DNA from: an uncultured Syntrophorhabdaceae bacterium | GTDB taxonomy: Bacteria; Desulfobacterota; Syntrophorhabdia; Syntrophorhabdales; Syntrophorhabdaceae | NCBI GenBank assembly: GCA_964532465.1 | Contig: CAZHHX010000019.1 | Location: 589 to 64,588 of the forward strand | Direction of reading: 5' to 3' | DNA length: 64,000 nt | In this document: positions 1 through 64,000 of the stretch, piece after piece | Numbering within the stretch: the first letter of the stretch is position 1 | Layout: the number at the start of each line of letters is the position of its first letter | Translations under genes and position numbers: made by a program | The notes under the pieces: model-generated | Database searches by the model: none | What the model was told of the DNA's origin: nothing | The model's input: only the letters and a program-made list of their open reading frames with translations

Positions 1-62
1 ATCCACTTTTATATTTTTAACTATTTTTGTTTTTTTCTCTTTGTTGTCCACGGTGACACCCC

Positions 63-2021
63 TTATTCCTTCTCTTTCTTGGCCCTGGTATCATTAAGAG
101 CAGTAACTTCATTCCCGGTCAAAACACCCCTCTTGATCAAGTCTTCCGACACGTAGCCCAAGCTCAATTTATCCAAGGTCTCTTTGGTTGGAATTCCATC
201 AAAGGTCCAGCCTTTGAAGTCATAATATTTGGTCAGCAACTGCTGCTCATATTCTTCATTCCTTACCGCCCAGTGATCCTCCGGCGGCCTCTCCATATGT
301 CTCCTCAGACCCAGTCTGTTATTGAGTGCTCTAATCAGGTTCCGATCCCTCTGGAAGCATTCCCACAGCCTGTCTTTGTCAAACTCCCACCCCGTCGCAT
401 GGGTGATTATCTGCGGCATGTTCCATACGTGATACCCTGTGGTGCCACCGAACTGACCACGGAATGATGATACAAATCCGCAGAATCCAAGGGCATCATC
501 AAGGTAGTGCATACACTCATTCCAATCAGTAATAGCACACATAGCGTCATCGGGCAACTGATCGCGTTTTACCCACTGCCGGAACCAGTCATGGAATTTT
601 TTATCCGGGACCGCGACCCACTTCTTGATGAACTCTTCCCTCAGCTCAGGATCCGCGATCGGGTCTTGCGGGAATGAGCCTTCGATCTGTGTTATAGCCA
701 TATCCTCACCAGTGGCTATCATGAGATAATAGGCCGGATTGAGTTTGCCGAGTTTGATGGGCAACTGCTCGAATTTCTTTACCGTATTGTGATCGAATTG
801 CTCGGCGCCGTTACCAATTATAGCTGCAGCCCCGGAAACGCCATGGGCGAGAATGTCTCCAATGCCTTCTCTAAATGCTATCTTCTGAAGGAGATAGTAG
901 AACCTTTGTCTAATATCGTCAGGCATACCCGGGAAGTCCTTATCAGTTAAAATCCCGGCATCCAGGAGCTCAAGAGCAAAGGCAAGAACCTGTGGTGTTG
1001 AGTAGGAGTCAAATCCTAAATCCATAGCAATAGGAAGTATCTCGTAGGTAAAGTCCAGTTCCTGGAAGGAAGCCATGTGGTAGGTATCTTTTCCGTAGCA
1101 CTTGTAGGAGAATCTTCTCCTGTTCGGCCACTGAATGAGATTGTGACATGCCTTCGGGCAGTTCCAGCAGCCCGTCCAGCGGTTCATGTGGTCGTACTTG
1201 AGGTTCCGCCATCTCTCTTCGAGAGCATCACTCCAGAAGGTCTTTCGCCGTACACGTGCATTGCCCCAGGAGAAATTGTTGTGATGGAAACTGTCATCTT
1301 CATCAGTCGCCATCCAGTCCCCGATATTCGGGTTCGCATCAAGCTCCTTCCTCAGACGTGAACACATCTCCCACATTTCTACGGGGTGAGCGAGATTGAC
1401 GTCTTTTGTTCCCCGGATGGCAATCGCCTTCAGCTTTTTTGCTCCCATAACCGGCCCAGGTGTACGAGCAGCGCTCGAGTTGCCGCAATCAATGGAAGCT
1501 GTAATACATCTGTGCTCCCCGGCCGGGCCGATAGCAGCCACCATGGCTCTTTTGTCGTTCAACTCTTCCTGGATCATTCTCTGAGTGTCAACCATTCCTT
1601 TTCCGGCAAGATGCCTGGCATCACGGATTTCAACTTTATCGTTGTGTATCGCCAGGTAGACCAGATCGGAAGCTTCACCCTTGATGATTATTCTGTCATA
1701 GCCGGCCATTTTCATTTCCGCCCCAAAAAATCCACCCATCAGTGAATGCCCAAAAAATCCGTTCACGGGGGCAATGGTATTGACCGACACGCGGTTTGCG
1801 CCGGGAACGCATGTACCGTTCAGAAGACCATTACCGAAAATGAGCAGGTTCTCGGGAGACCATGGATCAGTGTCAGGAGGAACACGATCATATAGTATCT
1901 TCGCGTTCATACCGTGGCCGCCCAGATACAATGCCGTATCTCTCGGATCGGTCTCTACCTTATCAATGCTTCCCTTTGACAAATCAATTTCTAAATTATA
2001 CCCTGTTTCTGCATACCTCAT
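63..2021 (-). CDS. bamB: Aldehyde:ferredoxin oxidoreductase (AOR) family tungstoenzyme, BamB-like (class II benzoyl-CoA reductase catalytic subunit-like)
   Basis: 652-aa uninterrupted ORF. The N-terminus MRYAETGYNLEIDLSKGSIDKVETDPRDTALYLGGHGMNAKILYDRVPP and the length match my recollection of Geobacter BamB. Cys-containing core CWNCPKAC. Confidence 0.72.
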   Translation of the reverse strand: MRYAETGYNLEIDLSKGSIDKVETDPRDTALYLGGHGMNAKILYDRVPPDTDPWSPENLLIFGNGLLNGTCVPGANRVSVNTIAPVNGFFGHSLMGGFFGAEMKMAGYDRIIIKGEASDLVYLAIHNDKVEIRDARHLAGKGMVDTQRMIQEELNDKRAMVAAIGPAGEHRCITASIDCGNSSAARTPGPVMGAKKLKAIAIRGTKDVNLAHPVEMWEMCSRLRKELDANPNIGDWMATDEDDSFHHNNFSWGNARVRRKTFWSDALEERWRNLKYDHMNRWTGCWNCPKACHNLIQWPNRRRFSYKCYGKDTYHMASFQELDFTYEILPIAMDLGFDSYSTPQVLAFALELLDAGILTDKDFPGMPDDIRQRFYYLLQKIAFREGIGDILAHGVSGAAAIIGNGAEQFDHNTVKKFEQLPIKLGKLNPAYYLMIATGEDMAITQIEGSFPQDPIADPELREEFIKKWVAVPDKKFHDWFRQWVKRDQLPDDAMCAITDWNECMHYLDDALGFCGFVSSFRGQFGGTTGYHVWNMPQIITHATGWEFDKDRLWECFQRDRNLIRALNNRLGLRRHMERPPEDHWAVRNEEYEQQLLTKYYDFKGWTFDGIPTKETLDKLSLGYVSEDLIKRGVLTGNEVTALNDTRAKKEKE

Positions 2022-2103
2022 TCTTTACTCCTCATAGGTCTTTTCGCAGCATAACTTCCGGCTGCGCAGGTTGTTAAAATTTCATGTGCTTCCTCGGCAC
2101 TTT

Positions 2104-2310
2104 TTAATGGCGGGCGGTCATTGAACCGTGTCCGCCTTTCTTTTCCTTTACTTCAACTTTTTTAGGGATTCTTGCTTGAGGCGCCACAGGAGTGTCTGTG
2201 ATTGGAAGCAACCAAATAACCTCTTGCAACGAATTCTTAAGAATCAGCTCTGCAGTTTCTATATCCGGAGCTTCTATCTCTTTTACATTACAATAAACTC
2301 TATAATACAT
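2104..2310 (-). CDS. Small hypothetical protein (68 aa) immediately upstream of the BamB-like gene
   Basis: ATG preceded by GGAGGAGG on the minus strand; same strand as bamB-like. No family recognised. Confidence 0.4.
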   Translation of the reverse strand: MYYRVYCNVKEIEAPDIETAELILKNSLQEVIWLLPITDTPVAPQARIPKKVEVKEKKGGHGSMTARH

Positions 2311-2380
2311 GTCTTATCCTCCTCCAATCACTTAAATAGATTCTCGCGGGCTCACACCCGCGACCCTATAACTCAACACC

Positions 2381-3163
2381 TCACTGTAATCGACAGTTAA
2401 TCTCTTCGGAAATCTTTATCAGCGATTCTACCAACCAATGACGGGACGAGTCCGTTATCTGATTCCTCAAACCGGCAGCCCAGATAGCAACTTGAACATC
2501 CTTGCCGCAGGCATTAATGGGTACGCCAAAACCAACCATGCTCTCAATATATTCTCCCATATCATAGGCAATGCCTCGTTTGCGTACTTCAAGGATCTCC
2601 TCTTTATAGACAGCCTTATCTATAATGGAATAGGGTGTATATCGCTTCAGTTCGGTTCGGGCAAGAATATCGTTGATTACTTCATCAGACAACTGGGATA
2701 ACATTGCCTTAATCCCGGCACCAGCCAGGATGGGCATCTTCATGCCTATTTCCGATGATACCTTGATTCCATGGTCTGAATCTACTTTATCAATAAGAAT
2801 TGCCTGACATTCAGATCGAAGTCCTAAAAAAACCGAAAGATTGGTTTTTTTATTTATTTCCTCCAAATACGGACGCGCAAGCTGTATGACCGTTGAGCGT
2901 TTACCTGCCATATTTGCCAGAATATAAAAGTTTGTACCAAAGGTAAATTTACCGTCGCGTTGATTTTCAAGCACATTGAGATCTACAAGAGTATGGCTTA
3001 TGTTGTACACCGTGCTCTTGTTCAAGGATAGTTTCCCGGACATGTCACTTATGCCCAGAGGTTCTTTCGATTGGGCAAGCAATTCCAGAATAGCAAAACA
3101 TTTGTCAACGGCCGGCACTCTTTTAAATTCTCTTTGGTTCATATTTTGATTCGCGTAATTCAT
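2381..3163 (-). CDS. IclR-family transcriptional regulator
   Basis: 260 aa. N-terminal winged HTH (VDKCFAILELLAQSKEPLGISDMSGKLSLNKSTVYNISHTLVDLNVLE) followed by an effector domain of IclR-typical length. Confidence 0.8.
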   Translation of the reverse strand: MNYANQNMNQREFKRVPAVDKCFAILELLAQSKEPLGISDMSGKLSLNKSTVYNISHTLVDLNVLENQRDGKFTFGTNFYILANMAGKRSTVIQLARPYLEEINKKTNLSVFLGLRSECQAILIDKVDSDHGIKVSSEIGMKMPILAGAGIKAMLSQLSDEVINDILARTELKRYTPYSIIDKAVYKEEILEVRKRGIAYDMGEYIESMVGFGVPINACGKDVQVAIWAAGLRNQITDSSRHWLVESLIKISEEINCRLQ

Positions 3164-3426
3164 ATTGTGTTCTCTATATCAAACATATGTTTTATATATC
3201 AAACGATTAAATATTTGTCAAGAAAAAATATTAAATATTTTATATTACAGGATAATTAGATTGCCAACATATTGATTAAATTAATCTTTAATTTTTTATG
3301 AGCAACATTCATTTATTATAACTATCTGTAGATAAATGTTTTATTATAATAGATAGTCCTTTACAAAACAGTTTTTATCGCCTATAATGAATTATATTCA
3401 ATTAGAGTTTCAAAGGAAACTTAAAC

Positions 3427-4020
3427 TTGTCGAAAAAAGATTTAAAGAAACAGCAGATCATTCAGGCCGCTACCGAAGTCTTCGGCAACAGTAATTTTCA
3501 AAATGCCGCCATCTCTGAAATCGCCCAGAAGGCAAACGTGGCCGAGGGCACACTTTATCAATACTTTAAGAACAAAGAAGATCTTTTCTTTTCAATCCCT
3601 GCGGAGAAAACAGATGAATTCTGCGATGAATTTGATCTCCATCTCCAGGGAATTAATGATACTTTCGGCAAAATTAGAAAATTAATCTGGTACTACCTCT
3701 ATTTCTTTAAAACAAATCCTGGTTATGCCCGCAGTCTTATGCTCGAAATGCGCGTGAGCAAGAGTTTTATAAGGTCAAAAACCTATGACAGGATAAAGGT
3801 CTTCACCGATAAGGTTCTTGAAATAATCAAGGAAGGTCAGGAAGAAGGGCGTATAAGAAAGGATGTTGACATATACATTATCCGGGAATTATTGCTCGGG
3901 TTTCTGGAGCACAGAGTCACCTGGTGGCTGCTCAAAGAAGAAAAGTACGACCTCGTTGAACATTACGACGAGATCTTTGAATTGGTTTTTAATGGAATTA
4001 AATCTTCCACGGAGGAATAG
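3427..4020 (+). CDS. TetR/AcrR-family transcriptional regulator
   Basis: 197 aa with TTG start. TetR HTH signature AAISEIAQKANVAEGTLYQYFKNKEDLF. Confidence 0.85.
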   Translation: MSKKDLKKQQIIQAATEVFGNSNFQNAAISEIAQKANVAEGTLYQYFKNKEDLFFSIPAEKTDEFCDEFDLHLQGINDTFGKIRKLIWYYLYFFKTNPGYARSLMLEMRVSKSFIRSKTYDRIKVFTDKVLEIIKEGQEEGRIRKDVDIYIIRELLLGFLEHRVTWWLLKEEKYDLVEHYDEIFELVFNGIKSSTEE

Positions 4021-4061
4021 AAATATTATGGAAGAAATATTGAACAAGGAGGAGAAGCAAT

Positions 4062-6125
4062 ATGGCTACACAAGTTATTAAATCAGACTGTATTATGTGC
4101 ATCAACAGTTGTGGAATAAACGCATATGTTGAAGACGGCAAACTCGTCAAAGTCGAGGGTATGAAAGAGCACCCTATCAGCTTAGGGGAGTTGTGCCCCA
4201 GGGGCGAGGCTCTACCCGAGTGGGTATATTCAAAAGACAGGCTTACGCACCCTTTGCGGAAGAAGACCGACGGCGGATGGGAACGCATATCCTGGGATGA
4301 TGCGATAGATACGATAGCTAAAAAATTTCAGGAGATAAAAGACAAATACGGCGCAAAAGCTCTTGCTGTATACACCGGTTCATTGGGAACGGAAAATATT
4401 GAGCTGGCAGCCTATGCTCAGAGGTTTCGCGGAGTTTACGGAACGCCCAATCTTCTGTCCGTGGAAGGAAACTGCTTCCGTTCACGCATCATGGCTCGCC
4501 AGATGACCTTCGGCGGATACCCGATTGAGGAACCCTGGAATGCCGAGTGCATTATCGTTTTCGGACAGAATATGGATAACTCCAGAGTAACCGTGGGCCG
4601 CAAAATATATAAGGCCATGGAAGCCGGGACACTTAAGCACGTCATAATCGTTGATCCGAAAAAGATCCCCATGGCGGAGAAAGGCATTCATATCCAGATC
4701 AGGCCCGGTACAGACACAGCTCTTTGTCTGGGCATACTCAACGTTATTATAGGGGAAAAACTCTACGACAAAGAATTTGTCGAAAAGTTCTGCATCGGTT
4801 TCGACAAACTGACTGAACACGTAAAACAGTATACACCTGAAAAAATGTCTGAGATCACCTGGGTGCCTGCAGACGACATAAGAAAAATAGCCCGTCTGTT
4901 TGCAACAAGCAAACCGGCATCCCTGGTTCCGGGAACATGCTCGATAGATCAGCATGTAAACGGCTTTCAGGGCAACCGCGTTCATGCCATAATACAGGCA
5001 ATAACAGGCAATATTGACATTCCCGGCGGCTGGGTGAATATCCCCTTTATCCGTCTCGGAGACATGAGAGTTACAGAGATCAGCGATCCCATCGGTACTG
5101 AAGAACATCCACTTTTCCGCCGCTTCTGGGGTAGAACATCTCCTTACGGACAGCAAATGCTCTTTGCCGATGCAGTTTTGAAAGGCAAACCATACCATAT
5201 TAAGGGCATGATCTGCACCGGCGGGAATCCGGCTGTTACATTGCCTGATTCAGAACGTATAAAAGAAGCAATAAAGGCCCTTGAATTTGTAGTAGTATCA
5301 GAGCTGTTTATGACTGAAACTGCCGAACTCGCCGATATTGTACTGCCCGCTTGCTCATTCCTTGAGAAAAGCGGCGTAGGTTACGTATATGGCGTTACAA
5401 ACTGTATTCCCTATGCAATGGTGCGCAAGAAAGTAATTGATCCTATCGGCGAATGCTGGCCGGATTGGAAAATATGGACAGAAATAGGCAGAAGAATGGG
5501 TTATGGCAGTTTCTTCCCCTGGAACACTGAAGAAGAAATTATAGATTTCTTTCTAAAACCGAGCGGACTGAACAGGGAGCAGTTGACCAATGAACATCCG
5601 GAAGGCGCCTATTATACTGAAATGAAATATGTTCAACAGAAACGCTACAATACACCTTCAGGAAAAATCGAGCTTTATTCCCAGACATTGGAGGAAAACG
5701 GTTACGATCCCCTGCCAAAGCCTGTGGAGCCCAGCAAGAGCCCCATAAGCTCGCCGGAGATGTTCAAAAAGTATCCTGTTATCCTTACAACAGGGTCTAG
5801 AATCCCGGAATATACGCACACCCAGCTCAGAGGTATTTCTTCCGTACACAAGACCGCGCCTGAGCCTTTGGCAGAGATACATCCGGACACGGCAGCCCTG
5901 TATGGTATTTCAGATGGCAACATGATAAATATAGAGACGCAGAAAGGCAAGATCCTTATGAAGGCAAAGACTACCGAGAAACTGGTTCGCGGGGTGTTAA
6001 GCGTTCCCCATGGGTGGAATAAAAACGCAAACTGCAATTTGTTGACTGAACTTGAACCGCGCGACCCCGTAACAGGTTACACAGAGATGAAAGCACTTCT
6101 CTGCAGAATATCTAAAGCAGCATAG
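4062..6125 (+). CDS. Cytoplasmic molybdopterin/tungstopterin oxidoreductase (DMSO reductase superfamily), acetylene-hydratase/pyrogallol-transhydroxylase-like
   Basis: 687 aa. N-terminal 4Fe-4S motif C10-x2-C13-x3-C17...C45 and no twin-arginine signal. The block GTDTALCLGILNVIIGEKLYDKEFVEKFCIGF resembles my memory of Pelobacter acetylene hydratase. Confidence 0.8.
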   Translation: MATQVIKSDCIMCINSCGINAYVEDGKLVKVEGMKEHPISLGELCPRGEALPEWVYSKDRLTHPLRKKTDGGWERISWDDAIDTIAKKFQEIKDKYGAKALAVYTGSLGTENIELAAYAQRFRGVYGTPNLLSVEGNCFRSRIMARQMTFGGYPIEEPWNAECIIVFGQNMDNSRVTVGRKIYKAMEAGTLKHVIIVDPKKIPMAEKGIHIQIRPGTDTALCLGILNVIIGEKLYDKEFVEKFCIGFDKLTEHVKQYTPEKMSEITWVPADDIRKIARLFATSKPASLVPGTCSIDQHVNGFQGNRVHAIIQAITGNIDIPGGWVNIPFIRLGDMRVTEISDPIGTEEHPLFRRFWGRTSPYGQQMLFADAVLKGKPYHIKGMICTGGNPAVTLPDSERIKEAIKALEFVVVSELFMTETAELADIVLPACSFLEKSGVGYVYGVTNCIPYAMVRKKVIDPIGECWPDWKIWTEIGRRMGYGSFFPWNTEEEIIDFFLKPSGLNREQLTNEHPEGAYYTEMKYVQQKRYNTPSGKIELYSQTLEENGYDPLPKPVEPSKSPISSPEMFKKYPVILTTGSRIPEYTHTQLRGISSVHKTAPEPLAEIHPDTAALYGISDGNMINIETQKGKILMKAKTTEKLVRGVLSVPHGWNKNANCNLLTELEPRDPVTGYTEMKALLCRISKAA

Positions 6126-6238
6126 GAATAAAAGGATATAGCAGAAGAGAATTGTGAATGCTTTCCGGCAGACCTTTGCAATACGCGAGGATTACCGCAG
6201 CTCGTAAGACTGAATAGTTAAAATTGATTTGATATATT

Positions 6239-6272
6239 AAAAAACCGCCGTTTTTCAGAACGGCGGTTTTTT
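6239..6272. terminator. Bidirectional Rho-independent terminator
   Basis: Stem CCGCCGTT/AACGGCGG (6245-6252 / 6259-6266) with a 6-nt loop, flanked by an A-run upstream and a T-run downstream. It can terminate both the plus-strand Mo-enzyme gene and minus-strand transcripts. Confidence 0.8.
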
Positions 6273-6989
6273 AATATATCCGGTCCTTTCCTAAATAAGA
6301 TGCAGTAATCTTTATATTTTAACCTCATATCGAGAGTGTGAACGCTGATATTGATATAAAACATGTAATATGTGCTGAAATATAAACCATACCGGAAGAG
6401 GTAAGGAAAAATAGCGCCAAAAATTGAAATCAACTCGGAGAAGACTTTTGACCGTGGCCTAAAAACCCGTTTTTATGGCACAGGTAAGCTTTGGGCAAGT
6501 GATGGTTCCGTTGCCTAAATCAGAAGCAGGGATTATATCGTTCGACAATATCAGGCAAAATAGCTCTATCCAAAATATCTCGTTCATGGAGGGCTGTATA
6601 AAAAGCTCGGGCATCTGCTGACATGCTTTTTGTCGAGATCGTAGAAAATGCATAAGATCATCCTCTCTGTTACGCTTCGTTTAAGTATGGTAATGCCCGG
6701 TCACTACGTAATGTCATCTTCAGGGACATAATCCTCCTTAAAATAACGATTGGATTAAATTACACGGCAGGTAAAAGTCATAAGAAATACAGAAAGATTC
6801 ATCCCTCTCGCTTATGTTTTTGATAATATCTTCGTGGATTTCCCAGAAGCAAGGATTACATGAAGAAATGCTTAACCGCATTAATTCTTTGATAATTTTT
6901 CTATCACTCATTTATCAAGCATTGGACAAACAGCGGGGAATTGCGAAATATTTTCAGCCAACTCCCTCTGACAGCCATTAAGTATGGCA

Positions 6990-7565
6990 TCATGCTTTTA
7001 AGCTTGTGACCAGCCATGCGATTGTTTCACCCAAGTCTTTCATGTTTTCAAGTGCTTCAGCATCTTTCTCAACTTCCCCCTTTTCCCGTCCTACACCAAA
7101 ATTCCAGTATGTTGAACCTGGGATAATCATTCTGGACATTAAAAACATATGGTACATTGAATCTATAACACTGGTTGCTCCTCCCCTTCTGTTCACAGTT
7201 ACTGCCGCGCCGATTTTATGAGAGAAAAGGCGGCCATTCGCATTAGCCACGAATCCTGCACGGTCTATTAATGCTTTCATTTCTGATGTCATTCCGGCAA
7301 AGTATGTTGGTGAACCCAAGATGATTGCATCGGATTCAATCATTTTACCAATGCATTCATTCACTATGTCTGTGTCAATTGCACATCTTGAATTCTTGTT
7401 TTCCTTACACTTATAGCAGGCTATGCAGCCATGCACTTGCTTACCGCCAATCTGGATCAGTTCCGTTGTTATTCCTGCTTCAGTAATAGGCTCAAGCACT
7501 TTTTTCAGCAAGAATTCCGTATTCCCATCTTTACGTGGGCTTCCATTAATTGCAATTGCCTTCAT
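6990..7565 (-). CDS. Iron-sulfur flavoprotein / NAD(P)H-dependent FMN reductase family (flavodoxin-like fold)
   Basis: MKAIAINGSPRKDGNTEFLL N-terminus and Cys cluster CIACYKCKENKNSRC. I prefer the ATG at 7565, preceded by GGGGAGG, over the ORF-track start at 7589. Confidence 0.75.
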   Translation of the reverse strand: MKAIAINGSPRKDGNTEFLLKKVLEPITEAGITTELIQIGGKQVHGCIACYKCKENKNSRCAIDTDIVNECIGKMIESDAIILGSPTYFAGMTSEMKALIDRAGFVANANGRLFSHKIGAAVTVNRRGGATSVIDSMYHMFLMSRMIIPGSTYWNFGVGREKGEVEKDAEALENMKDLGETIAWLVTSLKA

Positions 7566-7777
7566 TGTTCGACCTCCCCATAGATTCATTTATAATTTCA
7601 AAATTATTATGCTTAACCGATAATATTGTCAATAACAATGACGTTTTTATGATGACAAACATATAATAAGGAAGAGCTTCACAGAAAGTGGTTTTTGAAT
7701 AAATCAATTTTGATGAACTCGTAAAAAGTAGAAAACAGCTTTCCGATTGTGATACGCTCTTTTTTTTGGAGATAAAT

Positions 7778-8443
7778 ATGAATATTCAAGACAGAACAAT
7801 AGATGTGGTCATTTTTGATTTCGGGGGTGTCCTGGCTGAAATAGGATTTGAAGAGGGACTGAGGGCTGTTGCGATGCGCCACGGGTTAGATGAAACGGCC
7901 TTTTATAATCTGGCTTATGACTTGATTTACTCGACAGGATATCTGACGGGCCACATTGAAGAACACGCCTTCTGGCAGATAATCCGCGAAAAAACAGGCA
8001 TTGAAGATAACGACATAATGCTCCGCGATGAAGTCCTCTCACGATTTGTTCTGCGGCCCTGGATGTTTGCTATTGTAAAAAAGCTCAAAGCAAATGGTAT
8101 CGGAACTGCTATCCTAAGCGATCAAACCAATTGGCTCGATGAATTAAACGAACAATACGATTTTTTTAAATATTTCGATGTTGTGTTTAACAGCTATAAT
8201 CTTAGAAAAAGTAAGATGGACCCTTCCCATTTTTCAGATATTATCACACGTCTGAATTGTGCACCGGAGAGGCTTCTTTTTGTAGATGATACTGAGGCAC
8301 ATTGTGTAACTGCACGCAGGATGGGCATGAAGGCAATCCGGTTCATTGACCGTTCTTCCTTTCTCGAAGCTATAGCATGTTTTTGGCCTATATTGCAGTT
8401 GACCGGGCCGGCAAGTAAAGCATTGTGTCCGGAGGAAATTTGA
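7778..8443 (+). CDS. HAD-superfamily hydrolase
   Basis: Motif I VVIFDFGGVLAE. The ATG at 7778 is preceded by GGAGA; the ORF-track start at 7766 is a TTG. Confidence 0.75.
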   Translation: MNIQDRTIDVVIFDFGGVLAEIGFEEGLRAVAMRHGLDETAFYNLAYDLIYSTGYLTGHIEEHAFWQIIREKTGIEDNDIMLRDEVLSRFVLRPWMFAIVKKLKANGIGTAILSDQTNWLDELNEQYDFFKYFDVVFNSYNLRKSKMDPSHFSDIITRLNCAPERLLFVDDTEAHCVTARRMGMKAIRFIDRSSFLEAIACFWPILQLTGPASKALCPEEI

Positions 8444-8459
8444 ACAAGGAGGAAAAAGT

Positions 8460-8747
8460 ATGATTAGACACGTAGTTCTCTGTAAGTTTCGCACCTCAGC
8501 ATCCGAAGAAAAACGCGAGAATGCCGTAAATATGCTCCGTACCCTGGGACAATCTATTTCCGAGGTGCGAGAATGGAGCATGGGCAAGCAAGCTCTGCCT
8601 TCAAGCACAGCTTATGACCTGGCAATAGTTTCAAGTTTTGAGAATGCGGAAGCATTAGAGAGGTACAGGAAGCATCCCGATCACATCAGAATAAAGAATC
8701 TTCTGACTGAGATAGCGGATTTGGCTGTCGTTGATTATGAATATTAG
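8460..8747 (+). CDS. Dabb-family stress-responsive alpha/beta-barrel protein
   Basis: 95 aa. MIRHVVLCKF start and C-terminal HPDHIRIK motif typical of Dabb proteins. RBS AAGGAGG. Confidence 0.7.
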   Translation: MIRHVVLCKFRTSASEEKRENAVNMLRTLGQSISEVREWSMGKQALPSSTAYDLAIVSSFENAEALERYRKHPDHIRIKNLLTEIADLAVVDYEY

Positions 8748-9173
8748 ATAAAACAGGAAGGTTGAACGCAAACCAAGAAACGGCATAGCATAAGTCTTGC
8801 TGAATTCATGTCCGCTGGTTTTATCCCGTAACACACAACTGCTTTGGTGTACAATTTCCTAAAATTTGTATTTGCTATACGCAACAAAGTCTGCTTTGTC
8901 TTTTAATATTGGTTAGTTATACATCATTTAACATTGCCCCTAACTCATACTTCATGTCAACAGAATTTGTGGTCCCGTCTTGGCAACAACCTGTATATCG
9001 CCGCAGCCTTAATGTGGCACTGCGGGTACCCGCTTCCGGTCGCGGGAGGCTCCGACAGCTTTTACTGGTGGAGGGGTCGACGCGCGCACCACGAACAGTG
9101 GGATGAGACAAGGATGTCCGCAAGAGGCACAGGTGCAACAAAGGCATGCAAATGAAGGCAACCTGGTATCAGA

Positions 9174-10928
9174 TCACGCAAGGTTATCCAGCACTTCCTT
9201 CAGCATCTTCTCAAGCTTTGCCTCCTCGGTCTCATCGGCATATTTGGGTCTCTCCACATCAGGGAAGAGTCGGAATATACCGTTCATGATGACCTCCGCG
9301 TGGGGAGGGCAGCCTACCAGGGCTGTACCTTTGTCAGCGTGGTGAAGCTGGCAGATACCCATAAAAATATTAGTTTCACTCGGATCAACGTCAGCGCCCT
9401 CATAAGGGCCGAGAAAAATGTTCACTCTTGAATCAAAAGGCCGGTCGATCAGTAATCTGTTGGAATCTGCCGGATCAGGTTTCCGCAGTTTGTTGAGAAC
9501 AAAGTGAAGATATCCTCTGCAGCCGCCACAGGCATTTGCCGCATGGATTCTGAAGTCCCTGCCGCTCTCCAGATTAATATGGGGCTGTTTGAAAGGACTT
9601 GCCACCTTGTCTATAGAGGCGCCGAGAACTTCTATCCTCTCAGGCTCAATAGGGCCCAATCCCTGGAGGTATGCCAAAAGTACCGGAGGGGACATATGAG
9701 GGTCAAGACCCATAACCCGCATAGTAACAGCATCAACTGCCACAGGATTGTTTCCCCCTATGAGGAGATTCATCGTTTTCGGCGTACCCGAAACAGGTCC
9801 GAAATCCTCCTGTCCCACAATGCCGTCAATTATCGTCAGATGGGGCTTAACAACATGATGTATGTTTACAAGATTCTGCCAGAGGCCGAAGAAATGGGTC
9901 ATATACTTCTCAAGGGGAGGCATGGCGCCCTGAAGATTTTTAACTCCGAGAGAAACGCCTGCTGCGAAATGTATCTTCATAACAGGAATGCTTATGAGCA
10001 CATCAGCTTCCTCAATCGTCAGCGGAACTTTTCGGGATTTCATTCTCTTTCCCGCAGGAACCGATTTCTCTACAAGTTTGTCGGTATTTAAATCAATAAG
10101 ACTCACCTTGTTCGGGTCCAGATCAATCAGTTCGGGATATCCATAGACGTCAAACATCTTGCCGGTAGCGCTCCGGTTTATTGATGAGCCCTCGGCCACA
10201 ATGATTTTCCCGGCAACAGGCAGCAGCAGCTCAATGAGCCCCTTCAGGATACGGATATCCGTGACCACTCCGCCCACATACTTGCCTCCCGTCATGCCGT
10301 GGTCAGCCACCACATTCGGTTTGAGAACTACGGTCTGACCGGGTTTTACATATTTCCTTATGCCTCCGAGCCTGTTCAAAAGATTCAGCAGGGATGCCTT
10401 TATATCTTTTTCTGTCTGGGCTCCGGCAACCTCTTCGATAACTACCTGTTCTTTTTTGCGATAGGGCCTGGAAGGTTTATGCTCTTTCAGCCGCTCAAAA
10501 AACACGGATGTACTAAGCTCCATCCTGACCAGAGAAAGATCGAATGCTTTTATTTTTCTGGAAGGACGAAAACCGTATTCCACCAGTCGGTCAAACTTCT
10601 TTCTGTCTGCTTCCGCAATTTCGGCGGAGACAAGACTTTCCAATGCAATGAGCGCATCAATGGCTTTCGTAAAAATAACTGTCTCATTCTCTTTTGAATT
10701 CACAAATATATCTTCAATAGAACTAATAACTTTATTGTAAATAATCCAACCCACAGTCTTGTTATCTTCTCTGACAAGATAGACGGTAATGTCGCTGCTT
10801 TCACTCCACTGTTCCCATCTCGCATCAATATAAAGCAAACCGAGATCAGGTATTTTTGAATAGTATTCGACTAAGCCGCTTCTGAGAGAGGATGATAATT
10901 TTCCCTTTTTCAGTATTATTTCCGACAT
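9174..10928 (-). CDS. DUF362-domain protein with an N-terminal GNAT-like extension and C-terminal Cys motifs
   Basis: DUF362-like core VVLKPNVVADHGMTGGKYVGGVVTD...IIVAEGSS, and CGGCRGY plus C...GCPPH near the C-terminus. The ATG at 10928 has an AAGGAGA RBS; the ORF-track GTG at 11027 has none. Confidence 0.65.
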   Translation of the reverse strand: MSEIILKKGKLSSSLRSGLVEYYSKIPDLGLLYIDARWEQWSESSDITVYLVREDNKTVGWIIYNKVISSIEDIFVNSKENETVIFTKAIDALIALESLVSAEIAEADRKKFDRLVEYGFRPSRKIKAFDLSLVRMELSTSVFFERLKEHKPSRPYRKKEQVVIEEVAGAQTEKDIKASLLNLLNRLGGIRKYVKPGQTVVLKPNVVADHGMTGGKYVGGVVTDIRILKGLIELLLPVAGKIIVAEGSSINRSATGKMFDVYGYPELIDLDPNKVSLIDLNTDKLVEKSVPAGKRMKSRKVPLTIEEADVLISIPVMKIHFAAGVSLGVKNLQGAMPPLEKYMTHFFGLWQNLVNIHHVVKPHLTIIDGIVGQEDFGPVSGTPKTMNLLIGGNNPVAVDAVTMRVMGLDPHMSPPVLLAYLQGLGPIEPERIEVLGASIDKVASPFKQPHINLESGRDFRIHAANACGGCRGYLHFVLNKLRKPDPADSNRLLIDRPFDSRVNIFLGPYEGADVDPSETNIFMGICQLHHADKGTALVGCPPHAEVIMNGIFRLFPDVERPKYADETEEAKLEKMLKEVLDNLA

Positions 10929-11179
10929 GTCCGTCTCCTTTGTAGGAATGTTTTCCTTAATTGTTTTCAAGGTCTCTTTCTTGTAACCCTGTTCTATCCT
11001 TCTGCAATTATATTCAAAATTTATCACGAAATCAAGCTAAGGTCGCAACTGCAAACTTACTAAATTAACCAAATAAAGACGGAAATTGCCTCGAATTTCA
11101 TGTAAACTAACCTTTTCAGATTTACATTTCTTTTTCTCAATCAGGGCAGGTAATTCATGAATAAGGAGAAAAGATACAA

Positions 11180-12841
11180 ATGAATATTTTAATAAAAATG
11201 AAGTTCAGGCAATATCTTTTAACAGCAGGACTTATTCTGCTTCTCCTGACCGGCACAGCTCTTTCCGAGGAGACATCCTTTGAAAATGTAATTGTCCTGG
11301 TAGCAGACGGCATGGGTTCAACGCATACAACTGTTTCCCGCTGGTACAAAGGGTCTCCCCTTGCCCTTGACAGGATGTATCTGGGAGCTGTGAGAACTTA
11401 TGGGGCCGATTCCACTATCACCGATTCCGCGCCGGCTGTAACTGCCTTTGCCACAGGGCATAAAACATTCGATAAAATGATCGGTGTGCTGCCGGGAACT
11501 GTCACAATACCGGGTTTACAAAAAATATCCGATAATTTAATGTATAAACCGACGGCAAATGTTCTCGAAGGCGCGAAACTCTCAGGCAGGTCTGTCGGAA
11601 TTATTGCAACATCCAATATCCAGCATGCCACCCCTGCCGGATTTTCAGCACATTGGCCGGACAGGAAAAACTTCAATGAAATTGCAGAACAACAGGTGTA
11701 TCTGAATATGGACGTTGTACTGGGTGGAGGGAAAAGATACCTTGTAAATAAGGAAAAAGGGGGTACCCGTGTCGACGGGGAGGACCTCATGGAAGTCCTG
11801 AAGTCAAGGGGTTATGACTTTGTGGAGACAAAGGATGCAATGCTGAACAGCGCTTCAAGCAAACTATGGGGCATATTTGGCGATAATGCTATGGCCTATG
11901 AATTTGACCGGAGAATATTCCATCCCGAACAACCAACGCTTTCAGAGATGACAAAAAAAGCAATTGAAATACTGTCAAAAAATCCGAAAGGCTTCTTCCT
12001 CTTTGTTGAAGGAAGCAAGATCGATTGGGCTTCCCATGCAAATGACCCCATAGGGGTGATAAGCGATGTCCTTGCCTTCGACGACGCAGTGAAGGTCGCT
12101 CTGGATTTTGCGCAGGCAAAGGGGAAGACGATGGTGCTCGCCTTTTCCGACCACGGTACCGGCGGAATGTCCATAGGAAATAAGGCAACCAACAGCACTT
12201 ATTCTAAACTCTCTTACGATGCTGTTTTTGTCCCTTTAAAAAAAGCCCGGTTAACAGGTGAAGGTCTCGAAAGGGCAATGGCAAAGAATCCCTCGGACGA
12301 ACACATCAAAAAAATCATGCTGCAATATGCCGGAGTTGATGATCTGACAGAAGACGAGATTGATGCCGTAAAAAAAGCAAGGCCGGGCAGGATGAACTCA
12401 ACCACGGGTCCCATGATCAGCAGGAGGGCTAATATCGGCTGGACAACAACCGGACATACAGGCGAAGACCTGTTTTTCTATGTTTACGGCCTTAACAGGC
12501 CTATCGGTCTCATTGAAAACACCGATATAGCGCGCATAATTGCCAAAGCCATGGGTTTTAATCTGGCAGACATAGACAGAGAGCTTTTTGCGGATGCGCA
12601 GGAGGCTTTCGGAAGAATAGGGGCAAATGTAAAGACGGAGAATAGAGATCCCGCCAATCCGATACTTGTAGTGGAAAAGAAAGGCAAATACGCAGAAATA
12701 CCATTCAGTAAAGACATTATTAGAATTGGAACAGATCGAAAAGAATACAGGATGCAGGGGGTAACGATCTTCTCCCCGCGGACAAAGAAAGTGTATATTC
12801 CGCAACAGGCAGTATCTATTTTTGAGAAAGAAACAAAATGA
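11180..12841 (+). CDS. Alkaline phosphatase (PhoA family), secreted, with C-terminal extension
   Basis: Signal-peptide-like N-terminus. Motifs VLVADGMGSTH and TDSAPAVTAFATGHKT (active-site Ser). Confidence 0.85.
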   Translation: MNILIKMKFRQYLLTAGLILLLLTGTALSEETSFENVIVLVADGMGSTHTTVSRWYKGSPLALDRMYLGAVRTYGADSTITDSAPAVTAFATGHKTFDKMIGVLPGTVTIPGLQKISDNLMYKPTANVLEGAKLSGRSVGIIATSNIQHATPAGFSAHWPDRKNFNEIAEQQVYLNMDVVLGGGKRYLVNKEKGGTRVDGEDLMEVLKSRGYDFVETKDAMLNSASSKLWGIFGDNAMAYEFDRRIFHPEQPTLSEMTKKAIEILSKNPKGFFLFVEGSKIDWASHANDPIGVISDVLAFDDAVKVALDFAQAKGKTMVLAFSDHGTGGMSIGNKATNSTYSKLSYDAVFVPLKKARLTGEGLERAMAKNPSDEHIKKIMLQYAGVDDLTEDEIDAVKKARPGRMNSTTGPMISRRANIGWTTTGHTGEDLFFYVYGLNRPIGLIENTDIARIIAKAMGFNLADIDRELFADAQEAFGRIGANVKTENRDPANPILVVEKKGKYAEIPFSKDIIRIGTDRKEYRMQGVTIFSPRTKKVYIPQQAVSIFEKETK

Positions 12842-12889
12842 ACTATTATATGCCTGTTCACATACATCCGGGCTACACGATAGTCTCTA

Positions 12890-14512
12890 TCACAGAATAA
12901 AGTCCGTTGAAAGAAATCGGGAACGCCGTTCCTTCAAAATTGACTTAATGATCCCTCGATTCGCGTCAGTCTCCTTGGCAGCCACAAGCGTCCGGATAGT
13001 AAAAACCCTCAGCGCGTCCGAAACGGACAAAGTGCCTTCCGCGGAGTCCTTTCTCCCGGTGAAAGGAAATATGTCGGGGCCGCGCTGGCACTGACTGTTT
13101 ATGTTGACGCGGCACACCTGATTAACCAGCGGATCTATGAGGCCGGCGATAAGCTCCGGATCGCTTCCAAAAAGGCTGACCTGCTGCCCGTAGTCTGATT
13201 GAGTTATATAGTCCATGGGCTCTTCAATATCATTAAATCGGGCAATGGGGACAACGGGTCCGAACTGTTCCTCGGAATACAGTCTCATTCCCGGTCCAAC
13301 CGGATAGATAACTGCCGGGGACATAAAGGTGTGATTCACGATACCGCCTTTTTCATTCATCAGGCGCGCGCCTTTTGCACGCGCGTCATCAATCAGTTCA
13401 GTGAGATACTTCGTCTTGTCATCTTCCGGCAGCGGTGTAATCTGGACGCCGGTTTCCCAGGGCATCCCGCTTTTAAGCCTGTCTACAGCTTCACTGAATT
13501 TTGTTATAAAGGCATCGGCAATTTCCTCATGAACAAAAAGCATCTTAAGGGCTGTACAGCGCTGGCCGTTAAAAGAAAGGGACCCCAGAACACATTCTTT
13601 CACCGCATTGTCTATGTCGGCATCTTTCAGGACAATGCCCGCATTCTTGGCTTCGAGTCCGAGCACGCAGCGCAGGCGATGCGGTTTCGGATGCTGCTTC
13701 TTTAGAGTATCAGCAACCCGGCTGCTGCCGATAAATGCCAATACATCAATTCTTCCGGATTTCATAAGAGGGCCTATGACTTTGCGTCCTTCACCATAAA
13801 CGGTGTTAATAACACCCTTGGGGAAGGAATCCCTAAATGCTTCAAGAAGCGGTTTGTGAAGCAGAACTCCCAGCTTCGGCGGTTTGAAAATCACGGCATT
13901 TCCCATGATAAGCGCTGGAATCAAGGTTGTAAAGGTTTCATTGAGGGGGTAGTTAAAAGGTCCCATGCACAGTACCACTCCGAGGGGCGCACGGCGAATC
14001 TGCCCGATTACACCCTCTTCGATAACAAAACGTGACGATACGCGATCCAGATCCTTAAGAGCATCAATAGTGTCCCTCATGTAATCGATTGTCCTGTCGA
14101 ACTCCTTCCCGGCATCGGGCAGCGTCTTTCCAATCTCCCACATGAGGAGTTTGACAACATCTTCCCGTTGTTCCTTCATCCGGTAGACAAATGCTTCTAC
14201 ATGCTTAATCCGTTCCTCGACAGACATAGTCGGCCATGCTCCCCGCCCGTGATCATAGGCCCTGCCTGCCGCGTCAAGAGCCTCCAATGCCTGCTGCTCC
14301 TTCAACAGGGGATAGCTGCCGATTCGCTTTTGACGAACAACACCGTCGATTACTTCACATATGGGAGAGAGCACGTCCTGCTGCGGACCGGTCCATTCTC
14401 TGATTGAGCCGTCACAGAGGTATTGGCGCTGTTCTATAGGGGAAACAATGCGATATTCCTCAGGCACTGAATCCTCGGTTGCAAGGGTCGGCGTAAATAT
14501 CTCATCATTCAT
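12890..14512 (-). CDS. Aldehyde dehydrogenase family protein, non-phosphorylating GapN-like
   Basis: 540 aa. Catalytic-Cys context FNGQRCTALK and LGLEAKNAG Glu motif. RBS AAGGAGA. Confidence 0.75.
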   Translation of the reverse strand: MNDEIFTPTLATEDSVPEEYRIVSPIEQRQYLCDGSIREWTGPQQDVLSPICEVIDGVVRQKRIGSYPLLKEQQALEALDAAGRAYDHGRGAWPTMSVEERIKHVEAFVYRMKEQREDVVKLLMWEIGKTLPDAGKEFDRTIDYMRDTIDALKDLDRVSSRFVIEEGVIGQIRRAPLGVVLCMGPFNYPLNETFTTLIPALIMGNAVIFKPPKLGVLLHKPLLEAFRDSFPKGVINTVYGEGRKVIGPLMKSGRIDVLAFIGSSRVADTLKKQHPKPHRLRCVLGLEAKNAGIVLKDADIDNAVKECVLGSLSFNGQRCTALKMLFVHEEIADAFITKFSEAVDRLKSGMPWETGVQITPLPEDDKTKYLTELIDDARAKGARLMNEKGGIVNHTFMSPAVIYPVGPGMRLYSEEQFGPVVPIARFNDIEEPMDYITQSDYGQQVSLFGSDPELIAGLIDPLVNQVCRVNINSQCQRGPDIFPFTGRKDSAEGTLSVSDALRVFTIRTLVAAKETDANRGIIKSILKERRSRFLSTDFIL

Positions 14513-14868
14513 TGCAGCATCTCCTTTCTGTTTTTAACGAACATAACGTGTCTCCGTACTTCATAAAAAACATTTCATAAAAAATTTTCATACCTACATT
14601 CACTGTGAATGTAAAATTTACTCAATTATCAAAACCAAAGCCTGTATTGACTTTACGTGGATTTTACCTTTTACAGCAACAGTTGCTGAAAATGTTTCAG
14701 ACACAGTGTCTGATAAGTCTTATTATTGAAGATTTGTGACTGTTTATTTTACTTCCCGCACGCTTTCCAGTCTGAAGAGTCTGATACCGGAAAGCGTTTG
14801 TTCTGATTCGAGACCAGAAGAAAGATGCCGCTGACAAAATAAAACATTGCCGCGAATAAAACCAATTA

Positions 14869-14970
14869 ATACCAAGTCGCGGCCAAACATTATATGTATG
14901 AATTACCGGGCATAATACCAAGTAAGCTTTCAATAAAATCATAGTTTATTGTTTGAAAGCAACTTGGTAT
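14869..14970 (-). repeat. Dispersed repeat family 2, copy A (3'-end hairpin element)
   Basis: About 100 nt that hand-aligns with 51332-51428. It contains ATACCAAG twice plus inverted CTTGGTAT. It starts 10 nt after the stop of the minus-strand gene 14981-16210. Confidence 0.8.
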
Positions 14971-14980
14971 AAGATAATGC

Positions 14981-16210
14981 CTATGGGGAAATCTCTTCTT
15001 CTGTCAGATAGCACTGCGGGTCTTCTGCCCACACGTCGCCCGTAAATGCTTCAGCCCTGACCCTGAAATTTCCGGCGCATATATTCAGCCATCGGCACCT
15101 TGCGCATCTGCCTTTCACAAAACGCTTCTTATCCTTCAGCTTTGCCATAAGTTCGTTGGAGGAATCTGTCCATATTTTGCTGAAGGGTCTTTCTCTAACA
15201 TTGCCAAAGGCATAATGCCTCCAGAATTGGTCCGCATGGATATACCCTTCTTCATCCACACAGGCAATGCCCTTGCCTGACGCATTCCCTTCATTCATCA
15301 TAAGAAGTTCATATACCTCTTCAGCCCTTTTTCTGTTCTCATTTAAAAGTCGAAGATATATGTAGGCGCCATCGGCGTGGTTGTCAACAGTAAGCACTTC
15401 GATGGGGTTGCCTTTGTCAAAAAAGGATTTTGTTCGGTCCAGAATATAATCAACAACTTTTCTTGACTTATCGTGAGGGAGGTCTTCAGCAATCAGCTTT
15501 GAGCCTCTTCCCGCATATACGAGGTGATAGAAGCAAACCCGCTCTATGCCTTCTTCCTCAATAAGGTCAAAAACCTTTGGAATCTCCTTGTAATTTCTTC
15601 TATTTATCGTGAATCGCAAACCTACCTTTATTCCTGCCTTTTTTGCGTTCCTGATCCCGGTTATGGCACGCCCGAAAGCCCCTTTAACACCCCTGAAGGA
15701 ATCATTTATTTCTCCGATGCCGTCAATACTGACTCCTACATAGGAGAGTGAAAATTCTGAAAACATCTGCGCTTTTTCCTGCGTAATGAGGGTGCCGTTC
15801 GTTGAGATGACTGCCCGCATCCCTTTTTTTACCGCGTAGCCGATAAGGTGGGGCAGGTCATCCCGCAGCAGAGGCTCGCCGCCGGAAAAAAGGATTACAG
15901 GCACGCCAAAAGAAGCAAGGTCATCTATCAACTTTATGCCTTCATGTGTTGAAAGCTCCTTTCCTTTGTATCCTTCATCTTCAGCAAAGGCATAACAGTG
16001 TACACACTTCAGATTACACCGTTTTGTCATATTCCATACAACTACCGGTTTTTTATCCTGGGAAAACTGCAGCAGATGCGAAGGCAGCTTTGACGAATCT
16101 CTGCCGTACCTGAGGGGGTCTGATGCCTCAACGACCCCGCAATACAACTTGGATATGCCGATCATTCTGTTATTTTGTACATAAAAGGATAAAATGTCAA
16201 CACAGATCAT
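14981..16210 (-). CDS. Radical SAM/SPASM protein, NirJ/AhbC/AhbD-like
   Basis: CNLKCVHCY (CX3CX2C), the N-terminal ISKLYCG...DPLRYG...LLQFS pattern I associate with NirJ/Ahb proteins, and a C-terminal Cys-rich SPASM-like region. The start may instead be M16 at 16165. Confidence 0.7.
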   Translation of the reverse strand: MICVDILSFYVQNNRMIGISKLYCGVVEASDPLRYGRDSSKLPSHLLQFSQDKKPVVVWNMTKRCNLKCVHCYAFAEDEGYKGKELSTHEGIKLIDDLASFGVPVILFSGGEPLLRDDLPHLIGYAVKKGMRAVISTNGTLITQEKAQMFSEFSLSYVGVSIDGIGEINDSFRGVKGAFGRAITGIRNAKKAGIKVGLRFTINRRNYKEIPKVFDLIEEEGIERVCFYHLVYAGRGSKLIAEDLPHDKSRKVVDYILDRTKSFFDKGNPIEVLTVDNHADGAYIYLRLLNENRKRAEEVYELLMMNEGNASGKGIACVDEEGYIHADQFWRHYAFGNVRERPFSKIWTDSSNELMAKLKDKKRFVKGRCARCRWLNICAGNFRVRAEAFTGDVWAEDPQCYLTEEEISP

Positions 16211-16489
16211 GGGTCAAGCGCATTTAGGACAATATTCCCTACCCGTAAACCCATTGATCTCAGGTTCAAAGAGAAAGGTTTGGACATGCCATCAAAAGCC
16301 TGATAAATGAATGGTTTGAATAGTAATGCAAATTATTCTCGTAATATTCTTCAGTTAAGGTATTTATAGTTATGCTGTAAAAAGGGGCAACATAATTATA
16401 TTACAGATATGTTCATGAAGATAAGAATTGACACATCTATTCACTTTTTTTATACTTAGTCTATTATAAAAATAATTTCCAATAAGCTA

Positions 16490-17170
16490 ATGGAATTTCA
16501 ACTGGACATGCGTCGCACTCAGCAATATGACATGTTTATGCGTCTGCCCATCATCGCGATATCATCTTTTTTCTTGTGGAGAGATTTTAATTCCTTACGT
16601 GGTTTTGTCATTACTCATCCGTTTTTTGATGGAGACTGGAATTTTTTGATCAGTCTTTCCGCCCGTATCGGCATGATCTTTTTTTTAGTTCTGCTGGTGG
16701 TTTTTCATGCCGCACGCTACAGGTCGGTCTCCGGTTACACAACATTCAGTCCCAGAATCGCAGCATTAATGGGCATGGGCCTGGCATATTTGCTGCTTTT
16801 GTTCCCGCGCGCAGATCAGCAGGTCTGGTATGATCTTGCCTCGTCAACACTGCTTTTTATAGGCAATTTTCTATGTTTGATTTCTGTGACAACTCTTGGA
16901 CGTTCTCTCAGTATTATGCCGGAGGCAAGAAAACTTGTCACCGATGGCGTCTACACTCACATCCGCCATCCGCTTTATCTTGCTGAAATGATATCCGATC
17001 TTGGTATTTTGCTTCAGTATCGTTCGTTCATAACAGTTGTGATCCTGATGGCAGTGTTTTATTTCCAATTGCGCCGTATTCATTGGGAAGAACAGATTCT
17101 TGCCGAGACTTTCCCGGAATATAAAATCTACAGATGCACTTCATGGCGGCTGTTGCCTCGAATTTATTGA
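16490..17170 (+). CDS. Isoprenylcysteine carboxyl methyltransferase (ICMT)/phospholipid methyltransferase family membrane protein
   Basis: Multi-TM protein with signature GVYTHIRHPLYLAEMISDLGILL. Confidence 0.75.
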   Translation: MEFQLDMRRTQQYDMFMRLPIIAISSFFLWRDFNSLRGFVITHPFFDGDWNFLISLSARIGMIFFLVLLVVFHAARYRSVSGYTTFSPRIAALMGMGLAYLLLLFPRADQQVWYDLASSTLLFIGNFLCLISVTTLGRSLSIMPEARKLVTDGVYTHIRHPLYLAEMISDLGILLQYRSFITVVILMAVFYFQLRRIHWEEQILAETFPEYKIYRCTSWRLLPRIY

Positions 17171-17619
17171 TGTATTCTTTCATCGGGTTGGCATTGGCCT
17201 ACATAAATATAATAGTAGCGGCCGTTTATATTTCAATTAAATTATTGCCGCAGACGGGGTTTTATCCCTGTATAAATGCAACATCGCACGAATCGTTGAA
17301 TATTGAGTTTATATACCAAGGACATACCAGCATCACATCATGCAAGCAGCGTTTACAGACAGTGGAAAATGCGATGAGACTTGCCTGTCCGACGTGCAGG
17401 ATTGAGGCTGGTTGTTCATCGGGTTTGGACAAAGATCAGCGGCGGAAGCTGACAAGCTTGCCGCTTGCTCAACCTTCTATAAAACTATCGGAGGGCGTGT
17501 TGGTTTTCGTCTCACCATATCCTGAAATAGCCGGCACAGCTTGCATTCAGACTGGGGAACAATTAAAAAAGATTGGCGGACGCTGTTTTATGCCCAATCA
17601 GGGAAGACCGCGGTACTGA
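17170..17619 (+). CDS. Hypothetical membrane-anchored Cys-containing protein
   Basis: The ATG overlaps the ICMT stop (TGATG). One N-terminal TM segment (MYSFIGLALAYINIIVAAVYISI). No family recognised. Confidence 0.4.
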   Translation: MYSFIGLALAYINIIVAAVYISIKLLPQTGFYPCINATSHESLNIEFIYQGHTSITSCKQRLQTVENAMRLACPTCRIEAGCSSGLDKDQRRKLTSLPLAQPSIKLSEGVLVFVSPYPEIAGTACIQTGEQLKKIGGRCFMPNQGRPRY

Positions 17620-17796
17620 TAGAGGAAATGTGTTTCAACATAAAAAAGGCATGCCTGTTATAACTTATCCATTAAGTTTAATTCCCTATCTGCCTCTGAA
17701 ATAATTTATATATGCCCGAAGAACTTTTTTTTATAACTCTGATTGTTGTATAATTAATCAGAGTTATAAAACCTGCATTAAAGGAGTATTAAAGAC

Positions 17797-19077
17797 ATGC
17801 CTTTTTTAGAAATTATTTCCGTAATAATTCTTTTAATCCTGAACGGCATTTTTTCAGCAGGAGAAATGGCCATTGTTTCCCTGAGAAAAAGTGAGATAAG
17901 TGAGATGGTGAAGGAAAAAAAAGAAAAAAGAGCCGATGCGTTGCTCGAAATGAAGGAAAATCCGGAAGGATTCCTCTCCGCAGTGCAGATCGGCATTACT
18001 TTATTCGGCACCCTTGCATCTGCTATAGGAGGCGTCTTTTCGGTAAAGTACCTCAAGCCGTTGTTTGACGATATACCTTTTATCCGGGCCATAAGCGATA
18101 CAGTTTCTCTCGCAATTGTAGTAGTTGTATTAACATATTTTTTCCTTATTATCGGTGAGCTTGTGCCGAAATATATCGGCATTAATTATAAAAAACGTGT
18201 TGCCCTGTGGGTTACGCCCTTATTCGGTTTTACCTCCAGGTTTTTCTTTATTTTTGTGAATCTTATGTCGCTCTCTACAATGTTCGTAGTGCAAAATCTT
18301 AATCTGAAAAAACGTGAAGAGCATTTCGGAGAGGGTGAAATAAAAATATTGCTGGAGGAGGGCAGGAGGAAAGGTATTTTTGATAAGACAGAAGAGGAGT
18401 TAATCCATGGTGTATTTGAATTTGCCGACAAGTCGGTAAAAGATGTTATGGTTCCCAAACCGAATATTTACAGCATCAATATTGAAGACACCAAAGAAAC
18501 CATCATGGAATATATCGTTGAAAACGAATTTTCCCGTTACCCTGTTTACAAGCACAATCTTGATAACATTGCAGGCATTGTTTATCTAAAAGACATCTTT
18601 AAGCAGATGTGGGGTCAGCAGGCAGATTTCAATCTGGAAAAACTGGTAAGAAAGCCTTATTTTGTGCCTGATACAATGAAGGTGAACGTCTTGTTGAAGG
18701 AGATGCAAAAAAGACGTCAGCACCTTGCTGTTGTTATTGATGAATACGGAACAACCATTGGCATTGTTACGCTTGAAGATCTTATGGAAGAAGTATTCGG
18801 GGAAATTATGGATGAGACAGACGTGGACAATAGAATAGAAAGACTAAGGGACGGCGCTATTATTATTGATGCCTCCTATTCTGTCAGGGACCTGAACAAC
18901 AGGTTGAATATCAATCTGCCGGAATCCCCTGATTATGAGACCCTCGGTGGATTTATTCTTATCCGGCTACAGGATATTCCCAGAGGCGGAGAGATAATTC
19001 ATCATGGGGCGCAGAGATTCACTGTAGTGGGCTTAGAGGGAAGAAGAATCACAAAAGTTAAACTCGACAAACCCTGA
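17797..19077 (+). CDS. CNNM/TlyC-family hemolysin-like protein (DUF21 + CBS pair + CorC_HlyC)
   Basis: 426 aa with an N-terminal TM domain, a central CBS region and C-terminal HLAVVIDEYGTTIGIVTLEDLMEEVFGEI. Confidence 0.85.
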   Translation: MPFLEIISVIILLILNGIFSAGEMAIVSLRKSEISEMVKEKKEKRADALLEMKENPEGFLSAVQIGITLFGTLASAIGGVFSVKYLKPLFDDIPFIRAISDTVSLAIVVVVLTYFFLIIGELVPKYIGINYKKRVALWVTPLFGFTSRFFFIFVNLMSLSTMFVVQNLNLKKREEHFGEGEIKILLEEGRRKGIFDKTEEELIHGVFEFADKSVKDVMVPKPNIYSINIEDTKETIMEYIVENEFSRYPVYKHNLDNIAGIVYLKDIFKQMWGQQADFNLEKLVRKPYFVPDTMKVNVLLKEMQKRRQHLAVVIDEYGTTIGIVTLEDLMEEVFGEIMDETDVDNRIERLRDGAIIIDASYSVRDLNNRLNINLPESPDYETLGGFILIRLQDIPRGGEIIHHGAQRFTVVGLEGRRITKVKLDKP

Positions 19078-19329
19078 AGAAACCGCCACATCATCGACAG
19101 TTAAGATATTTATTTTATCTGACGATAATACATAGATGGAATAAATGTGCTACAATATAGTAATATATCTTCAATCTTTGTGGATATTTTGACATAAATT
19201 GTAGGAGGAGTTGAAAAAAAGCGTGTTTTTTCAAGTAAATTGAACGGCACTAAAATTGCAATTTTTATGATGTATAATGAAAGCAAGGATTATTAATATA
19301 GTATTTTTTATTAATATGGAGGAAAGAAT

Positions 19330-19959
19330 ATGAAAAAAACATACTTAACCTTGATTATAACAGGTTTTATATTGATGTTCAGCGCCAATGCCGGTCTTGC
19401 CGTCGACACCATCAATCTCCTGACTCTCCCATCCGCCACCTATAGCGGATATTATGTCGGCGCAGTTGGCGGAAACCTCAATGGCGGGTATGCCATGAAA
19501 TACTATTGCGACGACTTTGCCACGACAACCTATGTGCCCAGTTCTTTTGCCGTGGCGGTAAGCACTCTGTCCAACCTTTCTCAAACAAAATTCGGCGGCG
19601 CGCCTAACGCGGTCTCAATGTATCAGCAGGCAGGATGGCTTATCAGCCAGATGGAGAGCAACCCCTCTCAGGTAGGGCAGATCCAGTTTGCATTATGGAA
19701 TGTCTTTAACTCATCAGCACCTGATCCTGCAGGTTCATCAGATTGGCTCAATGCCGCGCGTTCCATAGATGCTTCTAAATTTAACTTCAGCTCAGTACGC
19801 GTCTACACGGCAACCAATACCGTTAACCAGGAATTTATAAGCGGCGGCGCCACAGCGCTTCCCGAACCATCGGTTGTATTTCTGCTCGTCTTCGGCCTTG
19901 CCGGCTTAGGTTTTTTTAGATGGAAATTACGTAAGAAAACTGCCGGAAGCGTTTCTTAA
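19330..19959 (+). CDS. PEP-CTERM sorting-domain secreted protein
   Basis: Signal peptide. C-terminus ALPEPSVVFLLVFGLAGLGFFRWKLRKK, i.e. a PEP motif, a TM segment and a basic tail. Confidence 0.85.
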   Translation: MKKTYLTLIITGFILMFSANAGLAVDTINLLTLPSATYSGYYVGAVGGNLNGGYAMKYYCDDFATTTYVPSSFAVAVSTLSNLSQTKFGGAPNAVSMYQQAGWLISQMESNPSQVGQIQFALWNVFNSSAPDPAGSSDWLNAARSIDASKFNFSSVRVYTATNTVNQEFISGGATALPEPSVVFLLVFGLAGLGFFRWKLRKKTAGSVS

Positions 19960-20168
19960 AAAACCATTACAACACGAGGCAGAATACCGCAGATTTGCCT
20001 TTAGTAATCAATTTACAGCGCTAAATCATAAACGCATATTGATTGTTTGCATTGATTTGACGCAATCTCTTTTCCTTTATAGCCCGCCATAAGTTGATGT
20101 GCCATATTCACGTTGAAAATACAGGGTTTATGTGTTATGTTTATCAGATTGAAAAGGAGGTAGAGCAT

Positions 20169-20300
20169 ATGGGTTCTAATACAAAAAAGGTAGAATTAAG
20201 AAGAAAGAGGAAAAGAACAGCGTCAGGGAAGAAAAGAAAAAGAACTATGTCAAAGATGTCTACACCGGCTTTTGCTATTCATGTAGAAAAAAATGAGTAA
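20169..20300 (+). CDS. 43-aa polybasic small protein/peptide
   Basis: AGGAGG lies 8 nt upstream of the ATG at 20169. Sequence MGSNTKKVELRRKRKRTASGKKRKRTMSKMSTPAFAIHVEKNE. Its stop overlaps the downstream radical SAM start by 8 nt. Confidence 0.5.
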   Translation: MGSNTKKVELRRKRKRTASGKKRKRTMSKMSTPAFAIHVEKNE

Positions 20301-21447
20301 TGCCTTCCGTTATGAAATAGGTCCGATCAGGCCCCCTAATGAGGCATACAGCCTTTTATTGAGGTTTACCCGGAACTGCCCCTGGAACCAATGCTCCTTT
20401 TGTCACGCATACAAGAGGAGAAAGTTCGAAACAAGGGATCTGGAAGAAATAAAAAAAGATATAGATACTATAAGCGCCATACATGACGATATTGTAAATC
20501 TATCGTTGGAAAAAGGGTTTGATGGTAAAATCACCGAAGCGCTGGCAGAATACATATTCTCCGGCAACATCTATAATGAATGCTACAGAAGCGTAGCTGT
20601 CTGGCTGTATTTTGGAGGGAAAAACGTATTCATACAGGATGCGAACTCCCTTGCCATGAAACCGGATATTTTTGTTAATGCCCTGGAATACTTGAAAGAA
20701 AAGTTTCCAACTGTGGAAAGAGTAACTTCATATGCCCGTTCAAGGACTATTGCAAAAAAGCTGACTGTCGACGATTTAAAAAAGATAAAAAACGCCGGAC
20801 TTACCAGACTTCACATAGGTCTGGAATCAGGAAGCAATGCCCTCCTTAAGTACATGAAAAAAGGGGCGACGAAGGAAGATCACATTGAATGCGGGAAAAA
20901 GGTCAAGGAAGCCGGTATTGAGCTCTCCGAATATGTTGTGCTCGGCATGGGCGGCACAAAATGGTGGAAAAATCACGCGATTGAAACTGCCGAAGTTCTT
21001 AACCGGATAAACCCCGATTATATCCGTTTCAGGACATTAAAAGTCTTAAAGGATATGCTTCTCTACGAAAAGCTTGAAACAGGTGATTTTGCGCTCTCAT
21101 CTGAAGAGGAAATTGTTTCAGAGGAACGGCTTTTGATAGAGAATCTCAATGGAATTACAAGTCATATAAAAAGCGACCACATTCTTAACCTGCTCGAAGA
21201 GGTCGACGGCAAGCTTCCTGAAGATAAAGAAAAGATACTGTCTGTTATTGATGGATTTCTTTCCCTTACCGAGGAGCAGAAACTTGTATTCAGGTTTGGG
21301 AGAAGAGCCGGTATTTACAAGGGATTAAACGACTTAAATGATGAACTTACATGCTTCAAAATAAAAAAACAGATCCGTGAAATGGAAGCAAAAGAACCGG
21401 GCAGCATTGAAAAAACCCTCTCGCTGCTGCTTGACAATTATATCTGA
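20293..21447 (+). CDS. Radical SAM protein with non-canonical CX4CX2C spacing
   Basis: 384 aa. N-terminus GPIRPPNEAYSLLLRFTRNCPWNQCSFCHAYK followed by a TIM-barrel-like radical SAM core. Subfamily not recognised. Confidence 0.75.
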   Translation: MSNAFRYEIGPIRPPNEAYSLLLRFTRNCPWNQCSFCHAYKRRKFETRDLEEIKKDIDTISAIHDDIVNLSLEKGFDGKITEALAEYIFSGNIYNECYRSVAVWLYFGGKNVFIQDANSLAMKPDIFVNALEYLKEKFPTVERVTSYARSRTIAKKLTVDDLKKIKNAGLTRLHIGLESGSNALLKYMKKGATKEDHIECGKKVKEAGIELSEYVVLGMGGTKWWKNHAIETAEVLNRINPDYIRFRTLKVLKDMLLYEKLETGDFALSSEEEIVSEERLLIENLNGITSHIKSDHILNLLEEVDGKLPEDKEKILSVIDGFLSLTEEQKLVFRFGRRAGIYKGLNDLNDELTCFKIKKQIREMEAKEPGSIEKTLSLLLDNYI

Positions 21448-21621
21448 TAAAGATATGCAATTCTAAGCTGGTAAGTTCCCCGCAGCTTGCTGCAAAGAGT
21501 TTTTTGGACACTCCCTTTCACTTTCAGCGGGACAGTTCATTTCTTGTTTCGGATTAACCTTCAATCTATTGCTCATCTTTATTTATATGAAAGCGTTTTA
21601 AGCAAATAAATATAAACAACC

Positions 21622-21651
21622 TTGACAAAAGTGCAGATATTTGAATATTAT
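21622..21651 (+). promoter_or_regulatory. Sigma70-like promoter for the Mo/W transporter operon
   Basis: TTGACA (21622-21627), an 18-nt spacer, then TATTAT (21646-21651), about 65 nt upstream of the ATG at 21715. Confidence 0.4.
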
Positions 21652-21655
21652 ATAT

Positions 21656-21679
21656 CGTTATTTACGTTTTGATATAACG
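21656..21679. promoter_or_regulatory. ModE-box-like inverted repeat operator
   Basis: CGTTATTT-N8-ATATAACG sits immediately downstream of the putative -10. This is the half-site type and spacing I recall for the E. coli modA operator. Confidence 0.4.
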
Positions 21680-21714
21680 GTATTAATACACGTAATCAGT
21701 CGGGAGGCGGCATT

Positions 21715-22581
21715 ATGCAACGCTATTGCACTTTACTTGGCAAAAGCATTACTGTGATTATTTTTTTAATGTTATTTTTTTTAGTACAATCTTCACATAG
21801 TGAAGAATTGACGGTTTTTGCAGGGGCAGCAAGCAAGCCGCCGACAGAAGATGCTGCAAAAGCTTTTGAAAAAAAGACGGGTGTAAAGGTAAATATAAAT
21901 TTTGGCGGCTCAGGTTTTGTACTTTCCCAAATGGGTTTAAGCAAGTCCGGTGATATATACTTTCCGGGATCATCGGATTTCATGGAACTGGCAAAAAAGA
22001 AAGGGCTGGTCTTTCCTGAAACCGAAAGGCATGTTGTTTATCTTGTCCCTGCTATCAATGTTCAAAAAGGAAATCCGAAAGGGATAAAATCGCTCCAGGA
22101 TATGACAAGGACAGGTGTCCGGGTTGCTATCGCAAACCCGGAAGGAGTTTGTCTCGGCTTGTATGCTGTTGAGATTATAGAAAAATCATTGACACCTGCT
22201 GCAAAGGGTGCCTTTAAAAGAAATCTTGTTAATTATACGGAAAGCTGCGAAAAAACGGCAACTGCCGTATCATTAAAGACAGTGGATGCAGTGATCGGCT
22301 GGAGCGTATTACAGTACTGGAGCCCGGACCGGATAGAGACTATCCCTCTGAAGAAACAGGATGTGGTGCGTATCGGCTATATCCCCATCGCCATATCCAA
22401 ATTTACCAAAAACAGAGTCCTTGCCCAAAAATTTATTGACTTCGTCCTCTCCGAAGAAGGGAAAGCGCTGTTCAAAAAATACCATTACTTCATGAGCCCT
22501 GAAGAAGCGTCGCAATGGATTGGAGAGCCAAAGCCTGTAGGCGGGGAGTATACAGTTCCGAAGGATTGGATCATAAAATGA
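21715..22581 (+). CDS. modA: Molybdate/tungstate ABC transporter periplasmic binding protein
   Basis: Signal peptide. LTVFAGAASKPPTEDAAKAFEKKTGVKVNINFGGSGFVLSQM matches the ModA-type N-terminal pattern. Confidence 0.7.
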   Translation: MQRYCTLLGKSITVIIFLMLFFLVQSSHSEELTVFAGAASKPPTEDAAKAFEKKTGVKVNINFGGSGFVLSQMGLSKSGDIYFPGSSDFMELAKKKGLVFPETERHVVYLVPAINVQKGNPKGIKSLQDMTRTGVRVAIANPEGVCLGLYAVEIIEKSLTPAAKGAFKRNLVNYTESCEKTATAVSLKTVDAVIGWSVLQYWSPDRIETIPLKKQDVVRIGYIPIAISKFTKNRVLAQKFIDFVLSEEGKALFKKYHYFMSPEEASQWIGEPKPVGGEYTVPKDWIIK

Positions 22582-23354
22582 GTTTCAAACAGCTTGCCAT
22601 TGTCTTCAGCTTCTTCATATTTTTTCTGTACGCCGGGCTTATCCTGTCCCTTTTTTATTTCTACAGGCCCGGTCTTTTTCTTGATATCCTTCTCTCTGAA
22701 AGAACCCTGTTTTCCATCCGTTTAAGCCTTATTGCAGCCACAGGTGTCACTCTGCTTTCAGTGTTCTTTGCCGTCCCTTCCGCCTATGCCCTGTCGCGGT
22801 TTAAGTTTCCCGGCAGGCAGGTGATTGATACGGCCCTTGAACTGCCTATGATCGTCTCTCCCGTCGCCCTGGGAGCAATGCTCCTTGTTTTTTTTAATAA
22901 TCCCGTGGGCGTAGCCATACAGGACAGGGGCATACAAATTGTTTTTACCGTCTACGGCATATTGCTTGCTCAATTTGTAACCACAGTCGGCATTGCAACG
23001 AGGCTTATTAAAGCGGCAATGGACGAGATCCCTAAAAGATATGAGGAGGTGGCAAAAACCCTCGGGGCGTCGCCTGCAAAGGCATTTTTCACCGTTACCC
23101 TGCCGCTGAGCAGGAAAGGAATTATCGCAGCATCTATCCTCACCTGGGCAAAGGCCCTCGGCGAATTCGGCGCGACAATCACCATTGCCGGTTCTATGGC
23201 AATGAAAACAGAGACTATTCCTGTTGCGATATTTATGAGACTTGCCAACGCAGACATAGAAGGAACCGTTGTTCTGGTGCTTATCCTTATAGGTATCGGC
23301 CTGGGCGTTCTCTACAGTGTGCGGCTCTTTACCCGGAAGACAAGCTATATATGA
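22578..23354 (+). CDS. modB: Molybdate/tungstate ABC transporter permease
   Basis: ATGA overlap with the upstream stop, so I prefer the start at 22578. Multi-TM protein with an EAA-like loop (AAMDEIPKRYEEVAKTLGASPAKAFFTVTLP). Confidence 0.75.
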   Translation: MSFKQLAIVFSFFIFFLYAGLILSLFYFYRPGLFLDILLSERTLFSIRLSLIAATGVTLLSVFFAVPSAYALSRFKFPGRQVIDTALELPMIVSPVALGAMLLVFFNNPVGVAIQDRGIQIVFTVYGILLAQFVTTVGIATRLIKAAMDEIPKRYEEVAKTLGASPAKAFFTVTLPLSRKGIIAASILTWAKALGEFGATITIAGSMAMKTETIPVAIFMRLANADIEGTVVLVLILIGIGLGVLYSVRLFTRKTSYI

Positions 23355-23370
23355 ATCGGATAATTGAACC

Positions 23371-24420
23371 ATGCCCCGGATAGAACTTAAAAATATAAGC
23401 AAATATGTACTCCATGATATAAACCTTGGAATAAAGGACAAGGAACTCCTTGCTCTTGTCGGCCCCAACGGAGCAGGGAAATCAACACTCCTTAATATTA
23501 TCGCAGGGCTCACTGATTACAGCGGTGAAGTTTTTTTCGACAATAAGCAAATGAATCGTATCCCGCCGCATAAAAGAGGAGTGGGCTACCTGTTCCAGGA
23601 TTTGGCCCTCTTTCCCCACCTTAATGTGTCTTCCAATATAGCCTACGGCCTCAAAATACAAGGATATCCTGCAAAAACTATTCACAAAAGGGTGGCGGAA
23701 CTTATGGAGGCCCTCAATATAACAAAACTGAAAGAGAGATACCCTTTGTCTTTAAGCGGGGGAGAAAAACAGAGGGTAGCCATTGCCCGCGCCGTTGCTC
23801 CCTTTCAGAAGATTTTACTCCTTGATGAACCCTTCTCCGGGCTTGATCAGCAAACAGCTAAATACTTCCGGACAGAATTAGGGGAACTTCTGAAGCGCCT
23901 CGAAATTACATCTGTATTTGTGATCCATGACCTCCTTGGCGCGGAAGAGCTGGCTGACAGGATCGCCATCATCCATAACGGCAGAATAGAACAGCTTGCG
24001 GCCCCGAAAGATATTTTTTTTAATCCCGGAACAGATGTGGTCTCAGAGTTTATCGGAATGCCGAATATCTTAAACTGCGACAACTGCCACATTCTCTCAT
24101 CAGGACTTATAGAGATCATCTCCGGCGATATGACAATTGTCCTTCCCTATGAAGGCATGGGCATTAAAAAAATTGCCATATCGCCTCATGACATTTTCAT
24201 ATCGGATATAAAACCGCCCGGCCCCGCGCTCAACCGTTACAGGGGAATTGTTACCGAAGTTCTGCACATCAATTCTACAACAAGGGTGCGGGTAGCCATA
24301 GGAAGCAACAACCTCCTTGCCGAGCTGCAAAAAAGTGCCTTTGACGAAATGCGCATCGAAGTCGGTAAAGAAATTTATGTAATCATAAAACTTCGGAGAC
24401 TTCGTTATTTTGAAGTGTAA
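23371..24420 (+). CDS. modC: Molybdate/tungstate ABC transporter ATPase with C-terminal TOBE/Mop domain
   Basis: Walker A GPNGAGKST, signature LSGGEKQR, Walker B LLLDEP, and a C-terminal TOBE-like beta domain. Confidence 0.8.
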   Translation: MPRIELKNISKYVLHDINLGIKDKELLALVGPNGAGKSTLLNIIAGLTDYSGEVFFDNKQMNRIPPHKRGVGYLFQDLALFPHLNVSSNIAYGLKIQGYPAKTIHKRVAELMEALNITKLKERYPLSLSGGEKQRVAIARAVAPFQKILLLDEPFSGLDQQTAKYFRTELGELLKRLEITSVFVIHDLLGAEELADRIAIIHNGRIEQLAAPKDIFFNPGTDVVSEFIGMPNILNCDNCHILSSGLIEIISGDMTIVLPYEGMGIKKIAISPHDIFISDIKPPGPALNRYRGIVTEVLHINSTTRVRVAIGSNNLLAELQKSAFDEMRIEVGKEIYVIIKLRRLRYFEV

Positions 24421-24544
24421 TTCCAATTCAAAATCAAAGCGCTATCTTCGTTGGCTTCGTCATCAGTCTCCTCGACGTACCGTGTAGTACGCCTCGTCGC
24501 TTCTTCCTTGCCGCCTTGATTTCATCTTTGATTTTGAATTGGAA
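24421..24544 (-). repeat. Dispersed structured repeat family 1, copy E1 (compact form)
   Basis: Perfect 19-bp inverted repeat TTCCAATTCAAAATCAAAG / CTTTGATTTTGAATTGGAA encloses an 86-nt GC-rich core with a CGTAC-N6-GTACG hairpin. TAA flanks both ends. Confidence 0.8.
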
Positions 24545-24724
24545 TAATTTACTATGCCGCATTCATACAATCGCCGCTTGACCCTTCAGGCAGAATCCCC
24601 TTATAATAAGGAAATTTGAAACAGGTATTGTCAAAAGCTGTATGAAAAAAATATACAGAGTGAGCATTAACAGATGTTTACAAGGAGAAAACAGGAGGAA
24701 TTATGGGAAATGAAGAAGGTCTTC

Positions 24725-24930
24725 TTCATTTCCGCCGGATTCACATCAGTAAATAATGGCAGATGGGAATCCGGCTTGAGTGGGCTGCGGCATTTTAGGG
24801 AAGGTTTCATTGCGAGTGGGCATTATCGAGCAACATTTTTACAGATATGGATGGGCTGTGAGCTTTGCAGGCTGGAGACGTACTGAACGTACGTTGGAAG
24901 ATCGCAAGGCGAAGCAGACCGCCGCAGATT
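24725..24930 (+). repeat. Dispersed structured repeat family 1, copy E3 (long form)
   Basis: 24848-24929 matches the reverse complement of 45740-45821 at 71 of 82 positions by hand count. The CCGGATTC...GAATCCGG hairpin and the TTGAGTGGGC block are also shared. Confidence 0.8.
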
Positions 24931-25016
24931 AAAAATTCTCAAATGCCGCTGCCCGACCAGGAGAGCAAAGGGAAGGAAATTTTTGACAAAATCCTGAAAC
25001 ACAAGGAGAGGCAGAG

Positions 25017-25559
25017 ATGAACGCAGTTATTTTATTCGGAAGCCCGCGAAAAGAGGGCAATACAATCCAGCTTACCGCCATATTTTCACAAATATTAAAA
25101 GAAAGAGGACATAACGTTCGAATCGTACACCTTAATGACCTGAACATCAGGCCCTGCCAGGGATGCCTTGCCTGTTTGCCGGAAGGAATATGCAAAATAA
25201 ATGATGATATGAAAGACATAGGGAAATATATTATGGAATCGGACATTATTGTCTATGCGACACCCATCTACTGGTTTTCACCCTCCAGTCAGTTGAAGCT
25301 TGTAATTGACAGGTCTATAGCGTTTCTTGATGAAAACTATGAGTCGCGGATCAAAGGGAAAAAGGCCGTCACCATTATGACCTGCGCTGACGAAGACAGG
25401 GAAACATGCAGGCCTGCCATAGATATGTTCCAAAAAACTTTCAGCCTCCTTGGCCTTGACTATGCGGGCGGCATTGAAGCAACCGGATGCGAACAGGAAG
25501 GAGCAGTGAAAGACGAGTATAAAGAAAAAACAAAAACACTTGCAGAATCAATAGTATGA
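25017..25559 (+). CDS. Iron-sulfur flavoprotein / NADPH-dependent FMN reductase family
   Basis: MNAVILFGSPRKEGNT start and CQGCLACLPEGIC cluster; a paralogue-like relative of 6990-7565. Confidence 0.75.
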   Translation: MNAVILFGSPRKEGNTIQLTAIFSQILKERGHNVRIVHLNDLNIRPCQGCLACLPEGICKINDDMKDIGKYIMESDIIVYATPIYWFSPSSQLKLVIDRSIAFLDENYESRIKGKKAVTIMTCADEDRETCRPAIDMFQKTFSLLGLDYAGGIEATGCEQEGAVKDEYKEKTKTLAESIV

Positions 25560-26269
25560 ACATAAGAGGTCCCCTGTATTTTACAACAAAAAAGGTGGGC
25601 AAGGCCGTCTGGGATTATCAGATGCTCAAAGAAGGGGATAAGGTGCTCATCGGCGTGTCAGGCGGCAAAGACAGCCTTTCCCTTCTCAGGATCATGAAAG
25701 AACGGATAAAGTTCGTCCCCATAACCTATGAGATTACCGCATGTTTTGTGGATATGGGCTTCGACTGGATCAACAAGAATATCCTCATCGAGCATTTTGA
25801 AAAAGAAGAAATCCCCTACATTATTGCGCCGCACCCACAGGGATGGAACGGAAAGGAAGCCTTCGACTGTTTCTGGTGCAGTTGGAACAGGAGGAAAGCA
25901 TTATTCGACCTTGCCCACGAATCCGGCTATACAAAGATTGTCTTTGCCCACCACATGGATGATATTATCGAAACAATGCTTCTGAACCTTTTTTTTCAGG
26001 GCGAAATCGGCACCATGCGTCCCTATCAGGAGATGTTTGACGGCGAGCTGGCAATCATAAGACCCCTGGCATATGTGGAGGAAAAGGAAATAGTCGTGCT
26101 TGCAAAGGCCCTCGATTTACCTGTCATCGCCTCGGAATGTCCTAACGGCAAGATATCCAAAAGAAGTCTTGTAAAGGGCATTGTTGCAGAGCTTGAGAAA
26201 CATAACCCGAATGTGAAGAAAAATATCTTCCGCAGTCTGCAGAAGATAAGAAAAGAATACCTCCTGTAA
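25556..26269 (+). CDS. ttcA: PP-loop ATPase, tRNA 2-thiocytidine biosynthesis TtcA-like
   Basis: SGGKDS PP-loop and CFWCSWNRR Cys motif. ATGA overlap with the upstream gene. Confidence 0.7.
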   Translation: MNIRGPLYFTTKKVGKAVWDYQMLKEGDKVLIGVSGGKDSLSLLRIMKERIKFVPITYEITACFVDMGFDWINKNILIEHFEKEEIPYIIAPHPQGWNGKEAFDCFWCSWNRRKALFDLAHESGYTKIVFAHHMDDIIETMLLNLFFQGEIGTMRPYQEMFDGELAIIRPLAYVEEKEIVVLAKALDLPVIASECPNGKISKRSLVKGIVAELEKHNPNVKKNIFRSLQKIRKEYLL

Positions 26270-26635
26270 TAATTCCGCCGCTCGGTTTTAAGAAGATGTT
26301 CCCCTCCATGTATGAGCGTATCATTTTTAACCCCTTCCAAGGCTCGATTACGCTTGATATGTAATGACAGGAAATAGGGGCATACCGGGCAAAAAGGTAA
26401 ATTATTCCGCCGAAAATGTTATTATTTCTTTGATTTTCGTGGTCAAAAGGATAGAATGTTGTAAACATAATCCAATAAGATAAGACATGCCAAAGATATT
26501 AATAGTACAGAACACCATCCCACGCCAGTCTCAACGAGGTAGACGGGTTTTTATGTCAGGTATTTCAGCCTCAGAGGTTGTAAAGAAGCTATTAAAAAAG
26601 TTAGCGTCCTCAATGACGCAATGAGGAGAAAATAA

Positions 26636-28165
26636 ATGGCTGATAACAACGAACTGGAAAGAACCCTCTGGGCTACGGCGGATAAGCTGCGCAACAATAT
26701 GGATGCGGCGCAGTATAAACACGTTGTTCTGGGATTGATCTTTCTCAAATATATCTCCGATGCCTTCAATGACCTCCACGGAAAGCTGAAAACAGGTAAT
26801 GGCGAATTTGAAGGTGCGGACCCGGAAGACAGGGATGAATACCTTGCTAAAAATATCTTCTTTGTCCCCGAAAAGGCCCGCTGGCAATTTCTTCAAGACC
26901 ACGCCAAACAGCCGGAGATAGGCAAGTTTGTTGACGAGGCTATGGAGGCAATCGAGAAAATCAATCCATCGCTCAAGGGTGTTCTGCCGCAAATTTACGC
27001 CGATGCTGATCTGAACAAACAAAGACTCGGTGAACTGATCGACCTTATTGCGACTATCGGATTTAACCAGGATGGCCATACATCAAAGGACCTACTCGGC
27101 AGAGTATATGAATACTTTCTTGGCCAGTTTGCTGATGCCGAAGGCAAAAAAGGCGGGCAGTTCTGGACTCCTCAAAGCATTGTGAAACTCCTTGTTGAAA
27201 TGCTGGAGCCTTACAAAGGGCGTGTCTATGACGGCTGCTGCGGTTCAGGCGGCATGTTTGTCCAGAGCGAAAAATTTATCCTCAGCCATCAGGGTAATAT
27301 CAAGGACATCTCTATTTACGGGCAGGAGTCAAACCCGGCAACTCTCCGTCTTGCCAGAATGAATCTTGCCATTCGAGGCATAGACGCCCAACTGGAAGTC
27401 GGGGACACCTTTCTGAATGACAGGTTCAAGGACAAGGATTTGAAATTCGACTTTATCCTTGCCAATCCACCCTTCAACATAAGCGATTGGAGCGGCGAGC
27501 TTCTGCGCGATGACAGCCGCTGGAAATACGGTGTTCCGCCAACAGGTAATGCCAACTATGCCTGGCTTCAGCACTTCGCCCACAAACTCAGCCCAAGCGG
27601 TACTGCCGGGATTGTCCTTGCAAACGGGAGCATGAACAGCAACACCGGCGGAGAAGGCGAGATACGGAAGAACATGATCGAAGCAGGACTTATAGATTGT
27701 ATGGTGGCCCTGCCTTCTCAGCTTTTCTACAATACAATGATTCCCGCATGCCTCTGGTTTCTGGCGCGGAACAAAACCAATCACAAATTCCGCGACCGCT
27801 CGAAAGAAATTCTCTTTATCGATACCCGCAAACTCGGCACAATGCTCAACCGGCGCAACCGCGAATTGACCGATGCCGATATAGCCCTCATTGCCGGAAC
27901 ATATCACAGTTGGCGCAGCAAAGACGGTGGATATGAAGACAAAACTGGTTTCTGTAAATCGGCCACAATTGCAGAGGTGCAAAATAACGGACACGTATTA
28001 ATGCCCGGACGTTACGTGGGTACAGAGGAAGAAATTGACGATGGAATCCCCTTTGATGACAAGATGAAAGTCCTCACAACAAAGCTGGCCGAGCAGTTTG
28101 CCAAAAGCTCGGAATTGGAGAAGACCATTCGGGAAAATCTCAAAGGGATCGGGTATGAGTTTTAA
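26636..28165 (+). CDS. hsdM: Type I restriction-modification system DNA methyltransferase subunit M
   Basis: HsdM N-terminal domain ([32 protein letters not shown]), SAM motif DGCCGSGGM and catalytic NPPFN. Confidence 0.95.
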
Positions 28166-29510
28166 GGAAGGCGAAACAATCGAACTCAAGAAAAGCCTTA
28201 CCGCCCTCAAGGAGGGCTTGATCTCAATCTCGGCGATCCTCAATAAACACGGCGCAGGCGAACTCTGGTTCGGTGTTGCCCCTGACGGCAAGCCGAAAGG
28301 TCTCGTAATAAATGACAAAACACTCCGTGATATCTCGCAATCTATTGCCGCACATATTGAGCCAAAGATTTATCCGCAGGTCACCGAGGAGAAACTGGAC
28401 GGTAAGACCTGCATCAAGATAGTCTTTTCAGGAAAAGAAAAGCCTTATTTTGCATACGGCAGGGCTTATATGCGCGTGGCCGATGAGGATAGACACCTTA
28501 CCGCTAAAGAACTTGAAAACCTTATCCTTGCCAGAAACCGCCAAGGGATTCGTTGGGATAATGATCCTTCAGATGTCTCCATAAAAGACATTAGCGAAAG
28601 AAAGGTCAAGGCTTTTATAAAACGAGCAGGTCTTGTATGGGACAATATCACCAACGTATTGGAGAAACTGGGGCTTTCCCATAACGGGCAGTTGCTCAAC
28701 GCCTCTATACTCTTTTTTGCCAGGAAACCAACACTCCAGTTGCGTTGCGCCGTCTTTGCCTCGACAGACACTGCAACCATTATCGACCGACACGATTTCA
28801 CCGGAGATATCCTGGACCTCATTGAAGAGGCGCAGAAGTACATTCTCAAGAACATTCACATAGGGATGCGGCTCGACGGCCTTTACCGCGTTGACGTACC
28901 GGAAATTTCGGTGGCCGCTATGCGCGAGGCGATTATCAATGCCTTTTGCCATCGCGACTATCGTGATCCGGACTATGTGCAGGTAGCTATTTTCAAGGAC
29001 CGCGTCGAGATCAGAAATCCCGGCGGGCTATACGGAGGCCTGACGATCAAGAAGATACGGAAGGGCAACGTTTCCAAGAGGCGGAATCCCCTTGTTGCCG
29101 ACCTGCTGCGTCGAATCCAGATGGTTGAGACCTGGGGGCGCGGAATGCGCCTTATCCTCACCGAGGAACCGACTGTGCAATTCAGCGAAATAGCCCAAAT
29201 ATTCATCGCCGCCTTCAATAGACCGTCTTTTGTTGGTAGCGGTAAAGGAGAAACCGGACGTACCGGCGCGGCAACTGTTGGTATAGACGGCACGCCAACC
29301 AAAGAAACACCAAAGAAACACCAAATAAACACCAAAGAATCTATCCTCGCGGCTCTCAGGGAACGCCCCGAAATAAGTGTGAAAGAGCTTGCGGCCCAAT
29401 TAGAACAGACTACCGCCAGTATTCGGCATCACATGCGAATGCTTCAGAAAGCAGGAGTCGTCCGTCATGTGGGATCAACAAAAGCAGGACATTGGGAGGT
29501 AATGAAGTGA
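28155..29510 (+). CDS. AlbA_2 (Schlafen-like) domain + HATPase_c_4-like + C-terminal wHTH protein
   Basis: Starts [14 protein letters not shown], typical of divergent-AAA/AlbA_2 proteins, and ends [14 protein letters not shown] (wHTH tail). The ATG at 28155 overlaps the hsdM stop. Confidence 0.75.
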
Positions 29511-29785
29511 AGGCCTTTCAACCCGAGACCGCGAGAGTATATGGTAATAGCCAACAAGCTGTTGGCCGAATTGCGAAACAGCTTGTTTCGCAAATGCCGA
29601 AAGACGGATGCAGGCAACAGGTTGCTGCCCAAATTATGCTTGCCGAGTATGCACTGAGTGATATCCACAAGCCCATAGGTGCTTCTGAATATCAGCTTAC
29701 TCAGGTGCTCCCTGATAGCCTGAAACCCAGCCTGCCTAGTATAGAGGAGATTGAGAGAGAGCTGGGAAAGGGTGTAGAGGAGTGA
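29507..29785 (+). CDS. Hypothetical 92-aa protein
   Basis: GTG start overlaps the upstream stop (GTGA) and is preceded by GGGAGG. C-terminal SLPSIEEIERELG. No family recognised; possibly a gene remnant. Confidence 0.4.
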   Translation: MKAFQPETARVYGNSQQAVGRIAKQLVSQMPKDGCRQQVAAQIMLAEYALSDIHKPIGASEYQLTQVLPDSLKPSLPSIEEIERELGKGVEE

Positions 29786-30015
29786 CAACGACAGAAAGAA
29801 TCACCGAAGAAAGTTCGGGTAAAAGTTCGGGGAAAACTGAAGAGCAGATAGTCGGGTTACTTTCGGCCAATGGAAAGCTGACAATTCCTGAACTGGCGGA
29901 AGCCCTTGGCATTACGACTCGTGCAGTAGAAAAACAGATCGCCAGGCTACGCGGGCAAGACCGTCTACGCCGTGTGGGGCCAGCCAAAGGCGGGCACTGG
30001 GAAGTGGTGAAATGA
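29782..30015 (+). CDS. Stand-alone winged-helix DNA-binding protein (77 aa)
   Basis: GTGA overlap with the upstream ORF. LTIPELAEALGITTRAVEKQIARLRGQDRLRRVGPAKGGHWEV parallels the C-terminus of the 28155-29510 protein. Confidence 0.55.
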   Translation: MTTTERITEESSGKSSGKTEEQIVGLLSANGKLTIPELAEALGITTRAVEKQIARLRGQDRLRRVGPAKGGHWEVVK

Positions 30016-30136
30016 CCGGACAGCTTTGCGGCAACTTGTTCCAGTGTGGTTTTATGGCTGTGCCAATCTGGGACTCACTACGCCCCGAATTTGTACAGCA
30101 AGTCATCCATGGACGGGAACATGAAGAGGGTGTGGT

Positions 30137-31384
30137 ATGAGTAAAGAAGGGTGGGTAAAAAGAAAACTTCAAGATATTTGTAGCTTAGTAACTGATGGTA
30201 AGCATGGTGATTGTGAAAACCACGAGAACTCCGGCTACTATTTTATAAGCGCGAAAGACGTAACGAACGGAAAAATTTCATATATAAATGCACGTCAGAT
30301 CACTAAACAGGATTTCGAAGATACTCACAAAAGAACTCAATTAGAACCTTTTGACGTTTTGCTAACAAACAGCGGCACGATTGGTAGGTTGGCGTTGGCA
30401 GGGGATAACAAGTTAACACGTAGGACAACTTTTCAGAAAAGTGTTGCCATACTTAAGCCTATTAAAAACAAAGTAACCCCTCAATTTCTTTATTATAATC
30501 TATTGTCACGGACAAGAGATATCATAAATACAGCATCAGGAACAACACAACAAAATCTTTTATTAGGTGATCTACGGGCATTTGAGCTTGAAATAACAGA
30601 CGATTTGGCCACACAAAACCACATTGCCGCCATCCTCTCCTCTCTAGACGATAAAATAGAACTCAACCGCCAGACCAATGCCACACTGGAAGCCATCGCA
30701 CAGGCCATTTTCAAGGAATGGTTTGTTGATTTCAATTTCCCCGGCGCAACCGGCGAGATGCAGGACAGCGAATTAGGACCGATTCCGAAGGGATGGAAGG
30801 TGGAGAATCTCAGCAACACAGTAGAGATTATTGGAGGTGGTACACCCAAAACCTCAGTCGAAGACTATTGGAACGGAGATATTCCCTGGTTTTCTGTAGT
30901 TGATGTGCCACATGATTCCGATGTATTTGTAATTAATACCGAAAAAAAAGTTACTCAAACTGGAATTGATAACTCCTCGACAAATATATTGCCAGAAGGT
31001 ACTACGATAATTTCAGCAAGAGGAACTGTTGGAAAAATAGCGCTTAGCGGTGTTCCTATGGCTATGAATCAATCTTGCTATGGTCTCAATGGTAAACAAG
31101 ATGATATTGGTATATATACTTTTTATTTGACGCGATCCATTTCCTTGCAATTACAGAAAGGTGCAAATGGTTCAGTTTTTGATACCATAACCAGAAGTAC
31201 TTTTGAACAAATGGCGGTTGTTCATCCACCCAAGGAAGTTATTGAGCGGTTCAATATTGCAATAAATGCTGTAATGATGAGGATCAAAGAAAATCTTTAT
31301 GAATCCAGCACTCTTATCCAAATCCGCGACAACCTATTGCCGAAACTCATGTCAGGTAAAATATGTATAAAAGAGGTAGAATAA
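30137..31384 (+). CDS. hsdS: Type I restriction-modification system specificity subunit S
   Basis: 415 aa. Two target-recognition domains separated by the conserved helix AAILSSLDDKIELNRQTNATLEAIAQAIFKEWFVDF, and C-terminal LIQIRDNLLPKLMSGK. Confidence 0.92.
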   Translation: MSKEGWVKRKLQDICSLVTDGKHGDCENHENSGYYFISAKDVTNGKISYINARQITKQDFEDTHKRTQLEPFDVLLTNSGTIGRLALAGDNKLTRRTTFQKSVAILKPIKNKVTPQFLYYNLLSRTRDIINTASGTTQQNLLLGDLRAFELEITDDLATQNHIAAILSSLDDKIELNRQTNATLEAIAQAIFKEWFVDFNFPGATGEMQDSELGPIPKGWKVENLSNTVEIIGGGTPKTSVEDYWNGDIPWFSVVDVPHDSDVFVINTEKKVTQTGIDNSSTNILPEGTTIISARGTVGKIALSGVPMAMNQSCYGLNGKQDDIGIYTFYLTRSISLQLQKGANGSVFDTITRSTFEQMAVVHPPKEVIERFNIAINAVMMRIKENLYESSTLIQIRDNLLPKLMSGKICIKEVE

Positions 31385-31444
31385 CGAATATGAATCGCCA
31401 TATATTTCTATATCTTTCATGCAATTTACGGAGGTTGAGATACT

Positions 31445-31894
31445 ATGTCCGATATTAACCTTACCCAGGCCGAAGCCGATCTGCTCATCGCTATGGAAAA
31501 ACATCGCCTTAACAATGACCGATGGGAATACCCTGTAGTTGGCGGATCAATCAGTATACCTTTGATTTCCTCTAACAAAAGGGAAAGCTTCATTCTTGAT
31601 GTGAGTCGTGGGAAAATTGATCTTTTGAAGGGAACCTATCAAAACCGCTCCAGACAGGTGATTATTCTTGTACGTCTGGATTTTGGAGGTCGCCCCCATC
31701 GTAACCCGGATGGTCAAGAGGTTACATCTCCTCATCTTCATCTGTATCGGGAAGGTTATGGTGATAAATGGGCTGCTCCTGTGCCTTCCGAAATCTTTCC
31801 GGATATATCGGATTTATGGCGACTTTTGGAAGATTTCATGAGATTTTGTAATATTACAGAGCCTCCATCAATGCAAAAGGGGTTGTTTACATGA
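31445..31894 (+). CDS. Uncharacterised 149-aa protein (restriction-linked ORF A)
   Basis: GGAGG RBS. His/Pro-rich motif [31 protein letters not shown] only vaguely recall it as an uncharacterised DUF. Confidence 0.7.
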
Positions 31895-32655
31895 TAGATG
31901 AAATTCAGAAGTTATTGGATAAATATCTGGTATGGCTGAAGGATAAGACTGCTCTTCGCCAGGTAAAGGATTGGGTTGAGATTACTACACCTTACCTCGA
32001 CAGGCATAATGATTACCTCCAGATATACGTGAAACACGAAAATGGCGGATTTATTCTTACTGATGACGGCTATACGATAGAAGACCTGAAGCGTTCAGGT
32101 TGTGAGTTGGAAAGCAAAAAACGAACCGATCTTCTAAATCTCACGCTGAATGGTTTCGGGATAAGACTGGTTAATAATGCCTTGATTGTCCATGCCTCAC
32201 CTGATAATTTCGCATTAAGAAAACATAATCTGGTTCAGGCAATGCTTGGAGTTAATGACCTCTTTTATCTGGCTGCCCCAATGGTTGCAAACCTCTTTCT
32301 TGAAGATGTGACTTCATGGTTGAATTTGCATGAGATACGCTATACACCCAATATCAAGTTTACGGGTAAGAGCGGCTACGACCATCTTTTTGATTTTGTC
32401 ATTCCTGCATCAAAACAGCAGCCTGAGAGAATATTGAAAGCAATAAACCGGCCAAACCGTGATACCGCCGAGGCGCTGGCATTTTCATGGATTGATACAA
32501 AAGAAGTGCGGCCTGCCAACTCCCGTGCATATGTTTTTCTTAATGATTCAGAACATTCTCCGTCAACATCAGTAATTGACGCATTAAAAAACTATAGCGT
32601 TAATCCCGTCTTGTGGAGCCATAGAGAACAGGCAAGTGGGGAATTGGCTACTTGA
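31891..32655 (+). CDS. Uncharacterised 254-aa protein, DUF1828/DUF1829-like architecture (restriction-linked ORF B)
   Basis: ATGA overlap with ORF A. The N-terminus [41 protein letters not shown] matches my memory of DUF1828. Confidence 0.7.
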
Positions 32656-32823
32656 AGAATGTTTTTGTATCAGAAAAGACTGAAGCCGCCCACAGGGACG
32701 GCTTCGAACGCTCCTTCTACACATGGCAGGCGAGGCTGACATGAGCATAATTGAATCTGTTCTGGTCGTCAAGTGTTTTAGAAGATTGTGTAACAAGTTC
32801 CATTGTTGTTTGGAGAAAAACTC

Positions 32824-35800
32824 ATGATCCTTTACGAATCAGAAATCGAACAGATTGCTCTTGAGATTCTTCGCGACGAGAATCAATACAACGAAATCCT
32901 TTATGGCCCAGACGTCTCCGAAGGAGTCGCTAAGGAGCGCGAATATACCGAAGTTGTCCTGCAAGCCCGCCTTCGGACGGCTATCGACCGCATCAACCCC
33001 AACATCCCTACCGAAGCAAGAGACGACGCCTTCAAAAAGTCCATTCGTACCTCCTTTACAACTGTCATCGACAACAACGAAACATTCCATCGCCTCCTTA
33101 CCGAAGGCGTAGACGTCAAATTCGGCATCGGTGAAGGTAAATCAAAAAGTGATAAGGTTAGACTCATCGACTTCGATAACCCGGAAAACAACGAATTCGT
33201 GGCTGTCAATCAGTTCACAGTCCTTGAAAACCATAACAACAAGCGGCCTGACATTGTCATTTTTATTAATGGTATCCCCCTTGTGGTAATGGAACTGAAA
33301 AACCCTGCCGATGAGAATGCTGACGTGCAGGCAGCCTTCAATCAACTCCAGACCTACCAGCAGCTTATCCCGTCGCTCTTTACCTACAATGCTTTTCTTG
33401 TCATCAGTGACGGCTGGTTTGCGAAGATCGGCACCATCTCCAGCGATTACTCACGTTTTATGGACTGGAAGAGCGTTGACGGCAGGACCATTGTGGATGC
33501 CAAGCATCAGTCCGAACTGGAACCCATGATAAAGGGACTTCTTAATAAAGCAACCCTCCTTGATGCTATCCGCCACTTCATTGTCTTCGAAAAGACCAAA
33601 GAGGCAACAATTAAGAAGATTGCTGCCTATCATCAATATTATGCCGTCAACCGGGCCATTACTTCCACTATCCGCGCCTCTGTGGAACCGGGGTCTTTTG
33701 TGGCTGAGCATCCCGCAGAGTATGGTTTTCAAAGTGTTGACGAGCAGGTCCAGGGTGACAAGCGGGCAGGTGTTGTCTGGCATACACAGGGCAGCGGCAA
33801 GAGCCTCTCCATGGTGTTCTACGCGGGTAAGCTCGTGCTGGCGGAAGAGATGAACAACCCCACTATTGTGGTGCTCACTGACCGGAACGATCTTGACCAG
33901 CAGTTATTTGAGACCTTCGGCAACTGTCAGCAGCTTCTCCGCCAGACCCCGACTCAGGCAGCCAATCGGGACGATCTTCGAAAGCTTCTCTCTGTGGCCT
34001 CGGGCGGCATTATCTTTACAACCATTCAGAAGTTCCTGCCTGAAGAGAAAGGCGGGACTTATCCACTTCTTGCTGACCGGCGGAACATTGTGGTTATTGC
34101 CGACGAAGCCCACCGGAGCCAGTACGATTTTATTGACGGTTTTGCCAGACATATGCGCGATGCCCTGCCAAATGCCTCCTTTATCGGATTTACCGGGACT
34201 CCTCTTGAAAAGGAGGACAAGAATACCCAGGCTGTATTCGGTAATTATATTGACATCTACGATATCCAGCAGGCTGTGGAAGATGGTGCAACCGTACCTA
34301 TTTATTATGAGAGCCGTCTTGCACGGGTTAACCTCTCAGAGTCTGACCGCAAAATACTCGATGAGCGCGTGGAAGAGGTAACGGAAGACGACGAGTTAAC
34401 TGAACGGCAGAAACGCTTTGTGAAATGGGCAAGCAAAGAGGCTGTTGTGGGCAGTGCAGACAGACTGAAACAGGTTGCCGCCGATCTGGTCAAACACTTC
34501 GAAGGACGGCTCAGTGCGTCAGCAGGCAAAGGTATGATTGTATGCATGAGTCGTCGAATCTGTGTCGGCTTGTATGGCGAGATTATCAAATTGAGGCCCC
34601 ACTGGTACAATTCAGAGGATGACAAGGGGGCTATCAAGGTGATTATGACGGGATCTGCAAGTGATCCCCTTGACTGGCAGGAACATATCCGTAATAAAGA
34701 ACGCCGCAAAGCCATCGGCAACAGGCTGAAAGACCCTGATGATCCGCTCAAGCTCGTTATTGTCCGTGATATGTGGCTCACCGGTTTTGATGTGCCCTGC
34801 CTCCATACAATGTATGTTGACAAACCCATGAACGGGCACAACCTGATGCAGGCCATTGCACGCGTCAACCGTGTCTTTGGCGACAAGAAAGGCGGTCTGG
34901 TAGTTGATTATATCGGCATCGCCCAGGACCTGAAGAACGCGCTGGCAAACTATACGGCAAGCAAAGGCAGGGGCGAGATTGCCTATGATCTGGATGAGGC
35001 GGTTGCAAAGATGCAGGAACTATACGAAATCGTAGTAGATATGTTCGATGGTTTTGATTATTGCCGATATTTTACGCTTGAACCGAAGGCAAAGCTTGAA
35101 TTTATTCTTGATGCCGCCAATTTCATCGAAGAACTTACCGGTGACAAAGAGGGAAAAGTTATCCGCAATGGGAAAGAACGTTTTAAGGAAAACGTTGTCC
35201 GTTTGCAGCAGGCCTTTGGTCTTGCCGTACCACATCCTAAAGCCATAGAAATTCGCGATGATCTTGCTTTATTCCAAGCTATCAAAGCCCGTTTTGCCAA
35301 GTTTGAGGATCAGACCAGAACCAGGACTAATCAGGAAATTGAAACTGCCATCAGACAGATTATAAATGACGCCATTATTTCAGAGGAAGTGGTGGATGTC
35401 TTCGATGCCGCCGGTATTAAGAAACCCGACATTTCAATTCTTTCAGATGAATTCCTTGCCGAGATTCAGGGAATGAAGCGGCAAAACCTTGCGTTGGAAC
35501 TACTCAAACGACTCCTCAATGACGAGGTCAAAACCCGTGGAAAAACTAATCTCGTACAGGGCCGAAAGTTCTCCGAAATGCTTGCCGACGCGGTCAAGCG
35601 TTACCAGAGCGGACTGATTGATTCGGCAAGGATGATTGATGAACTGATTCGACTGGCCAAAGACATTAGAGAGGCCGACAAACGCGGCGAAAAGATGAAC
35701 CTGCGGCCCGATGAGTTAGCCTTCTATGATGCTTTAGCCGATAACCCGACTGCTGAAGCGGTGCTCGGCGACTACACACTAAAACTCATTGCCCATGAAC

Positions 35801-36009
35801 TTGTGGAAACCGTGCAGAAAAATACCTCAATTGACTGGCAGGTAAAAGAGAGCGTCCAAGCTAAACTCCGGGTAATGGTGAAGAGGATACTCAGAAAATA
35901 CAAATACCCGCCTGACGACCCGTCAACAGGCGAATATACAGTTTCGGTTACCAAAGTGCTGGATCAGGCCGAAGCGCTAGCCGATTTCTGGTCAACTGAT
36001 GAAAAATGA
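32824..36009 (+). CDS. hsdR: Type I restriction endonuclease subunit R (HsdR)
   Basis: HsdR N-terminal nuclease region ([19 protein letters not shown]), helicase motif [13 protein letters not shown] box [10 protein letters not shown] and motif [10 protein letters not shown]. The ATG at 32824 follows GGAGA. Confidence 0.95.
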
Positions 36010-36099
36010 TGGGGGGTGGATTGCAGGCCAAATGTGTCATACCGCAATGGCTGTACCGGTATTAAAAACTTGACACATTTTCAATATTAAAGGCGGTGA

Positions 36100-36127
36100 G
36101 CCTGTACTCGCTTGGCATGGACTTCAC
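36100..36127 (+). repeat. Island hairpin unit R1 (single degenerate unit + TTCAC)
   Basis: GCCTGTACTCGCTTGGCATGGACTTCAC, related to the units at 36592-36633. Lies 88 nt upstream of the ORF at 36215. Confidence 0.6.
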
Positions 36128-36214
36128 TAAATTCAATTTGTTTGAAATTATGCAGGGGAAAGTATAAAATCTATCTCATTCATACTTATAACCCCAGGGA
36201 GTAAGGAGGTTTTT

Positions 36215-36457
36215 ATGGCTGCAAGAACATTGAAATTAGACATTTCTTTTCAGGAACTTCTTGCCGTTGTGGATCAGCTTGAATTGGATGAAAAAATGTT
36301 TCTCAGAAAAAAACTGGACAGGGAAAAGGTCCCTTCGTGGCAGGAACGTTTCGGAAGAGCGCTTCAACAGCTTGGTAATAAAAATAAGAGGTTCACAATA
36401 AAGGAAGTGCTGACCGATGTTGAATGTGCTATTTCCGATGTAAGAAAAAATGCATAG
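36215..36457 (+). CDS. Putative antitoxin-like small protein (80 aa)
   Basis: Strong RBS TAAGGAGG. Its stop overlaps the ATG of a PIN-like remnant. No family recognised. Confidence 0.5.
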   Translation: MAARTLKLDISFQELLAVVDQLELDEKMFLRKKLDREKVPSWQERFGRALQQLGNKNKRFTIKEVLTDVECAISDVRKNA

Positions 36458-36569
36458 AATTAAGGCTGTTTTAGACACCAATATTATTATTAGTGGTATC
36501 GTAAAAAGCATGACATCAATTCCAATTAGTAAACAACATCGAGGGGGATTCATAAGGCAATTTTATTGA
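36450..36569 (+). pseudogene. Truncated PIN-domain toxin remnant (39 codons)
   Basis: MHRIKAVLDTNIIISGIVK is a typical PIN N-terminus with the first acidic residue (D9). The frame stops after 39 codons, whereas PIN toxins are roughly 130-140 aa. Confidence 0.6.
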
Positions 36570-36591
36570 TTACTAATTGTAGCATTTACGC

Positions 36592-36633
36592 CTGTCCTCG
36601 CTTGACGGGGACCTGTCCTCGCTTGACGGGGAC
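36592..36633 (+). repeat. Island hairpin units R2 (perfect 21-nt tandem duplication)
   Basis: CTGTCCTCGCTTGACGGGGAC x2, followed by TTCAC. Each unit folds as GTCCTCG/CGGGGAC. Lies 33 nt upstream of the ParB-like ATG. Confidence 0.85.
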
Positions 36634-36665
36634 TTCACGAAACTTAAAATAGGGGGAAGATAAAA

Positions 36666-37592
36666 ATGACTGAACTGGAAAAAAGGGGGAGTCCGGAATT
36701 TATGCACCTAACTTTGGGGAGTATTGTTGTGGAGGAACAGATTCGCTCAAGTGTTGATACGGAGGGAGAGTCTTTCAAGGCCCTTGTGGAATCTGTTAAA
36801 GACCGGGGTGTTTTAGAACCTGTTATCGTAATGCCGAAGGAAGATAAATACCTTCTCCTCTGCGGGGAGAGGCGTTATCAGGCTGCACAGAAGCTGGAAA
36901 TGGAATCCATCCCGGCGCTTGTTGTCGATACGATCATTCAGAAGGACGAAGTATTAGCCTACCAACTGACAGAAAACCTCCAGAGGGAAGACCTCAACCC
37001 CATAGACCAGGCGAAGGGGATTTTGTCATTTATTCAGGCAAGACATCCTGACAAAGGGTATGATGTGGATGGGGTAATGAGTGATTTGGTAAGCTACAAC
37101 AGAAGGCCTGAAGACCTGGCTGAGGAAATTGCGGACACATTGTCCGCAATCGCAGAAATCTCCGGGAAGTCAACACGGACGCTGCTTCGCATGATTTCAC
37201 TTTTAAAACTTTCTCCTGAAATTCAGGCCGCAATCCGGGCAGAAAATCTTCCTGTTTCCCAGGGTTATCTCTTTGCCGCAAACCTTGATTGCCCTGATCT
37301 CATGAAGATATTCACCGATATTTTAAAAACGCCAGTAACCTATATAACTTTAGAAAGCAGACTCACTGCGTACAAAAAAGTCAAACCGGACATGGGCAAA
37401 ACAAAGCCTGTGCCTGTTAAAAAGTATGTTGCCGGTATTGTATCTATGAAAACAGGTTTTGAGAAAGACCTTGGAACCTATGTGCGTGAAGATGTTGAAA
37501 AATTCCTTCATGAACTCTTAGTTTTCTGTGATTATGTCCAGCAACAGGTGCCCAAAATACCATATGGAAAGAAAAGACGGCCACAGGTATAA
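36666..37592 (+). CDS. ParB/Srx-fold N-terminal domain protein (orphan ParB-like, no ParA partner)
   Basis: VLEPVIVMPKEDKYLLLCGERRYQAAQKLEMESIPALV is the ParB box / GERR motif. Confidence 0.8.
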   Translation: MTELEKRGSPEFMHLTLGSIVVEEQIRSSVDTEGESFKALVESVKDRGVLEPVIVMPKEDKYLLLCGERRYQAAQKLEMESIPALVVDTIIQKDEVLAYQLTENLQREDLNPIDQAKGILSFIQARHPDKGYDVDGVMSDLVSYNRRPEDLAEEIADTLSAIAEISGKSTRTLLRMISLLKLSPEIQAAIRAENLPVSQGYLFAANLDCPDLMKIFTDILKTPVTYITLESRLTAYKKVKPDMGKTKPVPVKKYVAGIVSMKTGFEKDLGTYVREDVEKFLHELLVFCDYVQQQVPKIPYGKKRRPQV

Positions 37593-37594
37593 AA

Positions 37595-37799
37595 ACAGTG
37601 AATAGTTGTTAGCTCACAGTGAATAGTTACGAAGGCAGTGGATAGTGGATAGTGGATAGTGGATAGTGGATAGTGGAAAGATAAGCGGGCTTGTAAAAGA
37701 GGGAAAGACGGTGGAGCGGGAAAAGATGGGGTATAGGGGTTGCGGGTTGCGGGTTGACACTGAATTTGTTTTTTATCATTTACTGTTTACTGTTCACTA
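37595..37799. repeat. Iteron-like repeat cluster
   Basis: ACAGTGAATAGTT x2 (37595, 37616). AGTGGAT x5 plus one imperfect unit (37637-37678). GGGTTGC x3 with the last unit imperfect (37737-37757). TTTACTG x2 plus TTCACTA (37779-37799). Confidence 0.9.
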
Positions 37800-37806
37800 A
37801 CGACGC

Positions 37807-37849
37807 CTGCTCTTGCCTGGCGGGAGCCTGTCCTCCCGAAGGGAGGGAT
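37807..37849 (+). repeat. Island hairpin units R3 (two diverged tandem units + TCAC)
   Basis: CTGCTCTTGCCTGGCGGGAGC followed by CTGTCCTCCCGAAGGGAGGGAT. The second unit keeps a 7-bp stem (TCCTCCC/GGGAGGA) through sequence changes relative to R2. Confidence 0.65.
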
Positions 37850-38005
37850 TCACTGTGGTTAAAAGAACTCGTTAAGTCCCCGTAGGCGGGGGCAGGCAGG
37901 AATGGTTGAAGGCGAATTGGTATCATATGGTGAAAATCTAATACCATAGTCTTTCATTGACATCAAATTTCTACAAACGATATAATTGTATATATGGAGG
38001 ACAAA

Positions 38006-38209
38006 ATGAGGGCTTTATTTATATCTATCGATGAAAGTATATTTGACAGGTTTGTAGGTTTTTTGAAACTGTTCCCGAAAAACAAAGTCCGGATTGAGGA
38101 GATTGTCTGCAATGAAGCTCTTAAGAGCGAGCTTGCCGAGAGAAAAACCCAAGCAAAGAAAGGAGAAGTAATTGCACATGACGAGTTCTGGTCCAAGGCC
38201 GGATTATAA
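38006..38209 (+). CDS. Antitoxin of a RelE/ParE-type toxin-antitoxin pair
   Basis: 67 aa starting at the ATG after GGAGG. Overlaps the downstream toxin gene. Confidence 0.6.
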   Translation: MRALFISIDESIFDRFVGFLKLFPKNKVRIEEIVCNEALKSELAERKTQAKKGEVIAHDEFWSKAGL

Positions 38210-38456
38210 AATCGTTTACTCTAAATCTGTTGCAAAGGATATAAGAGACATAGAAACCCGCTCATTAAGGAAAATTAAGTCCGAAATCGAGAAACTTGTC
38301 CGATTTCCTGATGTCGAAAACACTAAAAAACTGACAAACCACCCCATATCTGACTTCAGAATGAAAGTAGGGAACTACAGAGTTCTTTTTGATGTGGACG
38401 ATAATACAAGAATCATATTCATCTTAAAGATAGGCCATAGAAGAGAAGTCTATTGA
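38178..38456 (+). CDS. Type II toxin-antitoxin system RelE/ParE-family toxin
   Basis: YKIVYSKSVAKDIRDI...FRMKVGNYRVLFDVDDNTRIIFILKIGHRREVY is the classic RelE/ParE C-terminal pattern. Confidence 0.85.
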   Translation: MTSSGPRPDYKIVYSKSVAKDIRDIETRSLRKIKSEIEKLVRFPDVENTKKLTNHPISDFRMKVGNYRVLFDVDDNTRIIFILKIGHRREVY

Positions 38457-38556
38457 AAATTGAACATAACGCCGTATATGAAACGGTCATCAATCTTGTC
38501 GAAGCCCGCCAGAGGCTTGAAAATGTTCCGAGGTTATTGATGCCAAAAAACATTCC

Positions 38557-39408
38557 ATGAATTTAAAGAAGACAACATATAACCGGTACAAAATCTATAC
38601 CATTGAAGGCGCGGCATTACCAATTGCAGAACCTTCCACCCTTATTGACCGGTTCCGCAACGCCCCTCCTTTAGAAAATAAAGGCAGAGGCGGCGTTACA
38701 TTGCTCGAAATAAACGGCGGGAATATAGCCTGCCGGAAGTATATTCACGGCGGATTGCTGCGGGCCATAACAGGAGATATCTTTTTCAGCGCGAAGAGGG
38801 CAGAGGAGGAATTGGAGATTCTGCAGTACCTGAAGGAAAAAGATTTTCCGGTGGTGCAGCCATACGGTCTTATTATTAGAGAGAACTTTGTCACAAAATC
38901 ATTGTACATTCTTACCGTATTTGAGGAAAAAGCAGCCGACCTCTTGGAGGTTCTGAGCGTCTCAACAGGAAAACAAAGGTTCAGAATTATAAAGATGCTC
39001 GCGCAGATTATGTGGCATATGGAGACTCTTGGCATCTATCACCCTGATCTGCATCTGAATAATGCGCTTGTAAACGCCGAAGGCACACTTAAGTTCCTCG
39101 ATTTTGACAGGGCGCGCAGAAAGTCAATAACCAAAAAAGATATGGAACAAATGTTCTGGAGGCTCAACAGATACGCGGGAAAAATGGAGAGACAGGGGAA
39201 GTTGAAGATTGATATAAAGGAAAAGATGCTATTCCTCAGAACATACCGGAAATCCTCCGGTCTTGATATGGCCAAGGCAATGAAAAATAAGGTCAAACAA
39301 AAAGGGTTCTTATCCAAAATAGGCTGGTTTTTAGAATCACTCTTCTATGGAAACAAGAGGTCAAACAACTCGAAACTCGAAACTCGAAACTCGAAACTGC
39401 AAAAATAA
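38557..39408 (+). CDS. Lipopolysaccharide kinase (Kdo/WaaP) family protein
   Basis: Kinase catalytic loop GIYHPDLHLNNALV and DFD motif (KFLDFDRA). Confidence 0.75.
   Translation: MNLKKTTYNRYKIYTIEGAALPIAEPSTLIDRFRNAPPLENKGRGGVTLLEINGGNIACRKYIHGGLLRAITGDIFFSAKRAEEELEILQYLKEKDFPVVQPYGLIIRENFVTKSLYILTVFEEKAADLLEVLSVSTGKQRFRIIKMLAQIMWHMETLGIYHPDLHLNNALVNAEGTLKFLDFDRARRKSITKKDMEQMFWRLNRYAGKMERQGKLKIDIKEKMLFLRTYRKSSGLDMAKAMKNKVKQKGFLSKIGWFLESLFYGNKRSNNSKLETRNSKLQK
39367..39398. repeat. Heptanucleotide tandem array AACTCGA x4 (+ partial unit)
   Basis: Direct reading. It lies in the last 14 codons of the LPS kinase gene and encodes the tail ending LETRNSKLQK. Confidence 0.9.
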
Positions 39409-39430
39409 AAACCAGCGGTTTTTATTTTTG
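39400..39430. terminator. Perfect 14-bp palindromic hairpin between convergent genes (possible bidirectional terminator)
   Basis: CAAAAATAAAAACC-AGC-GGTTTTTATTTTTG spans both stop codons. The stem is AT-rich, so predicted stability is modest. Confidence 0.45.
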
Positions 39431-40306
39431 TTTTCTTCCCCATCTCCTATGCACCCAAAACCACTCGTCAGGATGCTTCAGGATTATGGTCTCTAAAAAG
39501 GCATTGATTTTTCTCGTGTTCCGGTAAATAAGTTCTTCAATAGGACCTTTTCTTTCCATTTCAATAGGTTCGTTCCAGACAACTCTGTATCTCAGGAATC
39601 CTTCTCTCACAAAATACATAGGAATGACGGGCGCGCCTGTTTTCATACCTATGGCCGCGATGCCCTTTGTTGTAGGAACTTTTTCTCCGAAGAGTTCAAC
39701 AAAAACCCCGCGGGATCTCTTTTCTCTCTGATCCGCGAGAATACCGATAATTTTATTAGCCTTGAGATGTCTTATCACATCTTTTGCGCTGTCAGCATTG
39801 GGGATGATGCGAAGGCCTGTCGCGTTTCTAATTCCGTTTAAGAACTCATCGATATATTTATGCTTTTTTAGAGGACGGGCAAGGACAACAATTTCATTTG
39901 ACAGAGACGTTGACGCGACACCCATAATTTCCCAGTTGGTATAATGGAAAATAAGGACTATCACCCCTTTATTCTGCTTTACGGCATCGTCGATATAATG
40001 CCGGTTTTCCATTGTGAATCTGCTGCTGTATTCACTTTTTGGAACATATGGTATCATGAGCATTTCTACAAAATTGATACCCAGTTTTTCAAAATTCTGC
40101 TTTGCAATAACTGTCGCTTCGACGTCGTTTATGTTTTTGAAAGCTCTTTTAATATTTGATATGGCGACTTTTTTTCTGCCTTTTAAGATAATAAAAGCCA
40201 GTCTCCCGAAGGATACACCTATGGAGCGCTGCCCATGTTCCGGGAGAATTCGTATTATCTGTTGAAGAATTTTAACAATAGATATAAGGAAAAGATCTAT
40301 AAACAC
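39422..40306 (-). CDS. Lysophospholipid/lipid A biosynthesis acyltransferase (LpxL/HtrB family)
   Basis: 294 aa. The IFHYTNWE block corresponds to the HX4D/E region, and the C-terminus is HPDEWFWVHRRW. Confidence 0.8.
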   Translation of the reverse strand: MFIDLFLISIVKILQQIIRILPEHGQRSIGVSFGRLAFIILKGRKKVAISNIKRAFKNINDVEATVIAKQNFEKLGINFVEMLMIPYVPKSEYSSRFTMENRHYIDDAVKQNKGVIVLIFHYTNWEIMGVASTSLSNEIVVLARPLKKHKYIDEFLNGIRNATGLRIIPNADSAKDVIRHLKANKIIGILADQREKRSRGVFVELFGEKVPTTKGIAAIGMKTGAPVIPMYFVREGFLRYRVVWNEPIEMERKGPIEELIYRNTRKINAFLETIILKHPDEWFWVHRRWGRKQK

Positions 40307-40316
40307 ACAAATCTGC

Positions 40317-40490
40317 TTAAGCTTTAATATCTACAGCTTCATCAATAAGCATTATGGGGATATCGTCCTTAATAAGATACATAAGTTTACATGCGTCGCA
40401 TATGAGCCCGTCTTCTGACTCATTTAATCTTATATCTCCTTTGCACTTAGGGCAGCAGAGTATTTCAAGCAGATCCTTATTCATAGACAT
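40317..40490 (-). CDS. Trm112/YcaR (UPF0434) family small zinc-ribbon-like protein
   Basis: 57-aa ORF absent from the supplied track: MSMNKDLLEILCCPKCKGDIRLNESEDGLICDACKLMYLIKDDIPIMLIDEAV. RBS GGAGG. Confidence 0.8.
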   Translation of the reverse strand: MSMNKDLLEILCCPKCKGDIRLNESEDGLICDACKLMYLIKDDIPIMLIDEAVDIKA

Positions 40491-40507
40491 TGCGCCTCCT
40501 GGCTATT

Positions 40508-42220
40508 TCAGGAAATTTCACTGTTTTCCTTGTTTATCGCCGGTTCAAGTATGTCGCCAAGAGTTGAAAAAAAGTTTTCATCATTTTTGTGAGTCTCTAT
40601 TGTCTTAACTTCTTCAATCTTTTTGATAGCCTTAATGCTCAAGCCGATTCTTTTATCCTTTGCGTCAATATTCAGAATAACCGTCTTTACTTTATCATCG
40701 ATATTGAATATTTCAGATGGATGCTTTCCCTTTGCCTCATCCATCTCCGACAGATGTATGAGCCCCTCTATGCCTTCCTCAATTTCCACAAAAGCACCGA
40801 AGTCTGTTATGCTTGTCACATAGCCTTCAACTATTTCTCCGACCTGATACCTTGACAGTATTCCTCTCCAGGGGTTTTCCTTCAATTGTTTCAGACTCAG
40901 GGAAAATTTCTTTTGTGCTTTATCAACATTAATTACAAGAGCTTCGACCATCGTCCCTTTTTTAAATGTTTCTGAAACGATCTTTTTTCTTCTCGACCAT
41001 GACACCTCGGACATATGGACTAATCCGTCAATCCCGTTGCCTATGCCTACAAACATACCGAAATCTGTGATATTTTTAACTCTCCCCTTTACTACAGAGC
41101 CCGGAGGATACTGGCCGACAAGCTCCTCCCAGGGGTCCGGCAGCAACTGTTTTAAACCGAGGGAGACCCTGCTTTTTTCTTTATCAACATCAAGGACAAC
41201 CAGATCGAGCCAGTCGCCTTTTTTAACAATCTTATTCGGGTTTTTAAGCCTCTTGTCCCAACTCATCTCGCTGATATGAAGAAGCCCTTCAATTCCCTGC
41301 TCGAGTTCAACAAAAACACCGTAATCAACAATCCCGGCAACTTTCCCTCTTACCTTTGTTCCTACGCCATACCTTTCATCAATTTTAAGCCAGGGGTCCT
41401 GCTTAAGCTGCTTTACGCTGACAGACACCCGCTCTTTCTCAACATCTACATCTATTACTTTTACCTTAATTTCATCCCCAACCCGCAAATACTCCTTTGG
41501 ATGGGTTATCCTTCCCCATGTTATCTCATTGAGATACAAAAGGCCGTCAACACCGCCCATATCTATAAAAGCGCCGTAATCGGTTATATTCCTGACAATA
41601 CCATAAACAACCTGGTCTATTTTTACATTTTTCCAGAATTCTTTCTTTTTCCTGTCCCGCTCTTCTTCCATAAACATTCTTCTTGAAACTATGACATTCA
41701 ACTTCCGCTGGTTTACTTTGATGACCTTGAATTTCAGATGCCTGCCCACAAAGGAGGAGGGATTCTTCACAGGTTTAATATCTACCTGCGATATGGGCAG
41801 AAAAGCGCTTACTCCGATATCCACCAGAAAACCGCCTTTCACTTCAGATGTAATATCTCCTTCCATGGGGGTGCCGTCTTCAGACGCTTTATTTACCCTT
41901 TCCCATATTCTGATAATATCTGCTTTCTGTTTTGAAAGCAGCAGCAGGCCAAACCCCATTTCCCTGCCTACTATCATAACCTCAACTTCGTCCCCGATAT
42001 TGAATTTATGTTCTCCGGACTTATCAATAAGTTCATCAATAGAGAGCTTTCCTTCCGATTTCAAGCCCACATCAACAATCACCGAATCAACATTTATGTT
42101 AATGATCCTGCCTTTAAGGATATTACCATCCTGCAGGCTTCTCATTGAGCTTTCATAAAGTTCCCTCATTTCTTCTGGTGTTTTTTCTTTTTGTGCTGCG
42201 GTATCACCGGTATCTACCAT
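40508..42220 (-). CDS. rpsA: 30S ribosomal protein S1
   Basis: 570 aa with six S1 repeats (recurrent G.V..I.DFGAFV motifs). Confidence 0.95.
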   Translation of the reverse strand: MVDTGDTAAQKEKTPEEMRELYESSMRSLQDGNILKGRIININVDSVIVDVGLKSEGKLSIDELIDKSGEHKFNIGDEVEVMIVGREMGFGLLLLSKQKADIIRIWERVNKASEDGTPMEGDITSEVKGGFLVDIGVSAFLPISQVDIKPVKNPSSFVGRHLKFKVIKVNQRKLNVIVSRRMFMEEERDRKKKEFWKNVKIDQVVYGIVRNITDYGAFIDMGGVDGLLYLNEITWGRITHPKEYLRVGDEIKVKVIDVDVEKERVSVSVKQLKQDPWLKIDERYGVGTKVRGKVAGIVDYGVFVELEQGIEGLLHISEMSWDKRLKNPNKIVKKGDWLDLVVLDVDKEKSRVSLGLKQLLPDPWEELVGQYPPGSVVKGRVKNITDFGMFVGIGNGIDGLVHMSEVSWSRRKKIVSETFKKGTMVEALVINVDKAQKKFSLSLKQLKENPWRGILSRYQVGEIVEGYVTSITDFGAFVEIEEGIEGLIHLSEMDEAKGKHPSEIFNIDDKVKTVILNIDAKDKRIGLSIKAIKKIEEVKTIETHKNDENFFSTLGDILEPAINKENSEIS

Positions 42221-42228
42221 GATTCCCC

Positions 42229-43050
42229 CTAAAGATTTTTTACATACCTTTCCACAATGTCTAATATGTTATCAGGGGTAGATGCACCGCCTGTTATTCC
42301 GACCTTTTTCATACCCGAAAACCATTCGGGCTTAATGTCTGTTTCCGTTTCAATGTGATACGTATTGGGTTGTATGCTTTTTGCGATGTTGTACAGTTTT
42401 GTTGTATTGGAACTGTTCTTTCCACCCACGATAAGCACAGCATCGGCAATTGACGAAAGCTGGGCAACCTCTCTCTGCCTGATCGCGGTACTCTCGCAAA
42501 TTGTGTTATATACCCTCAACTCTTCAACTCCCTCTATAAGCCCGTGAACTATATTAAAAAATGTGTCATTATCCTGTGTTGTCTGACATACCACTCCAAC
42601 CTTTTTTGCTGTTATAAGGGTTGGTTTTTGCAATACAATACCATCATTATGCAAATAACTCAATACACTTTTAACTTCAGGGTGGTCTTTATCCCCTACA
42701 ATTACTACCTTATAACCATTATTTTTAAGGAAAAGAGCCTTTTTTCTCACCCTCCTTACAAAAGGACAGGTTGCGTCTATTGATTTCAACCCCTTCAGTC
42801 TGATATCTTCTTCCTCTTCTTCCTTGATCCCGTGTGTGCGGAACACGACAGTTCCGTCCTTTATCTCGGAAACATTTTCCACGGGAATAATTCCTCTATG
42901 CTTTAAGGCTTCCACCATCTGCGGGTTATGAATAATCGGGCCTATGGTAAATATACTGCCTTGAGTTTTTTCCCTCTCCTGTAAAACCATGTCTATGGCC
43001 CGGCGTACCCCGAAACAAAAACCGGGGTGCTCTGTCTTCAAAACCTCCAT
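42229..43050 (-). CDS. ispH: 4-hydroxy-3-methylbut-2-enyl diphosphate reductase
   Basis: 273 aa. GFCFGVRRAI, ATCPFV and GGKNSSNT motifs. Confidence 0.92.
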   Translation of the reverse strand: MEVLKTEHPGFCFGVRRAIDMVLQEREKTQGSIFTIGPIIHNPQMVEALKHRGIIPVENVSEIKDGTVVFRTHGIKEEEEEDIRLKGLKSIDATCPFVRRVRKKALFLKNNGYKVVIVGDKDHPEVKSVLSYLHNDGIVLQKPTLITAKKVGVVCQTTQDNDTFFNIVHGLIEGVEELRVYNTICESTAIRQREVAQLSSIADAVLIVGGKNSSNTTKLYNIAKSIQPNTYHIETETDIKPEWFSGMKKVGITGGASTPDNILDIVERYVKNL

Positions 43051-43730
43051 CAGACCTCCGACCCATAGATAACATTCAGCACCTTGTCGGCAACACCTTG
43101 CGCGTCCAGTTTGCTTGTATCAATGTACAGGGCATGTTCCGGTATAACAAGAGGAGCAATCTCCCTTTCCGAGTCATCCCTGTCTCTCTTTTGCATTTCC
43201 TCTTTAACAACAGATTCTCCCGACTCTATACCTTTTAAAGACAACTCAATGTGTCTCCTCTTTGCTCTTTCGTCCTGATCGGCGTCAAGATAGAACTTTA
43301 AATGAGCTTCCGGAAACACTACACTGCCTGTATCTCTCCCTTCAAGGACAACACCGCCGTTTTTACCTATTTGTCTCTGTTGGACAGTAAGATATTCTCT
43401 TACGCTTCTCTCCTGAGAAAGTTTTGATGCAAGAAGGGATATTTCAGGATCGCGGATCTTTTCGGAAATATCCACCCTGTCCAGAAAAACTCTTGCCCTG
43501 TCTCCAAACTCAAACTTTATGGGAAGGTCTTTCAGAAATTGTTCCATGCCCGTATAATCACCCTGCGCATTTTGCGCGGCACACAGCGTTTTAAAGGCAT
43601 ATGCCGCTCCCCGGTACATGGCGCCGGTATCGATATATTGGTACCCCAGTGTACGCGCGACCATCCTGGCAATCGTACTTTTACCGGCACCGCTGGGACC
43701 GTCAATTGTAATAATCAGGTTTTTTTTCAT
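43050..43730 (-). CDS. cmk: Cytidylate kinase
   Basis: IITIDGPSGAGKSTIARMVA P-loop and YIDTGAMYR. Confidence 0.93.
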   Translation of the reverse strand: MKKNLIITIDGPSGAGKSTIARMVARTLGYQYIDTGAMYRGAAYAFKTLCAAQNAQGDYTGMEQFLKDLPIKFEFGDRARVFLDRVDISEKIRDPEISLLASKLSQERSVREYLTVQQRQIGKNGGVVLEGRDTGSVVFPEAHLKFYLDADQDERAKRRHIELSLKGIESGESVVKEEMQKRDRDDSEREIAPLVIPEHALYIDTSKLDAQGVADKVLNVIYGSEV

Positions 43731-43871
43731 TTACCGGGACATCTCCTTATTTTTTTATCTTTCTGTAAAAGTTTTCGAATAGGATTTTTTCAAGCCTTTT
43801 TCAACATGGTGAATAGTTCACAGGAAAGCATGTTTTATGAACTATAGGTCATACGTTGCATTTGCTATATG

Positions 43872-44945
43872 CTACAACATCCTTTTAAACGTTTTTATAA
43901 ACCTTGTATTTTCCTCCATTTTTCCGATTGATACCCTGATATAATCAGGCAGGCCGTAGGGGCCCATCCATCTTGCCAGGATTTTTTCTTCAAAGAGCCT
44001 TTTTATCAATGTTTCAGCATCCTTTCCGTACTTGAAAAGTATAAAATTCGATTCTGTCTGAACAAACTCTATGGATAGCTTCTTAAAGGCATTATAGAAA
44101 AATTGCTTGCCCTCCCTGTTGTTCTCCAGCACCTTCTCCAGATAAACGACATCCTCTATGGCCGCCTTCGCGCCTGCAAGAGCTATCGTATTAACGCTGA
44201 AGGGCTGCCGCGTTCTTTCGAGAAAGGACATGAGGGATGATTCACCGATTCCATAACCAACCCTTAAGCCTGCAAGGGCGTATGCCTTTGAAAATGTCCT
44301 TAAAATCAGGACCGGATAATCGTTGATATACGGGAAAGCATCAGGAAAATTCCTGCTTTCGGAAAACTCCGCATAAGCTTCATCAACAACTACAAGTATA
44401 TCCGGTGGCAGTTCCTGCAAAAAAGCTTTAAAGGCATCATCTTCAAAAATTGTACCGGTAGGGTTCAGGGGGTTGTTTAAGAATATCACCCGCGTCCTGT
44501 CATCAATGGCTTCTTTTATATGACCCAGGTTGACAGTCATATTTGTAATGGGAACCTTGCATGTTTCATATCCGTATATCTTTGAAGCAATAGCATAAAA
44601 GGCAAATGAGGGCTCGGAAATAATAACCTTGTTTTTCACTTCATGCTTCATTGCCTTTAACACGAGCTCTATAAGCTCGTCAGAGCCGTCTCCAAGCACA
44701 ACCTGTTCCGGTTTTACTTTGTACTTATTCGAAATTGCTGTTTTTAATTCAAATTCGCTGCCGGGATATCTGTTTATGGATGTCATTGCTTCGATCATAA
44801 CAGAAAGCGCCTTTTGTGATGGCGGAAAGGGGTTTTCATTTGAAGCCAGTTTTATCCAATCATCGTCAAGACCGTATTTCATGGCCTTCGGATAAAAAGG
44901 TATCTCCTGTATATTTTTATCAATTGAAAGTTTCATTTTGCTCAC
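43872..44945 (-). CDS. hisC: Histidinol-phosphate aminotransferase
   Basis: 357 aa. LASNENPFPPS start region and PLP-lysine context RTFSKAYALAGLRVGY. Confidence 0.9.
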   Translation of the reverse strand: MSKMKLSIDKNIQEIPFYPKAMKYGLDDDWIKLASNENPFPPSQKALSVMIEAMTSINRYPGSEFELKTAISNKYKVKPEQVVLGDGSDELIELVLKAMKHEVKNKVIISEPSFAFYAIASKIYGYETCKVPITNMTVNLGHIKEAIDDRTRVIFLNNPLNPTGTIFEDDAFKAFLQELPPDILVVVDEAYAEFSESRNFPDAFPYINDYPVLILRTFSKAYALAGLRVGYGIGESSLMSFLERTRQPFSVNTIALAGAKAAIEDVVYLEKVLENNREGKQFFYNAFKKLSIEFVQTESNFILFKYGKDAETLIKRLFEEKILARWMGPYGLPDYIRVSIGKMEENTRFIKTFKRML

Positions 44946-44968
44946 TCATTTCCTGCTTTCATTAATTT

Positions 44969-45622
44969 TTACCGCTTTAGAACTGTTTTTACAAGTTCCT
45001 CCGCATTCCTCTGCATTATATAAAAATCTTCCTCGGAAAGCCCAGCGCCTATTACTATCCTTTTAGCCCCATATTCTGTTGCCAGATCAGAGGGGCTGTG
45101 GGAATCCGTATTAAATACCAGCTTTGCGCCTGTTTTCTTTGCTGTTAATGCCACATGGCCATTTGTAAGGGAATGCCCCTTCCTGCTGCTGATTTCAAGG
45201 AGAACTCCTTTTTCCTGCGCAAATGCAGCATCTGCTTCTTTAATAAGACCGGGGTGCGCTATTATATCGGCCCCGCCTTCGATTGCCGCTCTGTTTGTCC
45301 CTTCTTCCACCGGCTCAGCAATGGTTTCTCCGTGAACAACTACATAGAATATGCCGAGCTTCCGGGCGAATTCAATCAATTCTTTAATAAGTCCTTTGGG
45401 AACATGAGTGATCTCTATTCCGGGAAGAATTGTTATGCCTTCATGATAGGTAATCTTCTCACTCAGCTTCAGTATTGAGCGGATAACCGTCTCTATATTG
45501 GTATGATCAACATGGTCGGATATTCCTATGGTTTTGTAACCTATAACTTTTGCCCTTCTCGCAAGCTCTGCAGGGAGCAGTACTCCGTCGCTTAATAATG
45601 AGTGAGTATGTAAATCTATCAT
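44969..45622 (-). CDS. PHP-domain phosphoesterase, likely histidinol-phosphatase
   Basis: MIDLHTHSLLSDG PHP motif. Function is inferred from adjacency to hisC. Confidence 0.7.
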   Translation of the reverse strand: MIDLHTHSLLSDGVLLPAELARRAKVIGYKTIGISDHVDHTNIETVIRSILKLSEKITYHEGITILPGIEITHVPKGLIKELIEFARKLGIFYVVVHGETIAEPVEEGTNRAAIEGGADIIAHPGLIKEADAAFAQEKGVLLEISSRKGHSLTNGHVALTAKKTGAKLVFNTDSHSPSDLATEYGAKRIVIGAGLSEEDFYIMQRNAEELVKTVLKR

Positions 45623-45716
45623 TTATTTTTCCTCTATTCCCTTTTTGGTATTGTCAAAAGTTCTCATCAAATTGTTTTGTTTCTTGAGCAGTTTTGTCTG
45701 CTTTTCACTTGGTCGC

Positions 45717-45900
45717 GCAACAGCATATTGAAAATGTCCATCTGCGGCGGTCTGCTGCGCCTTGCGATCCTCCAGCGTACATTAAGTACGCTTACGGCCT
45801 GCAAAGCTTGCAGCCCATCCACACCTGAACCATTTTCAATATGCTGTTGCCCACTCAACCCGGATTCACATATACGCTTATGTGAATCCGGAATAAAGAA
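45717..45900 (-). repeat. Dispersed structured repeat family 1, copy E2
   Basis: Perfect 20-bp inverted repeat (45717-45736 / 45831-45850) encloses a 94-nt GC-rich core with a GCGTAC-N5-GTACGC hairpin. An adjacent 13-bp perfect hairpin lies at 45860-45891. Confidence 0.85.
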
Positions 45901-46062
45901 AGGGGTGAATTTATTCATTTTCAATTCTATTTTTTACCTCCCCCTTATCTTATTTTGCAGAGGCTTGTCTACACACAAACTTCATATTAATTTTTCATGT
46001 AACTTTTGACAATATTCCCTTTTTTCTTTTGCAAGACAGACAAAAGAAACCGAATAACATAA

Positions 46063-46560
46063 TTACATCTTGTATTTGCCGAAATCATCGGGTGAGAGGT
46101 TTTCGAGTATCTCTTCCCACTCGTTTGCATCGGTAACTACCTTATCGCCCTTTCCGGAAAGGTCAATTTTAGCCGATTTTCTTATAACAGTTTCTTCAAC
46201 AAATATGGGCGCGCCGGTTCTTAAGGCGATTGCTATGGCATCGCTCGGTCTTGAATCAATAACAAGTCTCTTATTGTCTACATCGAGATGCAATAACGCG
46301 TAATACGTGTTGTCCTTAAGGTCATTCACCTCAATCCTGATAACCCTTACCCCAAGATTGTCGAGTATATTCTTTAAAAGGTCATGCGTCATAGGCCTTG
46401 GCGTATTTATATTTTCCAATGCCGTGGCAATGCTCGAAGCCTCAAGCAGGCCTATCCAGATAGGAAGAACATCCTTTTCCTCCACATCTTTCAGAAGCAC
46501 AATCGGAGTGTTGGTAAAGGGGTCCACAGTAATGCCTGCAACCTTCATTTCTTTTAACAT
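46063..46560 (-). CDS. Bifunctional nuclease (BFN/DUF151) family protein
   Basis: 165 aa. [25 protein letters not shown] and [11 protein letters not shown] motifs. Confidence 0.8.
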
Positions 46561-46588
46561 TCATACCTCCGCAATACAGTCACCAGGG

Positions 46589-47926
46589 TTATACGGTACT
46601 ATATTTCCTGTCACCTGCTTTTTCAAGTTCCCCTTTCAGGGAATTTGCATAACCTCTTACTATTTTCACATGCACCAGCTTTCCAACCATGTCTTCATTG
46701 CCTGCAAAATTGACAACCTTGTTCGTTCGTGTTCTTCCTGTAAGGTCTTCATTTGAATTCCTGCTCAGGCCTTCGACCAAAACCTCTACAATGCTGCCTT
46801 CGATTGTTCTGTTCTTTTTTAATGTTATTGCCTTTTGAGTTTCCTGCAAGTGCTTCAGTCTTTTTTGTGCTGTATCCCGGGGCACTTCATCCGGCAGGGT
46901 TGAGGCAGCAGTATATTTTCTCGGAGAATAAGCAAAAGAGAATAATCCGTCAAATTCAATATCTTTTATCAATTGCATGGTTTTCCCAAAGTCATCTTCA
47001 TCCTCCCCCGGAAAACCGACAATACAATCCGCCGTAACAGCAATATTTTCATATCTCTTTCGCAGGCGCCCTATCTTTTCTCTGTATTCATCGGCTGCAT
47101 AACCTCTGTTCATGAGCTTTAAAACCTTGTCTGATCCTGACTGAAAGGGCAGGTGAATCTGCTCGCATAATTTCTCAATACTTCCGAAGCAGTCAATAAG
47201 TTTGTCAGACAAATCTTTCGGGTGAGAAGTAACAAACCTGATCCTTTCAATTCCCTTTATCCTGTTTATTTCGCGCAGCAGTTCCGGAAAGGAGACATCA
47301 TCCGTTCCAATGTTGTAAGAGTTAACATTTTGTCCGAGAAGTGTCACATCTTTAATGCCGTTTTTTGCCAGTCCATCGATCTCTTTCAGAATGCCGGCAC
47401 TGTCTCTGCTTGTTTCTCTGCCTCTCACATAGGGCACAATACAATAGCTGCAAAAATTGTTGCATCCTTTCATGATAGTTATGAATTTTTTAATCCCTCC
47501 GTTCACATTTTCCGGTCTTACAAACAGGGTATTGCCGCACCCGTTTTCGGAAAATTCAAAGAATCCGGTTTTTTTTGAGGCATGTTCAACGGCTTCCTGA
47601 ACTTTATGAATATTGGAAGTACCCAGAGAAAAATCTATAAAAGGGAGTCTGTCGGAGATAGATTCTTTTTCCATCTGAGCAATACAGCCGGTCACCCCCA
47701 GAATTGTCCCTTTCGCAGCCTTAATCCTCTTCAGCCTGCCCATAAGACTATAGAACTTCTGCTCGGCTTTTTCCCGGACACAGCATGTATTCACGATAAC
47801 AATATCCGCCTCCTGAGCGTTATCAATATGCTCGTAGCCGGCAATTCGGAGAATATCTGCCATTTTTTCAGAATCATGTTCATTCATCTGACAGCCTAAT
47901 GTTTCAATATAATATTTCTCAGCCAA
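46589..47926 (-). CDS. miaB: tRNA-2-methylthio-N6-dimethylallyladenosine synthase
   Basis: YIETLGCQMNEHDSE N-terminal UPF0004 cluster, radical SAM CNNFCSYC and a C-terminal TRAM domain. Confidence 0.92.
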   Translation of the reverse strand: MAEKYYIETLGCQMNEHDSEKMADILRIAGYEHIDNAQEADIVIVNTCCVREKAEQKFYSLMGRLKRIKAAKGTILGVTGCIAQMEKESISDRLPFIDFSLGTSNIHKVQEAVEHASKKTGFFEFSENGCGNTLFVRPENVNGGIKKFITIMKGCNNFCSYCIVPYVRGRETSRDSAGILKEIDGLAKNGIKDVTLLGQNVNSYNIGTDDVSFPELLREINRIKGIERIRFVTSHPKDLSDKLIDCFGSIEKLCEQIHLPFQSGSDKVLKLMNRGYAADEYREKIGRLRKRYENIAVTADCIVGFPGEDEDDFGKTMQLIKDIEFDGLFSFAYSPRKYTAASTLPDEVPRDTAQKRLKHLQETQKAITLKKNRTIEGSIVEVLVEGLSRNSNEDLTGRTRTNKVVNFAGNEDMVGKLVHVKIVRGYANSLKGELEKAGDRKYSTV

Positions 47927-47966
47927 ACTCAGTTCCTTCGAGAATTTTACAATAACTCTTACGTTC

Positions 47967-48734
47967 TTATTTTGAACACTGCTTTAAGCTTTTCCTGTCT
48001 AAATATTGCTTTAATATATTTATTGAGCCGTCACTTATTGCGTCAACATCTATCGGCGTAATCGATGCGTAATCGTTTTCCACTGCATAAAAATCGGTGC
48101 CTTCTATCAAATCAAAACCGTGGCTATTCCCGCCTATCCAGTAATATTTCCCGCCCCTCGGGTCAATTCTTTCAACTACAGCATCATTATAAACCCTTTT
48201 TCCGAGCCTTGTCACCATAAAATCTTTTATATTTTCATAGGATATGTTGGGGATATTGATATTTAAAAATGTCCGGGCAAGGCAGGCGCTGCCCTTCATC
48301 ATGCCGATAATATCTTCGGTAATTCTGGCTGCATCGGCAAAACGATAATCTTTTCTTGCATTAATTGAAACAGCCAGAGAAGGTATGCCCAGAAAAGCTC
48401 CTTCCCTTGCTGCCGCAACAGTTCCTGAATAATTTATATCCTGACCCATATTGGGGCCCTTGTTGATTCCGGATATAATAAAATCAGGCGGTTGAGAAAA
48501 CAGCGTCCTTAGTCCAAGCAGGACGCAATCAACAGGTGTTCCATTCGAAGCAAAGACCCTGTCCCCTAAATCCTTCACACGTAAAGGCTTATGGAGAGTA
48601 ATCGCGTGTCCGACGCATGTTCTTTCCTTCTCAGGCGCCATAACATACACATCATGCTGCTTCAACAGGCATTCCCTGAGCAATACAAGCCCCTCCGAGT
48701 GAATACCGTCATCGTTTGTTAAAAGAATTTGCAA
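47967..48734 (-). CDS. surE: 5'/3'-nucleotidase SurE
   Basis: MQILLTNDDGIHSEG start and GINKGPNMG motif. Confidence 0.92.
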   Translation of the reverse strand: MQILLTNDDGIHSEGLVLLRECLLKQHDVYVMAPEKERTCVGHAITLHKPLRVKDLGDRVFASNGTPVDCVLLGLRTLFSQPPDFIISGINKGPNMGQDINYSGTVAAAREGAFLGIPSLAVSINARKDYRFADAARITEDIIGMMKGSACLARTFLNINIPNISYENIKDFMVTRLGKRVYNDAVVERIDPRGGKYYWIGGNSHGFDLIEGTDFYAVENDYASITPIDVDAISDGSINILKQYLDRKSLKQCSK

Positions 48735-48756
48735 GGGACACCTTAAAGAAATAGAA

Positions 48757-48832
48757 TCGGGGCGACGGGATTTGAACCTGCGGCCTCCTGCACCCCAAGC
48801 AGGTGCGCTAAACCATGCTGCGCTACGCCCCG
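48757..48832 (-). tRNA. tRNA-Pro (anticodon GGG)
   Basis: Hand-folded cloverleaf: acceptor stem CGGGGCG/CGCCCCG, D-stem GCGC/GCGC, anticodon stem CCTGC/GCAGG with loop TTGGGGT, and T-loop TTCAAAT. There is one A-C mismatch in the T-stem, and no CCA is encoded. Confidence 0.85.
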
Positions 48833-49038
48833 ATGTGTTAAATATTGCAGATATTTCTTAAAAAGTCCACTTAAAAAGACAACCCGCAGCCGCTCATAGA
48901 TAACTCACAATCTATTCTTTACAATAAACATTATGTTATATTAGATAGTTACATTTCTAACAGTCCTGTTGACAACCGATAATTATCATTTTAAAGAGAT
49001 TTTGCTCAAGTGACGGATCGTTATGCTATTGACAGCAC

Positions 49039-49962
49039 ATGGGTTATAAAATACGATTAATCATGAATACAGTCCCGGACAATGACAAAACCCTTCTTAT
49101 TCATCTCGGCGGGCTTGGGGATATGTGCCTTTCCGAGTCAACATTCCTTTCCCTATCAAGACACTTTGAAAGGGATATGGAAGCATTGGGATATACAAGA
49201 TTCCTCAAGCTCTTTGACGAATATTTTGCAGAAATTCACAGAATTGAATCGATAAAATGGCTTCATCTTTTTTCAGATCATTGTCATGATATCGTTTATA
49301 AACAGATCATATTTATCGGAAAGGACCGGGAAGGTAATTTACGAAAAAGATGGAAGGGTTTTTCCAGGGAACCTCTTATATTTATAGAGATGTATCCGGA
49401 AGACAGGTTAATGGCTCACAACTCAAAGCTTAAAAGTGAGGTCAATAAAAAACATGCTGCCAAGGATGTTCATGTTGAAGATTATCAGTTGGCACAACTT
49501 GCACAATATGGAATTCATCCAATTAAAAAAGAAATAAAACCTAAACCTTTAAGCCGGACAATTCTCTACCCTGAAAAAGGTTTTCAAAAGAACAAATGGC
49601 CTCTTGAAAACTTCATAGAACTCTATAATTTACTGAAATTAAAAGATATAAAAGTACATATCCTTGAATCTCTCGGCATGAACATAGATATTCCGGACAA
49701 AATATCTTTCCAGGAACTCTCTGATATCAAGGAATTTTTTTTGAATGGCGGCATATTTGTTTCCAACGATTCCGGCATGGCTCATTTTGCAGGAATGTGC
49801 GGTCTTTTTTCTCTTACAATTTTTATTGATTCCAACCCGCTTATATGGCATCCGAGAGGGCGTTTCCAGACATTCAGACAGGGCGCGGAGATAATAGCCA
49901 TATCTGTAATTGAAACTAAGATTATTGAACTGATGACTCAGAGTTTACAGCCTTCTGTTTAA
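49039..49962 (+). CDS. Glycosyltransferase family 9 (heptosyltransferase-like)
   Basis: LLIHLGGLGDMCLSESTFLSL N-terminal pattern and C-terminal SNDSGMAHFAG motif. Confidence 0.7.
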   Translation: MGYKIRLIMNTVPDNDKTLLIHLGGLGDMCLSESTFLSLSRHFERDMEALGYTRFLKLFDEYFAEIHRIESIKWLHLFSDHCHDIVYKQIIFIGKDREGNLRKRWKGFSREPLIFIEMYPEDRLMAHNSKLKSEVNKKHAAKDVHVEDYQLAQLAQYGIHPIKKEIKPKPLSRTILYPEKGFQKNKWPLENFIELYNLLKLKDIKVHILESLGMNIDIPDKISFQELSDIKEFFLNGGIFVSNDSGMAHFAGMCGLFSLTIFIDSNPLIWHPRGRFQTFRQGAEIIAISVIETKIIELMTQSLQPSV

Positions 49963-50003
49963 TAAATCGTTGTGATTCAAAATTCTTGGTGCTAAAATGA
50001 AAC

Positions 50004-51272
50004 ATGACCTATATAACAGACGTTTATCTGAGCGAAGTGCTGAAAAAAGATGTCATTGACCAGCATGGGAAAAGGATTGGTGCGCTTTGGGACCTCGTGA
50101 TTGTCCCCGGAGCCAGATTCCCCGGAGTGATCAAGCTGGTACTGAAGAATAGAAAACAGTTAATCGAGGTTCCCGCTACAGATGTCCATCTCTTTAACAA
50201 ATTTGTCATTGCGATTAACCTGTCGGAAAAACCCCTTGCCCATTACAGGCATCACGAAGGAGATATCCTGATAAAAAGACATATTCTCGATAAGCAGATA
50301 CTCGATGTAAACGGCGCAAAGGTAGTAAGAGTGAACGATTTAAAACTTGGCGAGAGTGACGGCATTGTCTGTATAGTGGGTATTGATGTGGGCCTCAACG
50401 GAATACTTCGAAGAATAGATGGTGGACAGACAGTTCAAAAAACTTTTGAGCTTTTTAAAAAACCCATTAAAGAACATATTATCGATTGGAATTTTCTCCA
50501 GACTATTGACCCTCATTTGAGGAATTTAACCTTAAACGTTGCAAGAAAACAGCTTGGCGAACTCCATCCGTCAGATCTTGCCCAGATTCTGAGTGAGATT
50601 CCGCCGGAAGAAGGAACGTTGCTGCTCTCATCCGTTGATGAAGAACTGGCAGGGGAAGCGCTCCACGAAGTCTCAATAGAGGTAAGAGAAAAGATTTTCC
50701 AGGAAATGGATAAGGAGATGATATCGGACATCCTTGAAGAGATGCCCCCGGATGAGGCTGCGGATATATTGGGAGATATGCCTGAAGAGGCCTCCGAGGA
50801 ACTTCTGTCGCTTATGGAAAGCGAAGAAGCAACAGAGGTAAAAGATCTGTTGAGCTACGAGGAAGATACTGCAGGCGGCTTAATGACAAGTGAATTTCTT
50901 GATTTTTCGCCGGACATGACAATAGATGAAGTGCTGGCAAACATCAGACTTCTTGCTCCTGATGTTGAATTTATATATTACATCTATGTAGTAGATAATA
51001 ATGACCATCTGCTTGGCGTTCTGACCTTAAAAAAACTCCTTACAAGTCCGTTATACGCAAAATTGGAAGATATCATGACACAGAATGTAAAATTTGTACG
51101 CATTGAAGATGAGCGGCAGGACATAGCGGAAATTATATCAAAGTACGACTTTATCGCGATCCCCGTTATTGGCGAAGACGATAAGATAAAAGGCGTCATC
51201 ACCGTAGATGATATTATCGACCTCCTTGTACCAAACCCCATAAGGAAAAAAAAGAGAAGGGCCTTCCAGTAA
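50004..51272 (+). CDS. Soluble PRC-barrel + MgtE-N + CBS-pair protein (no MgtE membrane domain)
   Basis: An acidic MgtE_N-like region (EMPPDEAADILGDMPEE) is followed by a CBS pair. The ORF ends at KKKRRAFQ with no TM segments. Confidence 0.7.
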   Translation: MTYITDVYLSEVLKKDVIDQHGKRIGALWDLVIVPGARFPGVIKLVLKNRKQLIEVPATDVHLFNKFVIAINLSEKPLAHYRHHEGDILIKRHILDKQILDVNGAKVVRVNDLKLGESDGIVCIVGIDVGLNGILRRIDGGQTVQKTFELFKKPIKEHIIDWNFLQTIDPHLRNLTLNVARKQLGELHPSDLAQILSEIPPEEGTLLLSSVDEELAGEALHEVSIEVREKIFQEMDKEMISDILEEMPPDEAADILGDMPEEASEELLSLMESEEATEVKDLLSYEEDTAGGLMTSEFLDFSPDMTIDEVLANIRLLAPDVEFIYYIYVVDNNDHLLGVLTLKKLLTSPLYAKLEDIMTQNVKFVRIEDERQDIAEIISKYDFIAIPVIGEDDKIKGVITVDDIIDLLVPNPIRKKKRRAFQ

Positions 51273-51331
51273 AATCAAAACAGACAGCAACAAAAAGGCT
51301 ATCCCCCCGCCTCTATTAATGTTTACAGTTT

Positions 51332-51428
51332 ATACCAAGCCGCTGTCAAACATTATAAGTCTAATTTGCCGGGCATAATACCAAGTAAGCTTTCAAATAT
51401 TCATTGTTTATTGAAAACAACTTGGTAT
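51332..51428 (-). repeat. Dispersed repeat family 2, copy B (3'-end hairpin element)
   Basis: Aligns with 14869-14970. It abuts the stop codon of the minus-strand gene 51428-52741. Confidence 0.8.
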
Positions 51429-52741
51429 TATTTCTTTATTGTATCAAGGAGTCTTAATATATCCCTGGCTTCTTGCGAATTAATTCCATACTTTGTTACG
51501 GCTTTTTCAAAATTGCTTCTTGCGAGATGTTGTTTGCCTGTCTCAAGATAATACCACCCCAGATATTCGAACCCTTTAGCCTGGTTGCCGCCTCTTCCCA
51601 TCAGCATTCCATACCGCTGATATATCTCAGGATAAATCTTACCGTACTGCAATAATCCGTTTAAAACTTCCAGCGCCGCTCCTCTGTCTCCGTAACCTTC
51701 ATAGGCCTTTGCAAGAAAAAAACGGGATATAGGGGAAGTTTCGCCCCTTAAAACACTAATGGCATCCTCAAATTGACGGGCATTCACCAGGATTTCTCCA
51801 AGGAGCAGACTTCTGTAAGGCGAATTTATACTTTTTACAATACGGACAGAATCGCTTGCGTTGCCTATGAATGAGTACATAAGGGATATCCCGTATATTG
51901 TTAACGGATCATTAATATCTTTCCTGTATTTGTTCACCCATGTATCTCTCATTCCTTCCGTAAGAGGACTGTGAAGCACTTTGGTTCTTACCAACAGATA
52001 AGGAAAAAAAGCGCCGTCTATACGCGACTTACTTCCTGCCCAGGCTTTTTCAATTTTGACAATACGCTCTTCATGATAGGGGTGAGTCAGGAGATATTGC
52101 GGCAATGCCTTGTCGCCTCCTCCTGATCTCAATTTCTTTAAAAAATCAGCCGTGCCAAGGGCGCCATATCCGGCTTTATCTGCAATAGACGCGCCAACCC
52201 TGTCGGCTTCGTCTTCATCTTCACGTGAGTATTTGAGAGACAACGCCATGGCAGAAGCGCTTCCGGTTGCAAGTATCGTTGATTTCGCTTTCGGGTCAGG
52301 AATCAACATCCCTGCCATAAGAGCGGCTAACATACCAATATTGATATATTTGTCTTTCTCCAAACGCTTCGCAATATGCCTTTTTGCGTTATGGGCAAAC
52401 TCGTGAGCAATTACTCCGGCTACTTCTTCCTCCTTATCGCACATCCCGATAAGCCCGGTTGTCAGGTATACATAACCGCCGGGTGTGGTAAAAGCATCAA
52501 CCGAAGTCGATTCTATAACGGTAAGCACCATGGGAAATGGTAAATTTGCCGCGGCTTCAAGGTTGTCTTTTATATTGCCCAAATATATGGAGATATACGG
52601 ATCAGTATTAACAGCTACGGAATTGGCTATCTGAAGGTATACTTCCTGTCCGTATTTCCTTTCTTCCTCAAGCGTTAAACCATACAGTTGCATTGGAAGA
52701 AATAATATGAGGAATATTATTACAGAATATCTGAATTTCAT
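51428..52741 (-). CDS. M48-family Zn metalloprotease with C-terminal TPR region (BepA-like)
   Basis: Signal peptide, HEFAH zinc motif and TPR-like C-terminal half. Confidence 0.8.
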   Translation of the reverse strand: MKFRYSVIIFLILFLPMQLYGLTLEEERKYGQEVYLQIANSVAVNTDPYISIYLGNIKDNLEAAANLPFPMVLTVIESTSVDAFTTPGGYVYLTTGLIGMCDKEEEVAGVIAHEFAHNAKRHIAKRLEKDKYINIGMLAALMAGMLIPDPKAKSTILATGSASAMALSLKYSREDEDEADRVGASIADKAGYGALGTADFLKKLRSGGGDKALPQYLLTHPYHEERIVKIEKAWAGSKSRIDGAFFPYLLVRTKVLHSPLTEGMRDTWVNKYRKDINDPLTIYGISLMYSFIGNASDSVRIVKSINSPYRSLLLGEILVNARQFEDAISVLRGETSPISRFFLAKAYEGYGDRGAALEVLNGLLQYGKIYPEIYQRYGMLMGRGGNQAKGFEYLGWYYLETGKQHLARSNFEKAVTKYGINSQEARDILRLLDTIKK

Positions 52742-53745
52742 TAAGTGCTTTTGGCTATTGTTTTATTCTTTTGTTGATATTTATGCTTTTTGAACTTGTT
52801 TTTTGATGTTGGTTTTATATCTTTCTTCGATTTGTAAGAGGTGAGAGCAACAGAGTTTTTTGCCGCCTTTTTCTTCGTTGCCGTTCTTATCTGTTTATTG
52901 CGCTCCTTTTCTTTGTATGAAGCAAGAACGATGGGACTTGCTTTTGCCATTTTTATTTCTTTATCGGATGGTAGATCATTATAAACGTTTTTCAATATCA
53001 GTATCGCGTCGCCCCAAAGGTTGTTGCTGCCGAGTATAGACAGGATATACACTTTTCCATTCTTTTCAAATGCACCGACATAGCAATGCCTTGAGAGTCT
53101 TGTAAAACCTGTCTTTCCGGCTATGGTAGGCTCAAAACAAAAGAGGAGCCTGTTGTGATTCTTGTATTTTATATTTTGACTGCCCTTGTTGAAAAGGAAA
53201 TATTTCGTTGCCGATGTTTCCTTGAATGTTTCATTTGACAAGGCATACCGGAAGATCAATGCAAGGTCATAGCAGGTCGTATACTGACCATCAGCAAAAA
53301 GACCTGAGGCATTTCTGAATTGTGTATTCCGCGCGCCGATCTCCGCAGCTTTTTCAGTCATCATCTGTGCAAAACGGCCTTCTGAACCGCCAATATGTAC
53401 AGCAAGCGCATAGGCCGCATCATTCGCGGACTTAACAAGTGCGCCTTTTACCAAATCCATTGCTCTGTATTTTTTATCCGGGACAAGGTTCAATTTTGAT
53501 GCAGGGATTGCACTCACATTCCCGTCCGGCACTACCTGCTCCTCACCTGTAAGCTTCTCAATGGCTATGATAGCAGTCATCACCTTAGTCGTACTTGCAG
53601 GCGCCATTTTTGCGTGAAAATCCTTACCGGATATAACTTGAAAAGTCTCTTTTTCAACAAGCAGATAAGAAGCAGCGGTAATACCATCATTCGCTGTCAG
53701 TAACTGCGGGAAAAGGAGAAAAACAGCGAACAATAAATATATCAT
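52741..53745 (-). CDS. D-alanyl-D-alanine carboxypeptidase (peptidase S11) with Lys-rich C-terminal tail
   Basis: SxxK motif ASTTKVMT, SAND (SxN) and KTGFT (KTG). Confidence 0.85.
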   Translation of the reverse strand: MIYLLFAVFLLFPQLLTANDGITAASYLLVEKETFQVISGKDFHAKMAPASTTKVMTAIIAIEKLTGEEQVVPDGNVSAIPASKLNLVPDKKYRAMDLVKGALVKSANDAAYALAVHIGGSEGRFAQMMTEKAAEIGARNTQFRNASGLFADGQYTTCYDLALIFRYALSNETFKETSATKYFLFNKGSQNIKYKNHNRLLFCFEPTIAGKTGFTRLSRHCYVGAFEKNGKVYILSILGSNNLWGDAILILKNVYNDLPSDKEIKMAKASPIVLASYKEKERNKQIRTATKKKAAKNSVALTSYKSKKDIKPTSKNKFKKHKYQQKNKTIAKST

Positions 53746-53949
53746 GTTAGTTTATATAACATGTAACAGTATTTGACAACAAGTTTTTAGGATTTTTCAG
53801 GGAGTAGATCGAGGCGGGGCATTAAAAAAGGAGTGAAAACTGCGGGTATTTTTGATTGTTCTTTGGAAGATAATGGTTTTGATTTTATAAAGTCATATTC
53901 CACCGGCAAAGCCGGGGGCTGACCGGTTAATTTAAATTTATATCTTTTC

Positions 53950-54468
53950 TTATTTATTCACGCTCTTATATGCAGCAATAAAGCGGTCTGTCAGTACCCC
54001 CACGCTGTTACGGATTGAATTAAGAGTGCCGATGTTTGCGATGCCTGTCATATTAGTGGACCATGTATCTGCCATAGTCTTGATGGAAGGGCTTGTTTCA
54101 AGAGAAACAATCTGTTGCAGTTCTACTTTTATATCATAGGCATACCAGTATTTTTCGTATTCGTGCGTATTAACATTTATATAAAGAATAGGTCTTCCTG
54201 GAGCCTTAAGCCATTCTTCCTTTGTAAATGCTTTAATACCTGCTGATTTTAATTTTACCTCTACATCCTTCTGCATCTGTTCTTTTGTAACGCCTGCTTT
54301 TTGAGCATATTTCTGAATATTAGGTTGAATATTCTCCACAGTTATATATATGCCTTGCAGACCCTTCAATGTCTGTCGAGTAACCTCGGCATCCATTGTA
54401 TAAGCAGACGTATAGATTATTGATACAAAGAATACGATCAGTAAAACAAAGATTGATTTACTTTTCAT
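53950..54468 (-). CDS. Secreted hypothetical protein
   Basis: The ATG at 54468 follows GGGGGA. Signal-peptide-like MKSKSIFVLLIVFFVSIIYTSAYT. No family recognised. Confidence 0.55.
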   Translation of the reverse strand: MKSKSIFVLLIVFFVSIIYTSAYTMDAEVTRQTLKGLQGIYITVENIQPNIQKYAQKAGVTKEQMQKDVEVKLKSAGIKAFTKEEWLKAPGRPILYINVNTHEYEKYWYAYDIKVELQQIVSLETSPSIKTMADTWSTNMTGIANIGTLNSIRNSVGVLTDRFIAAYKSVNK

Positions 54469-54572
54469 AGCTGAATCCCCCTTCAAAAAGTTTTAATCTA
54501 TCCCGGAAACCTTGAACTCTGTGTTGGACGACAGTTCTTGTTGTTCAACACAGAGTTCATAATTCAAAATTG

Positions 54573-56549
54573 TTATTTAGTTTCTTCGTAGTGTTTTACA
54601 TATTTTTTCAGCAGTTCCCTCACCTTCCCGTCATTGCCGATGGAAGATTCAGCTATAAGTTGTCTGAACTCCTTCAGAATTTCTTCAATGTCCTCAAGGG
54701 AATACTTTTCACTGTTTTTTGCGATAAAAACTTTCTCGTGCTTACTTGACAACGTTCCTTCTTCAGCAGTAAGTATTTCTTCAAAAAGCTTTTCCCCTGG
54801 GCGCAAACCTGTAAATTCTATATCTATATCTTTATAAGGCTCCATACCGTGAATCCTTATTAATTCCTCAGCAATATCGGTAATCTTTACCGGCTCACCC
54901 ATATCAAGAACAAAGACTTCTCCGCCCTCTCCCATGGTGGACGCCTGTAACACAAGCGATACAGCCTCCGGAATAGTCATAAAATATCTTTTCATGTCCT
55001 TATGGGTTACCGTAAGCGGCCCGCCATGCTTCAACTGATCAAGAAAAAGCGGCAGAACACTACCTCTGCTCCCGAGCACATTACCAAAACGAACGGAGAT
55101 GAATTTGATAGTAGCAGATGGGTGATGGGTGATGGGTGATGGGCACTTATCCTCTAATTTGTAACCTATAGTCTCTGACCTCTGGCCTCTGTCGTTATTC
55201 ATAGCCTTACACACATACTCTGCCATTCTCTTCGTGGCGCCCATAATACTGGTGGGCTTCACAGCCTTATCGGTAGAGATCATAATAAACTTTTCAACTC
55301 CATACTCCACTGCTGTCTTTGCAAGATTATATGTACCAAAAATGTTTACCTTCACAGCCTCTTTCGGGTTGTATTCCATCATTGGCACATGCTTATAAGC
55401 AGCAGCATGGAAAACAATCTGAGGTTTAAATGCTTCAAAAACTTCCTTCAGCCTCATCTCATCCCTTACATCACCGGTTATGTAATGTATCTGTCCAGAT
55501 AAATGAGAAAACAGCCTGTTGAGTTTAAGTCCAAGATTATGCAATTCTGTCTCGTCAATATCGAAAAGGATTACCTCTTCAGGATGAAAAACACATACTT
55601 GCATGACAATTTCCAAACCAATCGACCCCCCGGCGCCAGTTAATAAAATTCTTTTTCCTTTGATAAAACTTTCTATTTCCCTGTAATCAACCAATACCTG
55701 TTCTCTGCCAATAACATCTTCTATGTTTATCTCTCTTATGTCGGCAACTGTAACGCTACAATTTTCTATAATTCTTCGTATATCGGGAACAACCTTTATA
55801 TCCTTTAATTCAGTTTTTCGTACAATTGCCATTATTCTTCTGGTTTCTTTGCTTGTTGCGGAAGGAATAGCAATCAGTATAGACTCAATATCAAGCTCAT
55901 CAACAAGTTTCGGTATATCAGCAGTATTTCCGAGCACCCTTATCCCTTGAATTGAACTCCCCCTCTTATCAAGATTGTCATCCAGAAAACCGATTGGTGT
56001 GTATTGGCTCTGGCTGTGACGACGCATATCCCGTGCAATCAATTCACCGGCGCTGCCTGCACCGATAATCAACATTCTCTTCCCATCTCTTGCATATTTA
56101 TTAATAATATGAAAATAAACTCTTTTGGAAAATCTGAATAAACACACAAACAGCAAAGACAGTATATAGTCCAGCAATACAATAGACAAAGGCAATGCTT
56201 TATAATTATTGCCTGGAGTGACCAAAAAAACGGTCAATAAAATGCATACAGCACTTGCAGATAATGCCTTTACAATATCGATAAGTTCATGAATTCCTGA
56301 AAAAGCCCATGAAACCGTATAAAGCCTGAAAAGAAATAAAAGCATAATCTTTATTACTAAAAAAATCGGGATATACAAAAACAAGTTATATTGTAATGGG
56401 ATAGTCCAATCGAATTTAATTAAAAAGGAAAAGTATAATGCCAATGAAAGAAAAGCAAAATCTCCAAAAATAAAGAAAATGATACGTCTATTGTAAGTTT
56501 TTTTTAACATATAGGTAGGTAGATTTTGTTTATCTTGCGCCCTTACCAA
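54573..56549 (-). CDS. Membrane-anchored polysaccharide biosynthesis protein CapD/WbpM/PglF-like (nucleotide-sugar 4,6-dehydratase)
   Basis: N-terminal TM helices, two Rossmann motifs (IIGAGSAG, LTGAGGSIG) and VRFGNVLGSRGSV. Confidence 0.85.
   Translation of the reverse strand: MVRAQDKQNLPTYMLKKTYNRRIIFFIFGDFAFLSLALYFSFLIKFDWTIPLQYNLFLYIPIFLVIKIMLLFLFRLYTVSWAFSGIHELIDIVKALSASAVCILLTVFLVTPGNNYKALPLSIVLLDYILSLLFVCLFRFSKRVYFHIINKYARDGKRMLIIGAGSAGELIARDMRRHSQSQYTPIGFLDDNLDKRGSSIQGIRVLGNTADIPKLVDELDIESILIAIPSATSKETRRIMAIVRKTELKDIKVVPDIRRIIENCSVTVADIREINIEDVIGREQVLVDYREIESFIKGKRILLTGAGGSIGLEIVMQVCVFHPEEVILFDIDETELHNLGLKLNRLFSHLSGQIHYITGDVRDEMRLKEVFEAFKPQIVFHAAAYKHVPMMEYNPKEAVKVNIFGTYNLAKTAVEYGVEKFIMISTDKAVKPTSIMGATKRMAEYVCKAMNNDRGQRSETIGYKLEDKCPSPITHHPSATIKFISVRFGNVLGSRGSVLPLFLDQLKHGGPLTVTHKDMKRYFMTIPEAVSLVLQASTMGEGGEVFVLDMGEPVKITDIAEELIRIHGMEPYKDIDIEFTGLRPGEKLFEEILTAEEGTLSSKHEKVFIAKNSEKYSLEDIEEILKEFRQLIAESSIGNDGKVRELLKKYVKHYEETK
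55117..55191. repeat. 75-nt cassette of two heptamer arrays inside the CapD-like CDS
   Basis: GATGGGT x4 with the last unit imperfect (55117-55144), a 26-nt spacer, then NYCTCTG x3 (55171-55191). The total of 75 nt equals 25 codons. Confidence 0.9.
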
Positions 56550-57915
56550 ACATCACTACTCTGACTGTACGCAGTAATATATGAAAATCAAGAAAAGGTG
56601 AAAGATTCTTGATATAGAACAGGTCATACTTGAGTTTCTGAAGAGCATCTTCAACGGATACGCCATGTTGGTAATTTACCTGCGCCCATCCAGTGATGCC
56701 AGGCTTTACAGAATGGCGCAACGAAAAATATGGCACTTTTGCCTCGAACTGCTCAACCTCCTCCAACATCAATGCCCTTGGTCCGATTACGTTCATCTCA
56801 CCCTTGAGCACATTCCACATCTGGGGTATCTCGTCTACCCTGGAAAGCCTTAATATGCGGCCTATTCTTGTAATTCGAGGATCATCTTTCTTCCCAGCAA
56901 ACTCTCTATTACTATCTGTTCCTATTTTCATTGTCCTGAATTTTATCACTTCGAAAAGTATCCTATTCAAGCCAACCCTTTTTTGCCTGAAAAAAATGGG
57001 ACCTTTTGAATCGAGTTTTATTGCAATCATAGTTATCAACAATAATGGCAGGCTAATTGCAAGGAAACCAGATGAAAGAATTATGCTTATTATCCTTTTT
57101 ATCCTTCTATTGTAGACATTCCTTTTAACTCCATACAATGGCATATTCAAAAACCACAGATCATCCAGCCACTCAACCTGTATTTTCCCCAGCATTTCTT
57201 CGCAGTAGGAGGGCATGTCATAAACATTTATTCCATTGATCTTACATTTTAAAATGCTTCTCAGCAAAATATTATTCTTAATATTTTTTATAGCAATTAT
57301 GATATTGTCAATGTGTTCATTTTGTACTATCTGCTCTATCATTGCATAATCACCCAATAAATTAGGCAATTTATGCCTTCCGTGTCTGTCCGGATCATCA
57401 TCAATAAAACCTGCGATTCTGCATGAAGGATCATTCTTTATTATTTTATAAATGCTTTCCCCTGTCCTGCCAGCTCCAACAATTAATATATTCTTTTGCT
57501 TGGAAATGTATTTTCTAAATACTATCTCAAATGTTAATCTCCATAAAAAAGTCAGAATAAATGTTAAAACACTGTTGACAATAAATATACCCCGAGTCAA
57601 TTCAATTCTTGGAAAAAAAGAAAAAATAACCAAGGTTACTCCAGTTGCAACAGTTGTACCTGCAAAAAACCTATATATATATCCAGTAGTTGTAAATTTG
57701 CTCTCAAAACTATATAAATCTCCGATATAAAAACAGCTTACATATATGAAAATAACTAATATAACTTCATGCAATGACTGGAAAGGGTCAAAGACAAGCA
57801 CTCTGAAATAAACAATGGGCGATAAAAGATATGCACCATAAACCAGAAGTATATCCCCGAACAACAATAACAGTTTCTTTTTAGGTATGTGATTCAGCAT
57901 GTTTCTAAATTCCAA
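56530..57915 (-). CDS. Polyprenyl-phosphate glycosyl-1-phosphate transferase (WbaP/EpsB-type, PEP-CTERM-associated-like)
   Basis: N-terminal TM block, central Rossmann-like region and C-terminal bacterial sugar transferase domain (SVKPGITGWAQVN). Confidence 0.85.
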   Translation of the reverse strand: MEFRNMLNHIPKKKLLLLFGDILLVYGAYLLSPIVYFRVLVFDPFQSLHEVILVIFIYVSCFYIGDLYSFESKFTTTGYIYRFFAGTTVATGVTLVIFSFFPRIELTRGIFIVNSVLTFILTFLWRLTFEIVFRKYISKQKNILIVGAGRTGESIYKIIKNDPSCRIAGFIDDDPDRHGRHKLPNLLGDYAMIEQIVQNEHIDNIIIAIKNIKNNILLRSILKCKINGINVYDMPSYCEEMLGKIQVEWLDDLWFLNMPLYGVKRNVYNRRIKRIISIILSSGFLAISLPLLLITMIAIKLDSKGPIFFRQKRVGLNRILFEVIKFRTMKIGTDSNREFAGKKDDPRITRIGRILRLSRVDEIPQMWNVLKGEMNVIGPRALMLEEVEQFEAKVPYFSLRHSVKPGITGWAQVNYQHGVSVEDALQKLKYDLFYIKNLSPFLDFHILLRTVRVVMFGKGAR

Positions 57916-58004
57916 AAAGAAAAAATTTACTTAAGACCAACTCAAAACAATTATATTTGTTATAATAATCTTTCTAATCAAAAATACTATTAATTCTCGA
58001 TATT

Positions 58005-59132
58005 TCAGGGGGTAATTGTTTTCTCTATAAGGTCTTGATAATGTTTTATCACGATCTTTTCATCGAATTCTTCTTTTACTTTTTTTCTACTGACTTGTCC
58101 CATCTTTTTTCTCTCTGACTCGCCAATTTCTATCATTTTCATCATTGCATCAGCAAGACTTTTGGCGTCTCTAACTGGTACTAAAAAACCATTCTTCCCA
58201 TTATCTGTTGTTTCTCTGCAGCCTGCAACATCTGTTGTAATAATCGGTCTTTCTAAGGCCATAGCCTCAAGCAATACTTTGGATAATCCTTCCCTGTATG
58301 AAGGCAGTACTATAACATCAGAGCTATTCATAAAAGGTCTAACATCATCAGTTTCTTGAAAGTAATTAATGACACCTTCTTCGTGCCAGCTTTTTATTAA
58401 GCTTTCCGGTATACATGAAGGATTGCTGTTATCACATGCGCCAAGCAATAAAAACCTTGCATTAAAGCACTTCTGTCTAACGATCCTTGCTGCTTCAACA
58501 AATTCAATAACACCCTTGTCATATAACATTCTTGAAACCATAAGAAAAACAATTGCATTTTCTTTAACAAGTTGATCCTTATATGAGTTTGGTACAAAAT
58601 AACTTGTATCCACACCGGAACCTTCAATAAGCATTGCTTTCTCTTTTTTAACAATGTTCTTCTTCAAGAAAATATTTTTATCTTCACTATTTTGAAATAC
58701 AACAAATTGTGAAAAAGAACATATTATTTTGTATAAAAACCTAACAAATCTCTGAAGCAGCGAATCTTTTAGAAATACATAGCCTAAACCTGTAATTACG
58801 TTAATATATTTGGTTCTGTTTAAAATAGCGGATAAACTACCGTACATATTAGGCTTAATTGTGTAATGAATAACCAGAATAGGCTTTTCTCTTTTATATA
58901 TTGAGTAAAATTCAAGAAATAATTTAAAATCTTTTAATGGATTTGTGCCCCTTCCAACTAATTGTTTTATGAAAATAAGTTTAAAGTTTTCATTTTCAAT
59001 CTTTCTGGAGAAGGCATCTTCCGGCGCTATCGCCACCACATCAAAACCACTATTTCTTAATGATTTCATTAGTCCTAACCTAAAATTATATATCGACCAA
59101 CTTGTATTTGAAACAACTAATATTTTTTTCAT
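58005..59132 (-). CDS. Glycosyltransferase family 4 (GT-B)
   Basis: MKKILVVSNTSWSIYNF start and the E(x7)E region LPSYREGLSKVLLEAMA. Confidence 0.8.
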   Translation of the reverse strand: MKKILVVSNTSWSIYNFRLGLMKSLRNSGFDVVAIAPEDAFSRKIENENFKLIFIKQLVGRGTNPLKDFKLFLEFYSIYKREKPILVIHYTIKPNMYGSLSAILNRTKYINVITGLGYVFLKDSLLQRFVRFLYKIICSFSQFVVFQNSEDKNIFLKKNIVKKEKAMLIEGSGVDTSYFVPNSYKDQLVKENAIVFLMVSRMLYDKGVIEFVEAARIVRQKCFNARFLLLGACDNSNPSCIPESLIKSWHEEGVINYFQETDDVRPFMNSSDVIVLPSYREGLSKVLLEAMALERPIITTDVAGCRETTDNGKNGFLVPVRDAKSLADAMMKMIEIGESERKKMGQVSRKKVKEEFDEKIVIKHYQDLIEKTITP

Positions 59133-59439
59133 ATCAATGCCTGATTGAAGCACTTTTTCTCCATAAAATTATTAAACCCTTGAAGTTAATAGCAGACGCC
59201 GGAATACAAAACCCATGCTGCAACTTTCCTAAAAAAAGAACTGTATATATTAGCAATAAGTGATAATTGCTTATTATTATGAATAGTTGACTAATAATGA
59301 ACGGTAAAACAGAACTAATTAAATAATATACCGGGCAAGTCCGACAGGTTCATAGCCGGAAATTATGCAAGCAGGTACAGGAAAACTTTCCTTCACCCCT
59401 GTCAACAACTTAGGCAAAATGCTCGCACCTTTGTTTTAT

Positions 59440-60696
59440 TTAAGCTTTTCCATTCATGCTCTCATACAATTTGTTCTTCGATATAGTTCTTAAACACAAG
59501 ATTTGAAATACACCGAATGAAAAACATATTAATAGAAAGGGCTCGATACTGCAGCGGTGCCTTCCCTCAAGATAGTAAAGGCTGTGCACCAGCGAGTTTG
59601 AGCTGAAAAGAAAAAGGATAAGAATCATCAAAGGGCGTATCTTCTTGATTCTCAACGCCCATGTAAGCCCGACAAACGAACATAGTAATATGACGGTGTA
59701 ATAAATTTTGTACAATATCAGATAAGAAGCGGGATAGAGCAACCCCGCCTGAGGCGAAAACCACCAGAAATAATAAAGCTTTTTGAGAGTGTTTTCAATA
59801 AATTGACCGGGATGCTGCCGGATGAAAGTAAGCGCCTCTGCTTTAAACAACTCCATCTGCCCTATCTCATCGAGACTTAAAAGTTTTTTACGTAATTCAT
59901 CGGGGATTGTATCTTTCCAGGTTTTTCCTGATGGCATCATAGCTGTTCCCGAACTTTGCGGGTTATTGCCGATCCACAGTCCAATCCACTGGTTTGTTTG
60001 AATAAACACAGTCTGTTTAAAAATAATCATATTGCGAATGACCCAGGGCGCAACTATAAGGAACAGCGAGACTATACTGACAAAGATGACCTTCTTTGCC
60101 TCTTTTTTGTCCACGGAGTAATACAAAAGCCAGAACCAACCCAAGACGAAAAAAGGCAGGAATGTTGCTCGCTCAAGGACACAGAGACCCGTACAAACGC
60201 CTAACAAGATATTGTTTTGCATGCCACGATTTTCAAGGGTAACAATAAGCAGGAGAAATGAGCTACAGATAAGAAATGAATAAAGTGAAAGCGTGTGCAA
60301 CATGGTCGAGGAGTAAATAATCAGTGCCGGATGTAATGCCATAAGCACTGCAGCTAGATAAGCGCACCTGGAATCAAAAAACCTCCTTGCTATAAAAAAG
60401 ATTATTGCACAGGTAGCAGTACTGAGAGCTATCTGCAGAATTACGATCAGGGTCTGATGATGGCCGAATAGAAGATAAATGAAAGCGCATAACACCGGAA
60501 AAACAGGTGCAATACCGGCCCTGTAAACAGCTTCGAGGCAATCAAAAGTAAAACCCTTACCTTGTATAAGGTTGACTGCCACAGTCTCATATTCAAAGGT
60601 CCTGATCTCCAGATAGGCCTGATAATAAAGAAAGCACAAGACCCTTACGACTGCTGCCATTATAAGAATGATAAAAAGCTTCGCATCTTTCACCAT
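59440..60696 (-). CDS. Polytopic membrane protein, GT39/ArnT-like (GT-C) glycosyltransferase
   Basis: 418 aa with about 10 predicted TM helices and no soluble domain. The GT-C assignment rests on architecture only. Confidence 0.55.
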   Translation of the reverse strand: MVKDAKLFIILIMAAVVRVLCFLYYQAYLEIRTFEYETVAVNLIQGKGFTFDCLEAVYRAGIAPVFPVLCAFIYLLFGHHQTLIVILQIALSTATCAIIFFIARRFFDSRCAYLAAVLMALHPALIIYSSTMLHTLSLYSFLICSSFLLLIVTLENRGMQNNILLGVCTGLCVLERATFLPFFVLGWFWLLYYSVDKKEAKKVIFVSIVSLFLIVAPWVIRNMIIFKQTVFIQTNQWIGLWIGNNPQSSGTAMMPSGKTWKDTIPDELRKKLLSLDEIGQMELFKAEALTFIRQHPGQFIENTLKKLYYFWWFSPQAGLLYPASYLILYKIYYTVILLCSFVGLTWALRIKKIRPLMILILFLFSSNSLVHSLYYLEGRHRCSIEPFLLICFSFGVFQILCLRTISKNKLYESMNGKA

Positions 60697-60711
60697 ATCG
60701 GTACCCGTAGC

Positions 60712-61371
60712 TCAGCTTTTGCCACAGGATTCCTCTTTTCTGCAATGTCCTACCTCATAAAGATCTCCAAAAGGCCAGACACATATGGTAGAGTTTGAGA
60801 CTTCTTTAAAAACCGTTCCTGCGGCCGCAGATACTTGCTTATGATCTGAAAAATGATGTTCTTTAATATTATAACCTAATAATTTAAAGGCATAATCCAT
60901 GATCTTTTTATCAACAGGGACTCCATAGACGATCTGTCCGTTTTGCTTTAGCACTCTGAATATTTTCTGAAATGCAGGGACCAGAAATTCGGGTTTTAAG
61001 TGTTCCAATATTGATATAAGCAAAACGCTATCAAAATAACCATCCTGATAAGGTAAATCAAGAACACTGCCGTTCCTCAGGAATGTGCGGACACCTAATT
61101 TCTGGAATGTTGCAGTAACAGCTTCGGCGTTCGCCGTCAGATCAAGTCCATGGATCTCGCTGTACATATCGTTCAGGTTTAGAAATGTCACTCCGGAACC
61201 AAAACCAATCTCAAGCACCCTTGACCCGCCCGATAACTCCGATAGACACATTTTAACCCTCTTGCGGTATATATTTCCGATAAAGGGCATTCTGTAGAAT
61301 CGTATTGGATCATCTCTATTGACACCCGAGTACTCGCATAGCGAAAGCATTTTTAATCGTTGTTCTTTCAT
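60712..61371 (-). CDS. Class I SAM-dependent methyltransferase
   Basis: Motif I VLEIGFGSG. 4-nt overlap with the upstream radical SAM gene. Confidence 0.8.
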   Translation of the reverse strand: MKEQRLKMLSLCEYSGVNRDDPIRFYRMPFIGNIYRKRVKMCLSELSGGSRVLEIGFGSGVTFLNLNDMYSEIHGLDLTANAEAVTATFQKLGVRTFLRNGSVLDLPYQDGYFDSVLLISILEHLKPEFLVPAFQKIFRVLKQNGQIVYGVPVDKKIMDYAFKLLGYNIKEHHFSDHKQVSAAAGTVFKEVSNSTICVWPFGDLYEVGHCRKEESCGKS

Positions 61372-62795
61372 CGTTTCGAATTGAACATGCCTTTAACAAC
61401 CATAAGGGCTACATCCCAAAACCATTTCAGTTCATTAAATGAACGTATCTTTAAAAGCAAGGTCATCTTTTTGTTCAGAGAGTAAAATTCCCTGTATGCT
61501 CTTTTGTATCTCCTGAGGATATCCTCTTCCTTTGCGCCCTTATATTCATAGAATACTTTACCGTCATAGAATCCGGAAGAAATATTTCTGGCTGTATCGA
61601 CCAAGAAATGGCCGTTTTGCTTTACCATGCGGTATAATTCGGTCCCCACAAAGGGAACTGCCATACAAAAGTTTGCGACATCCGGTTTGAGGGTTTTTGC
61701 ATATTCGAGGGTGCATTCGAAAGCCTCTTCGGTCTCACCGGGCAAGCCTATGATAAAGAAGCCATATATCAAAAAACCTTTTTTTTGGGCAAGGTGTACA
61801 ACATCTTTGACCTTATCCAAGTCTATCTGTTTACGGCATGTCGCAAGGACATCTTTATCTGCAGACTCTATGCCAAAAGCTAATTTGTATACCCCAGCTT
61901 TTTTCATCTTATCTAAAAGAGGTTCATCTACCAGTTCTGTCCTGATGCCTGACTGCATGTTGATAGATAAATTGTATTTTCTCTCTAAAATGCCATCCAA
62001 TATATCGTGCATTCTTGTCTTGTTAAAGGCAAAATTGTCATCCATAATATCCAGTTGACGGATGCCATAATGCTTGACCAGATGATCTATCTCATCTAAA
62101 ACATTCCGGCTGCTCCTGAAAGTTATTTTTTTCTCAAAAACGTCTTTACTGCAAAAAATGCAGCTATAGGCGCACCCCCTGCTGGTTATAATTGGCGCAG
62201 AAGGGCTCTTGCGAAGCCGTATCTTATAAAATTTAAAATGAGGTAAAAGATGATATGCCGGAAAAGGGAGATCGTCAAGGTTGTTGATTCTGGTTACAGA
62301 ATTCTTAACTATTGCCTTACTATTTGGTTCATAGTATGCAGCACCAGAGATTTTTCCTTCAAAAGGGAACAGCCCTTTTCTGATATTTTGCATAATATTT
62401 AAAACAGCATATTCCCCCTCACCTCTGATAATCCCATCGCAATCTATCTCCGCCAAGATCATCTCCGGTTCAGCCGTAGGCAGGGGGCCACCTAAAATAA
62501 TAGTACAATCCTTAAAGTTTTTACGGAGAAGGAACGTCAAGTCCTTGACTGTCTGGTAGGTAAAGGAATTCAAATAGACGCCGATCAAGCGGGTATTTTC
62601 CGGGATACGGCTTGTGATCTCTGTGTTGTTCAGCCTTAAAAGGTTCGCGTCTATAATCGAGCATTTAAATCCCTCCCTTTCCAAAACCGCAGCAATATAT
62701 CCCAGCCCTATGGGCGGGATAACCGTCGCCTCATTTAAACCTTTGCCGCCGGGGAAAGGATTGATGAATACTGCATCCATATTTTTTTCTTCCAT
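61368..62795 (-). CDS. B12-binding-domain radical SAM protein
   Basis: N-terminal cobalamin-binding-like domain (IPPIGLGYIAAVLEREGF) and SRGCAYSCIFC (CX3CX2C). Confidence 0.85.
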   Translation of the reverse strand: MEEKNMDAVFINPFPGGKGLNEATVIPPIGLGYIAAVLEREGFKCSIIDANLLRLNNTEITSRIPENTRLIGVYLNSFTYQTVKDLTFLLRKNFKDCTIILGGPLPTAEPEMILAEIDCDGIIRGEGEYAVLNIMQNIRKGLFPFEGKISGAAYYEPNSKAIVKNSVTRINNLDDLPFPAYHLLPHFKFYKIRLRKSPSAPIITSRGCAYSCIFCSKDVFEKKITFRSSRNVLDEIDHLVKHYGIRQLDIMDDNFAFNKTRMHDILDGILERKYNLSINMQSGIRTELVDEPLLDKMKKAGVYKLAFGIESADKDVLATCRKQIDLDKVKDVVHLAQKKGFLIYGFFIIGLPGETEEAFECTLEYAKTLKPDVANFCMAVPFVGTELYRMVKQNGHFLVDTARNISSGFYDGKVFYEYKGAKEEDILRRYKRAYREFYSLNKKMTLLLKIRSFNELKWFWDVALMVVKGMFNSKR

Positions 62796-62816
62796 GGCAT
62801 CAACCGCCTATCGGGA

Positions 62817-63596
62817 TTACTTCTTCTTGAGCTTCATTATAAAAAACGAGCTGAAGACCTTTGGAAAAGTCCGGGATAGCCAAAGGTCAAAACCAAACAT
62901 TCCCTTATACAACAATTGTGGTATTGGTATTCGTCGCGAAATTCCGCCGGTGATCATATAGGAAAAAGCGGAATAATATATCGCTTCCCTGCTGGAAAAG
63001 CTGAAGACCTTATCCAACGGCCTGCTCCAATCGTCCCGCTTAAAAAAAATGAGGTATGGCATCGCCATGTTGGCTGAGGATAGAGGGCCCTTTATTTCGT
63101 CTAAGACCGGCAGATTAATATTGAAAATTGACGGTTCGTGGTGCAGACATTTATATATGACACCCGAGATGACCGAAAAAAAAGGTTCTGCAAAAATGAT
63201 CTGACCCCCTGACTTCAATTTGGTTGCCATCTTTATTAGAAAGGTTATCGGTTCTTTCAGATGATGCAGAACATTGGTCAACGTTACAATATCTAAACTG
63301 GCGTCCGGGATCGGATCAAAAGTATCGATCTGGTGACAATCGAACGTGTAGTCAACATAATCCAAATCGAGGACATCACTGGTAATGACATTCTTGTAAA
63401 AAAGTTTAAGAGGCGATGTTCCGCTGCCTATCTCGAGTATTAATTTTCTTGAAATATCCTCAATTTCCCGGAACTGGCTTTCATAAAGGTTGCGGTACCA
63501 AAACAGCAAATTGGGATTCTGTTGGAGTTTGTTGCGGTTAATACGTGTAACAACAGTATCGTGCTCGAACAGATCATCGCCAGCATTCATATTCAT
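62817..63596 (-). CDS. Class I SAM-dependent methyltransferase
   Basis: Motif I ILEIGSGTSP and the VTLTNVLHHL post-motif region. Confidence 0.75.
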   Translation of the reverse strand: MNMNAGDDLFEHDTVVTRINRNKLQQNPNLLFWYRNLYESQFREIEDISRKLILEIGSGTSPLKLFYKNVITSDVLDLDYVDYTFDCHQIDTFDPIPDASLDIVTLTNVLHHLKEPITFLIKMATKLKSGGQIIFAEPFFSVISGVIYKCLHHEPSIFNINLPVLDEIKGPLSSANMAMPYLIFFKRDDWSRPLDKVFSFSSREAIYYSAFSYMITGGISRRIPIPQLLYKGMFGFDLWLSRTFPKVFSSFFIMKLKKK

Positions 63597-63599
63597 ACA

Positions 63600-64000
63600 T
63601 CAAACAAATTTTATCTTTTTTGCTGAATAAAACAGCATTTCTAATAGAATATATCCATGCTTCCATCTGTGTATGTTTGTTGTGCCGTATGAACGCTCCT
63701 TATACGAAATAGGTATCTCGACAACCTTCAAGCCGAGCCGGGAGGCGCCAAATATTAGATCAAAATCACCAAAAGGATCGAATTCCCCGAAGAAAGATCT
63801 GGTTTCGGCAAGCTTACGGTAGCTGTCTCTTGATATAACTTTTGTACCACACAAAGTATCTTTAAGTTTTTGGCCCAACACGTATGAAAATGCCAGTGCA
63901 AAGAACTTGTTTGCGATCATGTTAAAAAAACGCATCGCCTTTTTATCCATAGGGTAAACAAGCCGGCTTCCATTCAAAAATTCACCCTTATTACGAACAA
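63600..64000 (-). CDS. Glycosyltransferase family 2, C-terminal part (5' end beyond the window)
   Basis: The frame stays open to the window edge upstream of the ORF-track TTG. GT2-like DTLCGTKV motif. Confidence 0.65.
   Translation of the reverse strand, partial: VRNKGEFLNGSRLVYPMDKKAMRFFNMIANKFFALAFSYVLGQKLKDTLCGTKVISRDSYRKLAETRSFFGEFDPFGDFDLIFGASRLGLKVVEIPISYKERSYGTTNIHRWKHGYILLEMLFYSAKKIKFV

Follow-up and report, generated by a model that had tools for sequence, protein, structure and literature searches.

The window analysed here, a stretch of 64,000 nucleotides (G000:C19:589-64588), belongs to a genome of 3.94 Mb, assembled in 90 contigs, with a G+C content of 42.7% (G000). It carries two full copies of a 370-bp repeat, termed type A, on opposite strands (E3 and E2), and one copy of a shorter palindromic repeat, termed type B (E1). 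The positions of these repeats and of their parts are given below, where TIR stands for terminal inverted repeat, SD for Shine-Dalgarno sequence, and R1 for a covariance model of the rod constructed in this study.

24421-24547, minus strand: E1, a type B copy, a 127-bp palindromic repeat (R1, 17 bits)
24578-24607, plus strand: host sigma-70-type promoter TTGACC-18-TATAAT (11/12), upstream of E3, conserved in G001
24617-24624: 5′ copy of the E3 target duplication, TGAAACAG, a 7/8 match to 24995-25002
24625-24994, plus strand: E3, a full 370-bp type A copy, delimited with an nhmmer model of 54 copies and by TIR anchoring
24625-24638, plus strand: left TIR of E3 (family consensus GGTATTGTCAAAAG)
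24706-24733, plus strand: 5′ hairpin GGGAAAUGAAGAA/UUCUUCAUUUCC; other subfamilies have different pairing sequences or a deletion
24734-24775, plus strand: hairpin P0, GCCGGAUUCACAU...GGGAAUCCGGC; its sequence is free, its pairing kept in all genomes
24776-24960, plus strand: the rod, a long irregular hairpin (R1 match 24813-24957, 111.8 bits)
24979-24994, plus strand: right TIR of E3 (consensus CTTTTGACAATACC, in E3 TTTTTGACAAAATCC)
24995-25002: 3′ copy of the E3 target duplication, TGAAACAC, followed directly by the SD AAGGAGAGG and by the ATG at 25017
45639-45646: 3′ copy of the E2 target duplication, AAAAAGGG, 16 nt before the ATG at 45622
45647-46016, minus strand: E2, the second full copy (rod 45712-45857; R1, 159.4 bits)
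46017-46024: 5′ copy of the E2 target duplication, AAAAAGGG on the minus strand

E2 sits between two same-strand genes. In the case of E3, a host promoter lies just upstream and is kept in G001, where the site is empty; E3 is therefore located inside the 5′ UTR of the downstream gene (leader about 20 nt).

The initial annotation had described positions 24725-24930 as a structured element of about 200 nt that ends roughly 90 nt before the start codon of the downstream gene. This observation proved to be real, though too narrow. A recount of the match between 24848-24929 and the reverse complement of 45740-45821 gave the same figure, 71 of 82 positions; the block reported upstream of it (CCGGATTCACA...GAATCCGG-YTTGAGTGGGC) is found in E3 and E2 alike, and in both copies the RNA sense is, as had been noticed, the orientation of the downstream gene. 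Motifs from the 24848-24929 block occur at only these two places in the window (0 expected in shuffles), and the two window copies both fold far better than their dinucleotide shuffles (fold energy z scores of -6.5 and -11.7). The real repeat, however, is about 370 nt long, 24725-24930 being the middle part of E3, and it runs to 22 nt (E3) or 24 nt (E2) before the start codon.

Nor are the copies a mere handful. The 206-nt query alone finds more than 40 places in G000. An nhmmer model extended into the flanks detects similarity over ~370-420 nt at about 55 places, plus about 35 fragments, and a count of full hairpin-plus-rod cores gives 58, which puts the number of full copies at about 55-58. 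An alignment of 54 copies shows sharp boundaries of the unit, the start (GGTATTGTCAAAAGTT) and the end (AACTTTTGACAATACC) being mutual reverse complements. So are the consensus ends, GGTATTGTCAAAAG(TT) and (AA)CTTTTGACAATACC, which make up TIRs of 14-16 bp; in the whole-element fold of E3, the terminal repeats pair with each other. Read from 5′ to 3′, the type A unit opens with the left TIR and a variable region in which an SD-like GGGGGAGG occurs; next come a hairpin, subfamily-specific or deleted, the P0 hairpin (CCGGAUUCACAU/AUGUGAAUCCGG, with many covarying variants) and a linker (CUUGAGUGG), and then an irregular rod of 146 nt, an A-rich, C-poor tail and the right TIR. In E3, the 5′ closing strand of the rod truly lies at 24781-24802, displaced by an insertion of ~37 nt that is also found in another copy (G000:C9:59271), identical over 206 nt.

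Some copies depart from this scheme. A variant left end, GGTAATGTCGATAT, is present in three of them (C31, C9:6460 and C29:44696), and those of C31 and C9:6460 are also alike in the flanking sequence beyond it. At G000:C31:39595-40071, directly after a full element comes the inner part of a second copy, which begins just before the SD-like AAGGGGGAG of that copy. The arrangement may reflect a nested insertion at the internal SD-like motif (G000:C31:39705), but the duplication is not adjacent and we did not count it as evidence.

Target duplications of 8 bp, identical or nearly so, flank many copies (for example CAAAATTA, ATGTATAA, GTCAGCTT and AACGTTTC). Among the 25 two-ended copies, 11 match at 7 or more of the 8 positions, whereas permuted partners would give 0.47. 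Both window insertions can be compared with empty sites in G001, a genome of the same genus. At the E2 locus, G001 has a single target copy and reads ...GAAAAAAAGGAATGGAGAG...ATG; at the E3 locus, the target likewise occurs once (TTTGAAACACAAGGGGAGG), the sequence being ...GGAAATTTGAAACACAAGGGGAGG...ATG. The comparison indicates that insertion postdates the split from the sister species. Older insertions exist as well: one, upstream of a phosphomutase-like gene, is common to G000 and G002 and partly decayed, and another, upstream of ligA, is found in G000 and G005, in G000 as a fragment only (model positions 114-192).

Most of the properties by which MITEs are recognised were found in the type A element: a length under about 500 bp, absence of coding content, TIRs, a fixed 8-bp duplication and empty sites. 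That the element is mobile we infer from these footprints only. In the reading that we consider probable, it is a non-autonomous DNA transposon (MITE) of ~370 bp, a co-transcribed mobile 5′-UTR cassette whose insertion is directed by the SD. One of the readings offered by the initial annotation, that of a structured repeat spreading into 5′ UTRs, is borne out by the TIRs, the 8-bp duplications, the empty sites of the sister genome and the covarying stems described below. A match of the copies to a known IS or MITE family had been named there as grounds for refutation; in kind, the anatomy is that of a MITE, but Rfam gave no hit and the papers searched contain no account of such an element from these taxa.

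No parent IS or transposase with the same ends was found in G000, G001, G002, G005, G073 and G078; most of these are draft MAGs, a kind of assembly in which IS copies are often missing, so that the negative result weighs little. In G000, pairs of TIRs 0.6-4 kb apart enclose only unrelated ORFs, and no multi-copy transposase was found. TIR pattern scans of five relatives yielded MITE-sized pairs only, apart from one 980-bp pair in G005. The latter (G005:C198:56-1035, L148) represents an element of ~980 bp with a ~600-bp insert between its TIRs; a 311-aa ORF that runs across it was dismissed as an artefact of reading through the rod. ORF clustering over 98 rod-bearing loci, aimed at a recurrent neighbour protein, gave no family beyond orthologous contexts.

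The right end of the element always lies in the sense orientation of the downstream gene. Where the right end can be recognised (51 copies), it is followed by the 8-bp duplication, then by some A-rich bases, by GGAGG and, after a spacer, by the start codon. The AGGAGG window begins 9-13 nt past the right end (mode, 12) and the start codon falls at +20 to +26. We scored as positive any position followed by at least 5 of the 6 bases of AGGAGG at +9 to +13, a start codon 3-9 nt further on and an ORF of at least 50 aa. By this strict rule, 36 of the 51 right ends precede a same-strand gene; the rate is 0.24% for 200,000 genome positions drawn at random (binomial P about 1e-82), and none of 44 left ends read outward qualifies. 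The same placement, with target duplications, recurs at other genes in G002 (another species) and in G005 (another genus). Over about 40 unrelated genes in the three genomes, the standard deviation of the spacing amounts to 1.3-1.7 nt. Hence the element sits between the host promoter, or the preceding operon gene, and the ribosome-binding site.

The genes downstream are diverse. Sixteen of their proteins match 20 Pfam families, each in one protein only, including FMN_red, PHP, DBI_PRT, His_Phos_1, AICARFT_IMPCHas, ParB_N and Response_reg. Since the downstream genes are unrelated, a metabolite riboswitch is unlikely. The simplest account of the spacing is an oriented insertion directed by sequence; selection, if it acted alone, would need to have the same effect at each of the genes. 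Near-perfect TIRs normally go with both orientations, and the single orientation seen here needs either asymmetric subterminal sequences or strong selection. We suggest that an SD-like motif at a fixed distance would direct insertion by way of functionally different ends, and that the SD-spaced position may be a "safe site", at which both the coding sequence and the ribosome-binding site are spared.

The structure of the rod was analysed in two alignments. RNAalifold, applied to 28 sequences in a MAFFT-only alignment, gave 61 pairs, 34 of which are changed on both sides. In an R1-based alignment of 55 matches from many genomes, 94.7% of the cells are in standard pairs; the figure drops to 81% with shuffled partners and to 32-40% with slid partners. 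Changes on both sides affect 40 of the 49 rod pairs in the 55 sequences, and none of 500 shuffles reached the observed values. The latter alignment (A4) is fitted to the model structure, so that its pair counts are somewhat inflated, and the MAFFT-only alignment agrees with it. Among the 41 distinct cores of G000, G·U cells exceed A·C cells by roughly 9:1 (195 versus 22), and pairs with any G·U number 31 versus 13 with any A·C. This asymmetry argues that the pairing is selected on this strand.

Pairing kept throughout the family includes that of CUGC with GCAG and of UUUGC with GCAAG (helices 4 and 5), which form pairs in 97-98% of cases and show many double changes. Covariation extends to the tip of the rod: it is here that GCGTAC-N5-GTACGC in E2 becomes ACGTAC-N5-GTACGT in E3, exactly as first described. 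The other change put forward by the initial annotation, from CTGCAA-GCT-TTGCAG in E2 to CTGTGA-GCT-TTGCAG in E3, is correct as to the substitutions but not as to pairing in the family at large; two of the six pairs of this hairpin, with which helices 4 and 5 compete, fail in 11-24 of 55 diverse copies. A CAGAUG 5′ strand stands opposite a CAGAUG 3′ strand, with conserved G·A/A·G mismatches between covarying Watson-Crick pairs. The rod loops, that is, this CAGAUG/CAGAUG tandem G·A, the GCGUAC...GUACGC tip and AACGCCGCAGAUGG, probably serve a conserved factor as a site of binding or processing. The P0 hairpin precedes the rod in distant genomes too and its pairing also covaries. Searches of Rfam 15 returned only tRNA for the window at the gathering threshold, only chance hits well below the cut-offs for the region at E<=10, and no match on the rod at nine loci of other genomes; the element is thus unclassified with respect to Rfam, as had been supposed.

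Promoter-like sites inside the element are weak, including the TTGTCA-17-TAATAT at its left end. That the right TIR might drive the gene, by way of a sigma-54 promoter or as the -35 box of a sigma-70 promoter, was considered and rejected by eye, the spacing being unfit and the -10 place taken by the SD. Integron attC sites, retrons, bridge RNAs and omega RNAs were also considered, and seem at odds with the anatomy of TIRs and target duplications, the dispersed copies and the want of a partner gene.

Within the order, 47 of 96 genomes have full-length R1 matches, among them all 22 from one family and 24 of the 68 from the window's family, and the carriers usually have many copies per genome. 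Named carriers, detected by a pattern scan and confirmed with R1, are Syntrophus and Syntrophorhabdus, including the cultivable S. aromaticivorans UI; pattern hits in Desulfobacca, Desulfobacterales and non-Desulfobacterota MAGs had no R1 confirmation and may be due to chance. In a sample of the phylum, weaker full-length matches occur in 20 of 151 genomes, and the best of the phylum-wide matches retain CAGAUG, GCGUAC...GUACGY and AACGCCGCAGAUGG. The rod is an old module, multi-copy across the order and found in a diverged form across the phylum. Other genera have P0, the rod and a purine-rich tail without TIRs of the G000 type, sometimes 30-65 nt before a start codon. At one locus (L046, G078:C39:135029-138174), the rod lies ~100 nt from the 5S rRNA gene that closes an rRNA operon on the opposite strand; the terminator-like hairpin that follows the rod is located between the two and may belong to the rRNA operon.

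Type B shares core motifs with the rod; in E1, these are AGAUG..AAGGC, GCGUAC..GUACG and GAAGCC.AACG..AGAU. G001 lacks E1 at the modC stop codon and has the target only once there, E1 being an insertion with TAA on both sides. There are 26 full type B copies in G000 (e.g., G000:C7:111863-111989 and C1:84299-84426), with termini TTCCAATTC.../...GAATTGGAA (terminal stems of roughly 20 bp) that adjoin TAA. They often lie exactly at stop codons, in both orientations relative to genes. G·U exceeds A·C here too, by 27 to 2 in 10 sequences only. Folding of one DNA strand, or a transcript of its own, fits the mixed orientation and the G·U excess of type B as well as selection at the mRNA level does.

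Other repeated sequences are present as well. The window contains a second pair of long hairpin repeats at 14863-14974 and 51326-51438 (direct repeat D1, "repeat family 2"), on which R1 scores a weak 17.7 bits, by virtue of the hairpin shape and not of conserved motifs. In addition, G000 has at least eight paralogous ParB_N genes (in C28, C23, C1, C2, C3, C17, C21 and C69) of the pattern MATKKT..EF.YLPLGSIIVEEQ(I/V)RS... (e.g., C28:-:31356); one also lies downstream of an element at C52:929. Several ParB_N genes are preceded by GTGAATA-type heptamer arrays, which translate as "FTIHYSL".

None of the RNA runs searched for this organism's DNA contain it; metagenome runs X7-X10 do contain this population. 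Two lake metatranscriptomes yielded many short contigs, of 89-307 nt, that are ~85-93% identical to P0 plus rod, with a word depth of up to 134 each and of up to about 2,200 when summed. These contigs, which carry no strand information and come with no DNA control, are compatible with abundant RNA from relatives, although as evidence they are weak. We propose that the element would be transcribed within the mRNA leader of the downstream gene. Upon read-through from upstream, its two terminal repeats would pair, closing the element into a compact domain; the A-rich, C-poor tail of ~60 nt and the host SD would stay free, allowing translation to continue. The promoter-like site at the left end may add some transcription. 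Host fitness at each insertion would then select those lineages whose RNA folds into a closed domain, harmless or useful, and we infer that the compensatory changes between subfamilies arose because well-folding element lineages were tolerated. The rod itself may serve transposition, bind a host factor or be processed, for instance by RNase III, by analogy with Correia elements.

The constraint on the rod lends itself to other explanations. The rod could be a cis-regulatory RNA, responding to a protein, an sRNA or a ligand and conveying one signal to about 55 unrelated genes, with the transposon as a mere vehicle. Conservation of its loops between families and, though in a diverged state, throughout the phylum would suit such a role, and so would the fixed place beside the ribosome-binding site, the rods that other genera carry shortly before start codons without the TIR chassis, and the precedent of the Neisseria REP2 repeats found upstream of co-regulated genes (PMC3184786). 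Yet the downstream genes have no function in common, old insertions common to several genomes decay (as did the ligA copy in G000), and the type B relatives follow stop codons in both orientations; nor is there a conserved alternative fold that could act as a terminator or sequester the SD, which belongs to the host and is outside the element. On balance, we find this explanation unlikely. The same facts about gene function and decay tell against the dedicated leader or riboswitch-like RNA that the initial annotation had also entertained. A covarying structured domain is present, but a coherent gene set and an expression platform are not: no terminator-like site was found, and the host SD lies beyond the unstructured A-rich tail. 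The non-structural parts, too, are 72-100% identical among copies, which also speaks against a dedicated leader. A broader scheme would make the rod the RNA or folded-strand partner of an SD-reading transposition system, which would place the element always facing the same way and at a set distance from ribosome-binding sites and, through the conserved factor-binding rod, would also wire dozens of unrelated genes into one post-transcriptional circuit, an ancient phylum-wide module having been repackaged into different chassis (type A with 8 bp, type B with TAA); such a scheme strikes us as rather improbable.

It is equally doubtful that the fold matters in DNA, with the rod acting in single strands as a strand-specific site for a transposase or recombinase, in the manner of REPIN/RAYT or IS200/IS605, and its RNA being incidental. 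The rod is indeed an imperfect palindrome, on whose reverse strand R1 still scores 51 bits; G·T is the mildest mismatch in DNA as well, type B keeps the strand asymmetry although it occurs in both gene orientations, and in G029 a gene resembling those of Y1 (HUH) transposases is found ~300 nt away from one of the rods. Against this, TIRs and target duplications of fixed length are marks of DDE-type cut-and-paste and not of HUH enzymes, and replication strand bias would not lead one to expect co-orientation with the gene or a fixed spacing to the SD. The RAYT link prompted by the G029 rod was abandoned: homologues of the Y1 family are multi-copy in 74 of 96 genomes of the order, do not correlate with rods, and are as common in rod-free genera (g10, 7/7; g6, 17/20), and the Y1 gene of G000 is not flanked by a rod. 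The latter gene (G000:C31:34264-35226; L149:1378-2433) encodes 351 aa with, by eye, the look of a C-terminal helix-turn-helix. As for small protein genes or leader peptides, suggested by the common "ESGLSG..." peptide, a single long frame can be traced through the consensus, with the SD-like GGGGGAGG and an ATG near the left end. However, the core is without any open frame in 26 of 41 distinct copies, and just one frame is common to the remaining 15; one-base indels number 126, no clear periodicity by codon is seen, and E2 and E3 differ in frame, so that conservation is, as initially stated, at the level of nucleotides and not of peptides. A coding function is most improbable.

A MITE directed to SD sequences is the favoured reading. 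If the targeting is real, it would constitute a new "safe-site" strategy of transposons and would offer a natural route by which many genes acquire a common 5′ UTR, with a possible use as a tool to tag or reprogram leaders. The rod, for its part, is an unclassified structured motif with strong covariation, multi-copy in syntrophic Desulfobacterota (Syntrophus, Syntrophorhabdus and relatives), and the R1 model makes its family searchable. These bacteria are hard to grow, and their RNA biology is, to our knowledge, almost unstudied. Full-text literature searches that paired MITEs or repeats with Syntrophus, Smithella or Syntrophorhabdus returned no account of such an element.

Oriented, host-sparing insertion at a fixed distance is known from Tn7 at attTn7 and from ISs that target REP sequences; Tn7 is mentioned in PMC10969869 (section 1). 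These safe-haven transposons use one site or a repeat, whereas the determinant suggested here is an SD motif found at thousands of genes. REPINs, which are inverted REP doublets without TIRs or target duplications, depend on a single-copy RAYT gene. Like the element described here, they consist of long, imperfect palindromes in many copies, retained over long spans of evolution; unlike in the REPIN/RAYT system, the Y1-family gene does not co-vary with the rods.

Among transcribed repeats, bcr1 of the Bacillus cereus group shows compensatory changes that keep a double-stranded RNA structure (PMC3184786, section 8); it is about 155 bp long, folds as a cruciform with two stem-loops and is flanked by 5-bp direct repeats (PMC3184786). 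It resembles the type A element in being small, non-coding and dispersed, in the short direct repeats at its flanks and in RNA-level compensation. The two have no sequence similarity, and bcr1 is not reported to keep a set position with respect to ribosome-binding sites, as opposed to the 370 bp, 8-bp duplications, 146-nt rod, tie to the SD and single orientation found here. Correia elements (CREE/NEMIS) and ERIC are MITEs co-transcribed with their neighbours into long RNA hairpins, and they can supply promoters or processing sites for RNase III or RNase E (PMC10969869, section 4.1; PMC3184786). They form a simple hairpin through their terminal repeats, insert at TA or AT-rich targets in both orientations and have no fixed spacing to ribosome-binding sites, whereas the conserved structure of the type A element is internal and its core common to a phylum. 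The Neisseria REP2 repeats (and the Borrelia IR) come closest in position, lying in sense orientation directly upstream of many unrelated ORFs and containing internal stem-loops (PMC3184786, sections 11-12). [quoted passage not shown] A 2024 review of prokaryotic MITEs lists only loose preferences for intergenic regions or 3′ UTRs and no SD-directed insertion (PMC10969869, section 3.3), and in the literature searched we found no description of a MITE at a fixed distance upstream of the SD in a single orientation. MITEs with structure at the RNA level were already known; it is the SD-fixed placement, the orientation and the constrained internal fold that go beyond them.

Follow-up and report, generated by a model that had tools for sequence, protein, structure and literature searches.

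What does a pair of overlapping genes situated between the hsdS and hsdR genes of a type I restriction-modification (R-M) operon do for its carrier, and is it tied to the enzyme that surrounds it? The question is raised by the window, a stretch of 64,000 nucleotides from an uncultured Syntrophorhabdaceae bacterium (GenBank assembly GCA_964532465.1, contig CAZHHX010000019.1, positions 589 to 64,588 of the forward strand), in which both genes, here called A and B, lie on the + strand with a 4-nt ATGA overlap according to ORF calls and reading of the sequence. The original prediction, made from the sequence of this locus, suggested that they may be an undescribed accessory immunity or abortive-infection module, with the type I enzyme as either its guard or its ward.

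The cassette and its identity with PDC-M24

Inspection of the locus confirmed the coupled pair and its junction as well as the ribosome-binding site of A's own, the gene starting 60 nt past the hsdS stop codon (31382-31384), and Pfam searches bore out the neighbours as HsdM, HsdS and HsdR (Table 1). The spacer before hsdR, put at about 170 nt beforehand, measures 168 nt with hsdR starting at ATG 32824, which is the likely start as it has GGAG 5' of it and opens on an N-terminus that matches homologues. The ORF list places the hsdR start further 5', at TTG 32803. Folding of the whole spacer resulted in an energy of -48.2 kcal/mol (z = -1.8), and no T-run was found on the + strand at the hairpin within it, indicating that this hairpin is not a canonical + strand terminator. 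Consensus matches for a cassette-specific promoter or terminator did not exceed the shuffled expectation, and flanking direct or inverted repeats of the kind that mark transposition or integration showed no excess over chance at the cassette, where one 10-nt inverted repeat was present (about one is expected in 1.65 kb by our own rough estimate).

Table 1. Coordinates of the A-B cassette, its parts and its host operon within the window.
Feature	Position	Strand	Basis
hsdM, type I methyltransferase subunit, host operon	26636..28165	+	Pfam N6_Mtase 8.6e-108, HsdM_N 7.2e-26
hsdS, specificity subunit with two target-recognition domains, host operon	30137..31384	+	Pfam Methylase_S 6e-39, two stretches
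Ribosome-binding site of gene A, GGAGG	31430..31434	+	Read in sequence, 10 nt 5' of ATG 31445
Gene A, 149 aa, DUF6978 / PDC-M24A	31445..31894	+	Pfam PF22398 6.8e-47, full length; PADLOC PDLC04538 1.2e-58
Conserved polar core of A, residues 77-110 (R77, H85, N87, P88, D89, H97, H99, Y101, A110), putative metal/catalytic site	31673..31774	+	Alignment
A/B stop/start overlap ATGA, translational coupling	31891..31894	+	Read in sequence
Gene B, 254 aa, DUF1828+DUF1829 / PDC-M24B	31891..32655	+	Pfam; PADLOC PDLC04539 5.1e-107
B N-terminal domain, DUF1828, residues 33-121, candidate recognition/sensor domain	31987..32253	+	AF2 secondary structure
B C-terminal domain, residues 134-254 including DUF1829, predicted PD-(D/E)xK restriction-endonuclease fold	32290..32652	+	Foldseek against PDB
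GC-rich hairpin, 10 pairs, in the 168-nt B-hsdR spacer	32682..32705		Fold of spacer
hsdR, restriction subunit, host operon (likely start)	32824..36009	+	Pfam HSDR_N 3.8e-46, SWI2_SNF2 3.3e-82, T1RH-like_C 3e-119

On sequence grounds the cassette belongs to PDC-M24, a phage defence candidate of PADLOC-DB v2 represented by the HMM pair PDC-M24A and PDC-M24B. Residues 5-148 of A aligned to profile positions 2-145 of 146 in PDLC04538 and residues 4-253 of B to positions 3-254 of 255 in PDLC04539, and the two genes are adjacent on one strand with A preceding B, which is the PDC-M24 layout. PDC-M24 is cassette CAS_00098 (FAM_00129>>FAM_00065, Table S8) of Payne, Hughes, Fineran and Jackson (bioRxiv 10.1101/2024.01.29.577857), who derived it from its location inside BREX, DISARM or type I R-M systems, and the window pair is like it in A-then-B order, shared strand and type I R-M embedding, with no difference. 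The pair was therefore already listed, and the description 'undescribed' has to be withdrawn. The embedding logic of Payne et al. is the same as that of the original prediction. PDC-M24 is a bioinformatic candidate only, since a search of the literature returned no phenotype, mechanism, structure or experimental test for it; in one follow-up study of this candidate class, protection of E. coli from three phages was seen for only four of eight.

Scans of A and B in Pfam, PADLOC and NCBIfam yielded DUF6978, DUF1828, DUF1829 and PDC-M24 only, A being assigned to DUF6978 and PDC-M24A, and B to PDC-M24B and, in line with the original prediction, to DUF1828 (residues 33-121, 1.1e-27) and DUF1829 (residues 159-245, 5.8e-33). 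NCBIfam itself gave no matches with either protein, and PHROGs gave function-unknown families only. The window pair is thus a good experimental target and not a new discovery; what this analysis adds is the strict A-B linkage, the co-divergence of the two proteins, their constraint, their Hsd-independent divergence, their genomic homes, the fold of the B C-terminal domain and the model of A.

Linkage, constraint and genomic homes of the pair

Homologues of A form more than 4000 clusters and those of B more than 7700, A giving about 1100 clusters at 50% identity and thousands at 90%; PDC-M24 is present in more than 20 phyla, and the closest relatives are MAGs of Nitrospirota and Deltaproteobacteria. 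Co-occurrence of the two genes, proposed at the outset as a check, proved almost strict: A was immediately 5' of B in 77 of 80 B-anchored genome loci, and B was immediately 3' of A in all 72 A-anchored metagenome or viral loci, the latter retrieved with a single A protein as the query. The ATGA junction (CATGAT) was kept in almost all of 80 related loci from more than 20 phyla, which, together with cluster numbers of this size, puts the pairing far beyond chance. Even at B identities of 24-36% the pair was retained, as in Staphylococcus phage 37, Lactobacillus prophage Lj965 and the Streptococcus phages Javan642, Javan197 and MissF, and the divergence of A paralleled that of B (Mantel r = 0.79, p = 0.0005). 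This co-divergence marks A and B as one evolutionary unit. Domain fusions of A were considered as clues to its function and rejected, the long forms being miscalled N-terminal extensions or frameshifted A-B read-throughs.

Comparison of the cassette with the surrounding operon revealed mean pairwise identities of 70% for A and 76% for B versus 68% for HsdM and 62% for HsdR, and A and B were 65-80% identical across loci spanning GC3 values of 0.29-0.86. The GC3 of the cassette follows that of its host (r = 0.86-0.88). Mantel tests of A or B against HsdM or HsdR resulted in r = 0.03-0.10 (not significant), and that of HsdM against HsdR in r = 0.93. The length of the cassette is constant at 1211 nt with exact boundaries, and it is flanked by conserved coding ends, namely the HsdS C-terminus '...LLPKLISGELRV' and the HsdR N-terminus 'FTESVVE..AAL'.

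The cassette was located inside a type I operon of the same family in 24 of 38 well-flanked genome loci and in 12 of 36 metagenome loci, the flanks of which are short; HsdM and HsdR of this family are 50-65% and about 50-56% identical, respectively, to the subunits in the window. In many loci the cassette overlaps its neighbours at stop and start codons on either side, making hsdS, A, B and hsdR one coupled translation string, and the B stop overlaps the hsdR start in at least 14 loci, which indicates that translation of HsdR is coupled to that of B. Solo copies with no R-M nearby were found among housekeeping genes, the neighbours of non-embedded copies being mostly not defence genes, and the sites of insertion vary in context, with no target in common. 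One copy resides on the IncP plasmid pRSB223. In S. aureus, two A-B pairs flank lukED, a region that is probably the nuSa-beta island.

In all seven phage or prophage records examined (Firmicutes prophages), the pair, or B with a truncated A, lay between repressor and integrase, with phage-borne A-B pairs on the same strand as both genes, and the temperate phages carrying the pair had no adjoining hsd genes. This repressor-integrase module is where prophages keep exclusion or defence genes such as rexAB of lambda and the sie genes of lactococcal and streptococcal phages. Divergent A-B pairs share the module but display no Rex or Sie homology, although in Lj965 an annotated superinfection-exclusion gene is two genes from the pair; the window copy differs from such exclusion genes in being chromosomal and R-M-embedded, not prophage-borne. 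Taken as a set, the hsdS-hsdR junction, prophage lysogeny modules, plasmids and the lukED region fit an accessory immunity module.

Predicted structures of A and B

The AF2 model of A (pLDDT 92.8, pTM 0.86) found no match in the PDB by Foldseek (best E 0.29, TM <=0.24), and its sole return from BFVD was an uncharacterised 154-aa Siphoviridae protein (E 0.055). Searches of PDB sequences with A and B, by single sequence as well as by profile, likewise gave nothing significant. Across 72 diverse representatives of 38-62% identity, conservation of the polar-core residues of A is complete or reaches at least 90%, and H97, H99 and Y101 are on a single predicted strand (97-102). The invariance of His, Asn and Asp residues makes a metal or catalytic site plausible here. 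In the motif originally described for this core, the gap after RPHRNPDG is x5 and not x7. Two assignments were suggested by sequence. The string H97-L-H99-L-Y101 (HLHLY) recalls HIT hydrolases, structures of which are expected to be well represented in the PDB; the Foldseek search was empty and the profile search of PDB sequences gave 0 matches, and this assignment was rejected at the level of the fold. A RelE- or Ntox24-like toxin is a weak lead only, the Pfam Ntox24 match being sub-threshold (E 0.031, 15 bits against a cut-off of 24) and having no fold support.

B is modelled as two domains (AF2, pLDDT 89.6) joined by a low-confidence linker at 128-133. The N-terminal domain is predicted to comprise a four-strand antiparallel meander plus helices, and the N-terminal half carries the invariant residues Y12, W15, P34, Y46, D58, D59, G60, R78, K111, H112 and D123; it is possibly a recognition or sensor domain. 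The C-terminal half has, according to the model, the PD-(D/E)xK restriction-endonuclease fold, as its core runs in the order helix, three strands, helix, strand at a pLDDT of about 90-95. Foldseek against the PDB matched it to VC1899 (5.6e-5), Card1 (2e-4), Cdn1 (5.7e-4) and Bax1 (9.8e-4), and further to BstEII, Can2, Kpn2I, XisH (TMt 0.63), MspJI and McrC; for Card1, Can2, VC1899, Cdn1, the type IIP enzymes BstEII and Kpn2I, and XisH as a group, E ranges from 5.6e-5 to 2e-2 and the probability from 0.9 to 1.0. Conserved in this domain are E138, D139, D168 (99%), E179 (94% E, 6% D), N218 and D219. However, the lysine of canonical (D/E)xK nucleases, two residues past the glutamate, is not conserved in B, position 181 being hydrophobic and 183 being Q, N or K; nuclease activity is therefore not assured, and the domain may do no more than bind DNA.

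The matches to Card1, Can2 and VC1899 suggested a CARF-like sensor for the B N-terminal domain. B has the layout of the whole group (the type IIP enzymes and XisH included) in common, with an N-terminal accessory and a C-terminal nuclease domain, but shares no sequence similarity with its members, and its antiparallel meander is not the Rossmann-like fold of CARF, so this candidate was rejected; the low TM values of these matches (0.34-0.39) fit a match of the C-terminal domain only. The CRISPR/cyclic-oligoadenylate context of Card1-type nucleases is also absent for B. Another protein that carries the DUF1829 annotation is DS-6B (DUF3037+DUF1829) of the validated two-gene defence system DS-6/HipAD; for DS-6B, binding to DNA as well as to the partner enzyme is predicted (DefensePredictor, PMC13092281). 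It is likened to B by annotation, and it has a HipA-type kinase as partner and DUF3037 as N-terminal domain, whereas B has DUF6978 and DUF1828 in these places.

A proposed role and its alternatives

We tentatively propose, giving it slightly less than an even chance, that the cassette is an autonomous two-protein module, most likely directed against phages or mobile elements, which is co-transcribed with the type I R-M system and yet independent of it. B would be the core component, combining an N-terminal recognition domain with a restriction-endonuclease-fold domain that bears conserved acidic residues, and would bind DNA and probably cut it. A, a small protein of a fold unseen among solved structures with an invariant His/Asn/Asp/Arg/Lys cluster, may bind metal and form a complex with B, gating or completing its activity; this role of A is a guess, since neither fold nor family is recognisable. 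The ATGA overlap would fix the A:B ratio, and embedding between hsdS and hsdR would provide co-expression and co-transfer with a first-line defence. Such embedding does not indicate specific molecular coupling.

If the proposed defence role is true, the cassette would supply a new effector/sensor pair, a function for three Pfam DUFs and a clean case of defence cassettes being exchanged independently between R-M operons; otherwise it would be a useful caution on inferring defence from embedding. The pair is attractive as a target because both proteins are more conserved than the adjoining methyltransferase while synonymous sites are fully turned over, because A is without a counterpart among solved folds and because native tractable hosts exist, e.g. 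lysogens of S. aureus phage 37. It is also widespread, spanning more than 20 phyla, the prophages of Staphylococcus, Streptococcus and Lactobacillus and the lukED region of S. aureus.

One alternative is a toxin-antitoxin or addiction role. A would then be a toxic enzyme, B would neutralise it or act as a DNA-binding regulator, the pair would mainly stabilise its carrier operon, prophage or plasmid, and any phage defence would be secondary. Such a role would suit the arrangement of the pair as one operon of two genes that overlap by 4 nt, its presence on plasmids, prophages and islands, the weak Ntox24 match of A and the proposal that the DUF1829-annotated protein of DS-6/HipAD is an antitoxin-like partner of the HipA-type kinase (PMC13092281). 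A was deleted or disrupted in 11 of 79 loci with intact B, while B was disrupted in 1-2 of 64 loci with intact A (Fisher p = 0.012-0.04), although the two locus sets were drawn from separate collections and frameshifts of assembly origin may account for some disruptions. This pattern is expected if A is a dispensable toxin and B is harmless alone, and persistence of B without A rules out A as the antitoxin to a lethal B. However, B is more conserved than A and HsdM and retains its full acidic set, which is unusual for an antitoxin, and neither protein contains an HTH/RHH module or reaches Pfam thresholds for a known toxin or antitoxin family. We consider this role unlikely.

The guard relationship of the original prediction would make the pair PrrC-like, monitoring the type I R-M complex and firing as an abortive-infection effector when phage anti-restriction neutralises the enzyme. 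PrrC and RloC are single proteins that join an ABC-ATPase-like N-terminal domain to an anticodon-nuclease C-terminal domain. The pair resembles PrrC/EcoprrI and RloC as an extra gene set between hsdS and hsdR, in the operon position of prrC, that is co-transcribed and open to the same second-line effector idea; the high embedding rate in genome and, with their short flanks, metagenome loci and the stop/start overlaps on both cassette sides in many loci also favour a guard. On the other hand, PrrC occurs almost exclusively inside type I R-M systems (Payne et al., bioRxiv 10.1101/2024.01.29.577857), whereas the A-B pair is often solo or phage-borne and is strongly constrained in prophages and where no R-M is nearby. 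Cassette divergence shows no correlation with divergence of the Hsd subunits (r about 0.05), which argues against co-adapted protein contacts, and neither protein is PrrC- or RloC-like, the ABC-ATPase-like and anticodon-nuclease domains being absent from A and B in the Pfam, PADLOC and NCBIfam scans. Guarding of or by the type I enzyme is thus quite improbable, and of the original prediction it is the accessory immunity module that found support, from the conserved coupled cassette, its preference for the hsdS-hsdR junction and its phage, plasmid and island homes, while the guard, like the novelty, did not. About equally doubtful is a reversal of the roles proposed above, in which A is a new-fold metalloenzyme acting as the real effector or signal-maker and B is a nuclease-fold DNA sensor controlling it. 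The pair would then be a mechanistically new immune module and, across bacterial phyla, would rank among the accessory cassettes of highest conservation. In this reading, embedded copies might in addition sense the status of the type I R-M complex, HsdR translation being physically coupled to the pair.

A selfish nuclease cassette, with B as a free-standing homing-type endonuclease and A as its helper, inserting between conserved genes to no host benefit, is very unlikely. The predicted PD-(D/E)xK fold of B, the constant 1211 nt with exact boundaries, the conserved HsdS and HsdR coding ends, which could act as recombination arms, and the phylogeny decoupled from the host operon are all compatible with it. 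Against it, the fully host-adapted GC3 indicates long residence and not recent spread, the amino-acid constraint in both genes is extreme, the diverse insertion contexts lack a common target, flanking repeats do not exceed chance, and in phages the pair occupies the lysogeny operon, the usual place of host-benefit genes. Least probable of all is an R-M accessory that modulates the type I enzyme, for example in restriction control at establishment or in post-restriction DNA processing or repair. The B stop/hsdR start overlap and the enrichment in one type I family speak for it, and conservation of the pair where no type I genes exist and the failure of the cassette to co-diverge with either HsdM or HsdR speak against it. 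For genes that share transcription with a host R-M system and with a prophage repressor, anti-restriction or anti-defence is not a plausible role.

A catalogued gene pair between hsdS and hsdR

The original prediction of two translationally coupled ORFs between hsdS and hsdR was confirmed: both reading frames, their ATGA overlap and the ribosome-binding site were recovered, and the neighbouring genes were identified with Pfam. The GGAGG lies 10 nt 5' of the ATG of ORF A and 60 nt 3' of the hsdS stop. The ATG taken as the likely hsdR start is preceded by GGAG, and the N-terminus it would encode aligns with the FTESVVE..AAL of homologues; counted to this ATG, the spacer between ORF B and hsdR is 168 nt. 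A GC-rich hairpin within this spacer is followed by a T-run on the minus strand only, where a terminator serves no gene, and the whole spacer is missing from loci in which B and hsdR overlap. No Rfam family was matched near the cassette.

Features of the cassette, its operon and other genes of the window
Feature	Position	Strand	Remarks
hsdM	26636-28165		upstream neighbour; Pfam
Schlafen-like gene	28098-29510		likely start ATG 28155
Two short ORFs	29492-30015		97 aa and 77 aa
hsdS	30137-31384		upstream neighbour; Pfam
ORF A	31445-31894	+	149 aa
ATGA overlap of A and B	31891-31894	+	
ORF B	31891-32655	+	254 aa
GC-rich hairpin	32682-32705		10 bp, 7 GC; within B-hsdR spacer
hsdR	from ATG 32824 (likely start)		downstream neighbour; Pfam
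Region downstream of hsdR	36215-38456		
ParB-like gene	36666-37592		ParB_N plus HTH_ParB
Small ORF	37994-38209		
ParE-family toxin gene	38172-38456		
tRNA-Pro (GGG)	48756-48833	-	

ORF A is a DUF6978 protein over its full length (Pfam PF22398, 6.8e-47). Its His/Pro-rich motif is present as described, with an internal gap of 5 residues rather than 7. ORF B, in line with the original prediction, carries DUF1828 (residues 33-121) and DUF1829 (residues 159-245) by Pfam match. An NCBIfam scan gave no model for A or B, and in PHROGs both fall in phage families of unknown function. In PADLOC-DB the two proteins match PDC-M24A (1.2e-58) and PDC-M24B (5.1e-107) end to end, so the pair, which had been put forward as undescribed, is already listed as the candidate PDC-M24. 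This is one of 145 "phage defence candidates" drawn from genes lodged inside BREX, DISARM and type I R-M systems, which entered PADLOC on bioinformatic grounds without experimental tests (Payne, Hughes, Fineran and Jackson, bioRxiv 10.1101/2024.01.29.577857). Reasoning from the embedding was therefore sound, and the same rationale had already been published. In a later study of eight other candidates of this class, four protected E. coli (PMC12881386). No mention of PDC-M24 was found in the main text of searchable papers, and only incidental mentions of DUF6978, DUF1828 and DUF1829 were found in the searchable literature. The copy in the window shares as much as 90% identity with its closest relatives and is a further member of this catalogued candidate.

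Linkage, constraint and genomic contexts of the pair

Scanning species-representative genomes with B revealed relatives in 286 species. Among the best 80 loci (64-82% identical, from more than 20 phyla), A lies directly 5' of B in 77, and the junction is CATGAT nearly everywhere. Reciprocally, B immediately follows A in all 72 A-anchored metagenome and viral loci with sufficient downstream sequence. The pairing persists at B identities as low as 24-36%, with DUF6978 still encoded immediately 5' (1e-30 to 1e-37), as in Staphylococcus phage 37, Lactobacillus prophage Lj965, S. delphini prophages and Streptococcus phages Javan642, Javan197 and MissF. The pairwise divergence of A closely follows that of B (Mantel r=0.79, p=0.0005). 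Across 18 operons, comprising the window and 17 related loci with A, B, HsdM and HsdR all full length, mean pairwise identity is 70% for A, 76% for B, 68% for HsdM and 62% for HsdR. GC3 of B ranges from 0.29 to 0.86 over all related loci and tracks the host (r=0.86 against hsd genes, r=0.88 against distant flanks), indicating complete turnover of synonymous positions at nearly unchanged protein sequence. A and B are real, strongly selected genes, and each cassette has resided long in its genome.

Flanks of 6 kb or more on both sides are available for 38 loci: in 24 the cassette has hsdM or hsdS of the same family on its 5' side and hsdR on its 3' side, in 13 it has neither, and one locus is partial; in the A-anchored metagenome set, with shorter flanks, 12 are embedded and 23 are not. 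The cassette length is constant at 1211 nt. The stop of the upstream ORF overlaps the ATG of A in 24/68 loci, at least 10 of these 24 ORFs being HsdS C-termini ('...LLPKLISGELRV...'), and in 18/67 loci the stop of B overlaps the start of a long ORF on its 3' side, at least 14 of these being HsdR; by these two-sided overlaps hsdS, A, B and hsdR are translated as a single coupled string in many lineages. Divergence of A or B shows no significant correlation with that of HsdM or HsdR (r=0.03-0.10), and that of HsdM correlates with that of HsdR at r=0.93; the cassette is swapped among operons independently of its enclosing enzyme. The coding ends bordering it, the hsdS 3' end (HsdS '...LLPKLISGELRV') and the hsdR 5' end (HsdR 'FTESVVE..AAL'), are well conserved across phyla (loci L001-L080), and we infer that they could provide the homology for recombination that exchanges the cassette between operons.

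Outside R-M operons, solo copies sit among housekeeping genes, for example in a Zixibacteria MAG between an alcohol dehydrogenase gene and prmC/prfA, and IncP plasmid pRSB223 carries one copy with the identical 4-nt overlap. In a Nitrospiraceae MAG (L084) the pair adjoins an N6_N4 methyltransferase; an unrelated type I operon on the opposite strand, 5 kb away (15160-20765), has its own genes embedded between hsdS and hsdR (Peptidase_M78/HTH and DUF4411). At 25 non-embedded loci the four closest genes form a mixed set with no more than scattered defence-like matches. Two paralogous pairs lie on either side of lukD/lukE in S. aureus GCA_026471905.1 (2076-7789), in what is probably the nuSa-beta genomic island. 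A single B representative covers 1886 member sequences, so this species carries the pair very often, and a DUF6978 protein of S. aureus has been seen in uninfected cells by proteomics. All temperate phages and prophages examined have the pair between repressor and integrase, on their strand; this module is home to lysogen-expressed genes of benefit to the host, such as rexAB and sie genes. In Lj965, an annotated superinfection-exclusion gene lies two genes from the pair.

Predicted structures and proposed action

The model of A, built with 72 diverse representatives (38-62% identical), is confident (pLDDT 92.8, pTM 0.86) and is predicted to run helix, four strands, long loop, three strands, helix, two short strands. 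Foldseek found no match in the PDB (best E 0.29, TM at most 0.24), a BFVD fold search gave nothing informative, and the family profile matched no PDB sequence. K19, L75, R77, N87, P88 and H99 show no variation among the representatives, and conservation is 90% or higher at R68, H85, D89, H97, Y101 and C135. Alternating on one predicted strand, H97, H99 and Y101 should face the same side, a common construction of a metal site. A HIT-like triad was rejected at the fold level.

The model of B (pLDDT 89.6, pTM 0.53) drew on 145 sequences, among them staphylococcal subfamilies at 28-32% identity, and shows two confidently predicted domains with a floppy linker between them (128-133). In a Foldseek search, residues 134-254 (helix, three strands, helix, strand) match the restriction-endonuclease fold of VC1899 (5.6e-5), Card1 (2e-4), Cdn1 (5.7e-4) and Bax1 (9.8e-4), with further matches to BstEII, R2 endonuclease, Can2, Kpn2I, XisH (TMt 0.63), MspJI, McrC and Avs4. 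E138, D139, D168, E179, N218 and D219 are 94-100% conserved (sequence-weighted). The canonical lysine two residues past E179 is missing, so catalysis by this domain is plausible and not certain. The N-terminal DUF1828 domain has an antiparallel meander core in the predicted structure, and a CARF-like domain was rejected on this ground.

Beside the observed linkage, coupling, constraint, contexts and folds, we infer an A-B complex, nuclease activity, a role for A and a phenotype. The reading we favour, tentatively and with somewhat less than even confidence, is an autonomous two-protein module in which the N-terminal domain of B would recognise nucleic acid and the PD-(D/E)xK domain would bind or cleave it. 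A, at a ratio to B fixed by the ATGA overlap, would be a metal-binding partner gating or completing this activity. Expressed constitutively alongside either the R-M genes or a prophage repressor, the module would target incoming phage or other mobile DNA, and embedding would mean co-expression and co-transfer with a first-line defence, with no specific molecular link.

Where B is intact, A is absent or disrupted in 11/79 loci, several by clear deletions, against one or two of 64 loci with B disrupted and A intact (Fisher p=0.012-0.04), the two sets being different collections in which some disruptions may be assembly errors. B can persist without A, as seen in these decayed loci, a streptococcal satellite phage and Lactobacillus intestinalis, which rules out A as antitoxin for a lethal B. 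The asymmetry is suggestive only, either of B as core with A as modulator or of A as a dispensable toxic effector under B's control. It would also suit a toxin-antitoxin or addiction module in which A is the toxin, as does the analogy to DS-6B, the DUF1829-annotated partner protein of the two-gene defence system DS-6/HipAD; but B is very highly conserved and neither protein reaches the Pfam threshold of a known toxin or antitoxin family, and we judge this unlikely. Slightly less probable is a PrrC-like guard of the type I enzyme. The cassette's position and its translational coupling to hsdR fit such a guard, but its autonomy and the lack of co-divergence with type I subunits do not, and the original proposal that the cassette guards the enzyme or is guarded by it found no positive support, given the uncorrelated divergence and the copies without R-M. 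A selfish homing-type cassette, with its exact boundaries and decoupled phylogeny, is improbable given a composition fully adapted to each host, diverse contexts and strong constraint on both genes. An R-M accessory factor is the least probable, as copies exist without any R-M system.

The existence of the cassette will not surprise a specialist. New here are the fold assignments, the evidence for cassette autonomy, seamless translational coupling, phage lysogeny-module context and decay asymmetry, which sharpen the experiment and do not establish function; the cassette merits testing for its degree of conservation and because A matches no known fold.

Other genes in the window

Between hsdM and hsdS the operon carries another embedded gene, whose likely start overlaps the hsdM stop. 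The product (450-470 aa) combines Schlafen/AlbA_2, HATPase_c_4 and a C-terminal winged HTH, and has weak PADLOC matches to pAgo-associated proteins; relatives occur in other cassette-bearing operons (L013, L040, L058, where it lies between B and hsdR, and L080). Of the two short ORFs between this gene and hsdS, the 77-aa one encodes an HTH protein, and the 97-aa one, in which the last ~36 residues give a sub-threshold match to the final part of the YhcG PDDEXK nuclease domain, appears to be what is left of a third embedded gene that has decayed. Downstream of hsdR, an 80-aa ORF, a ParB-like gene and a ParE-family toxin gene overlapping a small ORF form what looks like a mobile or island-like neighbourhood. 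The sole RNA gene found in the window is a tRNA-Pro.
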